Assembly: GCA_977017645.1 (NCBI GenBank)
Contig: OZ360233.1
Span: 21,452,001-21,516,000, forward strand
Direction of reading: 5' to 3'
Source: Torpedo marmorata
Lineage: Eukaryota
Length of the DNA stretch: 64,000 nucleotides
The notes beneath the pieces were generated by a model. That model saw only the letters and a program-made list of their open reading frames with translations, was not told the origin of the DNA and made no database searches. Numbering within the stretch: the stretch's first letter is position 1; every line of letters begins with the position of its first letter. Both the position numbers and the translations under genes were made by a program. Positions 1 through 64,000 of this stretch are shown piece by piece.

Positions 1-518
1 GTTGTATTTTTATACAGTAAGTGTAACGGTGCCTGGAACGGGATGCCAGGGAAGCAGGTACGATGGGAGAGTTTAACAGGCTTCTGAAGTGACACACGAA
101 AGTGTACGTGCAGACGTTTAGTTTACTTTGGACATCACGTTTGGAGTAGACATCGTGGGCCGAATGGCTTGTTCCTTTGCTCTACTGCTCCATATTGTAT
201 GTTCTCATTAAAAACTAGACAATAGCCCACGCTATAATATTCAAAAGCAGTATCCTGAACACAGGGAGTTCGCAAGTCTCTCCCTAATTCAACGTCAGCA
301 AACTGACTCCAGTCTGAATTGTGCAAGGATATGTTAAGATAGAAAAGGTTACGTTTACGGGCTAGGGCCGTGTCGTTCTTGTAATATGCGGAATTAGTTC
401 AAATTTAATTGGAAAATATGTCATTAAAATGGCCCCACGGGTCTTTGGTGGAATGGGCAACGAACGTGTTTCTCAGACTGCATCTCCCGGGGTTTCTGGT
501 ATGGCATGTGCCACCGTG

Positions 519-581
519 TGAGGTATAGCAGTGGCACCAGACTGATGTTTGGAAAGGGGACGAAACTCCTCGTGGAATCAA
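519..581 (+). CDS. TRAJ: J segment RYSSGTRLMFGKGTKLLVES
   Basis: nonamer GGTTTCTGG 491-499, 12 bp, heptamer CACCGTG 512-518, donor GTAAGT. Confidence 0.9.
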
Positions 582-729
582 GTAAGTGTGACAAATAAGT
601 CATTGGGTTACGCACAAAATGGTCACGGCTCAATATGACACAATTCCATCCGTCGAGTCTAGCTCTTTACAGGCTCTTCGGATCACTTATCCATATCGAC
701 CAAGTTCTCTCCTGGAACTGGTCCCTTTT

Positions 730-1150
730 GTCTGCGTGTGTCCTATATCCCTCTGCATGTTTATTATCCGTCAATCCAATCGTTTTATAAACTTTATAAT
801 TGTACCCGCATCTCTCACCTCCTCTGGCATTTCGTTCTGTACAGAAACCAACCTCTGCGCAAGAAGAACATTTCCCGGTGCTGTTCCCTGGTGTACATTT
901 TAGGTGGAACTAGACATAGCAATCTCAATTTCTCTGAGATTTCCGCCTCTCACCGTAACCTCTTATCTGACTATTTACCTGATTCATGCCCCCATGATTT
1001 TATAACCTGTAGAAAGTCAACCCTCAACCTTCTCTGCTCCATGGAGTAAGGTTTCTGATTTTACAACCTCTCATCATAACTTAAGCTGTTCGTTCCCAGT
1101 AATAATCTCATGAATATTTTCTGCATCCTTTCTAACATAATGACATATTT
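730..1150 (-). mobile_element. Degenerate CR1-like LINE 3' fragment (also in the duplicated copies); boundaries approximate
   Basis: Resembles the reverse complement of the CR1 ORF2 end/3'UTR seen at 11500-12055. Confidence 0.55.
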
Positions 1151-1901
1151 AGTTTCCGATTCAATTTGTGGACCTTTCCTTATCTCTGTGTTGTACACAA
1201 AGGGGAGGGAAATTGGAAGCATATTTACACTGTAGTGTGGCAGATACAAGTTGGTATTTGGATAACGGACGAAGCTGCCTGTGATTCCGAGTGAGTGGGG
1301 AATAGTTCGTATTGGACTTGTTTCATGCTGGAGATATACATATATTGCAAATTTCATCAGAGTTTGAAAATGCAAATTTAGGACGTTATGTAATGTATAG
1401 GTAAATATCATTGAAGTATTGTTAATATAATTGAAAATGTATTGAACCTGCAAAAGATTCCACTCGAAAACAAATATCATCGAAGCCAATACCATCAACG
1501 TTGAAGCATATTGCTTTCGACCATGGTGGAGTAAAAATAAACATAGAGAGGATAAGAAATAGATGCAAGAGTAGACCATTCAGCTTCTCGAGCTTGTTCC
1601 TCAATTGAACTAGACGATTGCTGATACTTCAGCTCAAAACCATTTCCTCTGCTCTCCCCGTATTCCTTCAATGTACAGATATTCATCGATCTCCATTGTG
1701 GGTGAAAGTAGCTCTCCGCTGTACATAGCTACAAATAGCCATCACCCTGAGTGAAGTTATTTCTCCTCAATTCACTTCTAAATGGCCGAGAGCTCATTCA
1801 GAAAATATCCACCCCTTTATTTTAAGGGTCACCAGCCGCCTACTTTGTAGTTTGGTCCCTACTCATTGGCAAGAGTTTTTGTACGTCTATCACACACTGT
1901 G

Positions 1902-1963
1902 GCCGAATGCTGGGGGATACGATCTCATATTTGGATCGGGTACGAAACTTACAGTTCAACCAA
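1902..1963 (+). CDS. TRAJ: J segment PNAGGYDLIFGSGTKLTVQP
   Basis: nonamer AGTTTTTGT 1874-1882, heptamer CACTGTG 1895-1901, donor GTAGGT. Confidence 0.92.
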
Positions 1964-2216
1964 GTAGGTTCAAGACGGTTTGTCTGGACTCTTCCAAGGG
2001 TATCGGTTTTTCAATGGTAGCCGTGTGCATCATTATTATGTAACAGAGAAGGTGAAAGCAGGTGATCCAAACAAGTGAGAAATACATCCATATATACTTA
2101 ATGGTGCTTTGTTTTGTCTACACTCTCGATTGTTGTATCTGAGTCGTGTAATGAGCATGGTGCGGACGTAAGATAAAATGGAGTGAATGGTCTCTGTTTG
2201 GGAATTGGACGCTGTG

Positions 2217-2279
2217 TGACTTATACCAGCACTAACGTCGTTGTCTTTGGAAGTGGGACACATTTGACTGTGTAAACGA
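2217..2279 (+). pseudogene. TRAJ: J pseudogene TYTSTNVVVFGSGTHLTV*
   Basis: RSS GGTCTCTGT/CGCTGTG 2189-2216; in-frame TAA 2273-2275; donor mutated to ATAAGT. Confidence 0.87.
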
Positions 2280-2419
2280 ATAAGTCATATCTTATATTTA
2301 TAATGGCATATAAGAAGACTGGTGACAACGCATATTAAAGAGATTCTGACAAACTATTATGGGATTACGTTCATAAATTGAGTCAATCTGTGGAAACGCT
2401 TAACTTTTCAGGGCAAGAC

Positions 2420-3025
2420 TTTAACCAATATTGGTGCTTTCTTTCCATTTGGAAGAACTTAAAGAGGCAATGTGATCTGCAGAAGGCATTATAGGGGTGC
2501 AGGGTCACTGAAACCTTGGATGTACTGATGGTAACAGAATAGGTTGAGACGTTTGTGAATAAAAACAAAGGGAATCCTGCAGGAGATTGTGCAAAGATTT
2601 CGTGTGGAGCTGGTTTGGTCAGAGCGGGAGTATTGGACCTATGACAGACCTTCAAGGTAGGATGTAGAAAGCTCGTCTTATTCTGGTCAGAGCAGAGGAG
2701 GCAAGGGGGGGATGCGACCCAAGTGGCCTGAGGCATGAATGTTCAGACAAACCAAAGTGATCTGCTCTCGTTGGCGGGAAGAGGAAACAGAGGTGAGATC
2801 ACTTGCCATAAAAAGATCGCAGCGAGGAGTGATGACTTTGAGTTCATTGAAGGGAATTTGGAAGCATATTCAACCACAGCTTTCAAGGGGGAGTATACCA
2901 TAGTACAGATGCAGGTGTGGGAAGGTTGCAGATCTGTAAATAAGAGCCCATGGAAAAGGTCTTGGATTAACAGATAACATAGAGGTTTAATGAACCAAAT
3001 AGCCCACTTCTGTGTTCGTTGAGCT
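2420..3025 (+). mobile_element. Degenerate CR1-like LINE 3' fragment; boundaries approximate
   Basis: Remnant 'gcattataggggtgcag...' (ALERVQ-like) and CR1-like 3' tail. Confidence 0.5.
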
Positions 3026-3225
3026 TCTTGGCAATCAAATAAATTGCCTAAAGAGGGACTTTCTGCGTCCTAACGTTTAGGAAACGCTGCGAATAATAAA
3101 CTGGTGTCCCTGAACGTGTTATTAGTGGCAATAGTTAACTTGGTAACTAATTCCAAAACCTTTCAGGAATTTCACGTTCAGGAAGTTTGATTGGGAACTA
3201 AATCAGGGCAATGCATTCAGAAGCG

Positions 3226-3267
<42 letters not shown>

Positions 3268-3402
3268 AGAAGCGAACATTGTCCAACTATGGAAGAGGCA
3301 GGCTAATATCAGGATATTGAATCAAACTGACGGTGTAGCTCAGTGAGTGATGATATTCTCACGTCAGCTTCCACGGTTGACAATGGTTGGTGTGATAGTG
3401 TG

Positions 3403-3459
3403 TGAATCATTGGAAATCCGTGCTTATATTTTGAAGTATATCATTGATTGCGAGACCCA
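3403..3459 (+). pseudogene. TRAJ: Degenerate J pseudogene (LIF*SISLIARP), type C
   Basis: heptamer-like TAGTGTG 3396-3402, TTT TGA in place of FG, donor GTAAT. Confidence 0.65.
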
Positions 3460-3616
3460 GTAATAATTTGAATAAATAATAGCTCAAATCTAAACTTTCG
3501 TGAAAACTCACAAAATTGGTGATTGCTATTTTATCTTTTGAAATAAAATATGCAATAACAGTAGTGCAGCGGGAGGTCAACTAAACTGAGTTCTTGTGAG
3601 GAGTTCACATGCTGTG

Positions 3617-3679
3617 TGAGTTCTGGAGGGTTCAACAAGATAGTATTTGGAAGCGGCAGCAGGCTAATGGTTAATCCTG
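3617..3679 (+). CDS. TRAJ: J segment SSGGFNKIVFGSGSRLMVNP
   Basis: nonamer AGTTCTTGT 3589-3597, heptamer TGCTGTG 3610-3616, donor GTAAGA. Confidence 0.88.
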
Positions 3680-3862
3680 GTAAGACCTCAATATTCAAAT
3701 ATAGTTTCATTCTTCTACACTCCAGAGAATAAAATCATAACCTGTTTTACCTTTCCCTGTAATTCAGTTCCACATGTCCTGTCAAAATCCTTGTCAATCT
3801 TCTCTGCACGCTTTCAATCAAAATACCCTTGTGGTGTTTTTGTACCGGTGATTAGTACTGTG

Positions 3863-3922
3863 TGGATTATAGTAACACTGGTCTGACATTCGGCCCAGGA
3901 ACGAGGTTAACAGTGAAGCCCA
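3863..3922 (+). CDS. TRAJ: J segment DYSNTGLTFGPGTRLTVKP
   Basis: nonamer TGTTTTTGT 3835-3843, heptamer TACTGTG 3856-3862, donor GTAAGT. Confidence 0.92.
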
Positions 3923-4282
3923 GTAAGTTTTTAAAATGCTAATTCATCAACGACCTTCTCTTTCTGCTTCATTTGTATACCTGGTTATCAGATTTCTAGA
4001 GATGTGATATAAAATCGAGCAATTCGTATTATCCTGAAGTATTTTTCAATATGCGGCTTTAATCTGGAATAATAACACGGACAGGAGAGACTCCTGGCCC
4101 AGCAATGGAGGGATCGGAAAGGGAGAGGAGAAAATAACCTTAATGGGTCATGAGCAGAGTAGAAGAGAATAAAGTTAGAATCAAATGTTGCACGTTATCT
4201 CATTGCTTGGACTGCATGAGGTAAAAGCATGTCTGAGTAATTGGTGCTTGCAGAGGTTTTTCTGACGGGGTTGGGCATTCTG

Positions 4283-4344
4283 TGAATAACTTGGGATCCA
4301 CGCCTCTCGTCTTTGGAAGTGGCACCAAACTGAATGTAGACCCA
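4283..4344 (+). pseudogene. TRAJ: Probable J pseudogene NNLGSTPLVFGSGTKLNVDP
   Basis: nonamer GGTTTTTCT 4255-4263; heptamer CATTCTG lacks terminal GTG; weak donor GTTGAT in the wrong phase. Confidence 0.75.
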
Positions 4345-5112
4345 GTTGATGGTTTCATCCACTACCAACCACCAGTTGCTTGAGTTCTAATATCTCGTGT
4401 ATATCCTTTAGTAAATTATTATCGTCTATCTAATGTTTACCAATAGTGTCGACGATCTATTTCTGTTAAAAAAACATATGGGCAAGTAAACTGCAGCCTT
4501 CTTCTCACCAATTAAATAATCCATATATATAACTGGGTAATATTTATTTGTGAATGTTACTAGTTTCCCGCTGGTCCTGATTGTGTTGTTGTAGTTTCAT
4601 GCAAAACTATTTGTTGTTCCACATCTGGAGGAACTCGTCAGTAAATAAGCCCTGGGGTTAATCTAACAGTACTGTGTATACCTTTCATTTTGATTTCAAT
4701 GTGATTTGAAATCTTGTCAGCGCTGAGTCTTCCTCAGGTCAAAGTAACGGTTTTCTTATACTGCTTCAGAATTTAAAACGGAATCACAATCTGGAATTTG
4801 TAAATGCATCTTGCCCCATATTATTCGTTGTCAATAGGTCGTGCAACTGTTCTGTTATTAGTTGTGCAGTGTGGATTCTGGCACAATAAATAGGAGAGGG
4901 TGTGTTTGTTATTGCGATCGAGGTGGACACAAAAATATAGAAGAGGGTGGTCGAGATCATTGAAAGGCTGGGGACTTGATTTACAAATTAGGTCCAAACA
5001 ACAAACTATTGGGGATATGCGCATGAAACACGTATTGGTTGTTTAATGTGATGAAGTTCTCCCCTGCAGCAATGTATATCCTGGTGTTTTTGTACAGGCA
5101 GTTGGTAATTTG

Positions 5113-5178
5113 GGTACACTGGTGGAATTGCTGGGAAGTTAACATTTGGATCAGGAGCCAGGTTAACTGTCACCACAA
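5113..5178 (+). CDS. TRAJ: J ORF YTGGIAGKLTFGSGARLTVTT with defective heptamer
   Basis: nonamer TGTTTTTGT 5085-5093; 12-bp heptamer position reads TAATTTG; donor GTATGT. Confidence 0.75.
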
Positions 5179-5407
5179 GTATGTATTTCAAAGGGCAGTT
5201 TACGAAATTCTTGTTGTCGTGTCGAATTGTAATAACTGGTTTCTGCCTTTTAAATACCTGGTCGAAATTGACGAAAGACGAAATAAACTGCAAATGTATG
5301 AAATCTGAACCAGAAAGAGTTATCGCAGGGAGTGATTAACAAGTCAAGCATCGTCAGTAAAGAAGGTGACAGAGACAACATTTCAAATCAGACACCTTAG
5401 CTAACCG

Positions 5408-5697
5408 CTTCTCTATCTCTCTCTCTCTCTTTCTCCCTCTCTCTCTCTCGCTCTCATCTCTCTTTTCTCTACATCTTTCCCCTCTCTCCTCTATCTCCTC
5501 TCTCTCTTTCTCTCCCCCTCTATCTCCTTTCTCCCTCTTTCCCTTTCTACCTCCTCTCTCTCACTCTCCACTCTCTTTCTTTCCTCCCGCCTGCGTTTCT
5601 CACATGCTCACCTCTCTCATTCCTCCTCGCACTCTCTCTCCCCATCGCTTCTCTCTCCCCCTCTCTCTCACTCTCTGTATCCTCTCCTTCACTCTAC
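5408..5697. repeat. CT-rich low-complexity tract followed by N run 5714-5923 (copy at ~19843-20127, N run 20144-20297)
   Basis: Direct reading. Confidence 0.9.
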
Positions 5698-6487
5698 AGT
5701 ACGCGTTTTCGTTNNNNNNNNNNNNNNNNNNNNNNNNNNNNNNNNNNNNNNNNNNNNNNNNNNNNNNNNNNNNNNNNNNNNNNNNNNNNNNNNNNNNNNN
5801 NNNNNNNNNNNNNNNNNNNNNNNNNNNNNNNNNNNNNNNNNNNNNNNNNNNNNNNNNNNNNNNNNNNNNNNNNNNNNNNNNNNNNNNNNNNNNNNNNNNN
5901 NNNNNNNNNNNNNNNNNNNNNNNCGACTTTATCTTTTAATAGAAACAAGAATCATTCTCATCTGGATTAATGTCCGGCCATTTGATAATAAGTTCGTCTA
6001 TGCACTTCAACCAAGAGTCTCTCACAGTAATTTAGTCGCGTTCAAATAATACTTAGATAGATGCAAAAAGAATAGGAAACTCTGCCGAACTAGGAGACCG
6101 TTCTCGTAAAGGTTTCAACATGTATTAGATCTGATTATTTAAATGCAGTCCGGTCAGCATACCCGCGGATTTAAGGGCTGACGCATCAGATATTGGAACA
6201 ATTCACAAAAGCCACCGCTTACTTTTGAAATCGATTGGATCCTCTGCATTGTTTAAAGAACTCCAATTATTTTTACGTGCGTTCTGTGCAGTAAGATTTC
6301 ACGAAATGTTTACAGTCCATTTGACTTATTGGTTTCGAGTGACTACTTATTATTTTGGAGGGAATTCTATTAAAGGCATATTGATCATGTGTAAATGAGG
6401 TAGGAATGAGAACAATGTCGGTCTAAGATGTCATTTTCAAGATCAAAATAACCCGGAGGTGTTTTTGTATCGGTGATTCGCATTGTG

Positions 6488-6544
6488 TGAATTCTGCTAA
6501 TGACATAACATTTGGCCCAGGGACGAGGTTAACAGTGACGCCCA
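6488..6544 (+). CDS. TRAJ: J segment NSANDITFGPGTRLTVTP
   Basis: nonamer TGTTTTTGT 6460-6468, heptamer CATTGTG 6481-6487, donor GTAAGT. Confidence 0.92.
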
Positions 6545-6921
6545 GTAAGTATTTCAAGCATACTTCACCTTCCTTGTTATCTATCTGTTAAATTGATGGA
6601 TTCTGTTTCCCGGCTCCAGAACTGTGGTCTAACACTGAGGAATTCGTATGATACAGAAATATAGTAATGGGTTTAACTAAGTGCAAAGGGTCGTTGGAAA
6701 ATATTTTATTTTGCAAATAGGACAGGGTTGAATCTTGTCGGAGGAATGGAGAGGGGTGTCCGAGTAAGAAAGGAAACGTTCCAAGATGATTCAGTTTCGG
6801 GGTAATAGGGGATTGAAACTCCAGTCAAATGTTATGACTTGCTCTGACTTCCTCTGGGCTGCGTGAGGATACGGGCCAACTGAGTAACCGGAAAAGTTTT
6901 GTGACAGGGTTCAACGTTCTG

Positions 6922-6973
6922 TAAATGGCTTGGGATCAGCTCCTCTCATATTCGGAGGTCACCTTCGAACCCA
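6922..6973 (+). pseudogene. TRAJ: J pseudogene NGLGSAPLIFGG.. with FR4 deletion
   Basis: nonamer-like 6894-6902, heptamer CGTTCTG, deletion after FGG, donor GTAAGT; paralog of 4283. Confidence 0.8.
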
Positions 6974-7740
6974 GTAAGTTGGACAATACCTTTATATGTT
7001 GCTCAGCAACCAGTTGCACGTCCGTACATTTAGTGTGTGTAGCTTATTGACACATGGTCAGAGGTGACATGTAGTCAGCCATCATATCCTTTTCAAAGAA
7101 AGTGTGGGCGTGTAATCAATTATATGTTACTCAGCCACGGCCTTTTGCTGTCCAACTTAACGGCGAATATTCATCACAAATTGTATTCTATTTGTAACTG
7201 TGAGGAACTGCCTATTACATTTTTATAATAATGTCGCACCTTAATGGAAAAAAAGGGTATGTTGTTCCAAATCGGGAATAAATACAAGCAGTTTCAGATC
7301 CCCCTGAAATGTTAAAATCCGACAGAACATGTGATGAATCACGTCCAAAGAGAATTAGGTCACAAATACGCGCTTGAGGTTAATCCACCAATACTTGAAC
7401 ATTTACAGTGCGTCTATCAACTGATCTCTGAAATCGTGTCAGAAATAAATTATACTCCGTGGAAGGGATGTACTTCCTGAAGCTGTTTCATGGCCATTTT
7501 GTAAGGAATAAATCTTGTTAGACAGTTTATCGTTCTTAAGAAATAAATGTCAGGTCTTCAGTTGTGAGTTCGGCAGAGTGAGTTCAGGAAGTAAATAACC
7601 TGACAAATAAGCCTGATCTTCAATACTGTGATCGAGGTGGCTATGTTTCTATTGGGAAAAGTGAAAAAAGACATTGTATCGATGACGAGAGGATGGAAAG
7701 GTTGGGTTTAGAAGAAGGAGGGTGGGTTTATTCAAACAGA

Positions 7741-7962
7741 AGGGTGGCACGGTTGGCGTAGCGGGTAGCGCAACGCTTTTACCGCGCCAGCGACCAGGAC
7801 CGGACCGGGGTTCGAATCCCGCGCTGTCTAAAAGGAGTTAATATATTCTCCCCGTGTCTGCGTGGGTTTTCTCCGGGGCTCCGGTTTCCTCCCACCGTTC
7901 AAACATCGTACCGGAGGTGTAGGTTAATGGGGGTAACTAGGGCGGCACGGACTCATGGGTCT
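7741..7962 (+). mobile_element. tRNA-derived V-SINE (HE1-like)
   Basis: A-box TGGCGTAGCGG, B-box GGTTCGAATCC, V-domain TTCTCCCCGTGTCTGCGTGGGTTTTCTCCGG..CTCCGGTTTCCTCCCAC. Confidence 0.85.
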
Positions 7963-8583
7963 AAATTATAAAAAAAAATATCCTAAAGGACACGCTGAGA
8001 GGCTGCGATGCCTGAATCTAGACCAAAAGCAATATGGCGGAGGTTCTCAGCGGGCCGAGCAACGAGATTTGGAAAAAAGGAATGAGCGACGTCTTGAACG
8101 TTTGCAATCCGAAACGTCGACCATTCTTTTCTCTCGATCGAGTGAGTTCCTCAGGCAGATTTTGTTTTGCTTAAGATCTTAATGGGCCTTGGCAGGGTTG
8201 ATGTTGAGGTATTCAAGGTTCAAGTTTCCTTTCATTTCCACGAAATAATACCTTAAAATGTAATAGTGAGAAGAATGTCGAGTGAGGGGACATAGTTACA
8301 AAATAACGGGCTGGTGACAGATGTGTTAAAGATCAATGAATTTAAAGGCATTGGGGAATTGGGGAGAGAAAGGGAGTTAAGGCCTGGAGCGATCTGCCAT
8401 GGTCATGTTGAATGGTAAAGCAGGATGGAGCGGTCTGGTGGTGTAGACCTATTCGTACTTGCTCTTCTGCTCTTGCATGCTTCAAACCTAACGGGAAGCA
8501 ATCTGATTGGGAGTCGAGAAAACAAGGTCAACCTGGTATTGAATATAGTCCCGGGTGTTTTTGTACTGGTCGTTGATACTGTG

Positions 8584-8649
8584 TGAGTTCTGTTGGGGGC
8601 GATAGGAAGATAACGTTCGGACCAGGAACAAGGCTAACCGTGGCTCCCA
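8584..8649 (+). CDS. TRAJ: J segment SSVGGDRKITFGPGTRLTVAP
   Basis: nonamer 8556-8564, heptamer TACTGTG 8577-8583, donor GTAAGT. Confidence 0.92.
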
Positions 8650-9071
8650 GTAAGTTATCCCTACCCAATTTCTCAGTACGCTGAGCCAGAATAGTTCATC
8701 TGGGTTCCAGATTTTCAAAAGAACCTCGAAAATTAGAAAATGCATCACCATTAAAAAAATACTACATGTTGGTAATTAGAAATAAAAACGCAAACGCAGG
8801 AAAATTATAGCAGGATAGTCAGAGTCGGGGAGAGAGGCGTGGAGTCAACGTTTCATATCAATGGCCTGTCTCCCTTTCTCTCCATACATGCCTATTTGAT
8901 TGCTATAAATGCATTCAAAACTGCAAACTAAGATAATACATGCTCATACTGAAGCATAAGATGCATATATTTCATGAGAAAGATGGGAGTACCAGAAGGA
9001 GATAGAGTTGAGTCGCTATTCTCCGGACAAAACAGCCTCGGGGTGTTTTTGTACCCGTGAATAGTACTGTG

Positions 9072-9131
9072 TGAATTCTGGTGTTAACGTTCTGATATTT
9101 GGACCAGGATCGAAGTTGACCGTCATACCCA
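9072..9131 (+). CDS. TRAJ: J segment NSGVNVLIFGPGSKLTVIP
   Basis: nonamer 9044-9052, heptamer TACTGTG 9065-9071, donor GTAAGT. Confidence 0.92.
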
Positions 9132-9642
9132 GTAAGTGTTTCAAACAAAATTTGATCCACGTTCATCTCTTTGCGTTGGTCCTTTTTAGAAATGTGAAAT
9201 AAACAGGGTCGATTCGCAGTGTCCAGAAAAAATTGAAAGAATTACTTTAATTCGGGTGTACAAGGCATTGGGAATAACTGTGCTATTAAAATATAGGTGA
9301 AGCCCTCCCCATGATTAGAGATAGATATGGGGAATAATTGAAGGGAATATCCCAAGATGGACTGGGCAGGAGAATTACTTGCTATCACTTTGAAGGTATC
9401 CAGAAGTGCTGGTGGAGGCTGCTACAACAGGAACATTCAAAATACACAGAGAGTTAAGAAAAATGGGTTATGGGTGTGAAGTAGGAAGGATTACATTGTT
9501 GCGCAGTAGGTTTATATAGGTCGGAAAAATATTGTGGGCTGAGTGACCTGTAACTATGCTGCAATGTTCTATGTTCGACGGTAACAAGATAACTGATTAA
9601 CTGTTGAAGAGAAATGGTTTTGCGGCAGGTTTGAACATTGTG

Positions 9643-9700
9643 TGTGTGGAGACATCCCCCCTCACGTGCGGACGTGAGACCAGCCTCACCGTAGAACCCA
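9643..9700 (+). pseudogene. TRAJ: Atypical J ORF CVETSPLTCGRETSLTVEP (FGxG replaced by CGRE)
   Basis: nonamer TGGTTTTGC 9615-9623, heptamer CATTGTG 9636-9642, donor GTGGGT. Confidence 0.75.
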
Positions 9701-10149
9701 GTGGGTGGAAGAAAATGTCGTTGGATTCAGCACCACCAACCACCAGTTGCTCATGTCCAGCTTAGTGCGAGCGATCTGATAAAATATTTTAACCTGTGTA
9801 TTTTCTGGCGGAGCATCCTCTGGATATGTGGGTGTTGCATATTACTCTGTTTGGCCTTTTGCTCCACACCTTCAAAACATAAAATGAAATAAATAATTGG
9901 AGACAACACTCAGCAGGTCGCGCAGCAGCTGGGGAGAGAGGAAGAAAGACGTAGGGTCAACGTTTCCGATGAATAACACGTTCGGAACTGGCTAAATAGC
10001 GTCAGAGTAATCGGAGATACAGCATAGAAACGCCATGCTTTGGTCCACCGTGCTAGCGTCGACTGTCAACTATCCATTTCTGTTATCCCTACATTAATCC
10101 CATATTTTATCATATGTTCTATTCCACCCACCCCGGGATCTCCCACAAT

Positions 10150-10332
10150 GGTGGCTATTTCCAGTGGCTAATTAAACTTTGGATGTGGGTGGGAGGGACG
10201 GGAAGAATCCAGCGGGTAACCAACGTCGTCGCAGAGATATCGTGCGAACTCCACACAGACAGCACCCGAGGTCAAGATTGAATCCGGATCTCTGGCGCTG
10301 TGCGGCAGCGACTCCACCAGCTACGCCACACT
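10150..10332 (-). mobile_element. V-SINE, reverse orientation (copy at ~24510-24696)
   Basis: Reverse complement has a tRNA-like head (GTGGCGTAGCTGG ... GATTCAATC) and V-domain. Confidence 0.75.
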
Positions 10333-10389
10333 ACGGTCCTAAAGTTCCAATGAAAGTTCATTGTTCCGGGATGTTAACTCATGTTTCTT

Positions 10390-10845
10390 AGAACATTACA
10401 GCAGAGTTCAGGCCCTTCGGCCCACTATTATGTGCCGACTTATATAAGCCTACTCAGCAATCTAACCTTCCCTTCCTCCCACGAGTAACCCTCTATATTT
10501 CTTGCATCCTCGTGCCTGTCTAAGAGTTTTTTAATGTCCCTATTGTACCAGCCTCCACTACCATCCTGCAATGCATTCCTGGCACCCACTCCTCTCTGTG
10601 TAAAAATAATTATCCCTGATTTCTCCCATAAACGTTTCTCCCCTCACCCTATGCAGATGTCCTCTAGTATTTGCTACTGTCGCCCCGGGAAAAAAGGATG
10701 CTGGCTGTCCACTCTATCTATGCCTCTCATAATCTTTTCGACCTCTATTAAGTCGCCTCTCATCCTTCTTCGCTGCAAGGAGAAATCCGTACATCTAATA
10801 ACTTTGCCTTATAAGACACGTTCTCCAATCCAGGAATCATCCCGT
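10390..10845 (-). mobile_element. CR1-like LINE 3' fragment
   Basis: Reverse complement resembles 11620-12055; 'ggcccttcggcccac' 3' tail. Confidence 0.7.
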
Positions 10846-11198
10846 TTCACCGAAGACAGAGATTTGCTTTCCCTGAAATAATTTAAGAATTGCAAATGTG
10901 GGTTTTATTGAAAGGCAACAGATGGGCAAAGATTGACTGTGGATATTGGCAAATCGCCTGGTTGTAGAAAACAATATAGAGGATAACCGAGTGTATGTTA
11001 ACTGCAAACTTTCTGTGACTGGAATAAAACTTTTCAGAAGGATCCGTGAGGGATATGGAAGTTATACAAATGAATTAAGGGATCATGAAACTTTCTGAAT
11101 CAAATGCATGGAAATTTAACCCATACCTGGCAGAGTAAAAGGTCAAAACTGCATAAGTTTTGACTGAGTGGGTTTTTGTGGTGGCGAAAGACAATGTG

Positions 11199-11261
11199 TG
11201 AACTCAGGGGTTGCAGGGAAACTGATATTTGGAGATGGAACACGATTAACCATAGAACCCA
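11199..11261 (+). CDS. TRAJ: J segment NSGVAGKLIFGDGTRLTIEP
   Basis: perfect nonamer GGTTTTTGT 11171-11179, heptamer CAATGTG 11192-11198, donor GTAAGT. Confidence 0.93.
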
Positions 11262-11499
11262 GTAAGTAGTAAAGCAGGTTGGTGAATATTCAGCAGTACC
11301 CATGAATGAACATAAATTATGCAATGCTGCAAGACTGAAATTTAATTTTAAAAATGATACCGACTCTAGGAATTTCAAGCAGCATCTGTGGAAAAGGAAA
11401 CGGAGACAACGTAGACGTTTGGTTTTCCGTTTCTCTTTCCATAACTCTTAACTTTCCAAATGAATGTTACAGGGAGAGATAATTAGATGTCCGGTGGCA

Positions 11500-12055
11500 T
11501 TCTGCCATGTTGGTTTAATTAAATATTATTGCGTTCGGTTCTGGTCGCCTCATTATAGGAAGGATACTGATGCTTTGGAGAGGGTGCAGATGAGATTTAA
11601 CAGGCTGTTGCCTGGATTGGAGAGCGTGTATTATGAAGCAAGGTTGATAGAACTATGGCTTTTCTCTTTCGATCGACGAAGGATGAGAGGTGACTAGAGG
11701 TATTTCAGATCATATGGGGCTTTTTTAGGGTGGAAAGCCAGCGCCTTTTTTCCTGGGCGACAATAGCAAATTCCAAATGCCATCTGTTCAGAGTGTATGG
11801 AGGAAAGCTGAGGAAAGAGGCCAGAGATATGTATTTTTACTCGGAGTGTGGTGGGTGTCTGGAATGCATTGCTGGGCTGGTGGTGGAAAATAGGGGCATT
11901 CAAAAGATTCTAAAATGGTCATATTGATGCAAGACAAATAAGGGGTTATGGGTGTGACGTAGGCAAAATTAGATTGTTGGGGATAAGGTATACATTGGAG
12001 GTCTGAATGGCCTGTACCGTATTGTACTGTACTCTGCTATAGTGTTCTATGTTCT
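11500..12055 (+). mobile_element. CR1 LINE 3' fragment (ORF2 C-terminus + 3'UTR)
   Basis: YCVRFWSPHYRKDTDALERVQ..RRRMRGD is the typical CR1 ORF2 C-terminal motif; (TCTATG)-like tail. Confidence 0.88.
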
Positions 12056-12588
12056 ATATTCCCCCCAAAGGTTGTACGTAGGTTGAGGCAACAACCATGC
12101 AGCATTTGGACTAGAATCTGGCGGTCTAAAGGGAAGTTTAGTCTCTATAAATCCCTCTCTGCGACTTCCTTAAGTTTGAATTGGGACATTTTCTCTTCTT
12201 GTAACTTCGGGGCACTGAGACATCGAGTGTAGTCACAAGGAGCATTAAATAACGTCTCACCTATCATCACATCGCAGAGAAAATATGCTCACAATTACTA
12301 ATGTATTCATGCATAAAACGACAACCAGAACAAACGTTGCACCTCATTGTTTCACTGCACTTTCTAATGATACAGCTTAAACTCTGCATCATTATTTAAT
12401 ATATCATACCGAACGCTCTTCCAATAATAGGCTTAAACAATATATCTTTCAGTGATATATAACAAACGACATTATTCCATCGATAGATATAGATAGAATA
12501 TCCTATTAATACATCATAAAGGACATAGGCCTCACAGTGTAACTTATATAATATCTCTCATGAAATACAAAACATGTTATTCTTAATC

Positions 12589-13530
12589 TTTATTTTTCAA
12601 TATTTTTATTTGTTTCATCAAGTGAATGTTACATAGGTACGTAATAATAAAATAAAGTATTAAAAAAATTACATATAATAATAAAAATGGTGGTAAGACC
12701 TACGTTACATTGAAAATAGCTTTTTTTTAAAAACCTGAAAAAAAGCACTATACTAATTATCAATCCCCTCCCTTCAGAGGCTGCTGGCTAAACATAAACA
12801 GTCCACTACCTAATAATAAAAAAGAAGGTAATCAATGGGATCAAAAACCAACAATTAATTAATCTTACAAATTTCGAAAATAATTAAGAAAAGAACTCCA
12901 TAAGGAAACAAAGTTACGATTCATTTCAGTAGTGGAACATCTAATTTTTTCCAAAGTCAAACATGCCATCATATCAGACAACCATTGAGTATGAGTGGGA
13001 GGGACAGCATCTTTCCATCTCGTTAATATAGCCCTTCTAGCGATAAGGGAAGCAAGAACAACTACATGGGATTGTGACGCAGTCAATATTAGACCCATTG
13101 GCCCACTTATTCCAAAGAAAGCAAGAAAAGGATTTGGAGTCAAATTAATGTTAAGAAATAAAGACAAGGTACGGAATACACCTTCCCAAAAATTAGAAAG
13201 AGAAGGACATAACCAGAACATATGATACAATGTACCTTCTTCAGTTATACATTGATCACATTTAGAATAAAAATCAGAATAGAATTTAGCCAATTGGTCT
13301 TTGGAATAGTGAACCCAGTGTACTACCTTAAATTGTAATAATGAATGTCTGACACAAAGAGAGGATGAGTGCACTCGCTTCAAAAGAGAGTTCCATGCAG
13401 TTTCAGAAATTAATTGTTGAAAATCGTGTTCCCATAGTTTTTTGATTCTGTCCAGGGAACTATCCCTCGAACTTAAATGTAAATCATAAAGGACTGATAA
13501 CATCCGTTTATGATCAAGTTTGAAACTATA
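12589..13530 (-). mobile_element. 5'-truncated L1-clade LINE with 15-bp TSD
   Basis: ORF 12865-13503 has L1 ORF2 C-terminal CxxC..HxxxxC; TSD ATGTTATTCTTAATC at 12574-12588 and 13531-13545; A-rich tail. Confidence 0.9.
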
Positions 13531-13862
13531 ATGTTATTCTTAATCAAGTGCAGACACTCTGTCTCCTAAAATAGCCTTCAGAAGTGAATCTCGTTCAGAG
13601 TTATTCGCTCTTACTGAATTACACCAAATCCTCATCTGTCAAATTGAGTTAGGCAGAATGTGCCAAAACTAAAACCTGGCAGTGAGATCGGTTCAATTAA
13701 TAACGCAATTAATGCAATCCCGCGCCGTGAATGCAGTCAGCATTGTTTTACAAAGATGCCAATTAATTTAGTAACACCCTGAATGTGATATTGACAGCGG
13801 TTCGGCCTAAAAGCCGCTCAGTTGCAAAAGACGGGGTTTTTGTTCATGGCATTTTTACTGTG

Positions 13863-13926
13863 GGATATGATGGATCAGGTTATCGGCTAATATTCGGAGA
13901 TGGGGCCAAGCTCACTGTAATTCCAA
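13863..13926 (+). CDS. TRAJ: J segment GYDGSGYRLIFGDGAKLTVIP
   Basis: perfect nonamer 13835-13843, heptamer TACTGTG 13856-13862, donor GTGAGT. Confidence 0.93.
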
Positions 13927-14009
13927 GTGAGTATGGATCGGTAAAAAACACAAATTCTGGAGAAACTCAGCAGGTCAAACAGTGCATTTTATGTAGCAAA
14001 GGTTGAAAT

Positions 14010-14052
14010 ACATAACCGACGTTTCGGGCTTGAGCCCTTCATCAAAATATGA
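14010..14052 (-). ncRNA. Minimal hammerhead-ribozyme-like motif in a Penelope-like repeat arm
   Basis: Minus strand: UUGAUGA-A-GGGC UCAA GCCC-GAAAC-GUC; C3 is replaced by U. Confidence 0.55.
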
Positions 14053-14934
14053 GAAAATGCGGGCAGGTGTCCGACAGTTCGTGTATAAATTAAGTTTAGG
14101 CTGGATTAACATTTTAAAATGCATCTGTGAATGCTACGAAACTTCGTCAGAGGCGACTTATAACTGCTGGCATTGGCAAAAGAGCCCATGAAGATTTTCA
14201 CGTGTTATTGTAACCAAGCTAATACCGCACGTTGTTTAAATTGGTTGTTTTCTCTGGAACGTCGGAGAATAAGGGGGAGACTTCAGAGAAGTGTATTACA
14301 TTATGAGAGGCAAAGATAGGGTGGATGACAAGAATCTTTTCCAATGGTTAAAAGTCACATACTTGAGGACATGCAATTAAAATGAAGCGGGGAAGGTAAA
14401 GGAGAAGTGCAGGGCTGTTGTTTTTTTATACAGTAAGTGTAATGGTGCCTGGAACGGGATGCCAGGGAAGCAGGTGCGATGGGAGAGTTTAACAGGCTTC
14501 TGAAGTGACACACGAAAGTGCACGTGCAGACGTTTAGTTTACTTTGGACATCACGTTTGGAGTAGACATCGTGGGCCGAATGGCTTGTTCCTTTGCTCTA
14601 CTGTTCCATGTTGTATGTTCTCATTAAAAACTAGACAATAGCCCTCGCTATAATATTCAAAAGCAGTATCCTGAACACAGGGTGTTCGCAAGTCTCTCCC
14701 TAATTCAACGTCAGCAAACTGACTCCAGTCTGAATTGTGCAAGGATATGTTAAGATAGAAAAGGTTACGTTTACGGGCTAGGGCCGTGTCGTTCTTGTAA
14801 TATGCGGAATTAGTTCAAATTTAATTGGAAAATATGTCATTAAAATGGCCCCACGGGTCTTTGGTGGAATGGGCTACGAACGTGTTTCTCAGACTGCATC
14901 TCCCGGGGTTTCTGGTATGGCATGTGCCACCGTG

Positions 14935-14997
14935 TGAGGTATAGCAGTGGCACCAGACTGATGTTTGGAAAGGGGACGAAACTCCTCGTGGAATCAA
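14935..14997 (+). CDS. TRAJ: J segment RYSSGTRLMFGKGTKLLVES (copy 2)
   Basis: RSS 14907-14934, donor GTAAGT. Confidence 0.9.
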
Positions 14998-16318
14998 GTA
15001 AGTGTGACAAATAAGTCATTGGGTTACGCACAAAATGGTCACGGCTCAATATCACACAATTCCATCCGTCGAGTCTAGCTCTTTACAGGCTCTTCGGATC
15101 AATTATCCATATCGACCAAGTTCTCTCCTGGAACTGGTCCCTTTTGTCTGCGTGTGTCCTATATCCCTCTGAATGTTTATTATCCGTCAATCCAATCGTT
15201 TTATAAACTTTATAATTGTACCCGCATCTCTCACCTCCTCTGGCATTTCGTTCTGTACAGAAACCAACCTCTGCGCAAGAAGAACCTTTCCCGGTGCTGT
15301 TCCCTGCTGTACATTTTAGGTGGAACTAGACATAGCAATCTCAATTTCTCTGAGATTTCCGCCTCTCTCCGTAACCTCTTATCTGACTATTTACCTGATT
15401 CATGCCCCCCATGACTTTATAACCTGTAGAAAGTCAACCCTCAACCTTCTCTGCTCCATGGAGAAAGGTTTCTGATTTTACAAGCTCTCATCATAACTTA
15501 AGCTGTTCGTTCCCAGTAACAATCTCATGAATATTTTCGGCATCCTTTCTAACATAATGACATATTTAGTTTCCGATTCAATTTGTGGACCTTTCCTTAT
15601 CTCTGTGTTGTACACAAAGGGAAGGGAAATTGGAAGCATATTTGCACTGTAGTGTGGCAGATACAAGTTGGTATTTGGATACGGGACGAAGCTGCCTGTG
15701 ATTCCGAGTGAGTGGGGAATAGTTCGTATTGGACTTGTTTCATGCTGGAGATATACATATATTGCAAATTTCATTAGAGTTTGAAAATGCAAATTTAGGA
15801 CGTTATGTAATGTATAGGTAAATATCATTGAAGTATTGTTAATATAATTGAAAATGTATTGAAGCTGCAAAAGATTCCACTCGAAAACAAATTATATCGA
15901 AGCCAATACCATCAACGTTGAAGCATATTGCTTTCGACCATGGTGGAGTAAAAAAAAACATAGAGAGGGTAAGAAATAGATGCAAGAGAAGACCATTCAG
16001 CTTCCCGAGCTTGTTCCTCAATTGAACTAGACGATTGCTGATACTTCAGCTCAAAACCATTTCCTCCGCTCTCCCCGTATTCCTTCAATGTACAGATATT
16101 CATCGATCTCCATTGTGGGTGAAAGTAGCTCTCCGGTGTATATAGTTACAAATAGCCATCACCCTGAGTGAAGTTATTTCTCCTCAATTCACTTCTAAAT
16201 GGCCGAGAGCTCATTCAGAAAATATCCACCCCTTTATTTTAAGGATTACCAGCCGCCTACTTTGTAGTTTGGTCCCTACTCATTGCCAAGAATTTTTGTA
16301 CGTCTATCACACACTGTG

Positions 16319-16380
16319 GCCGAATGTTGGTGGATACGATCTCATATTTGGATCGGGTACGAAACTTACAGTTCAACCAA
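16319..16380 (+). CDS. TRAJ: J segment PNVGGYDLIFGSGTKLTVQP
   Basis: nonamer AATTTTTGT 16291-16299, heptamer CACTGTG 16312-16318, donor GTAGGT. Confidence 0.9.
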
Positions 16381-16633
16381 GTAGGTTCAAGACGGTTTGT
16401 TTGGACTCTTCCAAGGGTATCGGTTTTTCAATGGTAGCCGTGTGCATCATTATTATGTAACAGAGCAGGTGAAAGCAGGTGATCCAAACAAGTGAGAAAT
16501 ACATCCATATATACTTAATGGTGCTTTGTTTTGTCTACACTCTCGATTGTTGTATCTGAGTCCTGTAATGAGCATGGTGCGGACGTAAGATATAATGGAG
16601 TGAATGGTCTCTGTTTGGGAATTGGACGCTGTG

Positions 16634-16696
16634 TGACTTATACCAGCACTAACGTCGTTGTCTTTGGAAGTGGGACACATTTGACTGTGTAAAGGA
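16634..16696 (+). pseudogene. TRAJ: J pseudogene (in-frame TAA, no donor), copy of 2217
   Basis: RSS 16606-16633; GTG TAA; donor ATAGGT. Confidence 0.87.
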
Positions 16697-17643
16697 ATAG
16701 GTCATATCTTATATTTATAATGGCATATACGAAGACTGGTGACAACGCATATTAAAGAGATTCTGACAAACTATTATGGGATTACGTTCATAAACTCAGT
16801 CAATCTGTGGAAACGCTTAACTTTTCAGGGCAAGACTTTAACCAATATTGGTGCTTTTTTTCCATTTGTAAGAACTTAAAGAGGCAATGTGATCTGCAGA
16901 AGGCATTATAGGGGTGCAGGGTCACTGAAACCTTGGATGTACTGATGGTAACAGAATAGGTTGAGACGTGTTGTGAATAAAAACAAAGGGAATCCTGGAG
17001 GAGATTGTGCAAAGATTTCGTGTGGCGCTGGTTTGGCCAGAGCGGGAGTATTGGACGTATGACAGACCTTCAAGCAAGGATGTAGAAAGCTCGTCTTATT
17101 CTGGTCAGAGCAGAGGAGGCAAGGGGGGGATGCGACCCAAGTGGCCTGAGGCATGAATGTTCAGACAAATGAAAGTGATCTGCTCTCGTTGGCGGGAGGA
17201 GGAAACAGAGGTGAGATCACTTGCCATAAAAAGATCGCAGCGAGGAGTGATGACTTTGAGTTCATTGAAGGGAATTTGGAAGCATATTCAACCACAGCTT
17301 TCAAGGGGGAGTATACCATAGTACAGATGCAGGTGTGGGAAGATTGCAGATCTGTAAATAAGAGCCCATGGAAAAGGTTTTGAATTAACAGATAACATAG
17401 AGGTTTAATGAACCGAATAGCCCACTTCTGTGTTCGTTGAGCTTCTTGGCAATCAAAGAAATTGCCTAAAGAGGGACTTTCTGCGTCCTAACGTTTAAGA
17501 AAGGCTGCGAATAATAAACTGGTGTCCCTGAACGTGTAATTAGTGGCAATAGTTAACGTGGTAACTAATTCCAAAACCTTTCAGGAATTTCACGTTCAGG
17601 AAGTTTGATTGGGAACTAAATCAGGGCAATGCATTCAGAAGCG

Positions 17644-17704
<61 letters not shown>

Positions 17705-17836
17705 AGCGAACATTGTCCAACTATGGAAGAGGCAGGCTAATATCAGGATATTGAATCAAACTGACGGTGTAGCTCAGTGAGTGATGATATTCTCACGTCA
17801 GCTTCCACGGTTTACAATGCTGGGTGTGATAGTGTG

Positions 17837-17893
17837 GGAATCATTGGAAATCTGTGCTTATATTTTGAAGTATATCATTGATTGCGAGACCCA
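17837..17893 (+). pseudogene. TRAJ: Degenerate J pseudogene type C, copy of 3403
   Basis: TAGTGTG 17830-17836; TTT TGA. Confidence 0.65.
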
Positions 17894-18050
17894 GTAATAA
17901 TTTGAATAAATAATAGGTCAAATCTAAACTTTCGTGAAAACTCACAAAATTGGTGATTGCTATTTTATCTTTTGAAATAAAATATGCAATAACCGTAGTG
18001 CAGCGGGAGGTCAACTAAACTGAGTTCTTGTGAGGAGTTCACATGCTGTG

Positions 18051-18113
18051 TGAGTTCTGGAGGGTTCAACAAGATAGTATTTGGAACCGGCAGCAGGCTA
18101 ATGGTTAATCCTG
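18051..18113 (+). CDS. TRAJ: J segment SSGGFNKIVFGTGSRLMVNP
   Basis: RSS 18023-18050, donor GTAAGA. Confidence 0.88.
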
Positions 18114-18296
18114 GTAAGACCTCAATATTCAAATATAGTTTCATTCTTCTACACTCCAGAGAATAAAATCATAACCTGTTTTACCTTTCCCTGTAATTCA
18201 GTTCCACATGTCCTGTCAAAATCCTTGTCAATCTTCTCTGCACGCTTTCAATCAAAATACCCTTGTGGTGTTTTTGTACCGGTGATTAGTACTGTG

Positions 18297-18356
18297 TGGA
18301 TTATGGTAACACTGGTCTGACATTCGGCCCAGGAACGAGGTTAACAGTGAAGCCCA
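18297..18356 (+). CDS. TRAJ: J segment DYGNTGLTFGPGTRLTVKP
   Basis: RSS 18269-18296, donor GTAAGT. Confidence 0.92.
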
Positions 18357-18716
18357 GTAAGTTTTTAAAATGCTAATTCATCAACGACCTTCTCTTTCTG
18401 CTTCATTTGTGTACCTGGTTATCAGATTTCCAGAGATGTGATATAAAATCGAGCAATTCGTATTATCCTGAAGTATTTTTCAATATGCGGCTTTAATCTG
18501 GAATAATATCACGGACAGGAGAGACTCCTGGCCCAGCAATGGAGGGATCGGAAAGGGAGAGGAGAAAATAACCTTAATGGGTCATGAGCAGAATAGAAGA
18601 GAATAAAGTTAGAATCAAATGTTGCACGTTATCTCATTGCTTGGACTGCATGAGGTAAAAGCATGTCTGAGTAATTGGTGCTTGCAGAGGTTTTTCTGAC
18701 GGGGTTGGGCATTCTG

Positions 18717-18778
18717 TGAATAACTTGGGATCCACGCCTCTCGTCTTTGGAAGTGGCACCAAACTGACTGTAGACCCA
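18717..18778 (+). pseudogene. TRAJ: Probable J pseudogene NNLGSTPLVFGSGTKLTVDP
   Basis: heptamer CATTCTG; donor GTTGAT out of phase. Confidence 0.75.
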
Positions 18779-19546
18779 GTTGATGGTTTCATCCACTACC
18801 AACCACCAGTTGCTTGAGTTCTAATATCTCGTGTATATCCTTTAGTAAATTATTATCGTCTATCTAATGTTTACCAATAGTGTCGACGATCTATTTCTAT
18901 TAAAAAAACATATGGGCAACTAAACTGCAGCCTTCTTCTCACCAATTAAATAATCCATATATATAACTGGGTAATATTTATTTGTGAATGTTACTAGTTT
19001 CCCGCTGGTCCTGATTGTGGTGTTGTAGTTTCATGCAAAACTATTTGTTGTTCCACATCTGGAGGAACTCGTCAGTAAATAAGCCCTGGGGTTAATCTAA
19101 CAGTACTGTGTATACCTTTCATTTTGATTTCAATGTGATTTGAAATCTTGTCAGCGCTGAGTCTTCCTCAGGTTAAAGTAACGGTTTCCTTATACTGCTT
19201 CAGATTTTAAAACGGAATCACAATCTGGAATTTGTAAATGCATCTTGCCCCATATTGTTCGTTGTCAATAGGTCGTGCAACTGTTCTGTTATTAGTTTTG
19301 CAGTGTGGATTCTGGCACAATAAATAGGAGAGGGTGTGTTTGTTATTGCGATCGAGGTGGACACAAACATATAGAAGAGGGTGGTCGAGATCATGGAAAG
19401 GCTGGGGAATTGATTTACAAATTAGGTCCAAACAACAAACTATTGGGGATATGCGCATGAAACACGTATTGGTTGTTTAATGTGATGAAGTTCTCCCCTG
19501 CAGCAATGTATATCCTGGTGTTTTTGTACAGGCAGTTGGTAATTTG

Positions 19547-19612
19547 CGTACACTGGTGGAATTTCTGGGAAGTTAACATTCGGATCAGGAGCCAGGTTAA
19601 CTGTCACCACAA
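19547..19612 (+). CDS. TRAJ: J ORF YTGGISGKLTFGSGARLTVTT with defective heptamer
   Basis: nonamer 19519-19527; heptamer TAATTTG; donor GTATGT. Confidence 0.75.
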
Positions 19613-20856
19613 GTATGTATTTCAAAGGGCAGTTTACGAAATTCTTGTTGTCGTGTCGAATTGTAATAACTGGTTTCTGCCTTTTAAATACCTGGTCGAA
19701 ATTGACGAAAGATGAAATAAACTGCAAATGTATGAAATCTGAACCAGAAAGAGTTATCGCAGGGAGTGATTAACAAGTCAAGCATTGTCAGTAAAAAAGG
19801 TGACAGAGACAACATTTCAAATCAGAGACGTTAGTTAACCGCTTCTCTCTCCCTCTTTCTTTCTCCCTCTCTCTCTCGCTCTCATCTCTCTTTTCTCTAC
19901 ATCTTTCCCCTCTCTCCTCTATCTTCTCTCTCTTTCTCTCCCCCTCTTTCTCCTTTCACCCTCTTTCCCTTCCTATCTCCTCTCTCTCACTCTCCACTCT
20001 CTTTCTTTCCTACCGCCTGCGTTTCTCTCATGCTCACCTCTCTCATTCCTCCTCGCTCTCTCTCTCTCTCCCCATCGCTTTTCTCTCCCCCTCTCTCTCA
20101 CTCTCTGCATCCTCTCCTTCACTCTACAGTAGGCGTTTTCGTTNNNNNNNNNNNNNNNNNNNNNNNNNNNNNNNNNNNNNNNNNNNNNNNNNNNNNNNNN
20201 NNNNNNNNNNNNNNNNNNNNNNNNNNNNNNNNNNNNNNNNNNNNNNNNNNNNNNNNNNNNNNNNNNNNNNNNNNNNNNNNNNNNNNNNNNNNNNNNNTTT
20301 ATCTTTTAATAGAAACAAGAATCATTCTCATCTGGATTAATGTCCGGCCATTTGATAATAAATTCATCTATGCACTTCAACCAAGAGTCTCTCACAGTAA
20401 TTTAGTCGCGTTCAAATAATACTTAGATAGATGCAAAAAGAATAGGAAACTCTGCCGAACTAGGAGACCATTCTCGTAAAGGTTTCAACATGTATTAGAT
20501 CTGATTATTTAAATGCAGTCCGGTCAGAAACCCGCGGATTTAAGGGCTGACGCATCAGATATTGGAACAATTCACAAAAGCCACAGCTTACTTTTGAAAT
20601 CGATTGGATCCTCTGCATTGTTTAAAGAACTCCAATTATTTTTACGTGCGTTCTGTGCAGTAAGATTTCACGAAATGTTTACAGTCCATTTGACTTATTG
20701 GTTTCGAGTGAGTACTTATTATTTTGGAGGGAATTCTATTAAAGGCATATTGATCATGTGTAAATGAGGTAGGAATGAGAACAATGTCGGTCTAAGATGT
20801 CATTTTCAAGATCAAAACAACCCGGAGGTGTTTTTGTATCGGTGATTCGCATTGTG

Positions 20857-20913
20857 TGAATTCTGGTAATGACATAACATTTGGCCCAGGGACGAGGTTA
20901 ACAGTGACGCCCA
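20857..20913 (+). CDS. TRAJ: J segment NSGNDITFGPGTRLTVTP
   Basis: RSS 20829-20856, donor GTAAGT. Confidence 0.92.
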
Positions 20914-21291
20914 GTAAGTATTTCAAGCATACGTTCATTTTCCTTGTTATCTATCTGTTAAATTGATGGATTCTGTTTCCCGGCTCCAGAACTGTGGTCT
21001 AACATGGAGGAATTCGTATGATACAGAAATATAGTAATGGGTTTAACTAAGTGCAAAGGGTCGTTGGAAAATATTTTATTTTGCAAATATGACAGGGTTG
21101 AATCTTGTCGGAGGAATGGAGAGGGGTGTCCGAGTAAGAAAGGAAACGTTCCAAGATGATTCAGTTTCAGGGTAAGAGGGGATTGAAACTCCAGTCAAAT
21201 GTTATGACTTGCTCTGATTTCCTCGGGGCTGCGTGAGGATACGGGCCAACTGAGTAACCGGAAAAGTTTTGTGACAGGGTTCAACGTTCTG

Positions 21292-21343
21292 TAAATGGAT
21301 TGGGATCAGCTCCTCTCATATTCGGAGGTCACCTTCGAACCCA
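21292..21343 (+). pseudogene. TRAJ: J pseudogene, copy of 6922 (donor also lost)
   Basis: FR4 deletion; donor ATAAGT. Confidence 0.8.
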
Positions 21344-22125
21344 ATAAGTTGGACAATACCTTTATATGTTGCTCAACAACCAGTTGCACGTCCGTACATT
21401 TAGTGTGTGTAGCTTAGTAAAGTATTATTGACACATGGTCAGAGGTTACATGTAGTCAGCCATCATATCATTTTCAAAGAAAGTGTGGGCGTGTAATCAA
21501 TTATATATTACTCAGCCACGGCCTTTTGCTGTCCAATTTAACGGCGAATATTCATCACAAATTGTATTCTATTTGTAACTGTGAGGAACTGCCTATTACA
21601 TTTTTGTAATAATGTCGCAGCTTAATGGAAAAAAAGATATGTTGTTCCAAATCTGGAATAAATACAAGCAGTTACATGGTGGATCACCCTTAAATGTTAA
21701 AATCCGACAGAACATGTGATGAATCACGTCCAAAGAGAATTAGGTCACAAATACGCGCTTGAGGTTAATCCACCAATACTTGAACATTTACAATGCGTCT
21801 TTCAACTGATCGCTGAAATCGTGTCAGAACTAAATTATACTCCGTGGAAGGGATGTACTTCCTGAAGCTGTTTCATGGCCATTTTTTAAGGAATAAATCT
21901 TGTTAGACAGTTTATCGTTCTTAAGAAATAAATGTCAGGTCTTCAGTTGTGAGTTCGGCAGAGTGAGTTCAGGAAATAAATAACCTGACAAATAAGCCTG
22001 ATCTTCAATACTGTGATCGAGGTGGCTATGTTTCTATTGGGAAAAGTGACAAAATTCATTGTATCGATGACGAGAGGATGGAAAGGTTGGGTTTAGAAGA
22101 AGGAGGGTGGGTTTATTCAAACCGA

Positions 22126-22325
22126 AGGGTGGCACGGTTGGCGTAGCGGGTAGCGCAACGCTGTTACAGCGCCAGCGACCAGGACCGGAACGAGGTTCGA
22201 ATCCCGCGCTGTCTGAAAGGAGTTAGTATATTCTCCCCGTGTCTGCATCGGTTTTCTCCATGGCTCCGGTTTCCTCCCACCGTTCAAAAATCGTAACTAG
22301 GGCGGCACGAACTCGTGGGTCTAAA
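22126..22325 (+). mobile_element. V-SINE (HE1-like), copy of 7741 with internal deletion
   Basis: A/B boxes and V-domain. Confidence 0.85.
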
Positions 22326-22949
22326 TTATTTTAAAAAAAGATCCTAAAGGACACGCAGAAAGTCGGCGATGCTTGAATCTAGACCAAAAGCAATATGGCA
22401 GAGGTTCTCAGCGGGCCGAGCAACGACATTTGGAAAAAAGGAATGGGCGACGTTTTGAACGTTCGCAATCCGAAATGTCCACCATTCTTTTCTCTCGATC
22501 CAGTGAGATCCTCAGGCAGATTTTTTTTTTTTTTGCTTAAGACCTTAATTGGCCTTGGCAGGGTTGATGTTGAGGTATTCAAGGTTCACGTTTTCTTTCA
22601 TTTCCACGAAATAATACCTTAAAATGTAATAGTCAGAAGAATGTCGAGTAAGGGGACATAGTTACAAAATAACGGGCTGGTGACAGATGTGTTAAAGATC
22701 AATGAATTTAAAGGCATTGGGGAACTGGGGAGAGAAAGTGAGTTAAGGCCTGGAGCGATCTGCCATGGTCATGTTGAATGGTAAAGCAGGATTGAACGGT
22801 CTGGTGGTGTAGACCTATTCGTACTTGCTCTTCTGCTCTTGTATGTCTCGCACCTAACGGGAATCAATCTGATTGGGTGTCGAGAATACAAGGTCAACTT
22901 GGTAAGGAATATAGTCCCGGGTGTTTTTGTACTGTTCGTTGATACTGTG

Positions 22950-23015
22950 TGAGTTCTGATGGGGGCGATAGGAAGATAACGTTCGGACCAGGAACAAGGC
23001 TAACCGTGGCTCCCA
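22950..23015 (+). CDS. TRAJ: J segment SSDGGDRKITFGPGTRLTVAP
   Basis: RSS 22922-22949, donor GTAAGT. Confidence 0.92.
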
Positions 23016-23436
23016 GTAAGTTATCCCTACCCAATCTCTCGGTACGCTGAGCCAGAATTGTTCATCTGGGTTCCAGATTTTCAAACGAACCTCGAAAATT
23101 AGAAAATGCATCACCATTAAAAAAATATTACATGTTGGTAATTGAAATAAAAACGCAAACGCAGGAAAATTCCAGCAGGATAGTCAGAGTCGGGGAGAGA
23201 GGCGTGGAGTCAACGTTTCATATCAATGACCTGTCTCCCTTTCTCTCCATACATGCCTGTTTGATTGCTATAAATGCATTCAAAACTGCAAACTAAGATA
23301 ATACATGCTCATACTCAAGCATAAGATGCATATATTTCATCAGAAAGATGGGAGTGCCAGAAGGATATAGAGTTGAGTCGCTATTCTCCGGACAAAACAG
23401 CCTCGGGGTGTTTTTGTACCCGTGAATAGTACTGTG

Positions 23437-23496
23437 TGAATTCTGGTGTTAACGTTCTGATATTTGGACCAGGATCGAAGTTGACTGTCATACCCA
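23437..23496 (+). CDS. TRAJ: J segment NSGVNVLIFGPGSKLTVIP
   Basis: RSS 23409-23436, donor GTAAGT. Confidence 0.92.
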
Positions 23497-24008
23497 GTAA
23501 GTGTTTCAAACAAAATTTGATCCACGTTCATCTCTTTGCGTTGGTCCTTTTTAGAAATGTGAAATAAACAGGGTCGATTCGCAGTGTCCAGAAATATGTT
23601 CAAAGAATTACTTTAATTCGGGGGTACAGGGCATTGGGAATAACTGTGCTATTAAAATATAGGTGAAGCCCTCCCCATGATTAGAGATAGATATGGCGAA
23701 AAATTGAAGGGAATATCCCAAGATGGACTGGGCAGGAGGATTACTTGCTATCACTTTGAAGGTATCCAGAAGTGGTGGTGGAGGCTGCTACAACAGGAAC
23801 ATTCAAAATACACAGAGAGTTAAGAAAAATGGGTTATGGGTGTGAAGTAGGAAGGATTAGATTGTTGCGCACTAGGTTTATATAGGTCGGAAAAATATCG
23901 TGGGCTGAGTGACCTGTAACTATGCTGCAATGTTCTATGTTCTACGGTAACAAGATAACTGATTAACTGTTGAAGAGAAATGGTTTTGCGGCAGGTTTGA
24001 ACATTGTG

Positions 24009-24066
24009 TGTGTGGAGACATCCCCCCTCACGTGTGGACGTGAGACCAGCCTCACCGTAGAACCCA
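24009..24066 (+). pseudogene. TRAJ: Atypical J ORF CVETSPLTCGRETSLTVEP (copy 2)
   Basis: RSS 23981-24008, donor GTGGGT. Confidence 0.75.
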
Positions 24067-25563
24067 GTGGGTGGAAGAAAATGTCGTTGGATTCAGCACC
24101 AGCAACCACCAGTTGCTCATGTCCAGCTTAGTGCGAGCGATCTGATAAAATATTTTAACCTGTGTATTTTCTGTCGGCGCATCCTCTGGATATGTGGGTG
24201 TTGCATATTACTCTGTTTGGCCTTTTGCTCCACACCTTCAAAACATAAAATGAAATAAATAATTGGAGACAACACACAGCAGGTCGCGCAGCAGCTGGGG
24301 AGAGAGGAAGAAAGACATAGGGTCAACGTTTCCGATGAATAACACGTTCGGAACTGGCTAAATAGCGTCAGAGTAATCGGAGATACAGCATAGAAACGCC
24401 ATGCTTTGGTCCACCGTGCTAGCGTCGACTGTCAACTATCCATTTCTGTTATCCCTACATTAATCCCATATTTTATCATATGTTCTATTCCACCCAGCCC
24501 GGGATCTCCCACAATGGTGGCTATTTCCAGTGGCTAATTAAACTTTGGATGTGGGTGGGAGGGACGGGAAGAATCCAGCGGGAAACCAACGTCGTCGCAG
24601 AGTATCGTGCGAACTCCACACAGACAGCACCCGAGGTCAAGATTGAATCCGGATCTCTGGCGCTGTGAGGCAGCAACTCTACCAGCTACGCCACACTACG
24701 GCCCTAAAGTTCCAATGAAAGTTCATTGTTCCGGGATGTTAACTCATGTTTCTTAGAACATTACAGCAGAGTTCAGGCCCTTCGGCCCACTATTATGTGC
24801 CGACATATAAGCCAACTCAGCAATCTAACCTTCCCTTCCTCCCACCAGTAAACCTCTATATTTCTTGCATCCTCGTGCCTGTCTAAGAGTTTTTTAATGT
24901 CCCTATTGTACCAGCCTCCACTACCACCCTGGCAATGCATTCCAGGCACCCACTCCTCTCTGTGTAAAAGTAATTATCCCTGATTTCTCCCATAAACGTT
25001 TCTCCCCTCACCCTATGCAGATGTCCTCTAGTATTTGCTACTGTCGCCCCGGGAAAAAAGGATGCTGGCTGTCCACTCTATCTATGCCTCTCATAATCTT
25101 TTCGACCTCTATTAAGTCACCTCTCATCCGTCTTCGCTCCAAGGAGAAATCCGTACATCTAATAACTTTGCCTTATAAGACACGTTCTCCAATCCAGGAA
25201 TCATCCCGTTTCACCGAAGGCAGAGATTTGCTTTCCCTGAAATAATTTAAGAATTGCAAATGTGGGTTTTATTGAAAGGAAATAGATGGGCAAAGATAAA
25301 CGGTGGATATTGGCAAATCGCCTGGTTGTAGAAAACAATATAGAGGATAACCGAGTGAGTGTTAACTGCAAACTTTCTGTGACTGGAATAAAACTGTTCA
25401 GAAGGATCCGTGAGGGATATGGAAGTTACACAAATGAATTGAGGGATCATGAAACTTTCTGAATCAAATGCATGGAAATTTTACCCTTTAACTCGCAGAG
25501 TAAAAGGTCATAACTGCATACGTTTTGACTGAGTGGGTTTTTGTGCTGGCGAAAGGCAATGTG

Positions 25564-25626
25564 TGAACTCAGGGGCTGCAGGGAAACTGATATTTGGAGA
25601 TGGAACACGAGTAACCATAGAACCCA
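25564..25626 (+). CDS. TRAJ: J segment NSGAAGKLIFGDGTRVTIEP
   Basis: RSS 25536-25563, donor GTAAGT. Confidence 0.93.
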
Positions 25627-25864
25627 GTAAGTAGTGCAGCAGGTTGGTGAATATTCAGCAGTACCCATGAATGAACATAAATTATGCAATGCTGCAAGAC
25701 TGAAATTTATTTTAAAAATGATACCGACTCTAGGAATTTCAAGCAGCATCTGTGGAAAAGGAAACAGAGACAACGTAGACGTTTGGTTTTCCGTTTCTCT
25801 TTCCATAGCTCTTAACTTTCCAAATGAATGTTACAGGGAGAGGTAATTAGATGTCCGGTGGCAT

Positions 25865-26418
25865 TCTGCCATGTTGGTTTAATTAAATATTATTGCGTTC
25901 GGTTCTGGTCGCCTCATTATAGGAAGGATACTGATGCTTTGGAGAGGGTGCAGATGAGATTTACCAGGCTGTTGCCTGGATTGGAGAGCGTGTATTATGA
26001 AGCAAGGTTGATAGAACTATGGCTTTTCTCTTTCGATCGACGAAGGATGAGAGGTGACTAGAGGTATTTCAGATCATATGGGGCTTTTTTAGGGTGGAAA
26101 GCCAGCGCCTGTTTTCCTGGGCGACAATAGCAAATTCCAAATGCCATCTGTTCAGAGTGTATGGAGGAAAGCTTAGGGAAGAGGCCAGAGATATGTATTT
26201 TTACTCGGAGTGTGGTGGGTGTCTGCAATGCATTGCTGGGCTGGTGGTGGACAATAGGGGCATTCAAAAGATTCTAAAATGGGCATATTGATGCAAGACA
26301 AATAGGGGGTTATGGGTGTGACGTAGGCAAAATTAGATTGTTGGGGATAAGGTATACATAGCAGGTCTGAATGGCCTGTACTGTACTGTACTGTACTCTG
26401 CTATAGTGTTCTATGTTC
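25865..26418 (+). mobile_element. CR1 LINE 3' fragment (copy of 11500)
   Basis: YCVRFWSPHYRKD..LERVQ motif. Confidence 0.88.
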
Positions 26419-26945
26419 CCCCCAAAGGTTGTACGTACGTTGAGGCAACAACCATGCAGCATTTGGACTAGAATCTGGCGGTCTAAAGGGAAGTTTAGTC
26501 TCTATAAATCCCTCTCTGCGACTTCCTTACGTTTGAATTGGGACATTTTCTCATCTTGTATCTTCGGGGCACTGAGACATCGAGTGTAGTCACAAGGAGC
26601 ATTAAAAAACGTCTCACCTATCATCACATCACAGAGAAAATATGCTCACAATTACTAAAGTATTCATGCATAAAACGACAAGCAGAACAAACGTTGCACC
26701 TCATTGTTTCACTGCACTTTCTAATGATACAGCTTAAACTCTGCATCATTATTTAATATATCATATCGAACGCTCTTCCAATAATAGGCTTAAACAATAT
26801 ATCTTTCAGTGATATATAACAAACGACATTATTCCATCGATAGATATAGATAGAATATCCTATTAATACATCATAAAGGACATAGGCCTCACAATGTAAC
26901 TTATATAATATCTCTCATGAAATATAAAACATGTTATTCTTAATC

Positions 26946-27872
26946 TTTATTTTTCAATATTTTTATTTGTTTCATCAAGTAAATGTTGCATAGGTACGTA
27001 ATAATAAAATAAAGTATTAACAAATTACATATAATAATAACAATGGTGGTAAGACCTACGTTACATTGAAAATAGGTTTTTTTTTAAACCTGAAAAAAAA
27101 CACTATACTGATTATCAATCCCCTCCCTTCAGAGGCTGCTGGCTCAACATAATAATAATAAAAAGGAAGGTAATTAATGGGATCAAAAACCAACATTTAA
27201 TTAATCTTACAAATTTTGAAAATAATTAAGAAAAGAACCCCATAAGGAAACAAATGTACGATTCATTTCAGTCGTGGAACATCTAATTTTTTTCCAAAGT
27301 CAAACATGCCATAATATCAGACAACCATTGAGTATGCGTGGGACGGACAGCATCTTTCCATCTCGTTAATATGGCCCTTCTAGCGATAAGTGAAGCAAGA
27401 ACAACTACATGGGATTGTGAAGCAGTCAATCTTAGATCCCTTGGCTCACTTATTCCAAAGAAAGCAAGTAAAGGATTTGGAGTCAAAATAATGTTAAGAA
27501 CTCAAGACAAGGTACGGAATACACCTTCCCAAAAATTGGAAAGAGAAGGACATAATCAGAACATATGATACAATGTACCTTCTTCAGTTATACATTTATC
27601 ACATTTAGAAGAAAAATCAGAATAGAATTTAGCCAATTAGACTTTGGAATAGTGAACCCAGCGTACTACTTTAAATTGTAATAATGAATGTCTGACACAA
27701 AGAGATGATGAATGCACTCGCTTCAAAATAGAGTCCATGCAGTTTCAGAAATTAATTGATGAAAATCTTGTTCCCATAGTTTTTTGATTCTGTCCAGGGA
27801 ATTATCCCTCGAACTTAAAAGTAAATCATAAAGGACTGATAACATCCGTTTATGATCAGGTTTGAAACTATA
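26946..27872 (-). mobile_element. L1-clade LINE fragment, copy of 12589, frameshifted
   Basis: Same TSD at 26931-26945 and 27873-27887. Confidence 0.9.
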
Positions 27873-28204
27873 ATGTTATTCTTAATCAAGTGCAGACACT
27901 CTGTTTCCTAAAATAGCCTTCAGAAGTGAATGTCGTTCAGAGTTATTCGCTCTTACTGAATTACACCAAATTCTCATCTGTCAAATTGAGTTAGGCAGAA
28001 TGTGCCAAAACTAAAACCTGGCAGTGAGATCAGTTCAATTAATAGCGCAATTAATGCAATCCAGCGCCGTGAATGCAGTCAGCATTCTTTTAAAAAGATG
28101 CCAATTAATTTAGAAACACCCTGAATGTGATATTGACAGCGGTTCGGCCTAAAAGCCGCTCAGTTGCAAAAGACGGGGTTTTTGTTCATGGCATTTTCAC
28201 TGTG

Positions 28205-28268
28205 GGATATGATGGATCAGGTTATCGGCTAATATTCGGAGATGGGGCCAAGCTCACTGTAATTCCAA
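28205..28268 (+). CDS. TRAJ: J segment GYDGSGYRLIFGDGAKLTVIP
   Basis: Fully canonical RSS: GGTTTTTGT 28177-28185 + CACTGTG 28198-28204; donor GTGAGT. Confidence 0.94.
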
Positions 28269-28351
28269 GTGAGTATGGATCGGTAAAAAACACAAATTCT
28301 GGAGAAACTCAGCAGGTCAAACAGTGCACTTTATGTAGCAAAGGTTGAAAT

Positions 28352-28394
28352 ACATAACCGACGTTTCGGGCTTGAGCCCTTCATCAAAGTATGA
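28352..28394 (-). ncRNA. Minimal hammerhead-ribozyme-like motif (copy of 14010)
   Basis: CAUACU-UUGAUGA-A-GGGC UCAA GCCC-GAAAC-GUC-GGUUAUG. Confidence 0.55.
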
Positions 28395-29277
28395 GAAAAT
28401 GCGGGCAGGTGTCCGACAGTTCGTGTATAAATTAAGTTTAGATTGGATTAACATTTTAAAATGCATCTGTGAATGCTAAGAAACTTTGTCTGAGGCGACT
28501 AATAACTGCTGGCATTGGCAAAAGAGCCCATGATGATTTTCACGCGTTATTGTAACCAAGCTAATACCGCACGTTGTTTAAACTGGTTGTTTTCTCTGGA
28601 ACATCGGAGAATAAGGGTGAAACCTTAGAGAAGTGTATTACATTATGAGAGGCAAAGATAGGGTGGACGACAAGAATCTTTTCCAATGGTTAAAAGTCAC
28701 ATACTTGAGGACATGCAATTAAAATGAAGCGGGGAAGGTAAAGAAGAAGTGCAGGGCTGTTGCTTTTTTTATACAGTAAGTGTAATGGTGCCTGGAACGG
28801 GATGCCAGGGAAGCAGGTACGATGGGAGAGTTTAACAGGCTTCGGAGGTGACACACGAAAGTGCACGTGCAGACGTTTAGTTTACTTTGGACATCAAGTT
28901 TGGAGTAGACATCGTGGGCCGAATGGCTTGTTCCTTTTCTCTACTGTACCATGTTGTATGTTCTCATTATAAACTAGGCAATAGCCCTCGCTATAATATT
29001 CAAAAGCAGTATCCTGAACACAGGCAGTTCGCAAGTCTCTTCCCAATTCAACGTCAGCAAACTGACTCCAGTCTGAATTGTGCAAGGATATATTAAGATA
29101 GAAAATGTTACGTTTACGGGATAGGGCGGTGTCGTTCTTGTAATATGCGGAATTAGTTCAAATTTAATTGGAAAATATGTCATTAAAATGGCCCCACGGG
29201 TCTTTGGTGGAATGGGCTACGAACGTGTTTCTCAGACTGCAGCTCCCGGGGTTTCTGGTATGGCATGTGCCACCGTG

Positions 29278-29340
29278 TGAGGTATAGCAGTGCCACCAGT
29301 CTGATGTTTGGAAAGGGGACGAAACTCCTCGTGGAATCAA
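29278..29340 (+). CDS. TRAJ: J segment RYSSATSLMFGKGTKLLVES
   Basis: RSS 29250-29277, donor GTAAGT. Confidence 0.9.
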
Positions 29341-30661
29341 GTAAGTGTGACAAATAAGTCACTGGGTTACGCACAAAATGGTCACGGCTCAATATCACAC
29401 AATTCCATCCGTCGAGTCTAGCTCTTTACAGGCTCTTCGGATCAACTATCCATATCGACCAAGTTCTCTCCTGGAACTGGTCCCTTTTGTCTGCGTTTGG
29501 CCTATATCCCTCTGAATGTTTATTATCCGTCCATCCAATCGTTTTATAAACTTTATAATTGTACCCGCATCTCTCACCTCCTCTGGCATTTCGTTCTGTA
29601 CAGAAACCAACCTCTGCGCAAGAAGAACCTTTCCCGGTGCTGTTCCCTGGTGTACATTCTAGGTGGAACTAGACATAGCAATCTCAATTTCTCTGAGATT
29701 TCCGCCTCTCACCGTAACCTCTTATCTGACTATTTACCTGATTCATGCCCCCATGATTTTATAACCTGTAGAAAGTCAACCCTCAACCTTCTCTGCTCCA
29801 TGGAGAAAGGTTTCTGATTTTACAACCTCTCATCATAACTTAAGCTGTTCGTTCCCAGTAATAATCTCATGAATATTTTCTGCATCCTTTCTAACATAAT
29901 GACATATTTAGTTTCCGATTCAATTTGTGGACCTTTCCTTATCTCTGTGTTGTACACAAAGGGGAGGGAAATTGGAAGCATATTTGCACTGTAGTGTGGC
30001 AGATACAAGTTGGTATTTGGATACGGGACGAAGCTGCCTGTGATTCCGAGTGAGTGGGGAATAGTTCGTATTGGACTTGTTTCATGCTGGACATATACAT
30101 ATATTGCAAATTTCATTAGAGTTTGAAAATGCAAATTTAGGACGTTATGTAATGTATAGGTAAATATCATTGAAGTATTGTTAATATAATTGAAAATGTA
30201 TTGAACCTGCAAAAAGTTCCACTCGAAAACAAATAACACCGAAGCCAATACCATCAAAGTTGAAGCATATTGCTTTCGACCATAGTGGAGGTAAAAACAA
30301 ACATAGAGAGGATATGAAATAGATGCAAGAGTAGACCATTCAGCTTCTCGAGCTTGTTCCTCAATTGAACTAGACGATTGCTGATACTTCAGCTCAAAAC
30401 CATTTCCTCCGCTCTCCCCGTATTCCTTCAATGTACAGATATTCATCGATCTCCATTGTGGGTGAAAGTAGCTCTCCGGTGTACATAGTTACAAATAGCC
30501 ATCACCCTGAGTGAAGTTATTTCTCCTCAATTCACTTCTAAATGGCCGAGATCTCATTCAGAAAATATCCACCCCTTTATTTTAAGGGTTACCAGCCGCC
30601 TACTTTGTAGTTTGGTCCCTACTCATTGCCAAGAGTTTTTGTACGTCTATCACACACTGTG

Positions 30662-30723
30662 GATGAATGTTGGTGGATACGATCTCATATTTGGATTGGG
30701 TACCAAACTTACAGTTCAACCAA
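30662..30723 (+). CDS. TRAJ: J segment MNVGGYDLIFGLGTKLTVQP
   Basis: RSS 30634-30661, donor GTAGGT. Confidence 0.9.
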
Positions 30724-30976
30724 GTAGGTTCAAGGCGGTTTGTTTGGACTCTTCCAAGGGTATCGGTTTTTCAATGGTGGCCGTGTGCATCATTATTATG
30801 TAACAGAGCAGGTGAAAGCAGGTGATCCAAACAAGTGAGAAATACATCCATATATACTTAATGGTGCTTTGTTTTGTCTACACTCTCGATTGTTGTATCT
30901 GAGTCGTGTAATGAGCATGGTGCGGACGTAAGATAAAATGGAGTGATTGGTCTCTGTTTGGGAATTGGACGCTGTG

Positions 30977-31039
30977 TGACTTATACCAGCACTAACGTCG
31001 TTGTCTTTGGAAGTGGGACACATTTGACTGTGTAAACGA
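30977..31039 (+). pseudogene. TRAJ: J pseudogene (TAA, no donor), copy of 2217
   Basis: RSS 30949-30976; GTG TAA; ATAAGT. Confidence 0.87.
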
Positions 31040-32411
31040 ATAAGTCATATCTTATATTTATAATGGCATATAAGAAGACTGGTGACAACGCACATTAAAG
31101 AGATTCTGACAAACTATTATGGGATTATGTTAAATTGAGCCAATCTGTGGAAAAGCTTAACTTTTCAGGGCAAGACTTTAACCAATATTGGTGCTTTTTT
31201 CCATTTGGAAGAACTTAAAGAGGCAATGTGATGTGCAGAATGCATTATAGGGGTGCAGGGTCACTGAAACCTTGGATGTACTGATGGTAACAGAATAGGT
31301 TGAGACGTTTGTGAATAAAAACAAAGGGAATCCTATAGGAGATTGTGCAAAGATTTCGTGTGGCGCTGGTTTGGCCAGAGCGGGAGTATTGGACCTATGA
31401 CAGACCTTCAAGGAAGGATGTAGAAAGCTCGTCTTATTCTGGTCAGAGCAGAGGAGGCAAGGGGGGGATGCGACCCAAGTGGCCTGAGGCATGAATGTTC
31501 AGACAAATGAAAGTGATCTGCTCTCGTTGGCGGGAGGAGGAAACAGAGGTGAGATCACTTGCCATAAAAATAACGCAGCGAGGAGTGATGACTTTGAGTT
31601 CATTGAAGGGAATTTGGAAGCATATTCAACCACAGCTTTCAAGGGGGAGTATACCATAGTACAGATGCAGGTGTGGGAAGATTGCAGATCTGTAAATAAG
31701 AGACCATGGAAATGGTTTAGAATTAACAGATAACATAGAGGTTTAATGAACCGAATAGCCCACTTCTGTGTTCGTTGAGCTTCTTGGCAATCAAAGAAAT
31801 TGCCTAAAGAGGGACTTTCTGCGTCCTAACGTTTAAGAAACGCTGCGAATAATAAACTGGTGTCCCTGAACGTGTAAATAGTGGCAATAGTTAACGTGGT
31901 AACTAATTCCAAAACTTTTCAGGAATTTCACGTTCAGGAAGTTTGATTGGGAACTAAATCAGGGCAATGCATTCAGAAGCGACCTGTTTAAATGTTGTCA
32001 CAAGAAACTAAAGACATTGGAACCTGGAACATAAAAAACAAACTGCTGTAGAAATTCAGCGGGTTGAATTGTATCTGTAGAGCAAAGCAATTAAGAGACT
32101 ACAAATGCTTGAATGTGGACCAGAATGCAGATGCTGGAATCCGGAGCAAAAATATTGATCCCGAAGTCTGTGCGGATGCAGGGCCTCGAGCCTGTCGACG
32201 GTCCCTTTCTCCACAGATGCTCAGATGCTCCTCGACCCGCTGAGTTCCTCCAACAATTTGCTTTTTGCTTGAGTTAAATTGCGTTGCCTAATCGGGATAA
32301 ATGAGATTTGAGGCTATTTTAGCACAGTCGTGCACTTCAGCCGTGTACAGAGATAGCTGGTGATGTAACTTCTGGCCCCCAAAGGTTTTGGTACTTGGGT
32401 TTCTCGCTGTG

Positions 32412-32468
32412 TGAACTTTGCTGATAAGGTGATCTTTGGACCTGGGACCAGGCTTCACGTCAGAGCTA
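32412..32468 (+). CDS. TRAJ: J segment NFADKVIFGPGTRLHVRA
   Basis: nonamer GGTTTTGGT 32384-32392, heptamer CGCTGTG 32405-32411, donor GTAAGT. Confidence 0.9.
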
Positions 32469-34424
32469 GTAAGTAAAATCATTCAAGATATTAGATTTAT
32501 GTGTTGAGAGTCAGAGGCATCTCACAGGTTTAACAGAAACGTGAGAAAATAGTGTTTCGCTGATTTAACGGAAAAGTCCCCCTCCTCCACTCTACGAGTA
32601 TGTGAACTAGGAAGAAACCATTTTAAAGTGTCCATATCTTGAATACAGAACATGTGACATAAATTAAAATAATTCTCCAATGAGGATTTTCTTTTGTGAA
32701 ATCGGTAAAAGAGTGTTGATTCCGTGGGTCCTATTTTCAGAGTCCGACTCAATGCGTTGTTTCGTGTTACCAGTTTTGGTTTGTTTAGTTTTATTCTCTC
32801 CTTCAATAGACTGGAAAATAAAAACAAACTGCAATTCTGAATTAAATTTCCAATCCATAGTTAATTGTTTTCAAGGGAGAAAGGGGGCGTGATGCTGATA
32901 TTACCAGAATGCATGGGACGTTTTGTATTCGATCAGGTTCTGGAAAGTTCATAGGGTGTTTGTTGGGTTTCTTCCCAATTTAACAGAAACGCCATGAATA
33001 GATAAGCCGAGGAACAGGAAGGAACTGGTTGAATTCATACTTGGTTGCATTGTTTTGCAAAATGCTATGCAATTAAATGCAACATGTTATCATCGCATTA
33101 GATTAAAAACAACAATCATTAGTTATATTTTACACAAGTTAATGAAAAGTTATATTGGCTGCCTGTGGTAAGAATAATTATGTAGTTAGAGATCCATACG
33201 AGAGTGATGTTTTGGAAGTTGTGCAAAACTAGTTCGTTTAACCTCGAGTGCTCTCTCTCTTTTCACCTCTGCTTACTCTAATTTAAGATGGATATTCTTC
33301 ACTATATCTAATTATTATCCAGAATCAACTTTAAAGCATGGAAATAATTGCAATATTGAATGTAAGACGCTAATAACAATCTTGGACTCTATGTCTAGCC
33401 AATAGATCCATAAAGTCAAAGCTGTAGCACCAAAATAGGCCTTTCGGCGAATCACGTCTGTCGATACAAATTTCATTTACCATTTCTTGGTCCGTAGTCT
33501 TCTCTGCGATGCCAATTTAAGTACTCGTCTTGAAACGTATTGCATGTTATGAGAGTACGTGACCTCTCCAATCCGTCAGGCAGTGCATCCCCGATTCCAA
33601 ACACTTTTTACTCTCTGGAGCAAATCGCCCGATCTGATCTGATAATTCACAGCATTGCAAACTTTAAAAAGATACACTTGACCTCCAAATACCACATTTC
33701 TGCTTATAAAATGCAGATATTTATGTCCCATCCTTCAGTGCCCCTGAAGTGCCAAACCAACTGATAGATCTGAAGCCACATATACAGCAGACCAAACTTT
33801 AAAAAGATAGGAGAATGGAGGAGGCCACACGTTCCCTCAAGCCTTCCGCACCATCCAATATGATTTTGGCTGAAAATGCCTCAGTTATCATCCTTTCTGC
33901 ACCAGTTCTCCATAGCCCTTGTTATTCGATCTTCAAAAAAGTTTCCAATTTAACTACCCCCAGGGACCTATTACCCACAACTCTCTGGAGTAAAGAATTC
34001 TAGAAATTCACCAGTTGGATTTTATAACAAGACAGTTATTTCCTTGTATTCAATATTACTGAGACGATTTTGCCCTGATTAAAAGCCAGATACATTCAAT
34101 TTCGCGAAGATCAATACCTTCACATATCTGATGGAATTCAAAAGTTTATGTCCTTGGATTATTGGTCGAGAAATTTGATTGCTATTTCGGAAACTTATAA
34201 AGGACACAGCCATGCCAAGCTTTAAATGAATAAATAAGTTACGTTTGAGTCTTGAATATATAAATAGGTTATTTTTACTAATAATTAAAACATAATTTAG
34301 ATAGGAGTGCACTGCAGATAATTCGATTGAATGATATTAAGTATTCCGATGTAACAGCCTGTGAGAGTGGTAATCCACTAAACTCAGCCTGAGGGAAGTT
34401 TTTGATGTGGGGTGCAGTACTGTG

Positions 34425-34487
34425 TGGATGGGGGAGCTAACACCAGACTCATCTTTGGAAATGGGTCTAGGTTAACTGTGAAATTGA
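34425..34487 (+). CDS. TRAJ: J segment DGGANTRLIFGNGSRLTVKL
   Basis: nonamer AGTTTTTGA 34397-34405, heptamer TACTGTG 34418-34424, donor GTAAGT. Confidence 0.91.
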
Positions 34488-35393
34488 GTAAGTATCAATT
34501 AAAATTGATAGGACTCTATTTATCTCCAAATGTATATATGTTGTCTTGTATTTGCACTGTAGCAATTAGTCTGTCGGTGTATTGGATATTGAATGCTCTG
34601 ACCGGAGTGTGATTGTGAATATTCATACCGTGAATGAATTATCAGAATTAGGTAATGGATTACAGGAAAGTTAATGGAACAGGAATTATAGGTTTATTAG
34701 AGCCCGGATGACTTGTTGGGCTGTACGGCCTCTTTTTTGAAGTAAGAAATTTTGAGAAATATGACAATATCCCAAATCCACTTTCCTTTGGAAAATATGC
34801 CAGATGAAGCGAGATATCAAACAAGCTAATGTACAATTTGATTGCGCATTTTACGAGACATTTAGATAATTGATTCAGAGACAGGGATTTGAACCAGGGT
34901 CACCCTGACCTAACTATTTTCCCACTCACCTCTCTATGTGACAACTAACTTGCTTTCCTACTTGCTCATTTCTGGTGAAGGGTTTTCAACCTGATTCGTT
35001 AACTCCTGTTTACTATCCATGGATGCTGCCTGACCTTTTGGGAGATTCCGAATTTACCTGTTTGATTTAAATTAAATCCAGAAGCAATTATTCAATGCAC
35101 TGATCTGGAGGCTGGGGGCTCTGTAACTCTTAATTGTTGTAGAAAAACAGAAGTACAAAAAAGATCCATCTGATGTTCACAGAGAGAGAAAAAGAAAGTT
35201 ATAATTTCGGGTCACTAATTTTATTGAATATTCTGCCATTCAGAACCAACTCCGAAGGATGGTCCTATTTGTGCTACACCGTATTATAACAAGACTAGGA
35301 TGCCTTTTGATTTAATGGGACGAGTTATTCATTGGTGTAAAATGCGCACCAAGGTTAGCCGACTGGGTTTGTGTTATAGCTTGCATTGCTGTG

Positions 35394-35450
35394 TGGGCTC
35401 TGGACAGAAGCTCGTGTTTGGTTCAGGAACCAAGATGACAGTATTAACAA
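35394..35450 (+). CDS. TRAJ: J segment GSGQKLVFGSGTKMTVLT
   Basis: nonamer GGTTTGTGT 35366-35374, heptamer TGCTGTG 35387-35393, donor GTAAGT. Confidence 0.91.
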
Positions 35451-36001
35451 GTAAGTTCAATCGTATCCAGTCAAACAAAAACAGACGAGCGATTCAGGGT
35501 GTCTGTTTCAAAACCTGAATGGTCGCTGTCAACGTTAAACCTTCGGAGACTCATATAATCACCTTCCAGATTTTATCCGTAATCTCTTTCCTTTGGTCAT
35601 TTGTAATCAGAAACGTTTGTTTGAAATGTTGATAAATATAACGTGCGTTGACGTAAACAATCAATACAACATCATAGCAACGATGCAATTTCTTAATGTC
35701 CATTCGACGTCCATTTGGCCAGGGGTGCCTTTATATTATCCGAACCAATGTATCTAATAACGTGTGAATAAAGCGACGTACTGTTATGACAAAACGACGT
35801 TGGATAGGCCGACAAGGTCCAATGCATATTCTGATATGTCTGAATAATGTGCAATTTTGGTCACCTGAGATTATCACAAAATGGCTATTTTTAAGATTTT
35901 TGATTAGTTACACGTCTCTGACATAATAAAGTACAGGATACATGTATGACTAGACAGCGCAGTCGCTCTGCTGAGTTATTGTCAATGAGTAAGTTACTGT
36001 G

Positions 36002-36064
36002 TGTATTCTGGAGGAGTTGGGAAAATGCTATTTGGTAGCGGTACCAAGCTTGTTATTAATCCCG
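36002..36064 (+). CDS. TRAJ: J segment YSGGVGKMLFGSGTKLVINP
   Basis: nonamer AGTTATTGT 35974-35982, heptamer TACTGTG 35995-36001, donor GTAAGA. Confidence 0.91.
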
Positions 36065-37042
36065 GTAAGATGTCAGAAGAATTATTCAAACTAAATTGCC
36101 ACTTTCTTTGCAGGGCAATTGAGAAATCCTGTTCTGTGGAATGGAGATAGTCAGTGAACAGCAATAAATATATCCCAACCAGCATAATTTGCCATGCCAT
36201 AAGCAGATAGCACTAATGTGATTTGAATTGAATTATTTTTGTCCAAGATACAGTGAACAGCTTTATTTTCCGTGCTGTCCAGGCATGTCAATCCATACAT
36301 ACGTAGAGCAGGTATTGCAATAATGAAATACAAGTGCGGGCATAGTGTTCCAATCAGTCACAAATGGAAGTATTGTGCTGCACTGAGTCACAAATGAAGT
36401 ATAACGTAAAGGTACAGTTGCATAGGGCAGGGGCATCGTCTTTTACCAGTGAAATGTCCACTCAAGAGTCTGATAACATCTGAAAGGAACGGTCCTTGAA
36501 TCCGTAGATTAGTATACTCAAGATTGTGTGCTTCTTCCTTGGATTTGTATGGAGTTAAGTGCGACTGGTTAAATAAAGATGAGACACTGGCTAATGTTTT
36601 AACATGGACAGTTATTGACTATAAGAACGCAAGGATCAGGTGGGTATAGGGGTACACAGGTAGACAGGAGGTGGACAAAGTCAGGCAAGCAGATAAACGG
36701 ACAGACAGGTTTCCAAACAGGTTGAGTATCCGTTTATTTCCATTGATGCTGCCTAACGCACAGGAGTCCCTCCAGCTTTTCACAGTCCGAGATACCAGTA
36801 TCCACCGTTCCTGTCTTTCTCTAGACAGACTGACAGCCGTACATGTGGAGAAACAGATCCAGGGTGACTCTATTATGAATAAATAATGACACTCTTCTTT
36901 ACAAGAGATCAATTTATTGACTGGAATGAGAGAACTTCCCAGTGGGAAGGATTCCAAGGTCGACAAATATAAAGTCGATTTTATGGCTAGTCTTAGTGCT
37001 TGGCTTCAGGTAAATGTTCTTGCCATGGGATGTCATGCTGTG

Positions 37043-37099
37043 TGGATGATCGCACGAAGATAATGTTTGGATCTGGGACCAAGCTAGTGGTGCAAGCGA
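37043..37099 (+). CDS. TRAJ: J segment DDRTKIMFGSGTKLVVQA
   Basis: nonamer TGTTCTTGC 37015-37023, heptamer TGCTGTG 37036-37042, donor GTAAGC. Confidence 0.89.
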
Positions 37100-37299
37100 G
37101 TAAGCAAATCCTAATGTTCTATTCTCGGGATAATAATAATTGAAACATTTTTTCTTCAAAAATACTCCACGGTTTATTTGATGTGGAGAATAACTAGTAA
37201 GACATTCGGGACAAAAATCTTTTCTGCAGAAGAGATGCGGCTGAAATGATTTTCACCATATACCGGATTGTGGATAGATATTATATTTCTATCCACAAA

Positions 37300-38090
37300 G
37301 AAGGTGCAAGTTGGGGCTAAAGGGGTTTAATGTAGGGAAGTGTGAGGTCAAGCACTTTGGTAAGAGAGATCCCAAGGTGGATTATTTTCTAAATTGAGAG
37401 GGAACGTATATCAGTCCATGAATCACAAGCAGTCTGGTCCAACAAGTCTTTAAGAAGGCAAAGGGCATGCTTGCCTTTATTGTGAAGGGAAAGGCTTTAA
37501 AATAGGGAGGGTTTGTTACAGTTGTACGGAGTGCAGCTGAGGCCACATTTGAACTACTGAGCACAGTTTCCGTCCCATTACATGAAAGAAATGCTGAGAT
37601 AGCATTGGAGACAGCCCAAAGGAAATTGACCAGGATCATTCCTGAGATGAGAGGGTTGCCCTGTCAAGAGAGGCTGGATAGTTTGAGTCCGAATTCCTTG
37701 GCGTTTAGAAGAATACGGAGTGACCTTATTCAAACATTTAAGATCTTCAAGGGAGATTGACAAAGATGCTTCCGCTAGTGAGAGTGTCACGAACAAATCG
37801 ATACAGGTTAAATTAAGAGGCTGCTCATTTCAACTGGCATCAACATTTAATATCTCAGAGGATCGTGAATCTCGGAAGCGTTTTGTCCCTGAGGGTAGTA
37901 GAGGCCAGATCATTTTATATACTTAACATAGAGATGGAAAAATATTTAAAAGATCGATAAATTGATGGTTATGGGGAACTGACACGGAAGAGTTGACGCA
38001 TCGAAGATCTGCCATGATCATATTCAATGAGCAGGTTTGATGGGTCTGGAGTTCACTTCCTGCTTCAATTTTCGTGATTCCTTGTGATTA
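37300..38090 (+). mobile_element. CR1 LINE 3' fragment
   Basis: Degenerate FNVGKCEV / RPHLNY..QF / ALETAQRKLTRIIP motifs of CR1 ORF2. Confidence 0.8.
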
Positions 38091-38307
38091 GCAAACTAGA
38101 ATTTTGCGAAGAGGTTCCCTACCCTCAACAGTCACTTGTTCTTGAGAGAATGACGATTCCAGCTTAACTAGGAAGGAAATAGCACCGATCATACAGAAAT
38201 AATAACAACCACTTTGCATTCACTTTAATTCACTACTCTAAGAATGAAACGAAGTTCCCGATGATTCTGACGACTCCCGGGGGCTTTGGAAAGAATGCAT
38301 CACTGTG

Positions 38308-38370
38308 TGGGATTTGGAGGGAATGAGACACTGGTATTTTGAAGCTGTACCAAACTTATCGTTATCGCTG
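38308..38370 (+). pseudogene. TRAJ: J pseudogene GFGGNETLVF*SCTKLIVIA
   Basis: heptamer CACTGTG 38301-38307, poor nonamer, TGA replaces the first Gly, donor GTAAGA. Confidence 0.85.
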
Positions 38371-39049
38371 GTAAGAATTCAGTCATAGTTTCTCGAATTA
38401 ATCTTGTCAGGAAAGGTGATAAATTCTGGTCCCAACATCAGACAAATAAAGCAACTAAACGCCTTCTTCACCATGCTATCTACCAGTGTCAATTCCCCGT
38501 TCAAATTATGTTATCTTGAATTGTGATTATTAGATTAGGCGTCTCATATTGATGCTGTCCAATTTTAGTCTCCATAAGATCAGAAAGAACATCAGACAAG
38601 TAGATGGTGATTTATAGTTCGTGTGAACAGGGTGGGAGATAGGTTAACTCGATGAATCCAATTATTAAGATGCAAGGCAAGAGAGGGTAGATATCGGGAA
38701 GGGTTCAGTAGACAAAGCCTGTTTCCAGACGGCTAAGAAGAACGAGAAGAAATGTCACTGTCAATTTCCTCAAAAGGGAAGAGAAGAGGATATTCTCCTT
38801 GGCTGAGATACCTGGGACCAACTGTAAAACTGTCAGAATAAGGGGTGGGAATGGGATGCGGATTAATTTAATCAGTGGGCAGTGAGTCTATGCAATTCTC
38901 TACCCGGGAGATTGTGGACATTCATCTGATATTCAGTAAGAATAGCGGATGGTTGATTTTTGGGTTATCAGGGATATCAGACTAGTGCACGAAATAGCGG
39001 TGAGGAGAAAGACCAGCCAAAAGCCTGATGAATGGCGCCGCTCCTATTC

Positions 39050-39440
39050 CTCACGAAAGGTTGATAGGCTTTGACTCCTTTTCCCTTGAGCGTAGGTGGC
39101 TGTTGGCGGACCTTGTGGGGATATATAAAATCATGAGGGGAATCGATAGGGTGCATGGAAACAGTCTTTTCACCTGGATCTGGGAATCTAAAACGAGAGG
39201 GTGTGAGTCTACGGTGATTTAAAATGGGACGTGATGGAAAGGTTTTTTGCACAGAAAGCGGTGGCGAAGTTGAAGAGACGGGTGCAATTATGACACTTAC
39301 AAGAGATACATGCACAGGAAAGATTTCGGGGGATAAAAGCCAAATGTGGGCATGTGGTACTAGGTGAGATACACTACTTGGTCGCCATGGACGAGTGAGG
39401 CTGATGGGCCTGTTTCCGTGCTGTGGGACGCGTTGACTCT
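39050..39440 (+). mobile_element. CR1 LINE 3' fragment
   Basis: RLIGFDSFSLERRWLLADLVGIYKIMRGIDRV; CR1-like 3' tail. Confidence 0.8.
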
Positions 39441-39681
39441 GTGGTAATGATTCAGGATATCCGCTTTCCCTCAGGACTTGGAAAAAAATAAAGTGAGAGC
39501 GAGCATTAAGATGCAGTAAAAATCAAGCTGCATATGTACGATGCCAAATGTTAATTGTCTCCACTCCCTCAATACCAAGATGAAGGCAATTCCTCCAAAC
39601 ATTTAATGCAAGTTAGGAGCTGCTCTTTGTTCAACAAAGATGCGTTGACTGGCCGTTATGGTGTTGCGAAATAAGGCCGTG

Positions 39682-39738
39682 TGAACGTTGGCAGGAATAA
39701 AATATTTGGGCCTGGGACAAAACTCTGCATAACACCAA
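39682..39738 (+). CDS. TRAJ: J segment NVGRNKIFGPGTKLCITP (weak RSS)
   Basis: nonamer CGTTATGGT 39654-39662, heptamer GGCCGTG 39675-39681, donor GTAAGG. Confidence 0.78.
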
Positions 39739-39966
39739 GTAAGGATGACAATTGTGTACGTTTGAACAGTAAGCCAAAGCAACACGTAATTGCGTTTGTG
39801 TTTAAAAGGTACCGTACTACCCTTCCCAATTTTGAAGCGATCCACTGGGATTAGATCATTAAAAGCATCCAAGATATACAAACAAAAGATGACCTTTCCT
39901 TAGTTTGATTTGAAAATGAGTTAAGAGTTGAGTCAATTAGTTATTGTTTGAGGGTGTCACGGTGTG

Positions 39967-40026
39967 TGAATGATAACAGTGGAAGGCTCATGTTTGGATC
40001 TGGAACAAGGCTTAAAATTCAACCCA
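39967..40026 (+). CDS. TRAJ: J segment NDNSGRLMFGSGTRLKIQP
   Basis: nonamer AGTTATTGT 39939-39947, heptamer CGGTGTG 39960-39966, donor GTGAGT. Confidence 0.89.
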
Positions 40027-40324
40027 GTGAGTTGTTCCAAATCTCTCTGTTTTTTTGTTCCTTAAGAAACGTGATTAACTAGATGATAGCCATTTTTCAA
40101 AAATTGAAGGTTAATAATCGTGCAGAAGCAAAACTACAAGGGGGCTGGGAGAAATTGTTAAATATTAATTCATCTGGAAAGCAAATAATACTGTTCCCGT
40201 TATGCTTCACCGAAGAGTAAGAACATTAGGGACCTTATAAAAAATGATTGGATATATTTTCGAATGTGCAACTTGAAACCAGAATTAGGGCATAACGTTT
40301 TTTGTACTGACGTGTCGTACAGTG

Positions 40325-40378
40325 TAGACTATAACAAACTTTTATACGGGTCAGGAACAAAGCTAACTATAATACCAA
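40325..40378 (+). CDS. TRAJ: J segment DYNKLLYGSGTKLTIIP (YGxG variant)
   Basis: nonamer GTTTTTTGT 40297-40305, heptamer TACAGTG 40318-40324, donor GTAAGT. Confidence 0.85.
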
Positions 40379-41159
40379 GTAAGTGCGATCTCACAGTATG
40401 TACGGGAGATAAATAATAGTCATTGGTTAAGAATGTCAATAATAAAATCCAAATTCTAGCCACCTCCTTTTCCCATTATGAATATTTAACCAGTTCACGC
40501 AATATAGGTTCCAGAGTATGATGTGAAAATGTCGAAGGAAACTCATTCTTTCTTTCGCCAGGCTTCACATTTCCGCCTGTCATCGTGTTGGCTCCGTTTT
40601 CTTATTCCATTATTGTTTTCTAGCCTCTTTGTTCGGTCCTACAGCATTACAATTTACAACACATTGCACAGATAAGGAAAGTTTTATTTACTACCGCATT
40701 AAACAATTTGGTGTCACCCTGTCAGAGATACTTCGTTTTGTACCACTCATCCCACCCCACCTTCTCTCCTCTTGAAAAATAACTTGCTTTTCCTCTGTTT
40801 ACCAGTTGTTACGAAGACTCTAGAAACCGACATGCAAACTGTTCCTCCTTCCACAGATTCTGCCGGGCCGCTCAGTACTTCTCGCATTTTCTGTTCTTAT
40901 TTCAGATTTCCAGCAACTTCAATTTAGGTGTTCTTTTTTCTGGACCACTTTCTTCCCTTTTCCATATTGGTTTCTCTACGCCCAGGAGAAAACGTGCGGA
41001 AACATTTAAGGGTAAAGACTGGGACTAAACTAAACTCTTTGTCCATTGTTAAAAACAAGCATCACATATTGAAAGGGCGAATTCGTTTCCTGAAAAGATT
41101 CTTCAAATGCATTATGCGGATGCTTGTCAATGATTTTGGTCACCGTGCCAATAGACAAC

Positions 41160-41655
41160 ATATTGTCAAGCCATAGAGAGTGCAGAGAAGATTTACGAGA
41201 ACGTTGCCAAGACTCGGGAAACTGAGCTACAGGGAGAGGTTGACCAGGCAAGGACTTTATTCCTTGGCGTGCAGGAGAGTGAGAGGTGACCCCATACGGA
41301 TAAAGAAAAACTTAGAGGAGTAGATTGCGTGAACGCAGAGAGTCTTTTGCCCACAGTAGGGGAAATCAAGTAACCAAATGGCATAGGTTTAAGATGAGGG
41401 GGAGAGATTTAACAGGAACCTGAGCGGTAACTTTTTACATAGAGGTTGTGGGTGTACGGAATGGGCTACCGGAGCAGGTGGTTGAGGCAGGGACTATTGC
41501 AACGTTTAGGAAGCATATGGAAAGATACATGGATAGGATAAGTTCAGAGGGACGTGGGCCAAATGCAGGCAGGCTTAATATGGGCGGCACATTTTGGTCT
41601 GCGTGGGCAAGTAGGGCCGAAAGGCCTATTTCCATGCTGTATGAGTCGATGACTC
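41160..41655 (+). mobile_element. CR1 LINE 3' fragment
   Basis: 'ATAGAGAGTGCAGAGAAGATTTACGAGAACGTTGCCA' (ERVQRRFTR-like), VVEAGTIATFRKH, 3' tail. Confidence 0.85.
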
Positions 41656-41813
41656 CACAAGTTAAACGAACAAGATTTACAAATTAAAGTTCGAAGAGCC
41701 AATATTTACACAAGGAATATTTGGCAATAAAATTGCACTTCCTGGTATAAAATTAATCAACCAATATTTATTGGCTAAATATATTCGTTTTTGTAGAGGG
41801 GCCAGGCACTGTG

Positions 41814-41870
41814 TGAATGTTGCAAAGGAGTTAATATTTGGAAGTGGGACAAGAATAACCGTTGTACCTC
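41814..41870 (+). CDS. TRAJ: J segment NVAKELIFGSGTRITVVP
   Basis: nonamer CGTTTTTGT 41786-41794, heptamer CACTGTG 41807-41813, donor GTAAGC. Confidence 0.93.
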
Positions 41871-42149
41871 GTAAGCCTTCAAATTTATATCGTGTCTACA
41901 AATGGTTAAAACAATAGCTACCTGATTACTTGCAGGTTTTAACAAGATTAAAGAATAATCGCCGCTTCAATTAGATAGAAAGACACCTAGATTACTACAG
42001 ATGTAGCCCAATTGTGTATATTCTTGACAATGTTTTCGATGGCTGGCAAAATTGGCAAATGAGAAACTGATAGGTTGTTGTAATGAACACTGGATTGATT
42101 GTACCTGTTGTAGTAAACTCTAGATTGATAGCAAAATAATGGCAGATTC

Positions 42150-42710
42150 TGAAATATAAAACAACCCCACAAGAAGCTGGTGAGACCGCGCTTTAAGTAC
42201 AGAGTGATTTTGTGGTCACCCAGCAATAGGAATATGTTATTAAGTTGTAAAGTGGGCATTAACGATTCACAAGGACGTTACTGGGACTGGCGGGCGAATT
42301 ATAAAGAGACGTTGGATAGAATGGGACGTTATTCCCTCGAGCATAGGCAGCTCAGAATTGTTTTATGGAGCTATTTGAAATCTTGAAGGGAATAGAATGA
42401 TAAAGTAAAAACTCCACGTGTTTTGGCCAGGGTATGGAAGTCTAAAACTGGAGTCCTTGATTTAAGGTGAGAGCGTAAATATTTAGAAAGCTGCAACTAT
42501 TTCACAGAAATACAGAACGAGCTTCCAGTGAAAGTGGTAGAGGCGGCTACAATTACAACGTTTAAAAGACATTTAGGCTGGTACATGGATAGGATAGATT
42601 AGAAAGATATGATATAAACGTAGGCAAATGAGACCAGGTTAGGTTGACAACTTGGTCGGCACGGACGAGTTGGGCCGAAGGGCCTGTTTCCGTACTGTAA
42701 AACTGTGTGT
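42150..42710 (+). mobile_element. CR1 LINE 3' fragment
   Basis: LVRPRFKY..LWSP motif; 3' tail GGGCCGAAGGGCCTGTTTCC. Confidence 0.8.
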
Positions 42711-42833
42711 CGTCATGGAAACAGAATATACTGGACACAGAAAAAGCTTAAAACAGTCACCAGATCAGGTAGCACCTGTGGAGAAAAACTATGATTGCTC
42801 AGGTCGAAGATCTTTCGTCAAGACGTGAATCTT

Positions 42834-44201
42834 TTTTTTAAATATTTTATTTAAAATTTTAAATTACAAATTACATAAGGTAAAATATAAAATTATCAAA
42901 ATACTTGTGATACATTTTTACCCCCCCCCCCCCCACCCTCCCTCCCGTCCCTAACCCTCCCTTCTCTACTAATCTACTAAAATTAAAATAAAAAAGAAAG
43001 GGAAAAAAATTAGAATAAGGAGAATGTCAATCTAAAAAATACATCTATAAACTAATTTTATTATGGAGGATAGGTTCGCCAGTCAGATCCGATGTCCAGA
43101 GATCTTCAAATCCTTAAACCAACAACCTTCATATATGGGCTCCATATTTTCAAAAAGAAATGATATTTATTACGTAGATTGTAAGTAATTTTTTCAATTG
43201 GTATACATGAACGATGTTCTGCATGCCATCTTTCTAACCCTAAATCTACATGAGATTTCCAAGTAATAGCAATACATTTCTTAGAAACAGCTAAAGCAAT
43301 TCGCGAAAAATCTATTTGATACATATTTAATTTCATCTTACACTAACTCTTTTAATATCTCCAAATAAAAATATCATAGGGTCCATTGGGAATGTAATTT
43401 TTAATACTTTATCTTAAAACTTTTTAACTTTCAACCAAAAATCATAAACTTTTGGACAGAACCATGTAGAGTGTACAAAAGAACCTTCCTCTCTATTACA
43501 TCTAAAACATAAGCCTGATAATGTGCGTTAAATTTATTTAATTTTTAGGTGTTAAATATAATTGATGAAAAAAATTATATTGAACTAATCTATATCTAAC
43601 ATTAATAATCTTCGTCATACTTAGTTTACATAATTCTTTCCAATGATCTTCATCTATTGTTACATTCAAATCTAATTCCCATTTTAATCTTGATTTATGA
43701 ATTCCTACTTTAGGCATTTTTCTCTGAAACAATCTATACATCTGAGAAATAAATTTATTTACACCCCTGTTAGTAACTAATAATTCTAACTCACTCTGTC
43801 TTGTTAAAATCAAATTATAACCTAATTTCCCCAACTAAAATTGCTCTAATTTGATAATAAGCAAAAAAGTGTATTATCCAATACATTAAACTTATCTTTC
43901 ATTCTTTGAAAAGTAATAAATGTACCAGCTTCAAAACAATCATTTATTTTCTTAATTCCCTTTTCAAACCAAATTTTAAATAATTGATTATCAACAGTAA
44001 ATGGAATAAGTTTATTTTGATATAGAGGCATTTTTAGAGAAATCAACCCTTTCTCTCCTATCTCACTATCCACTCTATTCCATATTTCTAACAAATGTTT
44101 AAAGATAGTAGAGTTATTCCTTCTTGTTAATATTAATTTAGAATTCCATTTATAAATAACTTCTTCTTTGAAATCTTCTCCTATATTAATTAGTTGAACT
44201 A
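42834..44201 (-). mobile_element. 5'-truncated L1-clade LINE with 14-bp TSD, inserted inside a hairpin repeat
   Basis: ORF pieces KWELDL..YRLVQYNFFHQLYLTP are L1 ORF2-like; TSD AAGACGTGAATCTT at 42820-42833 and 44202-44215. Confidence 0.9.
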
Positions 44202-45426
44202 AAGACGTGAATCTTGAACCATTAATCGTTTCTCTCTCGAGCATGCTGTCTGGCCTGCTGAGTGTTTCAAACAGTTCCCGTTTCCCTTCAATACAGACAG
44301 ATGGATATACGAGCAGATCGTAGGAAGTCAGGCAGACAGATAGACAGACAGACAACAGGCATAACTAGTCAGAGACGGGCGGGTCAGGGACGATTACAGA
44401 CGTACGTGAGGAGATGTGGTTTCTGTAGTTAAGAGGTTTTAGGCAACCCTCGTACCCTTGAACCACTTTTAACAAACTTTTACAAAATAAAATGTTACAC
44501 ATAAAATTTTCCTTCAATAATATTCGGACGTTCCCCGGTTGCACCAATCTTCTTGTGAGGGAAATACACAGAGAAATTGATAAAACGTGGGCCGGACGAG
44601 GAATTCAACAGATGCAAAATGTTCCAGAGTCTTTCATCCCTGCGTGTCGCTTCAGTCCGGCAGTCATTAGCTCTGTGCAATTAATTAAGAGACACATGCT
44701 GCAAAAATTAACATTGCTTTTCATAAAGATGCAAGCCATCGTGTTTGAGAAGTAAAACGAAAAATTAAATGAGATATTTAAATAGGAAACTCCAATGTCC
44801 TTGCGAAATAGGTGATTTTTACAGACACGTTTCAGAAAGATGGAGATTCATTTTGATCATGTATTCTGTGCTCCAATTTATAAAACTGGGCTGGGTGTAA
44901 AGGGCAAAAAACCAAATTCCTTGAGGATTTCCGCAGGTGTGGCAGTAACTGTGGAGGGAAATGGACAGTCGACGAAGCGCGATTTCCACCTGCAAAGTTG
45001 ACTGTCCATTTCCCTCCACAGATGCTGTCTGATCTGCTGAGTTCCTCCAGCAGTTTTCTTTTGTTCTCGATGCCACCATCTGTATTCTCTTGTGTTTCCA
45101 TAAATGCAAAGGGAAATCTGTGATGGAATTAACTTAAATGGGAAAAACAATGGATTTATTTGATTTGGACAGACAAAGGATTTGGATACACATTAATACT
45201 GAATGTTATTTTGTTAAAAGATGTGATAACATTTATTAAGTTGCATATATCTTTCTAACGTTTTGGATGGTAATTCTGAAATGAAATACCATCCTTACTT
45301 TTGAAATAGAAACATGATGATAATTAGCATTATGTGTCAATGTGAACGATGGAATTGTATTTTTCAAAGATGAATCAGACGTTTGATTGGCCGGAGAGTG
45401 TTTTTGTAGGAGGGTCGGGCACTGTG

Positions 45427-45489
45427 TGAATCTTGGGGGCAATGCTCAGTTAATATTTGGAAGAGGAACTTTATTAATGGTAGAACCCA
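45427..45489 (+). CDS. TRAJ: J segment NLGGNAQLIFGRGTLLMVEP (cassette type A)
   Basis: nonamer TGTTTTTGT 45399-45407, heptamer CACTGTG 45420-45426, donor GTAAGT. Confidence 0.93.
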
Positions 45490-45940
45490 GTAAGTGCGAT
45501 TTTTAAACTTGTTACTATTTTGTAAAAAGTGGTGTATTCAATTGTTGATGACCAGTTTTAATCTTTATCTTTTAAAATGACATGGACAAAATCGCCATCT
45601 TCCTAATCATAATTCGTGGAAAGGTCACTTCATAATCAATGTTGCAGTGGAGATGGTTTTGCATGCTTGTTAATAACAGCCAGCAGACAAGGTTCAATTG
45701 ATATACAAATGAACCAACAGATATGTAAACTGACGAGTGAACAGAAAGGTATATGCATAGATATATAGGGATGAAAAGAGACAGATAAGCAGTCAAATAG
45801 TTAGGCGAAATGAAATGAGGAGAGATAGGGAGAGAGGACGGGTGATTATTCCAAACAAAATAAGTAACTCTTAGCAATTTTACACGCTGAGGAAGAGCAC
45901 TAGAGCAATCCATAACAAAATCAGGAAAACGTATATATAT

Positions 45941-45979
<39 letters not shown>

Positions 45980-46117
45980 GAGAGAAGCGAACAATGTCTA
46001 ACTATGGAAGAGGCAGGCTAATATCAGGATATTGAATCAAACTGACGGTGTAGCTCAGTGAGTGATGATATTCTCACGTCAGCTTCCACGGTTTACAATG
46101 GTTGGTGTGATAGTGTG

Positions 46118-46174
46118 TGAATCATTGGAAATCCGTGCTTATATTTTGAAGTATATCATTGATTGCGAGACCCA
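46118..46174 (+). pseudogene. TRAJ: Degenerate J pseudogene (type C)
   Basis: GGTTTACAA 46090-46098, TAGTGTG 46111-46117, TTT TGA. Confidence 0.65.
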
Positions 46175-46331
46175 GTAATAATTTGAATAAATAATAGGTC
46201 AAATCTAAACTTTCGTGCAAACTGACAAAATTGGTGATTGCTATTATATCTTTTGAAATAAAATATGCATTAACAGTAGTGCAGCGGGAGGTCAACTAAA
46301 CTGAGTTCTTGTGAGGAGTTCACATGCTGTG

Positions 46332-46394
46332 TGAATTCTGGAGGGTTCAACAAGATAGTATTTGGAAGCAGCAGCAGGCTAATGGTTAATCCTG
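46332..46394 (+). CDS. TRAJ: J ORF NSGGFNKIVFGSSSRLMVNP (type D, FGxS)
   Basis: RSS 46304-46331, donor GTAAGA; second Gly lost. Confidence 0.82.
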
Positions 46395-47134
46395 GTAAGA
46401 CCTCAATATTCAAATATAGTTTCAAGCAGATTCCATGATACGATCAACATAGCATGCTGTGGGTATTGGACGTCAATAGATTTCAGCAATATTTTGTCAC
46501 ATGATACATAGTTAACACGAATACGTGAAAGCAATTCAATACACACTGATCTGATTCATGAGCGAAAACGTGAATAATTAATATGTATAACTAACGGGCA
46601 TAGATTCAGGGTAACTGGTAAAGATTGAGAGAGGATGTGAAAAGGACGGTCCACGCGGATGGTGGTTTGACTCTGGAAATCACTACCTGTTGAGGTGGTG
46701 GAGATAGAGACTCTCAAAGCATTAAGTACACGAATTATCAAGATCAAAAGGGTCTATGACTCCTCGAGGTAAACAGGAAAATCTGCAGATCCTAGGGTCT
46801 AGTGCACAACAGAGTGAATCAGCATAGACTTTGGCACTTCGGTCACCAAAGCTGTGCTGACCATCAATTCCCAGTTTCACTCATCCTGCACAGATCACAA
46901 TTATTCTCCAAACATTCTTCTCCCCAGACTCAACCGCTCAGCTACATAGTGTAAGCAATTTACAGACGCCAATCTTTTCACGCAGAGGGCGGGTTTCCGT
47001 CTACCTGAGAAGGTGGTGGAGGCAGGCATCTCACAACGTCCAAAGAATTTCTGAACGAGCACTAAAATCGCCAAAGCAAAGATGGTTATAGAAGCAGTGG
47101 TGGTAATGCGATGAGTAATGGAACTAGTGCAATA

Positions 47135-47400
47135 CGTAAATGTGCTGCAGAAACAAACCAGTTCATAGACCATCCATAGGAAGAAAGGGATAACCAACGT
47201 TTTAGCCCTGGGCCCTTCGACAGCAATAAGAAAAGAACATTTATTCGACCGGAAGAAGGAAATGTTTTGATTCTTATTCCTGACGATGGGCCCATTCCCG
47301 AAACGTTGGTTACACTTTACTTCCTATGGATGCTGCGTGGCCTGATGAACTTCTCCTGCGCGTTGGTATATTGCACTTGACCCCGGCGTCTACAGGTTTT
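47135..47400. mobile_element. Palindromic Penelope-like repeat with hammerhead-like cores on both arms
   Basis: Inverted arms; + strand CUGACGA-U-GGG CCCAUU CCC-GAAAC-GUU at 47280-47307, degenerate reverse copy at ~47196-47224. Confidence 0.6.
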
Positions 47401-47570
47401 CTCGTTCAACAGTTAACAAGAGTAGGATAAGTATACAATTGTACCTGATGATCAGCATGACCAGGGTCGGCCGAAAGGCCCATTTCGGTACTGAATGAAT
47501 CTATAACTCTGTAACTTAGTTGAATTTGGAACCAGATAAGAGTTTGTTTGAACAGAAACGCAGTTCTGTG

Positions 47571-47627
47571 TGAATAATCTCAATGTGATAATGTTTGGGT
47601 CTGGAACCAAATTAAATGTGGAACCGA
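47571..47627 (+). pseudogene. TRAJ: J NNLNVIMFGSGTKLNVEP with lost donor (type E)
   Basis: heptamer TTCTGTG 47564-47570, poor nonamer, donor GGAAGT. Confidence 0.82.
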
Positions 47628-48303
47628 GGAAGTCAAATTTATTACGTAATATGTATATATTGTGGGAAGTGAACGTTCTGATATTTTGGAAATAGCAGGT
47701 GGATGTCATTAAAAACAAATTTCAGAGACTGTAAGTGATTGGGTGGTGCCCTGGTAGGTGACTTCTATGGATAATGGGGTGTACAAAAATGGACGGCACG
47801 GACTCTTGGGCCGAAATGGCCTGTTACCGTGCTGTATGTCTAAATTTAATTAACGTTGTGATAGATCGGGGAAATTGCAAAACTTTAAAAGGTGATCAAC
47901 GCATGTCGAATGTGTTAAATGGATAATTAACTTCATAGATTATTCAGAGGAATCTTCCTAACACAGACAATAATTGATGGGAGGTAAACGCGGCCACGTT
48001 TAATATGATTAGTTGGGGATTGGGGATAATCGTGTTATTGTGGGGAAAGGGAAAAAAGCGAAAACAAGTTAACGTTTCAGAGAGATTGGAGAGGAGTGGA
48101 GGAGTCACCTGGAAATATCTTTGACAGAGTGAAACAAGAGATATTATCAGAAAATGCTGCAAACTCTCAGAAATCCCACGGATTACATCGTCCTCTCTTT
48201 ATCCTTATCATAATTTCCCCATCCTATATATAAAATATAGCTTCACTGAGATCGCCAATATTGGATTGGCAGGGAGTATATTGTAAGAGGTTTGAACACT
48301 GTG

Positions 48304-48363
48304 TGAATTATGCAGGCAACAGGCTAATATTTGGAAGTGGGACCAGACTGACAGTAGGACCTC
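48304..48363 (+). CDS. TRAJ: J segment NYAGNRLIFGSGTRLTVGP (type B)
   Basis: nonamer GTATATTGT 48276-48284, heptamer CACTGTG 48297-48303, donor GTAAGT. Confidence 0.9.
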
Positions 48364-48429
48364 GTAAGTGCTGACATTCCCAATGTGTGTTCAAAATCGA
48401 TGCTTTCCATAAGTTAGTCAAAGAGTCTG

Positions 48430-48490
48430 TGAATGATTAGAAATAGGTGCTCATATTTTCACGAGGTACTTCATCATTGTGGGTCTGATC
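48430..48490 (+). pseudogene. TRAJ: Highly degenerate J remnant (type C)
   Basis: Positional and sequence paralog of 46118 and 54953. Confidence 0.5.
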
Positions 48491-48668
48491 AAATGTTCCA
48501 CTTTGAACCCATAATGCCTCAAATCTCAAACCAACTGATTCTTCTATCTTATCATGCAAAACTACCAAATAGTGAGGGCGTTATTTTATTTCTTCAAATA
48601 AAATATATAACAATGGTGCAGAGGGAGATCCGGTACATTAAGTTCTTGTGAGGGGATTGTTTGCTGTG

Positions 48669-48731
48669 TGAATACTGGAGGTCTCAACAGATTAGTGTTC
48701 GGAAGCGGCACCAGACTTAATGTTAATCCCG
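48669..48731 (+). CDS. TRAJ: J segment NTGGLNRLVFGSGTRLNVNP (type D)
   Basis: nonamer AGTTCTTGT 48641-48649, heptamer TGCTGTG 48662-48668, donor GTTAGT. Confidence 0.88.
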
Positions 48732-49429
48732 GTTAGTATTTAATATTCAATACTAGTTTACAGGCGATTTTTATATTCTGGTGAATAAAACATGCTGTGG
48801 GTGATGGACACCAAAGATTTCAGCTGTATTTTATCCTCCAGAGGTAACATAAATACGTAAAAGCAGCTCAATCAACACTGATCAAATGCATCCGATACAA
48901 TGACAGATTGATATTTAACTCACATATTTGGTCATACGTTAGCACAACGAACTGGCCAACATTTAGGCTCAGTGGAAATAAGTTTAGATGAGATCTGAGG
49001 AGGATTTTTCTCCCGGATGGCAGTTGCACGTTGGAGATTCAAGTCCTTAATAACAAAAGGGTCTCTGCCTGATGGCTTGATGGAGGCAAAGTCTCTCGTG
49101 GTATTAGGGACTTGAAACGCCAAGGTCCAACGAGTCATAGATCATGGAAATAAAACAATCAGACCCCGAGACATACTGGCCATTAAGTATCCAATTTCAC
49201 GCATCCGACACAGGTCTTATATATTCTACAAACATTCTTGCCCCCAGGTTCTAACGCTCAGCTGCACACTCGGGGCAACTTACGGCCGCCACTTTGTTCA
49301 GCCAGGATGTTGGGGTTCAGTATACTTCAGAAAGTGGCGGAGACATAACATGTAAATCAATATCTGGACGAGTACCTGAACCGCGGAGAGGGAGATGTTA
49401 TGGACAAATTGCTGGTTAATGGGATTGGA

Positions 49430-50045
49430 ATAGAGTCATACAGTCATTCAACGTGGAAACAGGCACTTCAGCCAAATCTTCCCACGTCGACTAAAAATAT
49501 TCCCACCCGCCCTAGTCCTCCCTGCTTGTGTTTGGCCCATATCGCTATAAACCTATGTACCTTTTTAAATGTTTCTTCAACATTGCAACAGTACCTGCCT
49601 CAGCCAACTCCTTCGGCAGCTTGTTCCGTGCCCCCACCACACTTTGTGTAAAAATTGACTTCAGATTCCCATTAAATCACTCTCCGCTCACTTTAAACCT
49701 GTGTCCTCTGATTCTCTACTTCCCTACTCTGGGTGCGTTCACCCAATTTAATCCACTCATGATCTTTCACACCTGCATGAGATCACACTTCATCCTCCTG
49801 CGCTCTACAGACTAAGGCCCTAGCCTGATCAACCTCTCCCAATGGCTCAGCATCCCGAATCCAGGCAACATCCTCGTAGAACTTCTATTCACCTTCTCCA
49901 GCTTGACATCTTTCCTGCATCTTTCCGGCAACCAAACCTGAACACAATCCTGCAAATTGGGGCTCACCAAATTCTTACACAACTGTAACATGACCCAAGT
50001 TCAATCTCAATACGCTGACGGATAAAGGCTAATGTGCCGGAAACA
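49430..50045 (-). mobile_element. CR1 LINE 3' fragment
   Basis: Reverse complement resembles 41160-41655. Confidence 0.78.
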
Positions 50046-50175
50046 GTTAAGCACCTGATGGGCAGCATGTATATGGTGAACCAAATAGTCCATTTCTTTG
50101 CTGTGTAAATCTATGGCACTTACACTTATGTTGCATTGAGGACCAGGCAAGGGAATTCTGATATGCAGTACTGTG

Positions 50176-50232
50176 CGAATAACGTCAATGCGATAATATT
50201 TGCATCTGGAACCAAGCTAAAGGCGGAGACGA
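50176..50232 (+). pseudogene. TRAJ: J ORF/pseudogene NNVNAIIFASGTKLKAET (type E)
   Basis: heptamer TACTGTG 50169-50175, no proper nonamer, FASG, weak donor GTCATT. Confidence 0.8.
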
Positions 50233-50970
50233 GTCATTCCGATTTCTTTCGTTATGTTCCTACATTATGGGCAGTCAAATGCTGTTCTGTTGATCAGTTA
50301 CGGGCTGTTGTCATTAAAACATGTTGCAAGGTTTTGGAGGGTTTGAGGGGGTGTTGTGTGTGATGGTCGGTGACTTTTATGCAAGGTGGGGAGATTGGGG
50401 GAAAAAAATACCTAAACTTGAAAACATGTTCCAGGCTCGTTGCTATTAAAATGAAGTGGTAAAGAGTCAATTAATAACAGCTCGGTATTTTAATAGAGAA
50501 TGTGGAGAAAGCACCCTTAACTGGACAATGATTTGTCGGACGTAAACACTCTCACATTGAATAGGGTTCTTGGACATGTGTGGGATTAAGCACGATGACG
50601 TTCCTGGGGGAAAGAGGACACGAGACAAATGAGATTAAAATTGCAGAGAAAGGGTGGAGAAGAAACTGGGAATATCTCTCACATGGTGGCGTCGGAGACA
50701 TAACCAGAAAATGCTGGAAACGTTCAGTGGTCAACCGGATAATAAGCAATCCNNNNNNNNNNNNNNNNNNNNNNNNNNNNNNNNNNNNNNNNNNNNNNNN
50801 NNNNNNNNNNNNNNNNNNNNNNNNNNNNNNNNNNNNNNNNNNNNNNNNNNNNNNNNNNNNNNNNNNNNNNNNNNNNNNNNNNNNNNNNNNNNNNNNNNNN
50901 NNNNNNNNNNNNNNNNNNNNNNNNNNNNNNGATTGGCAGGGAGTATATTGTAAGAGGGTTGAGCACTGTG

Positions 50971-51030
50971 TGAATTATGGAGGCAACAGCATAATATTTG
51001 GAAGTGGGACCAGACTGATGATAGAACCCA
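50971..51030 (+). CDS. TRAJ: J segment NYGGNSIIFGSGTRLMIEP (type B)
   Basis: nonamer GTATATTGT 50943-50951, heptamer CACTGTG 50964-50970, donor GTAAGT. Confidence 0.9.
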
Positions 51031-51093
51031 GTAAGTTCTGATAATCACAATCTGCATACACTTCGATTATTCCATCGTCAGTAAAACAGTGTG

Positions 51094-51152
51094 TGAATGG
51101 CTAGAAATCTTTCCTGATGTTTGAGGAGGTATTTTGTTAATTGTGGGCCCCA
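51094..51152 (+). pseudogene. TRAJ: Degenerate J (type C)
   Basis: CAGTGTG 51087-51093; frameshifted FG; no donor. Confidence 0.6.
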
Positions 51153-51242
51153 AATAGCCTTGTGCTTTGAATAAATCGAATCTGAAACTAATCGATTCTC
51201 TTAAATTTCCATTCAGAAAGACCTGGGGTGTCAGCCACTGTG

Positions 51243-51305
51243 GGAATTCAGGAAGCAACAACCAGTTAATATTGGGGTCAAGGACTCGAGTATTTTTCGA
51301 AACAA
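51243..51305 (+). pseudogene. TRAJ: J pseudogene NSGSNNQLILGSRTRVFFET
   Basis: heptamer CACTGTG 51236-51242, no nonamer, donor ACAAGT. Confidence 0.72.
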
Positions 51306-51460
51306 ACAAGTGCTGAGAAGGTCATACTTTTTTAAATATTCTTAATTACAAATAAAAGCTTACCATTAATTCTAAATACAGGCTTAAAGTAAATATGAAA
51401 ATTGTAAGAGACGCTATCCCCTTCTCATAAATTAGAGTACGTTGCATGTTACTTAGCAAT

Positions 51461-51735
51461 AGGGTGGCACGGTTAGTGTAGCGGTTAGCGCAACACTGCT
51501 ACAGTGCCAGCGATCTGGACCGGGTTTTGAATCCCGCGCTGTCTCTTAGGAGTTTGTACATTCTCCTCGTGTCTGCATGGGATTCCTCCGGGAGCTCCGG
51601 TTTCCTCCCACCATTCAAAACGTACCGGGAGTTGTAGGCTAATTGAGTGTAATTGGGTGGCACGGGCTCGTGGGCCGAAAGGGCCTGTTACCGTGCTGTA
51701 TGTCCAAATTTTAAAAAATAATTAAATAAAGTAAA
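51461..51735 (+). mobile_element. V-SINE (HE1-like), near full length
   Basis: tRNA-like head, V-domain, CR1-like 3' end GGGCCGAAAGGGCCTGTTACCGTGCTGTATG and A-rich tail. Confidence 0.88.
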
Positions 51736-52216
51736 AAGTTTAAAATACATTCTGCATTAAATGCAGACCAGTCGATTATATTCTCATTTTTGGAATTGTT
51801 TCCACATCTTCACTTTTTATAAATTGCCTATCATTCAGGTGAGGTAAGGTCTCAGACAGAAATCCAGGGAGATCGGCTGACAGGCCGACACCTGACAGAC
51901 ATAGAAATGAATGGGTAGTTAAACAGATAAATCAAAGACAAACAGACAGACACGTGATCAGTTAGACTAGATAGACAGACAGGACAGACATAGATAGACA
52001 GAGAGAGAGGGAGAGAGAGAGACGGAGAGAGGGAGACAGAGAGAGGGAGAAAGAGAGACAGAGAGAGAGAGAGAGAGAGGCGGAAGGACAAAACTGAAGA
52101 TGCTGAAAAGATTAAATCAAAACTGAAAATCTTGAAAACACTCGACAGGTCAGGCTGCATCTTGGGAAAGATTTGTGTTCAATTTGGGTGATTTACATAG
52201 TTGGTTAAAGAGTGTG

Positions 52217-52275
52217 TGTATGATTAAAAAACCGTACTTATACTTTGAGGAAGTAATTATTGATTGTGGGTGCAA
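52217..52275 (+). pseudogene. TRAJ: Degenerate J (type C)
   Basis: GAGTGTG 52210-52216, stop codons, donor GTAAGC. Confidence 0.55.
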
Positions 52276-52456
52276 GTAAGCATTCTATTTTGAACGAATA
52301 ATACTCCATTTCAGAAAAATTACGTATTCTCCTTATTATGAAGCAAATTAGCAAAGATGAAAGGATTTATTGTTTCTTTCAAATAAGACATGCAATGAAA
52401 ATAGTGCACAGGGAGAGCTATTTTACTGCGTTTTTGAGAGGGGATCATTTGCTGGT

Positions 52457-52519
52457 GGATTTCTGGAAGGTTCGGCCAATTAGGGTTTGGAAGCGGCACC
52501 AAACCTATTGTCAATGCTG
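52457..52519 (+). pseudogene. TRAJ: J pseudogene ISGRFGQLGFGSGTKPIVNA (type D)
   Basis: nonamer CGTTTTTGA 52429-52437, altered heptamer TGCTGGT, donor GAAAGT. Confidence 0.8.
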
Positions 52520-52820
52520 GAAAGTTATCAATATTCAAATTTAGTTTTCAACCACATTCTAAATTGTGATCAACGTAAGATGTTGTGGATCATGGACAGC
52601 AACAGATCCGTCTGTATTTCGAGATAACATGCAGAGATGACACTAATAAGTGAAAGCGAATGAATCTTCACCTGACCACATTCATTGTGAACATTGTAAC
52701 TAAAATATTTCATACTTAATTAGTAAGGGCCTGTTTCTTTGCTGCATGAATCTATCATTTGATAACGTGTGTTGAATTTGAGACACGGTGCGAGTTTCTA
52801 TAATGGGGTGCAATGTTGTG

Positions 52821-52877
52821 TAAGTACACTCAGCGAAATAATATTTGGATCTGGAACCAAACTGAAGGTGAAACCTC
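52821..52877 (+). CDS. TRAJ: J segment STLSEIIFGSGTKLKVKP (type E)
   Basis: nonamer AGTTTCTAT 52793-52801, heptamer TGTTGTG 52814-52820, donor GTAAGT. Confidence 0.85.
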
Positions 52878-54180
52878 GTAAGTCTTATTTATGCAGTACT
52901 ATGTCAGCATTATGAGGAGGAAAATATGCTATTATGTTGATAACTGTTGGGTGGTTGCCGATTAAACCAAATGGAAGAGATTAATAGTAATTGAATGAAT
53001 CGCTTATAGTAAACACAGAAATGCAAGATGAACTCAGCAGGTCTCGCAGCGTCCATAGGAGGTAAAGACATGCAACCGACTTTTCGGGCCTGAAGCCCTT
53101 CTTCAATGTATGAGTAAAACGCAGGCATGTGCCTGAATTAAAAGACTGAGGATAAGGGAAAATAGAGCAGGGGAAGTAGCACAGACCAGCAGGAAAAAAG
53201 GATGATAATTGGACATGGATAGGAGAGGAAAGGTGAAAATTGATCGGGGGAGGGGGTAGCTCTGTGAACGCAGTGCTGTGGGAAAGGAGGGGGGAAAGGA
53301 AAGAGAGAGAGAGAGAGACAGAGGGACAGAGAGAGACAGAGGGAGAGAGAGAGACAGAGAGAGAGAACTAGAGAAATTACTTGTGCTTGTTATGTGGTTT
53401 ATATGCAAAGCTGTGATAGGATGGAAAACTTATTCAAAGTTGAAGAAGCGTTCCAAAGTCGTAGTTACTTTAATGAGGCCGTAAACGGTCAAACGCTTGT
53501 TAATCCATTAGAGATTACAGAGGAGGGTTCTTGGCCCAGAGAACGATCTAAAGGAAGCCAACGTTGACATCACAATATGATTCTAGCACTTTTACTGAAT
53601 TTGGGTAATGAGTTGGTGCAGGAAAGAGGCACGAAGAGCTTAACGTTTCAGGGAGAATGGGAAAGGGAGGAAGGGGTGAGTGGGAACACCTCAGATAGGG
53701 TGAGATCCGAGACATGATCAGAACATGCTGGATACACGCAGAGGTCAGGAGTGTGACATGATCTACCCTTCAGCCTGAGCCACCCTCCGACCCTAAACAT
53801 GCAACCAACATGTCTATTCTCTCTCCCAGTCTGATGAAGGTTCATCGACATGAAGTATTAACTGGTACTTTGAAGCGGAATAAAATCAATCAGAATCTTT
53901 GCAGTGATTTCCTTTGGGGAGAACGAATAAATATGCTTTTATTATGTTATATTCGTTTGTTAAATATTAATTGGGCTGGAATACAGTGCCTGTATGTGGA
54001 AAATGTTAGGATGGAGTCAAGGGGATTAGATGGCAGTCACAATGATTAAAAGACATTCATAAAATGAGGGTGGATTGAAGAAATTAATCTTAGATTTAAG
54101 TGGCTACAGGTGATTGGAAGAAGAGTATATGGACATTATTGAGAACAGCAAGTATATTTGTAAGGGGGATGAGCACTGTG

Positions 54181-54243
54181 TGAATTCTGCAGGTAGCAGG
54201 GAGTTGATAATTGGAAATGGGACTCGACTCATTGTCGAACCAA
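54181..54243 (+). CDS. TRAJ: J ORF NSAGSRELIIGNGTRLIVEP (type A, IGxG)
   Basis: nonamer TATATTTGT 54153-54161, heptamer CACTGTG 54174-54180, donor GTAAGT. Confidence 0.83.
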
Positions 54244-54832
54244 GTAAGTGTTGAGAAGGCCATTCTATTTTACAATTCTTAATTATAAATGATCGCTTTT
54301 GGAAAATATGAAAAATTTCTGAGATGTTATCCCCATGTACAAAATGAGAGAAAATTGTATCTTACTTAAGACCCGTTCAGCAGACAGGCCAATATGTTGC
54401 TTTCCTATTTTCAGAATGGTTGCGTCATGTTTGCTGGTCAAGAAATATCTATCACAAACGTTAAACAAAGGAACTGGCAGACATAAATACTGACCGATTG
54501 ACAGAGAGAGAAGGAGTCAAAANNNNNNNNNNNNNNNNNNNNNNNNNNNNNNNNNNNNNNNNNNNNNNNNNNNNNNNNNNNNNNNNNNNNNNNNNNNNNN
54601 NNNNNNNNNNNNNNNNNNNNNNNNNNNNNNNNNNNNNNNNNNNNNNNNNNNNNNNNNNNNNGAGACAGAAAGACAGACAGACATTCAGATAGAGAGAGTC
54701 AGACAGACAGATGGAAGTACATATCGTAGACAGATAAAATAAATGTATAAAATTAGTAGCAATCAGCATTGTTGCTTCGGTATGATAGCCAACAATGTAT
54801 TGGCATGGAGTATATCGTAACAGGGTTGAGCA

Positions 54833-54888
54833 TTATGGAGGCAAGAAGATATTGTTTGGCAGTGGGACCAGAGTGACTGTCGAACTCA
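54833..54888 (+). pseudogene. TRAJ: J YGGKKILFGSGTRVTVEL with heptamer deleted (type B)
   Basis: 9-bp deletion across the heptamer/coding border relative to paralog 50964; donor GTAAGT intact. Confidence 0.82.
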
Positions 54889-54952
54889 GTAAGTATTGAC
54901 ATTCCCAACGTGCTCTACTTCGGTGGTTTTTATCAGTTAGTGCAAGAGTGTG

Positions 54953-55011
54953 TGGTCCATTGGAAATTCCACTTTGGATTCTGAGGAAGTGTATGATTGA
55001 TTGTGGACCCA
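54953..55011 (+). pseudogene. TRAJ: Degenerate J (type C)
   Basis: GGTTTTTAT 54925-54933, 12 bp, GAGTGTG 54946-54952; stop codons; donor GTAAAT. Confidence 0.65.
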
Positions 55012-55193
55012 GTAAATGTTGTGATTTGAATGAATAATGCGTCAAATCTGAAAATTAACTGCAGTATTGTAATAGCTTACAAAACAAAATTGCCAACGAG
55101 ATGGCGACGTCATTTTACTCATTGAAAAAATATGACCGTCATTCCAAGGGTGCGGTCCTAATCAGAGTTCTTGTGAGGGGATGTATTGCTGTG

Positions 55194-55256
55194 TGAAATC
55201 TGGAGGGATCGACAAATTGGAGTTTGGGGGCGGCACCAATCTTATTGTTAATCCTG
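55194..55256 (+). CDS. TRAJ: J segment KSGGIDKLEFGGGTNLIVNP (type D)
   Basis: nonamer AGTTCTTGT 55166-55174, heptamer TGCTGTG 55187-55193, donor GTAAGT. Confidence 0.89.
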
Positions 55257-56015
55257 GTAAGTTATCAGCATTCAAAAATAGTTTACAAACAAATTCCAAA
55301 TTCTGGTCAGCGTGGCATGCTGGTTTAATGGACGCCAAAATGTTTCAGTTATAATATCCACAGATAACACTGTAAAGTGAGGGCAACGCAATCTCCACTG
55401 ATCCAATTCATGAGATAAAATAAATGGTGAAGATGTCCATTTAAATATTTCATAACTACAGCTAACGGGTATAAGGTTATGGTACGGGGTTAGGGGTTCA
55501 GAGGAGATCTGAGGAGTAATTTCCATCCGATTAGTGGTTAGAGTCTGGAATGCAGAACTTGGTGGGGAGGTGGAGATTGAGACTCTCTCAGTATGAACGC
55601 CTTGAATCGTCATGGTACAATAGGGCATAGAACAAGGAACCAGTATATTCGGCATTCAAGTATCCAACTTCACTAATCCATCGGAAATCCAATTGCTCTC
55701 CAAACATTCTTCCGCCGATACTCTACCATTCAGATACACACTGGGGACAATTTACAGCCGCAAATCCTTTCACCCGGAAAAGAGGGATGGGGAGTTTAGT
55801 CTGCAGAAGAGGGTGGAGGCAGGCAATCTCACAACATCTGAACAGTATCTGGGCGAGCATTTGATTCGCCAAGTCTATGGGCCAACTGCTGGTAAATGGG
55901 ATTAGAAAAGACAGGTACCTGATGGACAGCATGAATGTGGTGGGATGAAGGGTCTGTTTCTGTATGATACTCTAACGTATGCTCACCAGTTTCTGTACTA
56001 GCGCGCGTTGCTCTG

Positions 56016-56072
56016 TGAATAGCCTGAATGAGATCATATTTAGACTTAGAACCAAGCTAAAGGTGGGGCTGG
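56016..56072 (+). pseudogene. TRAJ: J pseudogene NSLNEIIFRLRTKLKVGL (type E)
   Basis: nonamer AGTTTCTGT 55988-55996, heptamer TGCTCTG, both Gly lost, no donor. Confidence 0.8.
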
Positions 56073-57396
56073 GAAAATCGGATTTATGAACAGTCAAAAT
56101 GCACTTCTGTGGATGAATATCAGGTCGTTGTCATGAAAACCAAATTGGAAAGATTAACAGCGATTAAGGGGATGGTTTGTGTGCTGTCCGGTGACTTCGA
56201 GGCAAAGTTTAATAGGATGGCAAAAATACCAAAACTTAAAGAGGTGTTCAAAACTCCTAGTTATTAAAATAAAGTGGTAAATAGCAATTACCTCAACAGT
56301 TTATTTACCAAATCCAGTGTGAAGCCTCCTTACCCAGAGAATGGTTTGTAGAATGTATACATTTCAACATTAAATACTTTTCTTTGACTTTTTCGGAATC
56401 GTTGATGATGATGGTAGTGCAGGAAAGCGGAAAGAGAGAAATCAGGTGAAAGTCGCAGGGAAGCTGGAGTAGGAATGAATGGGGCACTGGCAGTGTGAGA
56501 TCCAAGACATAATCATAAAGTGCTGGAACCGCTCTGACATCAGGCGCATGGCACCATCTTCTTTTTGTCCTGTGCACCCCTCCCACACCACCCCTGAAAT
56601 TCGCAGGAAACTTGTATTTTCTCTTTCCTTCTTTTGAATAAGTTTTAACCTGAGGTGTTAACCGATTTTCTCTCCACAGATGCTGCCTGACCAGCTGGGC
56701 GTTTCCACAATTTGTTTTTCCGTGGGATTTATTTATAGGTTAGGAAAGATGTGAGGGTTCCAGGGAGAGCGCAAATGAGAATTATTGCTTTATGACATAG
56801 AAGGGGGCCTATCAGCCCGGTAAAGCTCCACCGGCTCACAGAGTTAAACCGATTCACCCACTAATATGGTCTGTAGCTCATTCTTCCCACATCACTGGCA
56901 ACAGTTTACAGTCACCAACTAACCTCACGACCCGCTCATCATTGGGATGTGGGAGGAGATGAGAACACCCATAGGAATCCACATCACATGGGGGGGGTGG
57001 GTAAGAGAGCAGGTGACGTCGAACAGAAAGACTATGGGTGATTTCTTCACCCATGCTCTTCACTGGGAATCAAAGTTACAGAAAAAACTCTTAGACGTAA
57101 CACAATCACACAGAAACGGGTGCAGTGATTGCCTTTGCAGTGCATAAATAAATAATGTTTCTATGAGGTCATATTCTTTTTGAAAAGAAAGTTGTATGAC
57201 AATTCAGTGCCAGGATGGGTCCGATTTTGAGATGGGGTCAAGGGACTTAGATATCAGTGAGAATGATTAAAAACTAGATACTACAATGAAGATAGATTGA
57301 AGGAAAAACTTAGATTTAATTGGCATTGCGGTTCGGAACCAAATGTGGCCATTGTTAAATCCGAGAAATGTATTTGTAAGGGAGTCGAGCACTGTG

Positions 57397-57459
57397 TGAA
57401 TTCTGGAGGCAATTGGGGATTAATATTTGGAACCGGAACTCGACTAATTATCCAACCAA
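57397..57459 (+). CDS. TRAJ: J segment NSGGNWGLIFGTGTRLIIQP (type A)
   Basis: nonamer TGTATTTGT 57369-57377, heptamer CACTGTG 57390-57396, donor GTAAGT. Confidence 0.92.
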
Positions 57460-57866
57460 GTAAGTGTTTGGAAAGCCTTTCAATTTTGCAGCTCTTAATT
57501 CTGAATGCTAGCTTTTAGCGAATGCCATGAGATTTTATTCCCGTCGACTAAACTGGAGAACAGTGTATCTTACTTAACACGCAATCTCCATAAAATTCAG
57601 ATAATAGGTATTTTCCCCACTTTCAGAATTGGTGTCAATTTTTTTTCTGGTGTTGAAGCGTCTGTTGCGCAGCTTAAACAAAGCTACAGGCAAACATAAA
57701 TACAGATGGAAAGAAAGATTAATGTATTATAGAGAGGGGGAGATGCACATGCAGATTGATAGACACATGTCATAAATATGAAAAATGAGTATCTGTCTGT
57801 ATTATTACCTCACAAAGCCAACATTATATAGTCAGGGGGTAGATTGCAAGAGGGTTGAGCACTGAA

Positions 57867-57926
57867 TGAATTATAGAAGCAAAAATTTAATATTTGGAAA
57901 TGGAATCAGACTGACTGTAGAACCCA
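57867..57926 (+). pseudogene. TRAJ: J ORF NYRSKNLIFGNGIRLTVEP with dead heptamer (type B)
   Basis: heptamer CACTGAA 57860-57866; donor GTAAGT. Confidence 0.82.
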
Positions 57927-57981
57927 GTAAGTGCGGATATTCCCAAATTCGCTGGTTTTCATCAGATAATGCAAGAATGTG

Positions 57982-58037
57982 TGAAGGAGTGGAACACCGT
58001 GCTTGTATTCCGAGGAAGTGCATGATTGTGGGAAACA
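57982..58037 (+). pseudogene. TRAJ: Degenerate J (type C)
   Basis: GGTTTTCAT 57954-57962, GAATGTG 57975-57981. Confidence 0.58.
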
Positions 58038-58224
58038 GTCAACATTGTCATTTGAATGAATAATGTCTCAAAGCTGAACATAAACTATTCTCACAATTTC
58101 TCAAACAAAATCACTTACTGGGTGGTAGCATTGCTTTATTTTTTTAATATAAAATATGTAATTACGCAAATGCAGAGGGAGCCGCCACTAAACGAGTTCT
58201 TGGGAGGGCATCATTTTCTTTGTG

Positions 58225-58287
58225 TAAATGCTGGAGGGATCAACAAATTAGTCTTTGGAAGCGCCACCAAATTTATTGTTAATCCTG
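58225..58287 (+). CDS. TRAJ: J ORF NAGGINKLVFGSATKFIVNP (type D, FGxA, 14-bp spacer)
   Basis: nonamer AGTTCTTGG 58195-58203, heptamer CTTTGTG 58218-58224, donor GTAAGT. Confidence 0.78.
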
Positions 58288-59013
58288 GTAAGTTATCGAC
58301 ATTCAAACGTAGTTTTCAAGCAAATGCTAAATTCTTGTCAACGTGGCATACTGTGGGTAATGGACGTAAAAGGTTTGCATTTTACCAGGACAGCATTGGT
58401 CCTACACATAGGTGAAAACAGCTGAAGTCACCCTGTACAATTCACCAATCAATTCCCTGGTGAACCTTTAAATGAAATAATTCATTATTCATAACGAACA
58501 TGTGTGAATGGTGACCGATTTAGAAGAGATTTCAGGGGAATCTCTTTTACCCAAATGATGTTTGGACACTGAAACGTACTGCCTGTGGGTTGGTAGGGGC
58601 AGAGAGTCGCTCAGCATTCAGAACATTAATTGGCAAGGCCCCACGACTCATAGTTTCACTCATCCTACACGTCCCTTTTATTTTCCAAACATTCCTATAC
58701 TCTACGGCTCAGCTACGCACTGGAGGCGATTTACGGACGCCAGTCTTTTCACAGTGGGGGGGAGGTTTCATTTACCTGGGAAGGCGGTAGAAACTGGTTT
58801 CTAACAACATTTACAAAGTGTCTGGGCGAGCACTTGAATCGCCAAGGCAGAGAAGGCCATGGACTCAGTGCTGGAAATTGTATTACCGTAGATAGGTATC
58901 CGACGGGAAGCACGACGATGGTGGGCTTGAGGTGCTACACGAGTCGGCGATGCAATACACATGTTGAATTTGGGGCCAGGTAAGGGGTTTCTGCACTACT
59001 ATGCGATACTGTG

Positions 59014-59070
59014 TGAATAACGTCGATGCACTAATATTTGGATCTGGAACCAAATTAAAGGTGGAACCTC
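59014..59070 (+). CDS. TRAJ: J segment NNVDALIFGSGTKLKVEP (type E)
   Basis: nonamer GGTTTCTGC 58986-58994, heptamer TACTGTG 59007-59013, donor GTAAGT. Confidence 0.91.
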
Positions 59071-59349
59071 GTAAGTCCGATTTATTATGTAATTTTTCTA
59101 CATTACATCACTAAATGCTGTTCTATCTATCCGTATCGGGTTGTAATTATTAACGCCTAATTGCAGACATTCGGACGAATTGGGGGCAAGCGAGAAATCC
59201 CGTTACAGTTGCGGAGTTGGTAAGGGAGGGAGGGTGGCTAAACAACAAGTCTGCAGATGTTCGTGTCCAGTCCAGTACATAAACGTGCTGAAAAAACTCA
59301 GCAGGTCATGCAGTATCCAGAGAAAGCAAAAGGCTTTCCTTTTGAAGAA

Positions 59350-59390
59350 GGAATTCTGAGGAGGGGCTCAGGCCTGAAACGTCGACTTCC
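59350..59390 (+). ncRNA. Minimal type I hammerhead-ribozyme-like motif in a Penelope-like hairpin repeat (~59275-59437)
   Basis: GGAAUU-CUGAGGA-GGG GCUCAGG CCU-GAAAC-GUC-GA(C)UUCC: full core plus plausible stems I and II. Confidence 0.62.
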
Positions 59391-60068
59391 TTTGGATGCT
59401 GCGTGACCCAATGAGCTTCTCCAGCACTTATGTGTACGGCAAGCGAGGAAGGGTCAGTGTGAGCATATCTGGCAGCATGAGATCCGAGAGATAATCAAAA
59501 AAATGATGGAATGCAGACGTCAGGCGAATAGCATCATCTTCTCGTTCACCTGAGGATCCTTCTCACACTGCCACTGAAATTAGCAAAACCTTGCCTTCTC
59601 TCTTTCCCAATTCTGAGAAATCTTCCTCGACCTGAAACGTTGACTGATTCTATCTCGACATATGCTGTCTGGCCTGCTGAGCATTTCCAGCATCCTGTTT
59701 TTCAGTAGAATTTTTTACAGGTTGATAAGAATGTGAAGATTTTAGGGAGAGAGCAAAGGAGATATATTTCCCTTCAAGGTAGAATGGGCCATTCGGCCCA
59801 GCGAAGCCATGGCAGCTCACAGGAGAATATCTCTTCACCACGAATTTTCTCACTGTAATCTGTCCGCCCAATATCCCCAACAATTCCAAATCCTGCCTTT
59901 ATTGGGGAAAGTTTGCAGTAGCCAACTGACCCAGTGACCCGCACATCCCTGAGATGTGATAGAAGCTGGGAGCACCCGAGGAACCCATGTAACAGAGGAG
60001 GTAAATAATAGAGCAAGTGACGGGGAACACCAGGGAAACTGAAGAAATACATTTTTTACTGGCAATTA

Positions 60069-60915
60069 TTTTTTTCTTCTTTTTTTAAACCCATTTTAAC
60101 AAAATATCTCAAAAGAAAAAAAAGAAAACAAAAAGAAGGAAAAGAAAATACCCCCCCCCCCCACCCTATTAATAAAACCCTTCCCTCTAAACAAGGTTAA
60201 CTTGCATATCTAATAAATATAGGGATGAAAGACGACATTCGGAAACCAGACAGCGCTTCTCACGAGCATCCAAACACCCTAATTCTTTAAATTGTGGTAA
60301 TAATCCATGAATGGGCCCCACGTCTTGTAAAAATTCACCTTTATATCTGTAACATTATATCTGATTTTCTCTCAACTTAGGAAGGACATGACCTCATGTA
60401 ACCATTGAATGTGAGTAGGTGGAGTGCTGTCTTTCTATTTCATCAAAATAACGTTTGGAAATAATTTTTCCAAACATGTTCTATACTAGGACAAGTCAAA
60501 AACATATGAAGCCTCAAACATTTTACACTTATCACATAATGTATCAATATCAGAATAAAAGCGAGATAGTTTAACTTTTGACATATGTACTCTATGCACT
60601 ACTTTAAATTGCAGTAAATAATGTCGCGCACAGAAGGAGTCATTAATCAAATTTAGAACCGTATCCCAGTCCTCATCTGTAAGTGACAAATCCAATTCAT
60701 GCTCCCAATCACTTTTAATCTTAACTAGCGAAGCTATTTTCGTCCATCAAATTATTATAAATAATTGATATTCAATTCAGAGAAAAATGAAAGTCAAAAA
60801 GAAAATCAAGAATGTTTGTTTCAGCAATCCTTGGAAAATCAGAGAGCTTGGATTGAACAAAATGACTGACTTGTAGATATCTGAAAAATGACTATTGGGT
60901 CATTTAAATTTTGCC
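60069..60915 (-). mobile_element. 5'-truncated L1-clade LINE with 15-bp TSD
   Basis: ORF 60486-60695 (CARHYLLQFKVVHRVH..CDKC) is related to 12865-13503; TSD TTTTACTGGCAATTA at 60054-60068 and 60916-60930. Confidence 0.9.
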
Positions 60916-61263
60916 TTTTACTGGCAATTAAAGTGACAAAGGGAATGTGGGGCAGAATGAAATCACACAGAAACCTCGATAATTATTTTCTTTGGAACGC
61001 GCAGATAAATCAAACTGCATTACGTATATTTTGTTGTTAAAAGCTAAATTGGACTGACATTCGGTGCTTTCTGAAGCCGATTCTGAGCTGGGATTACGCG
61101 GGTGGCAAATGGTTAAAAACCATTCACTAAAAGAAGGATATATTGAAGAAATAAATATTGAATTTAAGGAGGATTGCGGTGACCACACTTCATTCTTTGG
61201 AAGAAGGAGATGCGGACATTGTTAAGGCTAGTGGGTGCATTTGTACGGGGGTCGGGCACTGTG

Positions 61264-61329
61264 TGAATTATGGGGGAGGCGGCACGGTTTTGATATTTGG
61301 AAATGGGACTCAAGTAATTGTCCAACCAA
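61264..61329 (+). CDS. TRAJ: J segment NYGGGGTVLIFGNGTQVIVQP (type A)
   Basis: nonamer TGCATTTGT 61236-61244, heptamer CACTGTG 61257-61263, donor GTAAGT. Confidence 0.91.
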
Positions 61330-61899
61330 GTAAGTTTTGGAGAAAAATATTCTATCTTACAAATGTTAATTAATAAACAAAAAATATTATTAATTCTCAA
61401 TGCTCAATGAAACAAATAAGAAAATTTGATGACATGTTATCTCCATCTCCCAGTTGAAAAAGAGAGGATATCCTTTAACGGACATTTTGCGTGCCATTAA
61501 AACCAATCATTGACTTATAGTACAAAAAAGTGCTGGAGAACCTCAGCAGGTGACGCAGCGTCCTTAGGAAGCAGAGATATATAAGCAAAGTTTCGGGCCT
61601 GAGCCCTTCGTTAGGGTAACCCATTTTCAGAATTGTTGCTTCATCTTTGCTGGTAATTAACAGATTTACAAGTTAAGCAAAGCTACAGACAAGCACGTAT
61701 GCAGACTGGTAGAGGCACAGATAGATTGAGAGATACCTGGATAGAGAGAGTATCGAGAGAATGGGAGACGGGGAGATGCATAGAGAGAGATAAACACGTG
61801 ACAAATACAACAATGAGTAACTACAGTGCCAGTATTGTTACTTCACGAAGCCAACAATAGATTGGTAGGGAGTATATTATAAATTGGATTAGCACCGTG

Positions 61900-61959
61900 T
61901 GAATTATGGAGGCGGCAACATAATATTTCGAAGTGGAACCAGGCTGACTGTAGAACCCA
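61900..61959 (+). pseudogene. TRAJ: J pseudogene NYGGGNIIFRSGTRLTVEP (type B)
   Basis: heptamer CACCGTG 61893-61899; FRSG; donor ATAAAT. Confidence 0.83.
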
Positions 61960-62015
61960 ATAAATTCTGATATTCCCAATCTGCATAGACTTCGATAATT
62001 ACCGTCGTTAATGAA

Positions 62016-62225
62016 AGCGTGTGTGCATAACTGTAAATCCTTCCTGATATTTGAGGAGGTATTTGATAAATTGTGGACCCCAATAAGCCTTGTGCTTTTC
62101 ATGAATCGAATCTGAAACTAATCGATTCTCTTGACTTCCCAAGCCGAAAGAGTAAGCGTGTCAGCCGCTAGGAATTCAGGCAGCTAGTATTTGGGACAAA
62201 AACTCGAGTATTTGTCTAAACAACA
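62016..62225 (+). pseudogene. TRAJ: Two degenerate J remnants (paralogs of 51094 and 51243)
   Basis: Collinear similarity to 51087-51305. Confidence 0.6.
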
Positions 62226-63216
62226 AAGGGCTGAGAAGGCCATTCTATTTTAATACTCTTCATTACAAATAAAATCTTACCATTAATTCTAAATGCAGGC
62301 TCAAAGCAAATATGAAAATTGTTAAAGACATCATCCCCATCACAAAAATTAGAGGACAGTGAGTGTTACTTAATATATATTCTGCATAAAATGCAGACCA
62401 GTCGATTATATTCCCCTTTTCAGAATTTCCTCCATATCTTGACGTTAAAAAATTCTATCATCAGGTGAAATAAAGTTTCATACGGATTTACAAGTAGGCG
62501 GGCTGACAGGCCGACGGCTGACAGTCATATAAATGAATCGATAGATAAACACATAAATCTATAAACAGACGGACNNNNNNNNNNNNNNNNNNNNNNNNNN
62601 NNNNNNNNNNNNNNNNNNNNNNNNNNNNNNNNNNNNNNNNNNNNNNNNNNNNNNNNNNNNNNNNNNNNNNNNNNNNNNNNNNNNNNNNNNNNNNNNNNNN
62701 NNNNNNNNNNNNNNNNNNNNNNNNNNNNNNNNNNNNNNNNNNNNNNNNNNNNNNNNNNNNNNNNNNNNNNNNNCATCCCAAAGCTTGGTAAGGTAATAAG
62801 TTGCCATAAATTATTCCTAGTGCGCAGGTGAGTGGTAAAATCTGAAGAGAATTAATAGGTGGCGAGAATAAATTTTGTGGGAACAGGATCAATATGATTG
62901 GGTGAACGAGTGGTCCTAATGGCCTCATGTCGTGCTGTATTGCTCTCTGATTCATGCATATAGAGTTTTGAAGATCAGCACCGATTCGGTGGGCTGAAGG
63001 GCCAGATTGTGTGATCTTTGAGGGAATCAATGCATTCATAAATTGACACATTCGCGATATGCTGTCAAATAAAGTAGATAGATAATAAAGGAATATTTAT
63101 AGAATTTGCAGTTATGAATGCAAACGACAGAACATTAAATTTAATTGCACCCATTAGTATTTCCGATAAACTGCCCCTTAATTGTTAGAGTTATTGTGAA
63201 GCCATCTGGCACTGTG

Positions 63217-63273
63217 TGAATATTAACAACAAACTCACCTTTGGATCGGGGACCACGTTGACCGTAATTCCAA
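63217..63273 (+). CDS. TRAJ: J segment NINNKLTFGSGTTLTVIP
   Basis: nonamer AGTTATTGT 63189-63197, heptamer CACTGTG 63210-63216, donor GTAAAT. Confidence 0.91.
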
Positions 63274-63429
63274 GTAAATCAACCTCTATCGCCATAACAA
63301 TATACGATTTATTCTCGTAAATAGCTGGGAGATGTTTGCATTTACGACTACCTATGATAACAGGATTGCAATTAAGGATAATATGGGGTTAACTAGTGGG
63401 TATTTACTGTAAGAGAGACAAACACTGTG

Positions 63430-63492
63430 TGAATTATGGAAATAATAACAAATTCATCTTTGGAAGTGGAACAAAAATGTTTGTGGAAACCA
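63430..63492 (+). CDS. TRAJ: J segment NYGNNNKFIFGSGTKMFVET
   Basis: nonamer ATTTACTGT 63402-63410, heptamer CACTGTG 63423-63429, donor GTAAGT. Confidence 0.89.
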
Positions 63493-64000
63493 GTAAGTGC
63501 AATATGTGTTAATTCCCGTATGCTTAATTGAATTACAAAGAGACAATAAATACTCAAATAAATGTAGATGAGCAAAAAAAAAAGAATCATCGTTTACTTT
63601 ATGGGTTTTTGGTGCCATTTCAGTCAGTAAAACTCAATGATGTTGTGAATACAGAAAATGCTGTAAATACTCAGCAGATTTGGGATTATCAGTGGAGAGT
63701 AAACCAGATTTGAAGTGTTAGGTAAAAGGCCCTTCATCAGGCTCTGTCAACTAACTCCGTTCTTTTCTCTACATATGCTGTTTGACCTGCTGGGTATTTC
63801 CATAATTTATCTTTTCTTTCTTTTCAAAAATTTTTTATTGAGTTTCAATAATAAACATGTATACAGAGTAACAAGATTAAGAAAAACATTCAAAAAATCA
63901 GCTGGTATTCATACATGTATATAAAAACCTAAGTGAATTGTCGTAACTAAATTCTTAATATAGGTTAAAACTATAGTTCCTTCTAATTATCTTTAAAAAA

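What the first reader, a model, noticed from the sequence alone, without database searches (positions are those of the whole stretch)
3229..3709. Duplication junction carries a ~480-bp templated insert of two J segments from 14 kb beyond the repeat
Seen: the last copy runs ...CAGAAGCGACC into unique DNA at 31984. In periods 1 and 2 the same site is instead followed by (CA)n plus ~450 bp nearly identical to 45943-46424 (a type C pseudo-J and a type D J), ending at ...ATAGTTTCA. The 8-mer AGAAGCGA occurs on both sides of the microsatellite. Inference: a template-switch (FoSTeS/MMBIR-like) event created the duplication and moved J segments, with their RSS, to a new position in the array. A later unequal crossover then copied the junction.
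Basis: partly seen in the sequence, partly recalled or inferred. Interest (0 to 1): 0.75.

Follow-up and report, generated by a model that had tools for sequence, protein, structure and literature searches.

The report
Copied patch in T-cell receptor duplication
In a vertebrate T-cell receptor alpha J-segment array, a 14-kb duplication has a 480-base patch, copied from 14 kb further on, stitched into its seam; this is a known kind of DNA-copying accident, and here the moved J segment kept a key motif that the original has since lost.

Summary
In a TCR-alpha J array, a 13.9-kb unit (R) appears three times. The first two copies are followed by a 481-497-bp piece (I) that is 97-98% identical to 45943-46424. 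The 45943 copy is the source: 65-80% old paralogy continues through both of its flanks. The inserts share derived substitutions, and their right end truncates a LINE-like fragment (3-bp microhomology inferred). I and R have the same age (2.7% vs 2.8%). A divergence step near 6.8 kb (1.35% to 3.0%) fits a later unequal crossover. The structure is a direct DUP-NML-DUP, best explained by two template switches in one event; a 28-kb duplication followed by a 14-kb deletion gives the identical product. Corrections: the 8-mer is not junction microhomology (both copies survive; in the source it is a decayed RSS spacer). The piece holds three J relics, and only one is intact with an RSS. That J keeps FGxG in both inserts but reads FGSS at the source. 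Known mechanism class, new setting; modest interest.

The parts
1..3228 (+). R0: right end of the first visible copy of the 13.9-kb repeat unit (left part lies upstream of the window)
   Evidence: 72/3228 differences to copy 2, 97/3224 to copy 3
3196..3216 (+). 21-bp stretch (= 31952-31972 in copy 3) that matches 16 of 21 bases of the source's left flank 45914-45934, in register with the join to within about 3 bp: candidate microhomeology for junction 1
   Evidence: 59 of 20000 random pairs reach the same score (60-bp window, shift up to 5; 30 to 211 of 20000 over the four settings tried)
3228..3229 (.). Junction 1 (forward jump that skips 13,958 bp): end of R joined into the source's (CA)n microsatellite; 0-1 bp exact microhomology
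3229..3709 (+). I1: inserted copy of 45943-46424
   Evidence: 97.5% over 481 bp; 10/442 differences outside the microsatellite
3229..3267 (+). (CA)18 + GA microsatellite, lying where the nonamer of the dead C-type J's RSS should be
   Evidence: alignment to old paralogs
3268..3349 (+). Dead J 1 (paralog of the intact J at 48304 and 50971): decayed spacer (contains the 8-mer), broken heptamer, no FGxG
   Evidence: source copy 45981-46070 hits 48292 (E 3e-4), 50962 (E 2e-3), 57872 (E 3e-3); 12.4 bits on J profile, 0 of 200 shuffles reach it
3375..3462 (+). Dead J 2: an older J relic shared by the old repeat units
   Evidence: 7.6 bits on J profile, 0 of 200 shuffles; weakly positive in 3 of 4 old paralogs (7, 2, 0 of 200 shuffles), no hit in the fourth; E 0.19 window-wide, so weak
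3589..3681 (+). Intact TRAJ: nonamer 3589-3597, 12-bp spacer, heptamer 3610-3616, coding 3617-3679 (SSGGFNKIVFGSGSRLMVNPG), GT donor 3680
   Evidence: best PDB matches are TCR alpha chains, best E 0.0016
3707..3709 (+). Junction 2 (backward jump of about 28 kb): TCA shared by the source end and, by inference from paralogs, the LINE-like fragment it joins
   Evidence: 4 of 4 aligned paralogs of the fragment have the same triplet at this place; 3 BLAST paralogs start at 3707
3707..3815 (-). LINE-like (CR1-type by recall) fragment cut at junction 2; its paralogs run several hundred bases further
   Evidence: family name not confirmed by a tool (searches found nothing for it)
3710..17646 (+). R1: middle copy of the repeat unit, chimeric by divergence
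6300..7300 (.). Zone of the inferred unequal crossover (best point 6774): R1 vs R2 differ by 33/2450 (1.35%) to the left and 3.0% to the right
   Evidence: block permutations 6, 12, 24 of 500
17647..18143 (+). I2: second copy of the insert with both junctions identical; intact J at 18051 (FGTG)
18144..31984 (+). R2: last copy of the repeat unit, keeping the native right flank
31985..45942 (+). U: single-copy interval that was skipped; 11 J-like hits, 8 intact
45943..46424 (+). I0: source; native on both flanks; its J at 46332 now reads FGSS
5714..5923 (.). Assembly gap; a second gap (20144-20297) starts at the homologous base of the next period

Best explanation
The ancestral order was P-R-U-I-V in a germline TCR-alpha J array. 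In one replication-based repair event the nascent strand left the template at the end of R (31984), re-primed 14 kb ahead at the microsatellite that begins I, probably helped by a short imperfect match just upstream, copied about 480 bp, then jumped about 28 kb back to the start of R at a 3-bp match inside a LINE fragment and carried on. The product was P-R-I-R-U-I-V (direct DUP-NML-DUP). A later unequal crossover between the two R copies, about 3 kb right of the junction, added another I+R period. Each period adds about 9 intact J segments, one of them from the insert; the source J later lost its FGxG glycine while both inserted copies kept it. Shown: structure, direction, equal age, shared origin of the two junction copies, divergence step, J status. 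Inferred: the 3-bp microhomology, the role of the imperfect match, the single event, the crossover, any effect on the repertoire.
For: Structure and coordinates. Source native on the right: over the 60 alignment columns after the end, I0 matches four old paralogs at 35/60, 39/60, 41/59, 41/60, and I1 at 15/46, 16/46, 16/45, 14/46. Source native on the left: 45497-45936 aligns to three old inter-J intervals (2, 3, 8 of 500 random stretches reach the score; profile hit E 0.011), while the R end does not (251-314 of 500). Equal age: 24/884 vs 183/6448, p=0.91. Shared derived sites in both inserts: 3503 (old paralogs CCCC, inserts A) and 3620 (ATAA, inserts G). Junction 2 cuts a repeat fragment with a 3-bp match. 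In-register imperfect match at junction 1: 59 of 20000. Chimeric middle copy. The same two-junction structure is described in 3 of 50 PLP1 duplication patients and attributed to two template switches (PMC6902434, section 17 read). Inference: in a two-step history the deletion end would have to fall within about 500 bp of the old junction (a few percent by chance), before the second expansion.
Against: The final sequence cannot separate one event from duplication-then-deletion. The 3-bp match is inferred from paralogs 60-74% identical and is expected at roughly 5% of random joins (my arithmetic). Junction 1 has 0-1 bp of exact microhomology and the imperfect match ends about 12 bp before the join; it was found after the fact and the unedited flanks give no nhmmer hit. 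The crossover model predicts equal low divergence for A1/A2 and the left tract, but they differ (72/3228 vs 33/2450, p=0.017), and the sister relation of copies 1 and 2 comes from the first 800 bp (10/2/25) and is absent in 800-3228 (30/27/30); conversion or rate variation must be added. Li et al. count nested simple events as straightforward explanations of some two-junction clusters (PMC7025897, section 9 read).
Confidence: 0.6

Rival explanations
1. Stepwise simple events: a 28.3-kb tandem duplication of R-U-I (junction 2), then a 14-kb deletion of U from the left copy (junction 1); or a U-deletion allele recombining with an intact allele. The 'insert' is then just the undeleted remnant. 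The unequal crossover follows as before.
For: Gives exactly the same sequence and the same ages. Both joins are in direct orientation, so no inversion demands a complex mechanism. The array has a long record of duplication and decay (old 65-80% units at 45-63 kb).
Against: Needs a non-homologous deletion ending within 481 bp of the earlier junction, fixed in the short interval between about 2.8% and about 1.4-2.2% divergence. This is a probability argument, not a test.
Confidence: 0.27
2. The junction is real but the middle period is a false duplication: contig 5924-20143 is the other allele placed in tandem, so no later crossover occurred. This concerns copy number only and is compatible with either origin of the junction.
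For: That contig is one period long and bounded by gaps that begin at homologous bases. Gaps between copies are a listed sign of false duplications (PMC9516828, passages read).
Against: The low-divergence tract runs past the gap: 10/780 differences in 5961-6774 against 23.4 expected at 3.0% (P=0.0016), and the change-point fit is better at 6774 (24.5) than at the gap (15.0). The two 'alleles' would differ by 1.4-2.2% over about 6 kb. A hard-to-sequence stretch would break true paralogs at the same place too.
Confidence: 0.12
3. The junction itself is a mis-assembly through the (CA)n microsatellite.
For: Junction 1 passes through a simple repeat and the assembly has five gaps.
Against: The microsatellite is only 36-58 bp; both junctions lie about 2 kb from the nearest gap; they were assembled twice with 8 private differences; the inserts share 8 substitutions absent from the source; junction 2 is in non-repetitive J-intron sequence on its left side.
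Confidence: 0.03
4. RAG-mediated germline rearrangement, a re-integrated excision circle, or a retro-copied transcript.
For: The locus is a RAG substrate, and germline segmental duplication through circles has been proposed (PMC7450558, search listing and start of abstract only).
Against: Neither join lies at a heptamer/coding border: junction 1 is about 50 bp left of a dead heptamer, and junction 2 is 30 nt into the intron after the GT donor. No poly-A tail, no target-site duplication flanking the piece, intronic DNA retained. A circle would need the same two novel joins.
Confidence: 0.02

Closest known systems
Direct-orientation DUP-NML-DUP by two template switches (FoSTeS/MMBIR), as at human PLP1 (PMC6902434; passages and section 17 read)
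   Same: Two directly oriented duplicated segments with a single-copy interval between them; one join from the distal end of the first to the proximal end of the second, the other from the distal end of the second back to the proximal end of the first; short exact or imperfect matches at the joins.
   Different: Here it is an old (about 2.8% diverged) event in an assembled genome rather than a patient allele; the second segment is only 0.48 kb; it was later re-amplified; the imperfect match (16/21) ends about 12 bp short of the join, outside that paper's at-the-join definition (7-14 bp, 70-90%).
Templated-insertion cycles and local two-jumps in cancer genomes (PMC7025897; passages and section 9 read)
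   Same: Two junctions, copy gain at both the host segment and the inserted template, path returns to re-replicate the host segment.
   Different: Somatic there; templates typically on other chromosomes, and the local two-jumps they call non-trivial involve inverted joins. This case has only direct joins, so sequential simple events remain possible.
TRAJ arrays of jawed vertebrates (salmonids PMC8559430, nurse shark PMC5931798; passages read)
   Same: Long array of 12-spacer J segments with FGxG and GT donors, many duplicated, some ORF (no FGxG) or pseudogene; salmon has 128 with 15 lacking FGxG.
   Different: In the passages read those papers do not resolve duplication breakpoints; here both joins, the source and the order of events can be read at base level.
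Non-allelic homologous recombination (unequal crossover) between tandem segmental duplicates (established knowledge, recalled)
   Same: Explains the second I+R period with identical joins and a chimeric middle copy.
   Different: Cannot create either original join; the mosaic suggests added gene conversion.

Membership tests
Functional TRAJ segment (J at 3617 and 18051) | RSS with 12-bp spacer 5' of the coding part | tested here: met
   nonamer and heptamer match 12 of 16 consensus bases (consensus recalled) and are identical in the old intact paralogs at 48669 and 55194
Functional TRAJ segment (J at 3617 and 18051) | Open frame with FGxG and GT donor | tested here: met
   FGSG and FGTG, GTAAGA donor; the source at 46332 reads FGSS and fails
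Functional TRAJ segment (J at 3617 and 18051) | Similarity to TCR alpha J regions | tested here: met
   63 PDB sequences at E up to 10; the 60 shown are all TCR chains, nearly all named alpha; best E 0.0016
Functional TRAJ segment (J at 3617 and 18051) | Used in rearranged transcripts; TRAC downstream | not testable with these tools
   no RNA data; no constant exon was looked for beyond the ORF list
Functional TRAJ segment (dead J at 3268 and 3375) | RSS, FGxG, open frame | tested here: not met
   classed non-intact; microsatellite in place of the nonamer at 3229-3267
Direct DUP-NML-DUP (structure class) | Two directly oriented gained segments with a copy-neutral interval | tested here: met
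   R and I gained, U single copy
Direct DUP-NML-DUP (structure class) | Two joins: distal first to proximal second; distal second to proximal first | tested here: met
   31984 to 45943 and 46424 to 18144-equivalent
FoSTeS/MMBIR product | Microhomology or microhomeology at the joins | tested here: inconclusive
   junction 2: 3 bp inferred from 4 paralogs; junction 1: 0-1 bp exact, 16/21 match 12 bp upstream, 59 of 20000; the 8-mer is not at a join
FoSTeS/MMBIR product | Both joins formed in one event | not testable with these tools
   equal ages are predicted by both one-step and two-step paths
Unequal crossover (NAHR) product | Identical joins in both periods and a chimeric middle copy | tested here: met
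   step at about 6774, 0 of 200 site permutations, 6-24 of 500 block permutations
Unequal crossover (NAHR) product | One uniform young age for all sequence copied in the crossover | tested here: not met
   1.35% vs 2.23%, p=0.017; star-like in 800-3228
RAG-mediated rearrangement | Break at heptamer/coding border | tested here: not met
   join positions
Retro-copy | Poly-A tail, target-site duplication, spliced sequence | tested here: not met
   none at 3229 or 3709
False haplotypic duplication (middle period) | Copy bounded by assembly gaps | tested here: met
   gaps 5714-5923 and 20144-20297 at homologous bases
False haplotypic duplication (middle period) | Divergence step exactly at the gap | tested here: not met
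   10/780 beyond the gap vs 23.4 expected
False haplotypic duplication (middle period) | Half read depth, discordant pairs | not testable with these tools
   no reads available
CR1-type LINE (fragment at 3707-3815) | Interspersed, degenerate coding copies on both strands | tested here: met
   copies near 10.5k, 11.6k, 24.8k, 26k, 41.2k, 49.5k with related decayed frames
CR1-type LINE (fragment at 3707-3815) | Database match to a named CR1 ORF2 | tested here: inconclusive
   no hit for a 43-aa paralog piece nor in Pfam; the name rests on recall

The most novel reading that the evidence does not exclude
A single germline template-switch event re-ordered a TCR-alpha J array and handed a J specificity over to its copies: the J was moved 28-43 kb toward the 5' end of the array, the two copies kept FGxG under selection and the source decayed to FGSS. 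Copy-and-paste repair, not only unequal crossover, would then be a route by which J order (and so the place of a J in primary versus secondary rearrangement) evolves, here possibly in a cartilaginous fish.
Probability: 0.3. Interest if true: 0.5.

Novelty: new member of a known kind. Interest (0 to 1): 0.33.

Why it matters
TRAJ arrays are known to grow by duplication, but the joins are seldom resolved. This case gives both joins, the source, the relative dates and a candidate crossover point. If one event is confirmed, it shows that the complex rearrangements known from human disease also remodel antigen-receptor loci over evolutionary time and can move a J out of order. The FGxG kept in the copies and lost at the source makes a cheap test: TCR-alpha transcripts should use the S-S-G-G-F-N-K copies and not the N-S-G-G-F-N-K source. 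It does not reveal a new mechanism, and the functional payload is one J among 37 intact ones in the window.

Tried and rejected
1) Old paralogy between the R end and the source's left flank, which would make junction 1 a recombination between old repeats and the 8-mer one ancestral site kept twice. But a profile of C-type J upstream regions and of old inter-J intervals did not recognise the R end (scores at the null median), while it did recognise the source flank. I keep it only as short chance-made homeology. 2) The 8-mer as microhomology or target-site duplication: rejected, it flanks the microsatellite, not the join or the insert. 3) U as a late insertion into an ancestral R-I adjacency: rejected, the old unit (J at 45427, interval, dead J, D-type J) spans the U/I0 border. 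4) Naming the LINE or the organism by protein search: no hit; Pfam gave 1 weak hit (zf-RVT, E 0.0029) for 1 of 7 peptides, at 12868-13533, not for this element. 5) Five J peptide strings searched in the paper library: 0 papers. 6) The last step failed and was replaced by the alignment; one search failed on an option and was rerun. No structure or complex prediction was run: nothing here depends on one. No eukaryotic genome or read collection was available, so orthologs and read support are unchecked.

Full report
Setting. The window is a vertebrate antigen-receptor J array. A motif scan found J-like segments on the + strand only, nearly all with 12-bp spacers. A profile built from 29 of them gave 72 hits at E up to 1, against 5 on the reversed window (best E 0.0078). 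By my criteria (RSS match of at least 11 of 16 recalled consensus bases, FGxG, no stop, GT donor) 37 of the 72 are intact. The J at 3617 matches TCR chains in the PDB, nearly all named alpha, best E 0.0016, so this is TRAJ. The organism was not identified by any tool; a cartilaginous fish is my guess from recalled repeat types. The assembly has five N gaps of 139-210 bases.

Observation. Self-BLAST gives the order R0(<1-3228), I1(3229-3709), R1(3710-17646), I2(17647-18143), R2(18144-31984), U(31985-45942), I0(45943-46424), V. I1 matches I0 at 97.5% over 481 bp without gaps. Outside the microsatellite the differences are I1/I0 10/442, I2/I0 14/442 and I1/I2 8/442. Both joins are identical in the two periods.

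Direction of copying. Four old paralogs of the piece (65-80% identical; near 48.6, 52.4, 55.2 and 58.2 kb) stay aligned with I0 beyond 46424 (35/60, 39/60, 41/59, 41/60) but not with I1 beyond 3709 (15/46, 16/46, 16/45, 14/46). On the left, 45497-45936 aligns with three old inter-J intervals (2, 3 and 8 of 500 random stretches reach the score; profile E 0.011) and the R end does not (251, 314, 312 of 500). I0 is therefore native and I1/I2 are derived. At 8 sites both inserts differ from I0; two are clearly derived in the inserts (3503, 3620), three look derived in the source (3531, 3555, 3655) and three are ambiguous. The inserts thus share one origin and are not misplaced source reads.

Cargo. 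The piece holds three J relics. Dead J 1 (3268-3349) is a paralog of the intact J at 48304 and 50971; a (TA)(CA)(GA) microsatellite lies where its nonamer should be and the 8-mer is its decayed spacer. Dead J 2 (about 3375-3462) is weaker: 7.6 bits, 0 of 200 shuffles, weakly positive in 3 of 4 old paralogs. The third (3589-3681) is intact. It reads FGSG in I1 and FGTG in I2 but FGSS in I0; three of the four old paralogs keep the glycine codon's second motif intact or its first base (column reads GGGG at 3655), so the loss is derived in the source. By the IMGT rule quoted in PMC8559430 (passages read), a J without FGxG is an ORF rather than functional. Each period carries 17 J-like hits, 9 intact.

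Junction 2 (I to R start). R begins inside an interspersed, decayed coding element on the minus strand. Three paralogs align from 3707 (60-74%) and run several hundred bases further, so the element is cut at the join. Four of four aligned paralogs carry the same triplet that ends the source, giving an inferred 3-bp microhomology, about a 5% chance event by my arithmetic. The native flank lies upstream of the window. I call the element CR1-like from recall; the searches did not name it.

Junction 1 (R end to I start). Exact microhomology is 0-1 bp. The 8-mer does not lie at the join: both copies survive, 49 bp apart, and an 8-or-longer match arises in 48 of 4413 random stretches. A 21-bp stretch ending 12 bp before the break matches the source flank at 16 of 21, with offset 13,962 against a join offset of about 13,959. 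Random pairs reach that score in 30, 59, 109 and 211 of 20000 trials under four settings. With the microsatellite removed, nhmmer puts the R ends among the best non-J hits (E 0.29, 0.52), but the unedited flank gives no hit. This fits microhomeology-aided annealing but was found after the fact. The stronger idea of old paralogy failed two profile tests.

Timing and second step. I against I0 (24/884) and the R ends against copy 3 (183/6448) have the same divergence (p=0.91). R1 against R2 shows a step near 6774: 33/2450 (1.35%) left, 3.0% right; 0 of 200 site permutations and 6, 12, 24 of 500 block permutations reach it. This is what an unequal crossover about 3 kb right of the junction predicts. 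Against a clean model: A1/A2 is 2.23%, higher than the left tract (p=0.017), and the sister signal for copies 1 and 2 (40/29/55, p=0.016) comes from the first 800 bp (10/2/25) and is absent in the rest (30/27/30). The two expansions were close in time or have since exchanged sequence.

Assembly. The contig 5924-20143 is one period long and bounded by gaps at homologous bases, a sign listed for false duplications (PMC9516828, passages read). The low-divergence tract, however, extends past the gap (10/780 vs 23.4 expected, P=0.0016). I give 0.12 to a false middle period and 0.03 to a false junction.

Mechanism. The structure is a direct DUP-NML-DUP. PMC6902434 (passages and section 17 read) reports this copy pattern in 9 of 50 PLP1 patients, three with exactly these two joins, explained by two template switches, and microhomeology at 19 of 57 joins. 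PMC7025897 (passages and section 9 read) describes templated-insertion cycles, and treats some direct two-junction clusters as nested simple events. Both paths give this sequence. I favour one event (0.6 against 0.27) because a separate non-homologous deletion would have to end within 481 bp of the old join in a short time window; that is inference. RAG action and retro-copying are excluded by the join positions.

Novelty. The mechanism class is known. Four searches showed no paper resolving TRAJ duplication joins or holding these J sequences; only the top 12-20 listings were seen, the library lacks most subscription journals, and no supplements or figures were examined, where shark TRAJ lists may lie. 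PMC5931798 (passages read) notes that sharks have many J-alpha segments and that successive rearrangements use them. The most interesting residue is the J whose moved copies kept FGxG while the source lost it; a single substitution cannot show selection, but transcripts can test it.

Noticed in passing
window 45400-63500: Four to five much older (65-80% identical) repeat units, each with the same run of J types and different members decayed: an earlier round of array expansion.
   Followed up: partly
window 45931-45982: A (TA)(CA)(GA) microsatellite sits at the nonamer position of a dead J's RSS; it may have grown from the TA-rich nonamer of this J type and helped kill it.
   Followed up: partly
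window 31999-32270: An element with 45-bp inverted arms (32033-32077 and 32222-32266, 76%) begins 15 bp right of the R break; related short copies lie at about 8.0k, 14.0k, 22.4k, 28.3k, 45.0k. A hairpin could have stalled a fork here; untested.
   Followed up: partly
window 5714-5923 and 20144-20297: Two assembly gaps begin at the same base of consecutive periods, just after a TC-rich tract.
   Followed up: partly
window 7210-8610 and 12810-13510 vs R2: Two patches of 5.5-6.3% divergence between R1 and R2, about twice the mean; one overlaps sequence with a paralog at 51461-51680. Possible conversion from other copies.
   Followed up: no
window 3386-3419 equivalent in I2 (17820-17853): Four of I2's six private substitutions cluster within 34 bp; I1/I2 differences are 7 transversions to 1 transition.
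   Followed up: no
window 2217, 16634, 30977: A J with a good RSS and FGxG but an in-frame stop and no GT donor in all three copies, so it died before the duplication.
   Followed up: no
window 5084-5181 and 19518-19615: A J with intact coding part and donor whose nonamer lies about 24 bp from the heptamer instead of 12.
   Followed up: no
window 12865-13533 (-): 222-aa stop-free frame with a weak zf-RVT match (E 0.0029, below cut-off): the end of another non-LTR retroelement.
   Followed up: partly
window 1395-1435, 15812-15852, 30154-30194: A 20-bp two-copy tandem repeat present in all three R copies.
   Followed up: no
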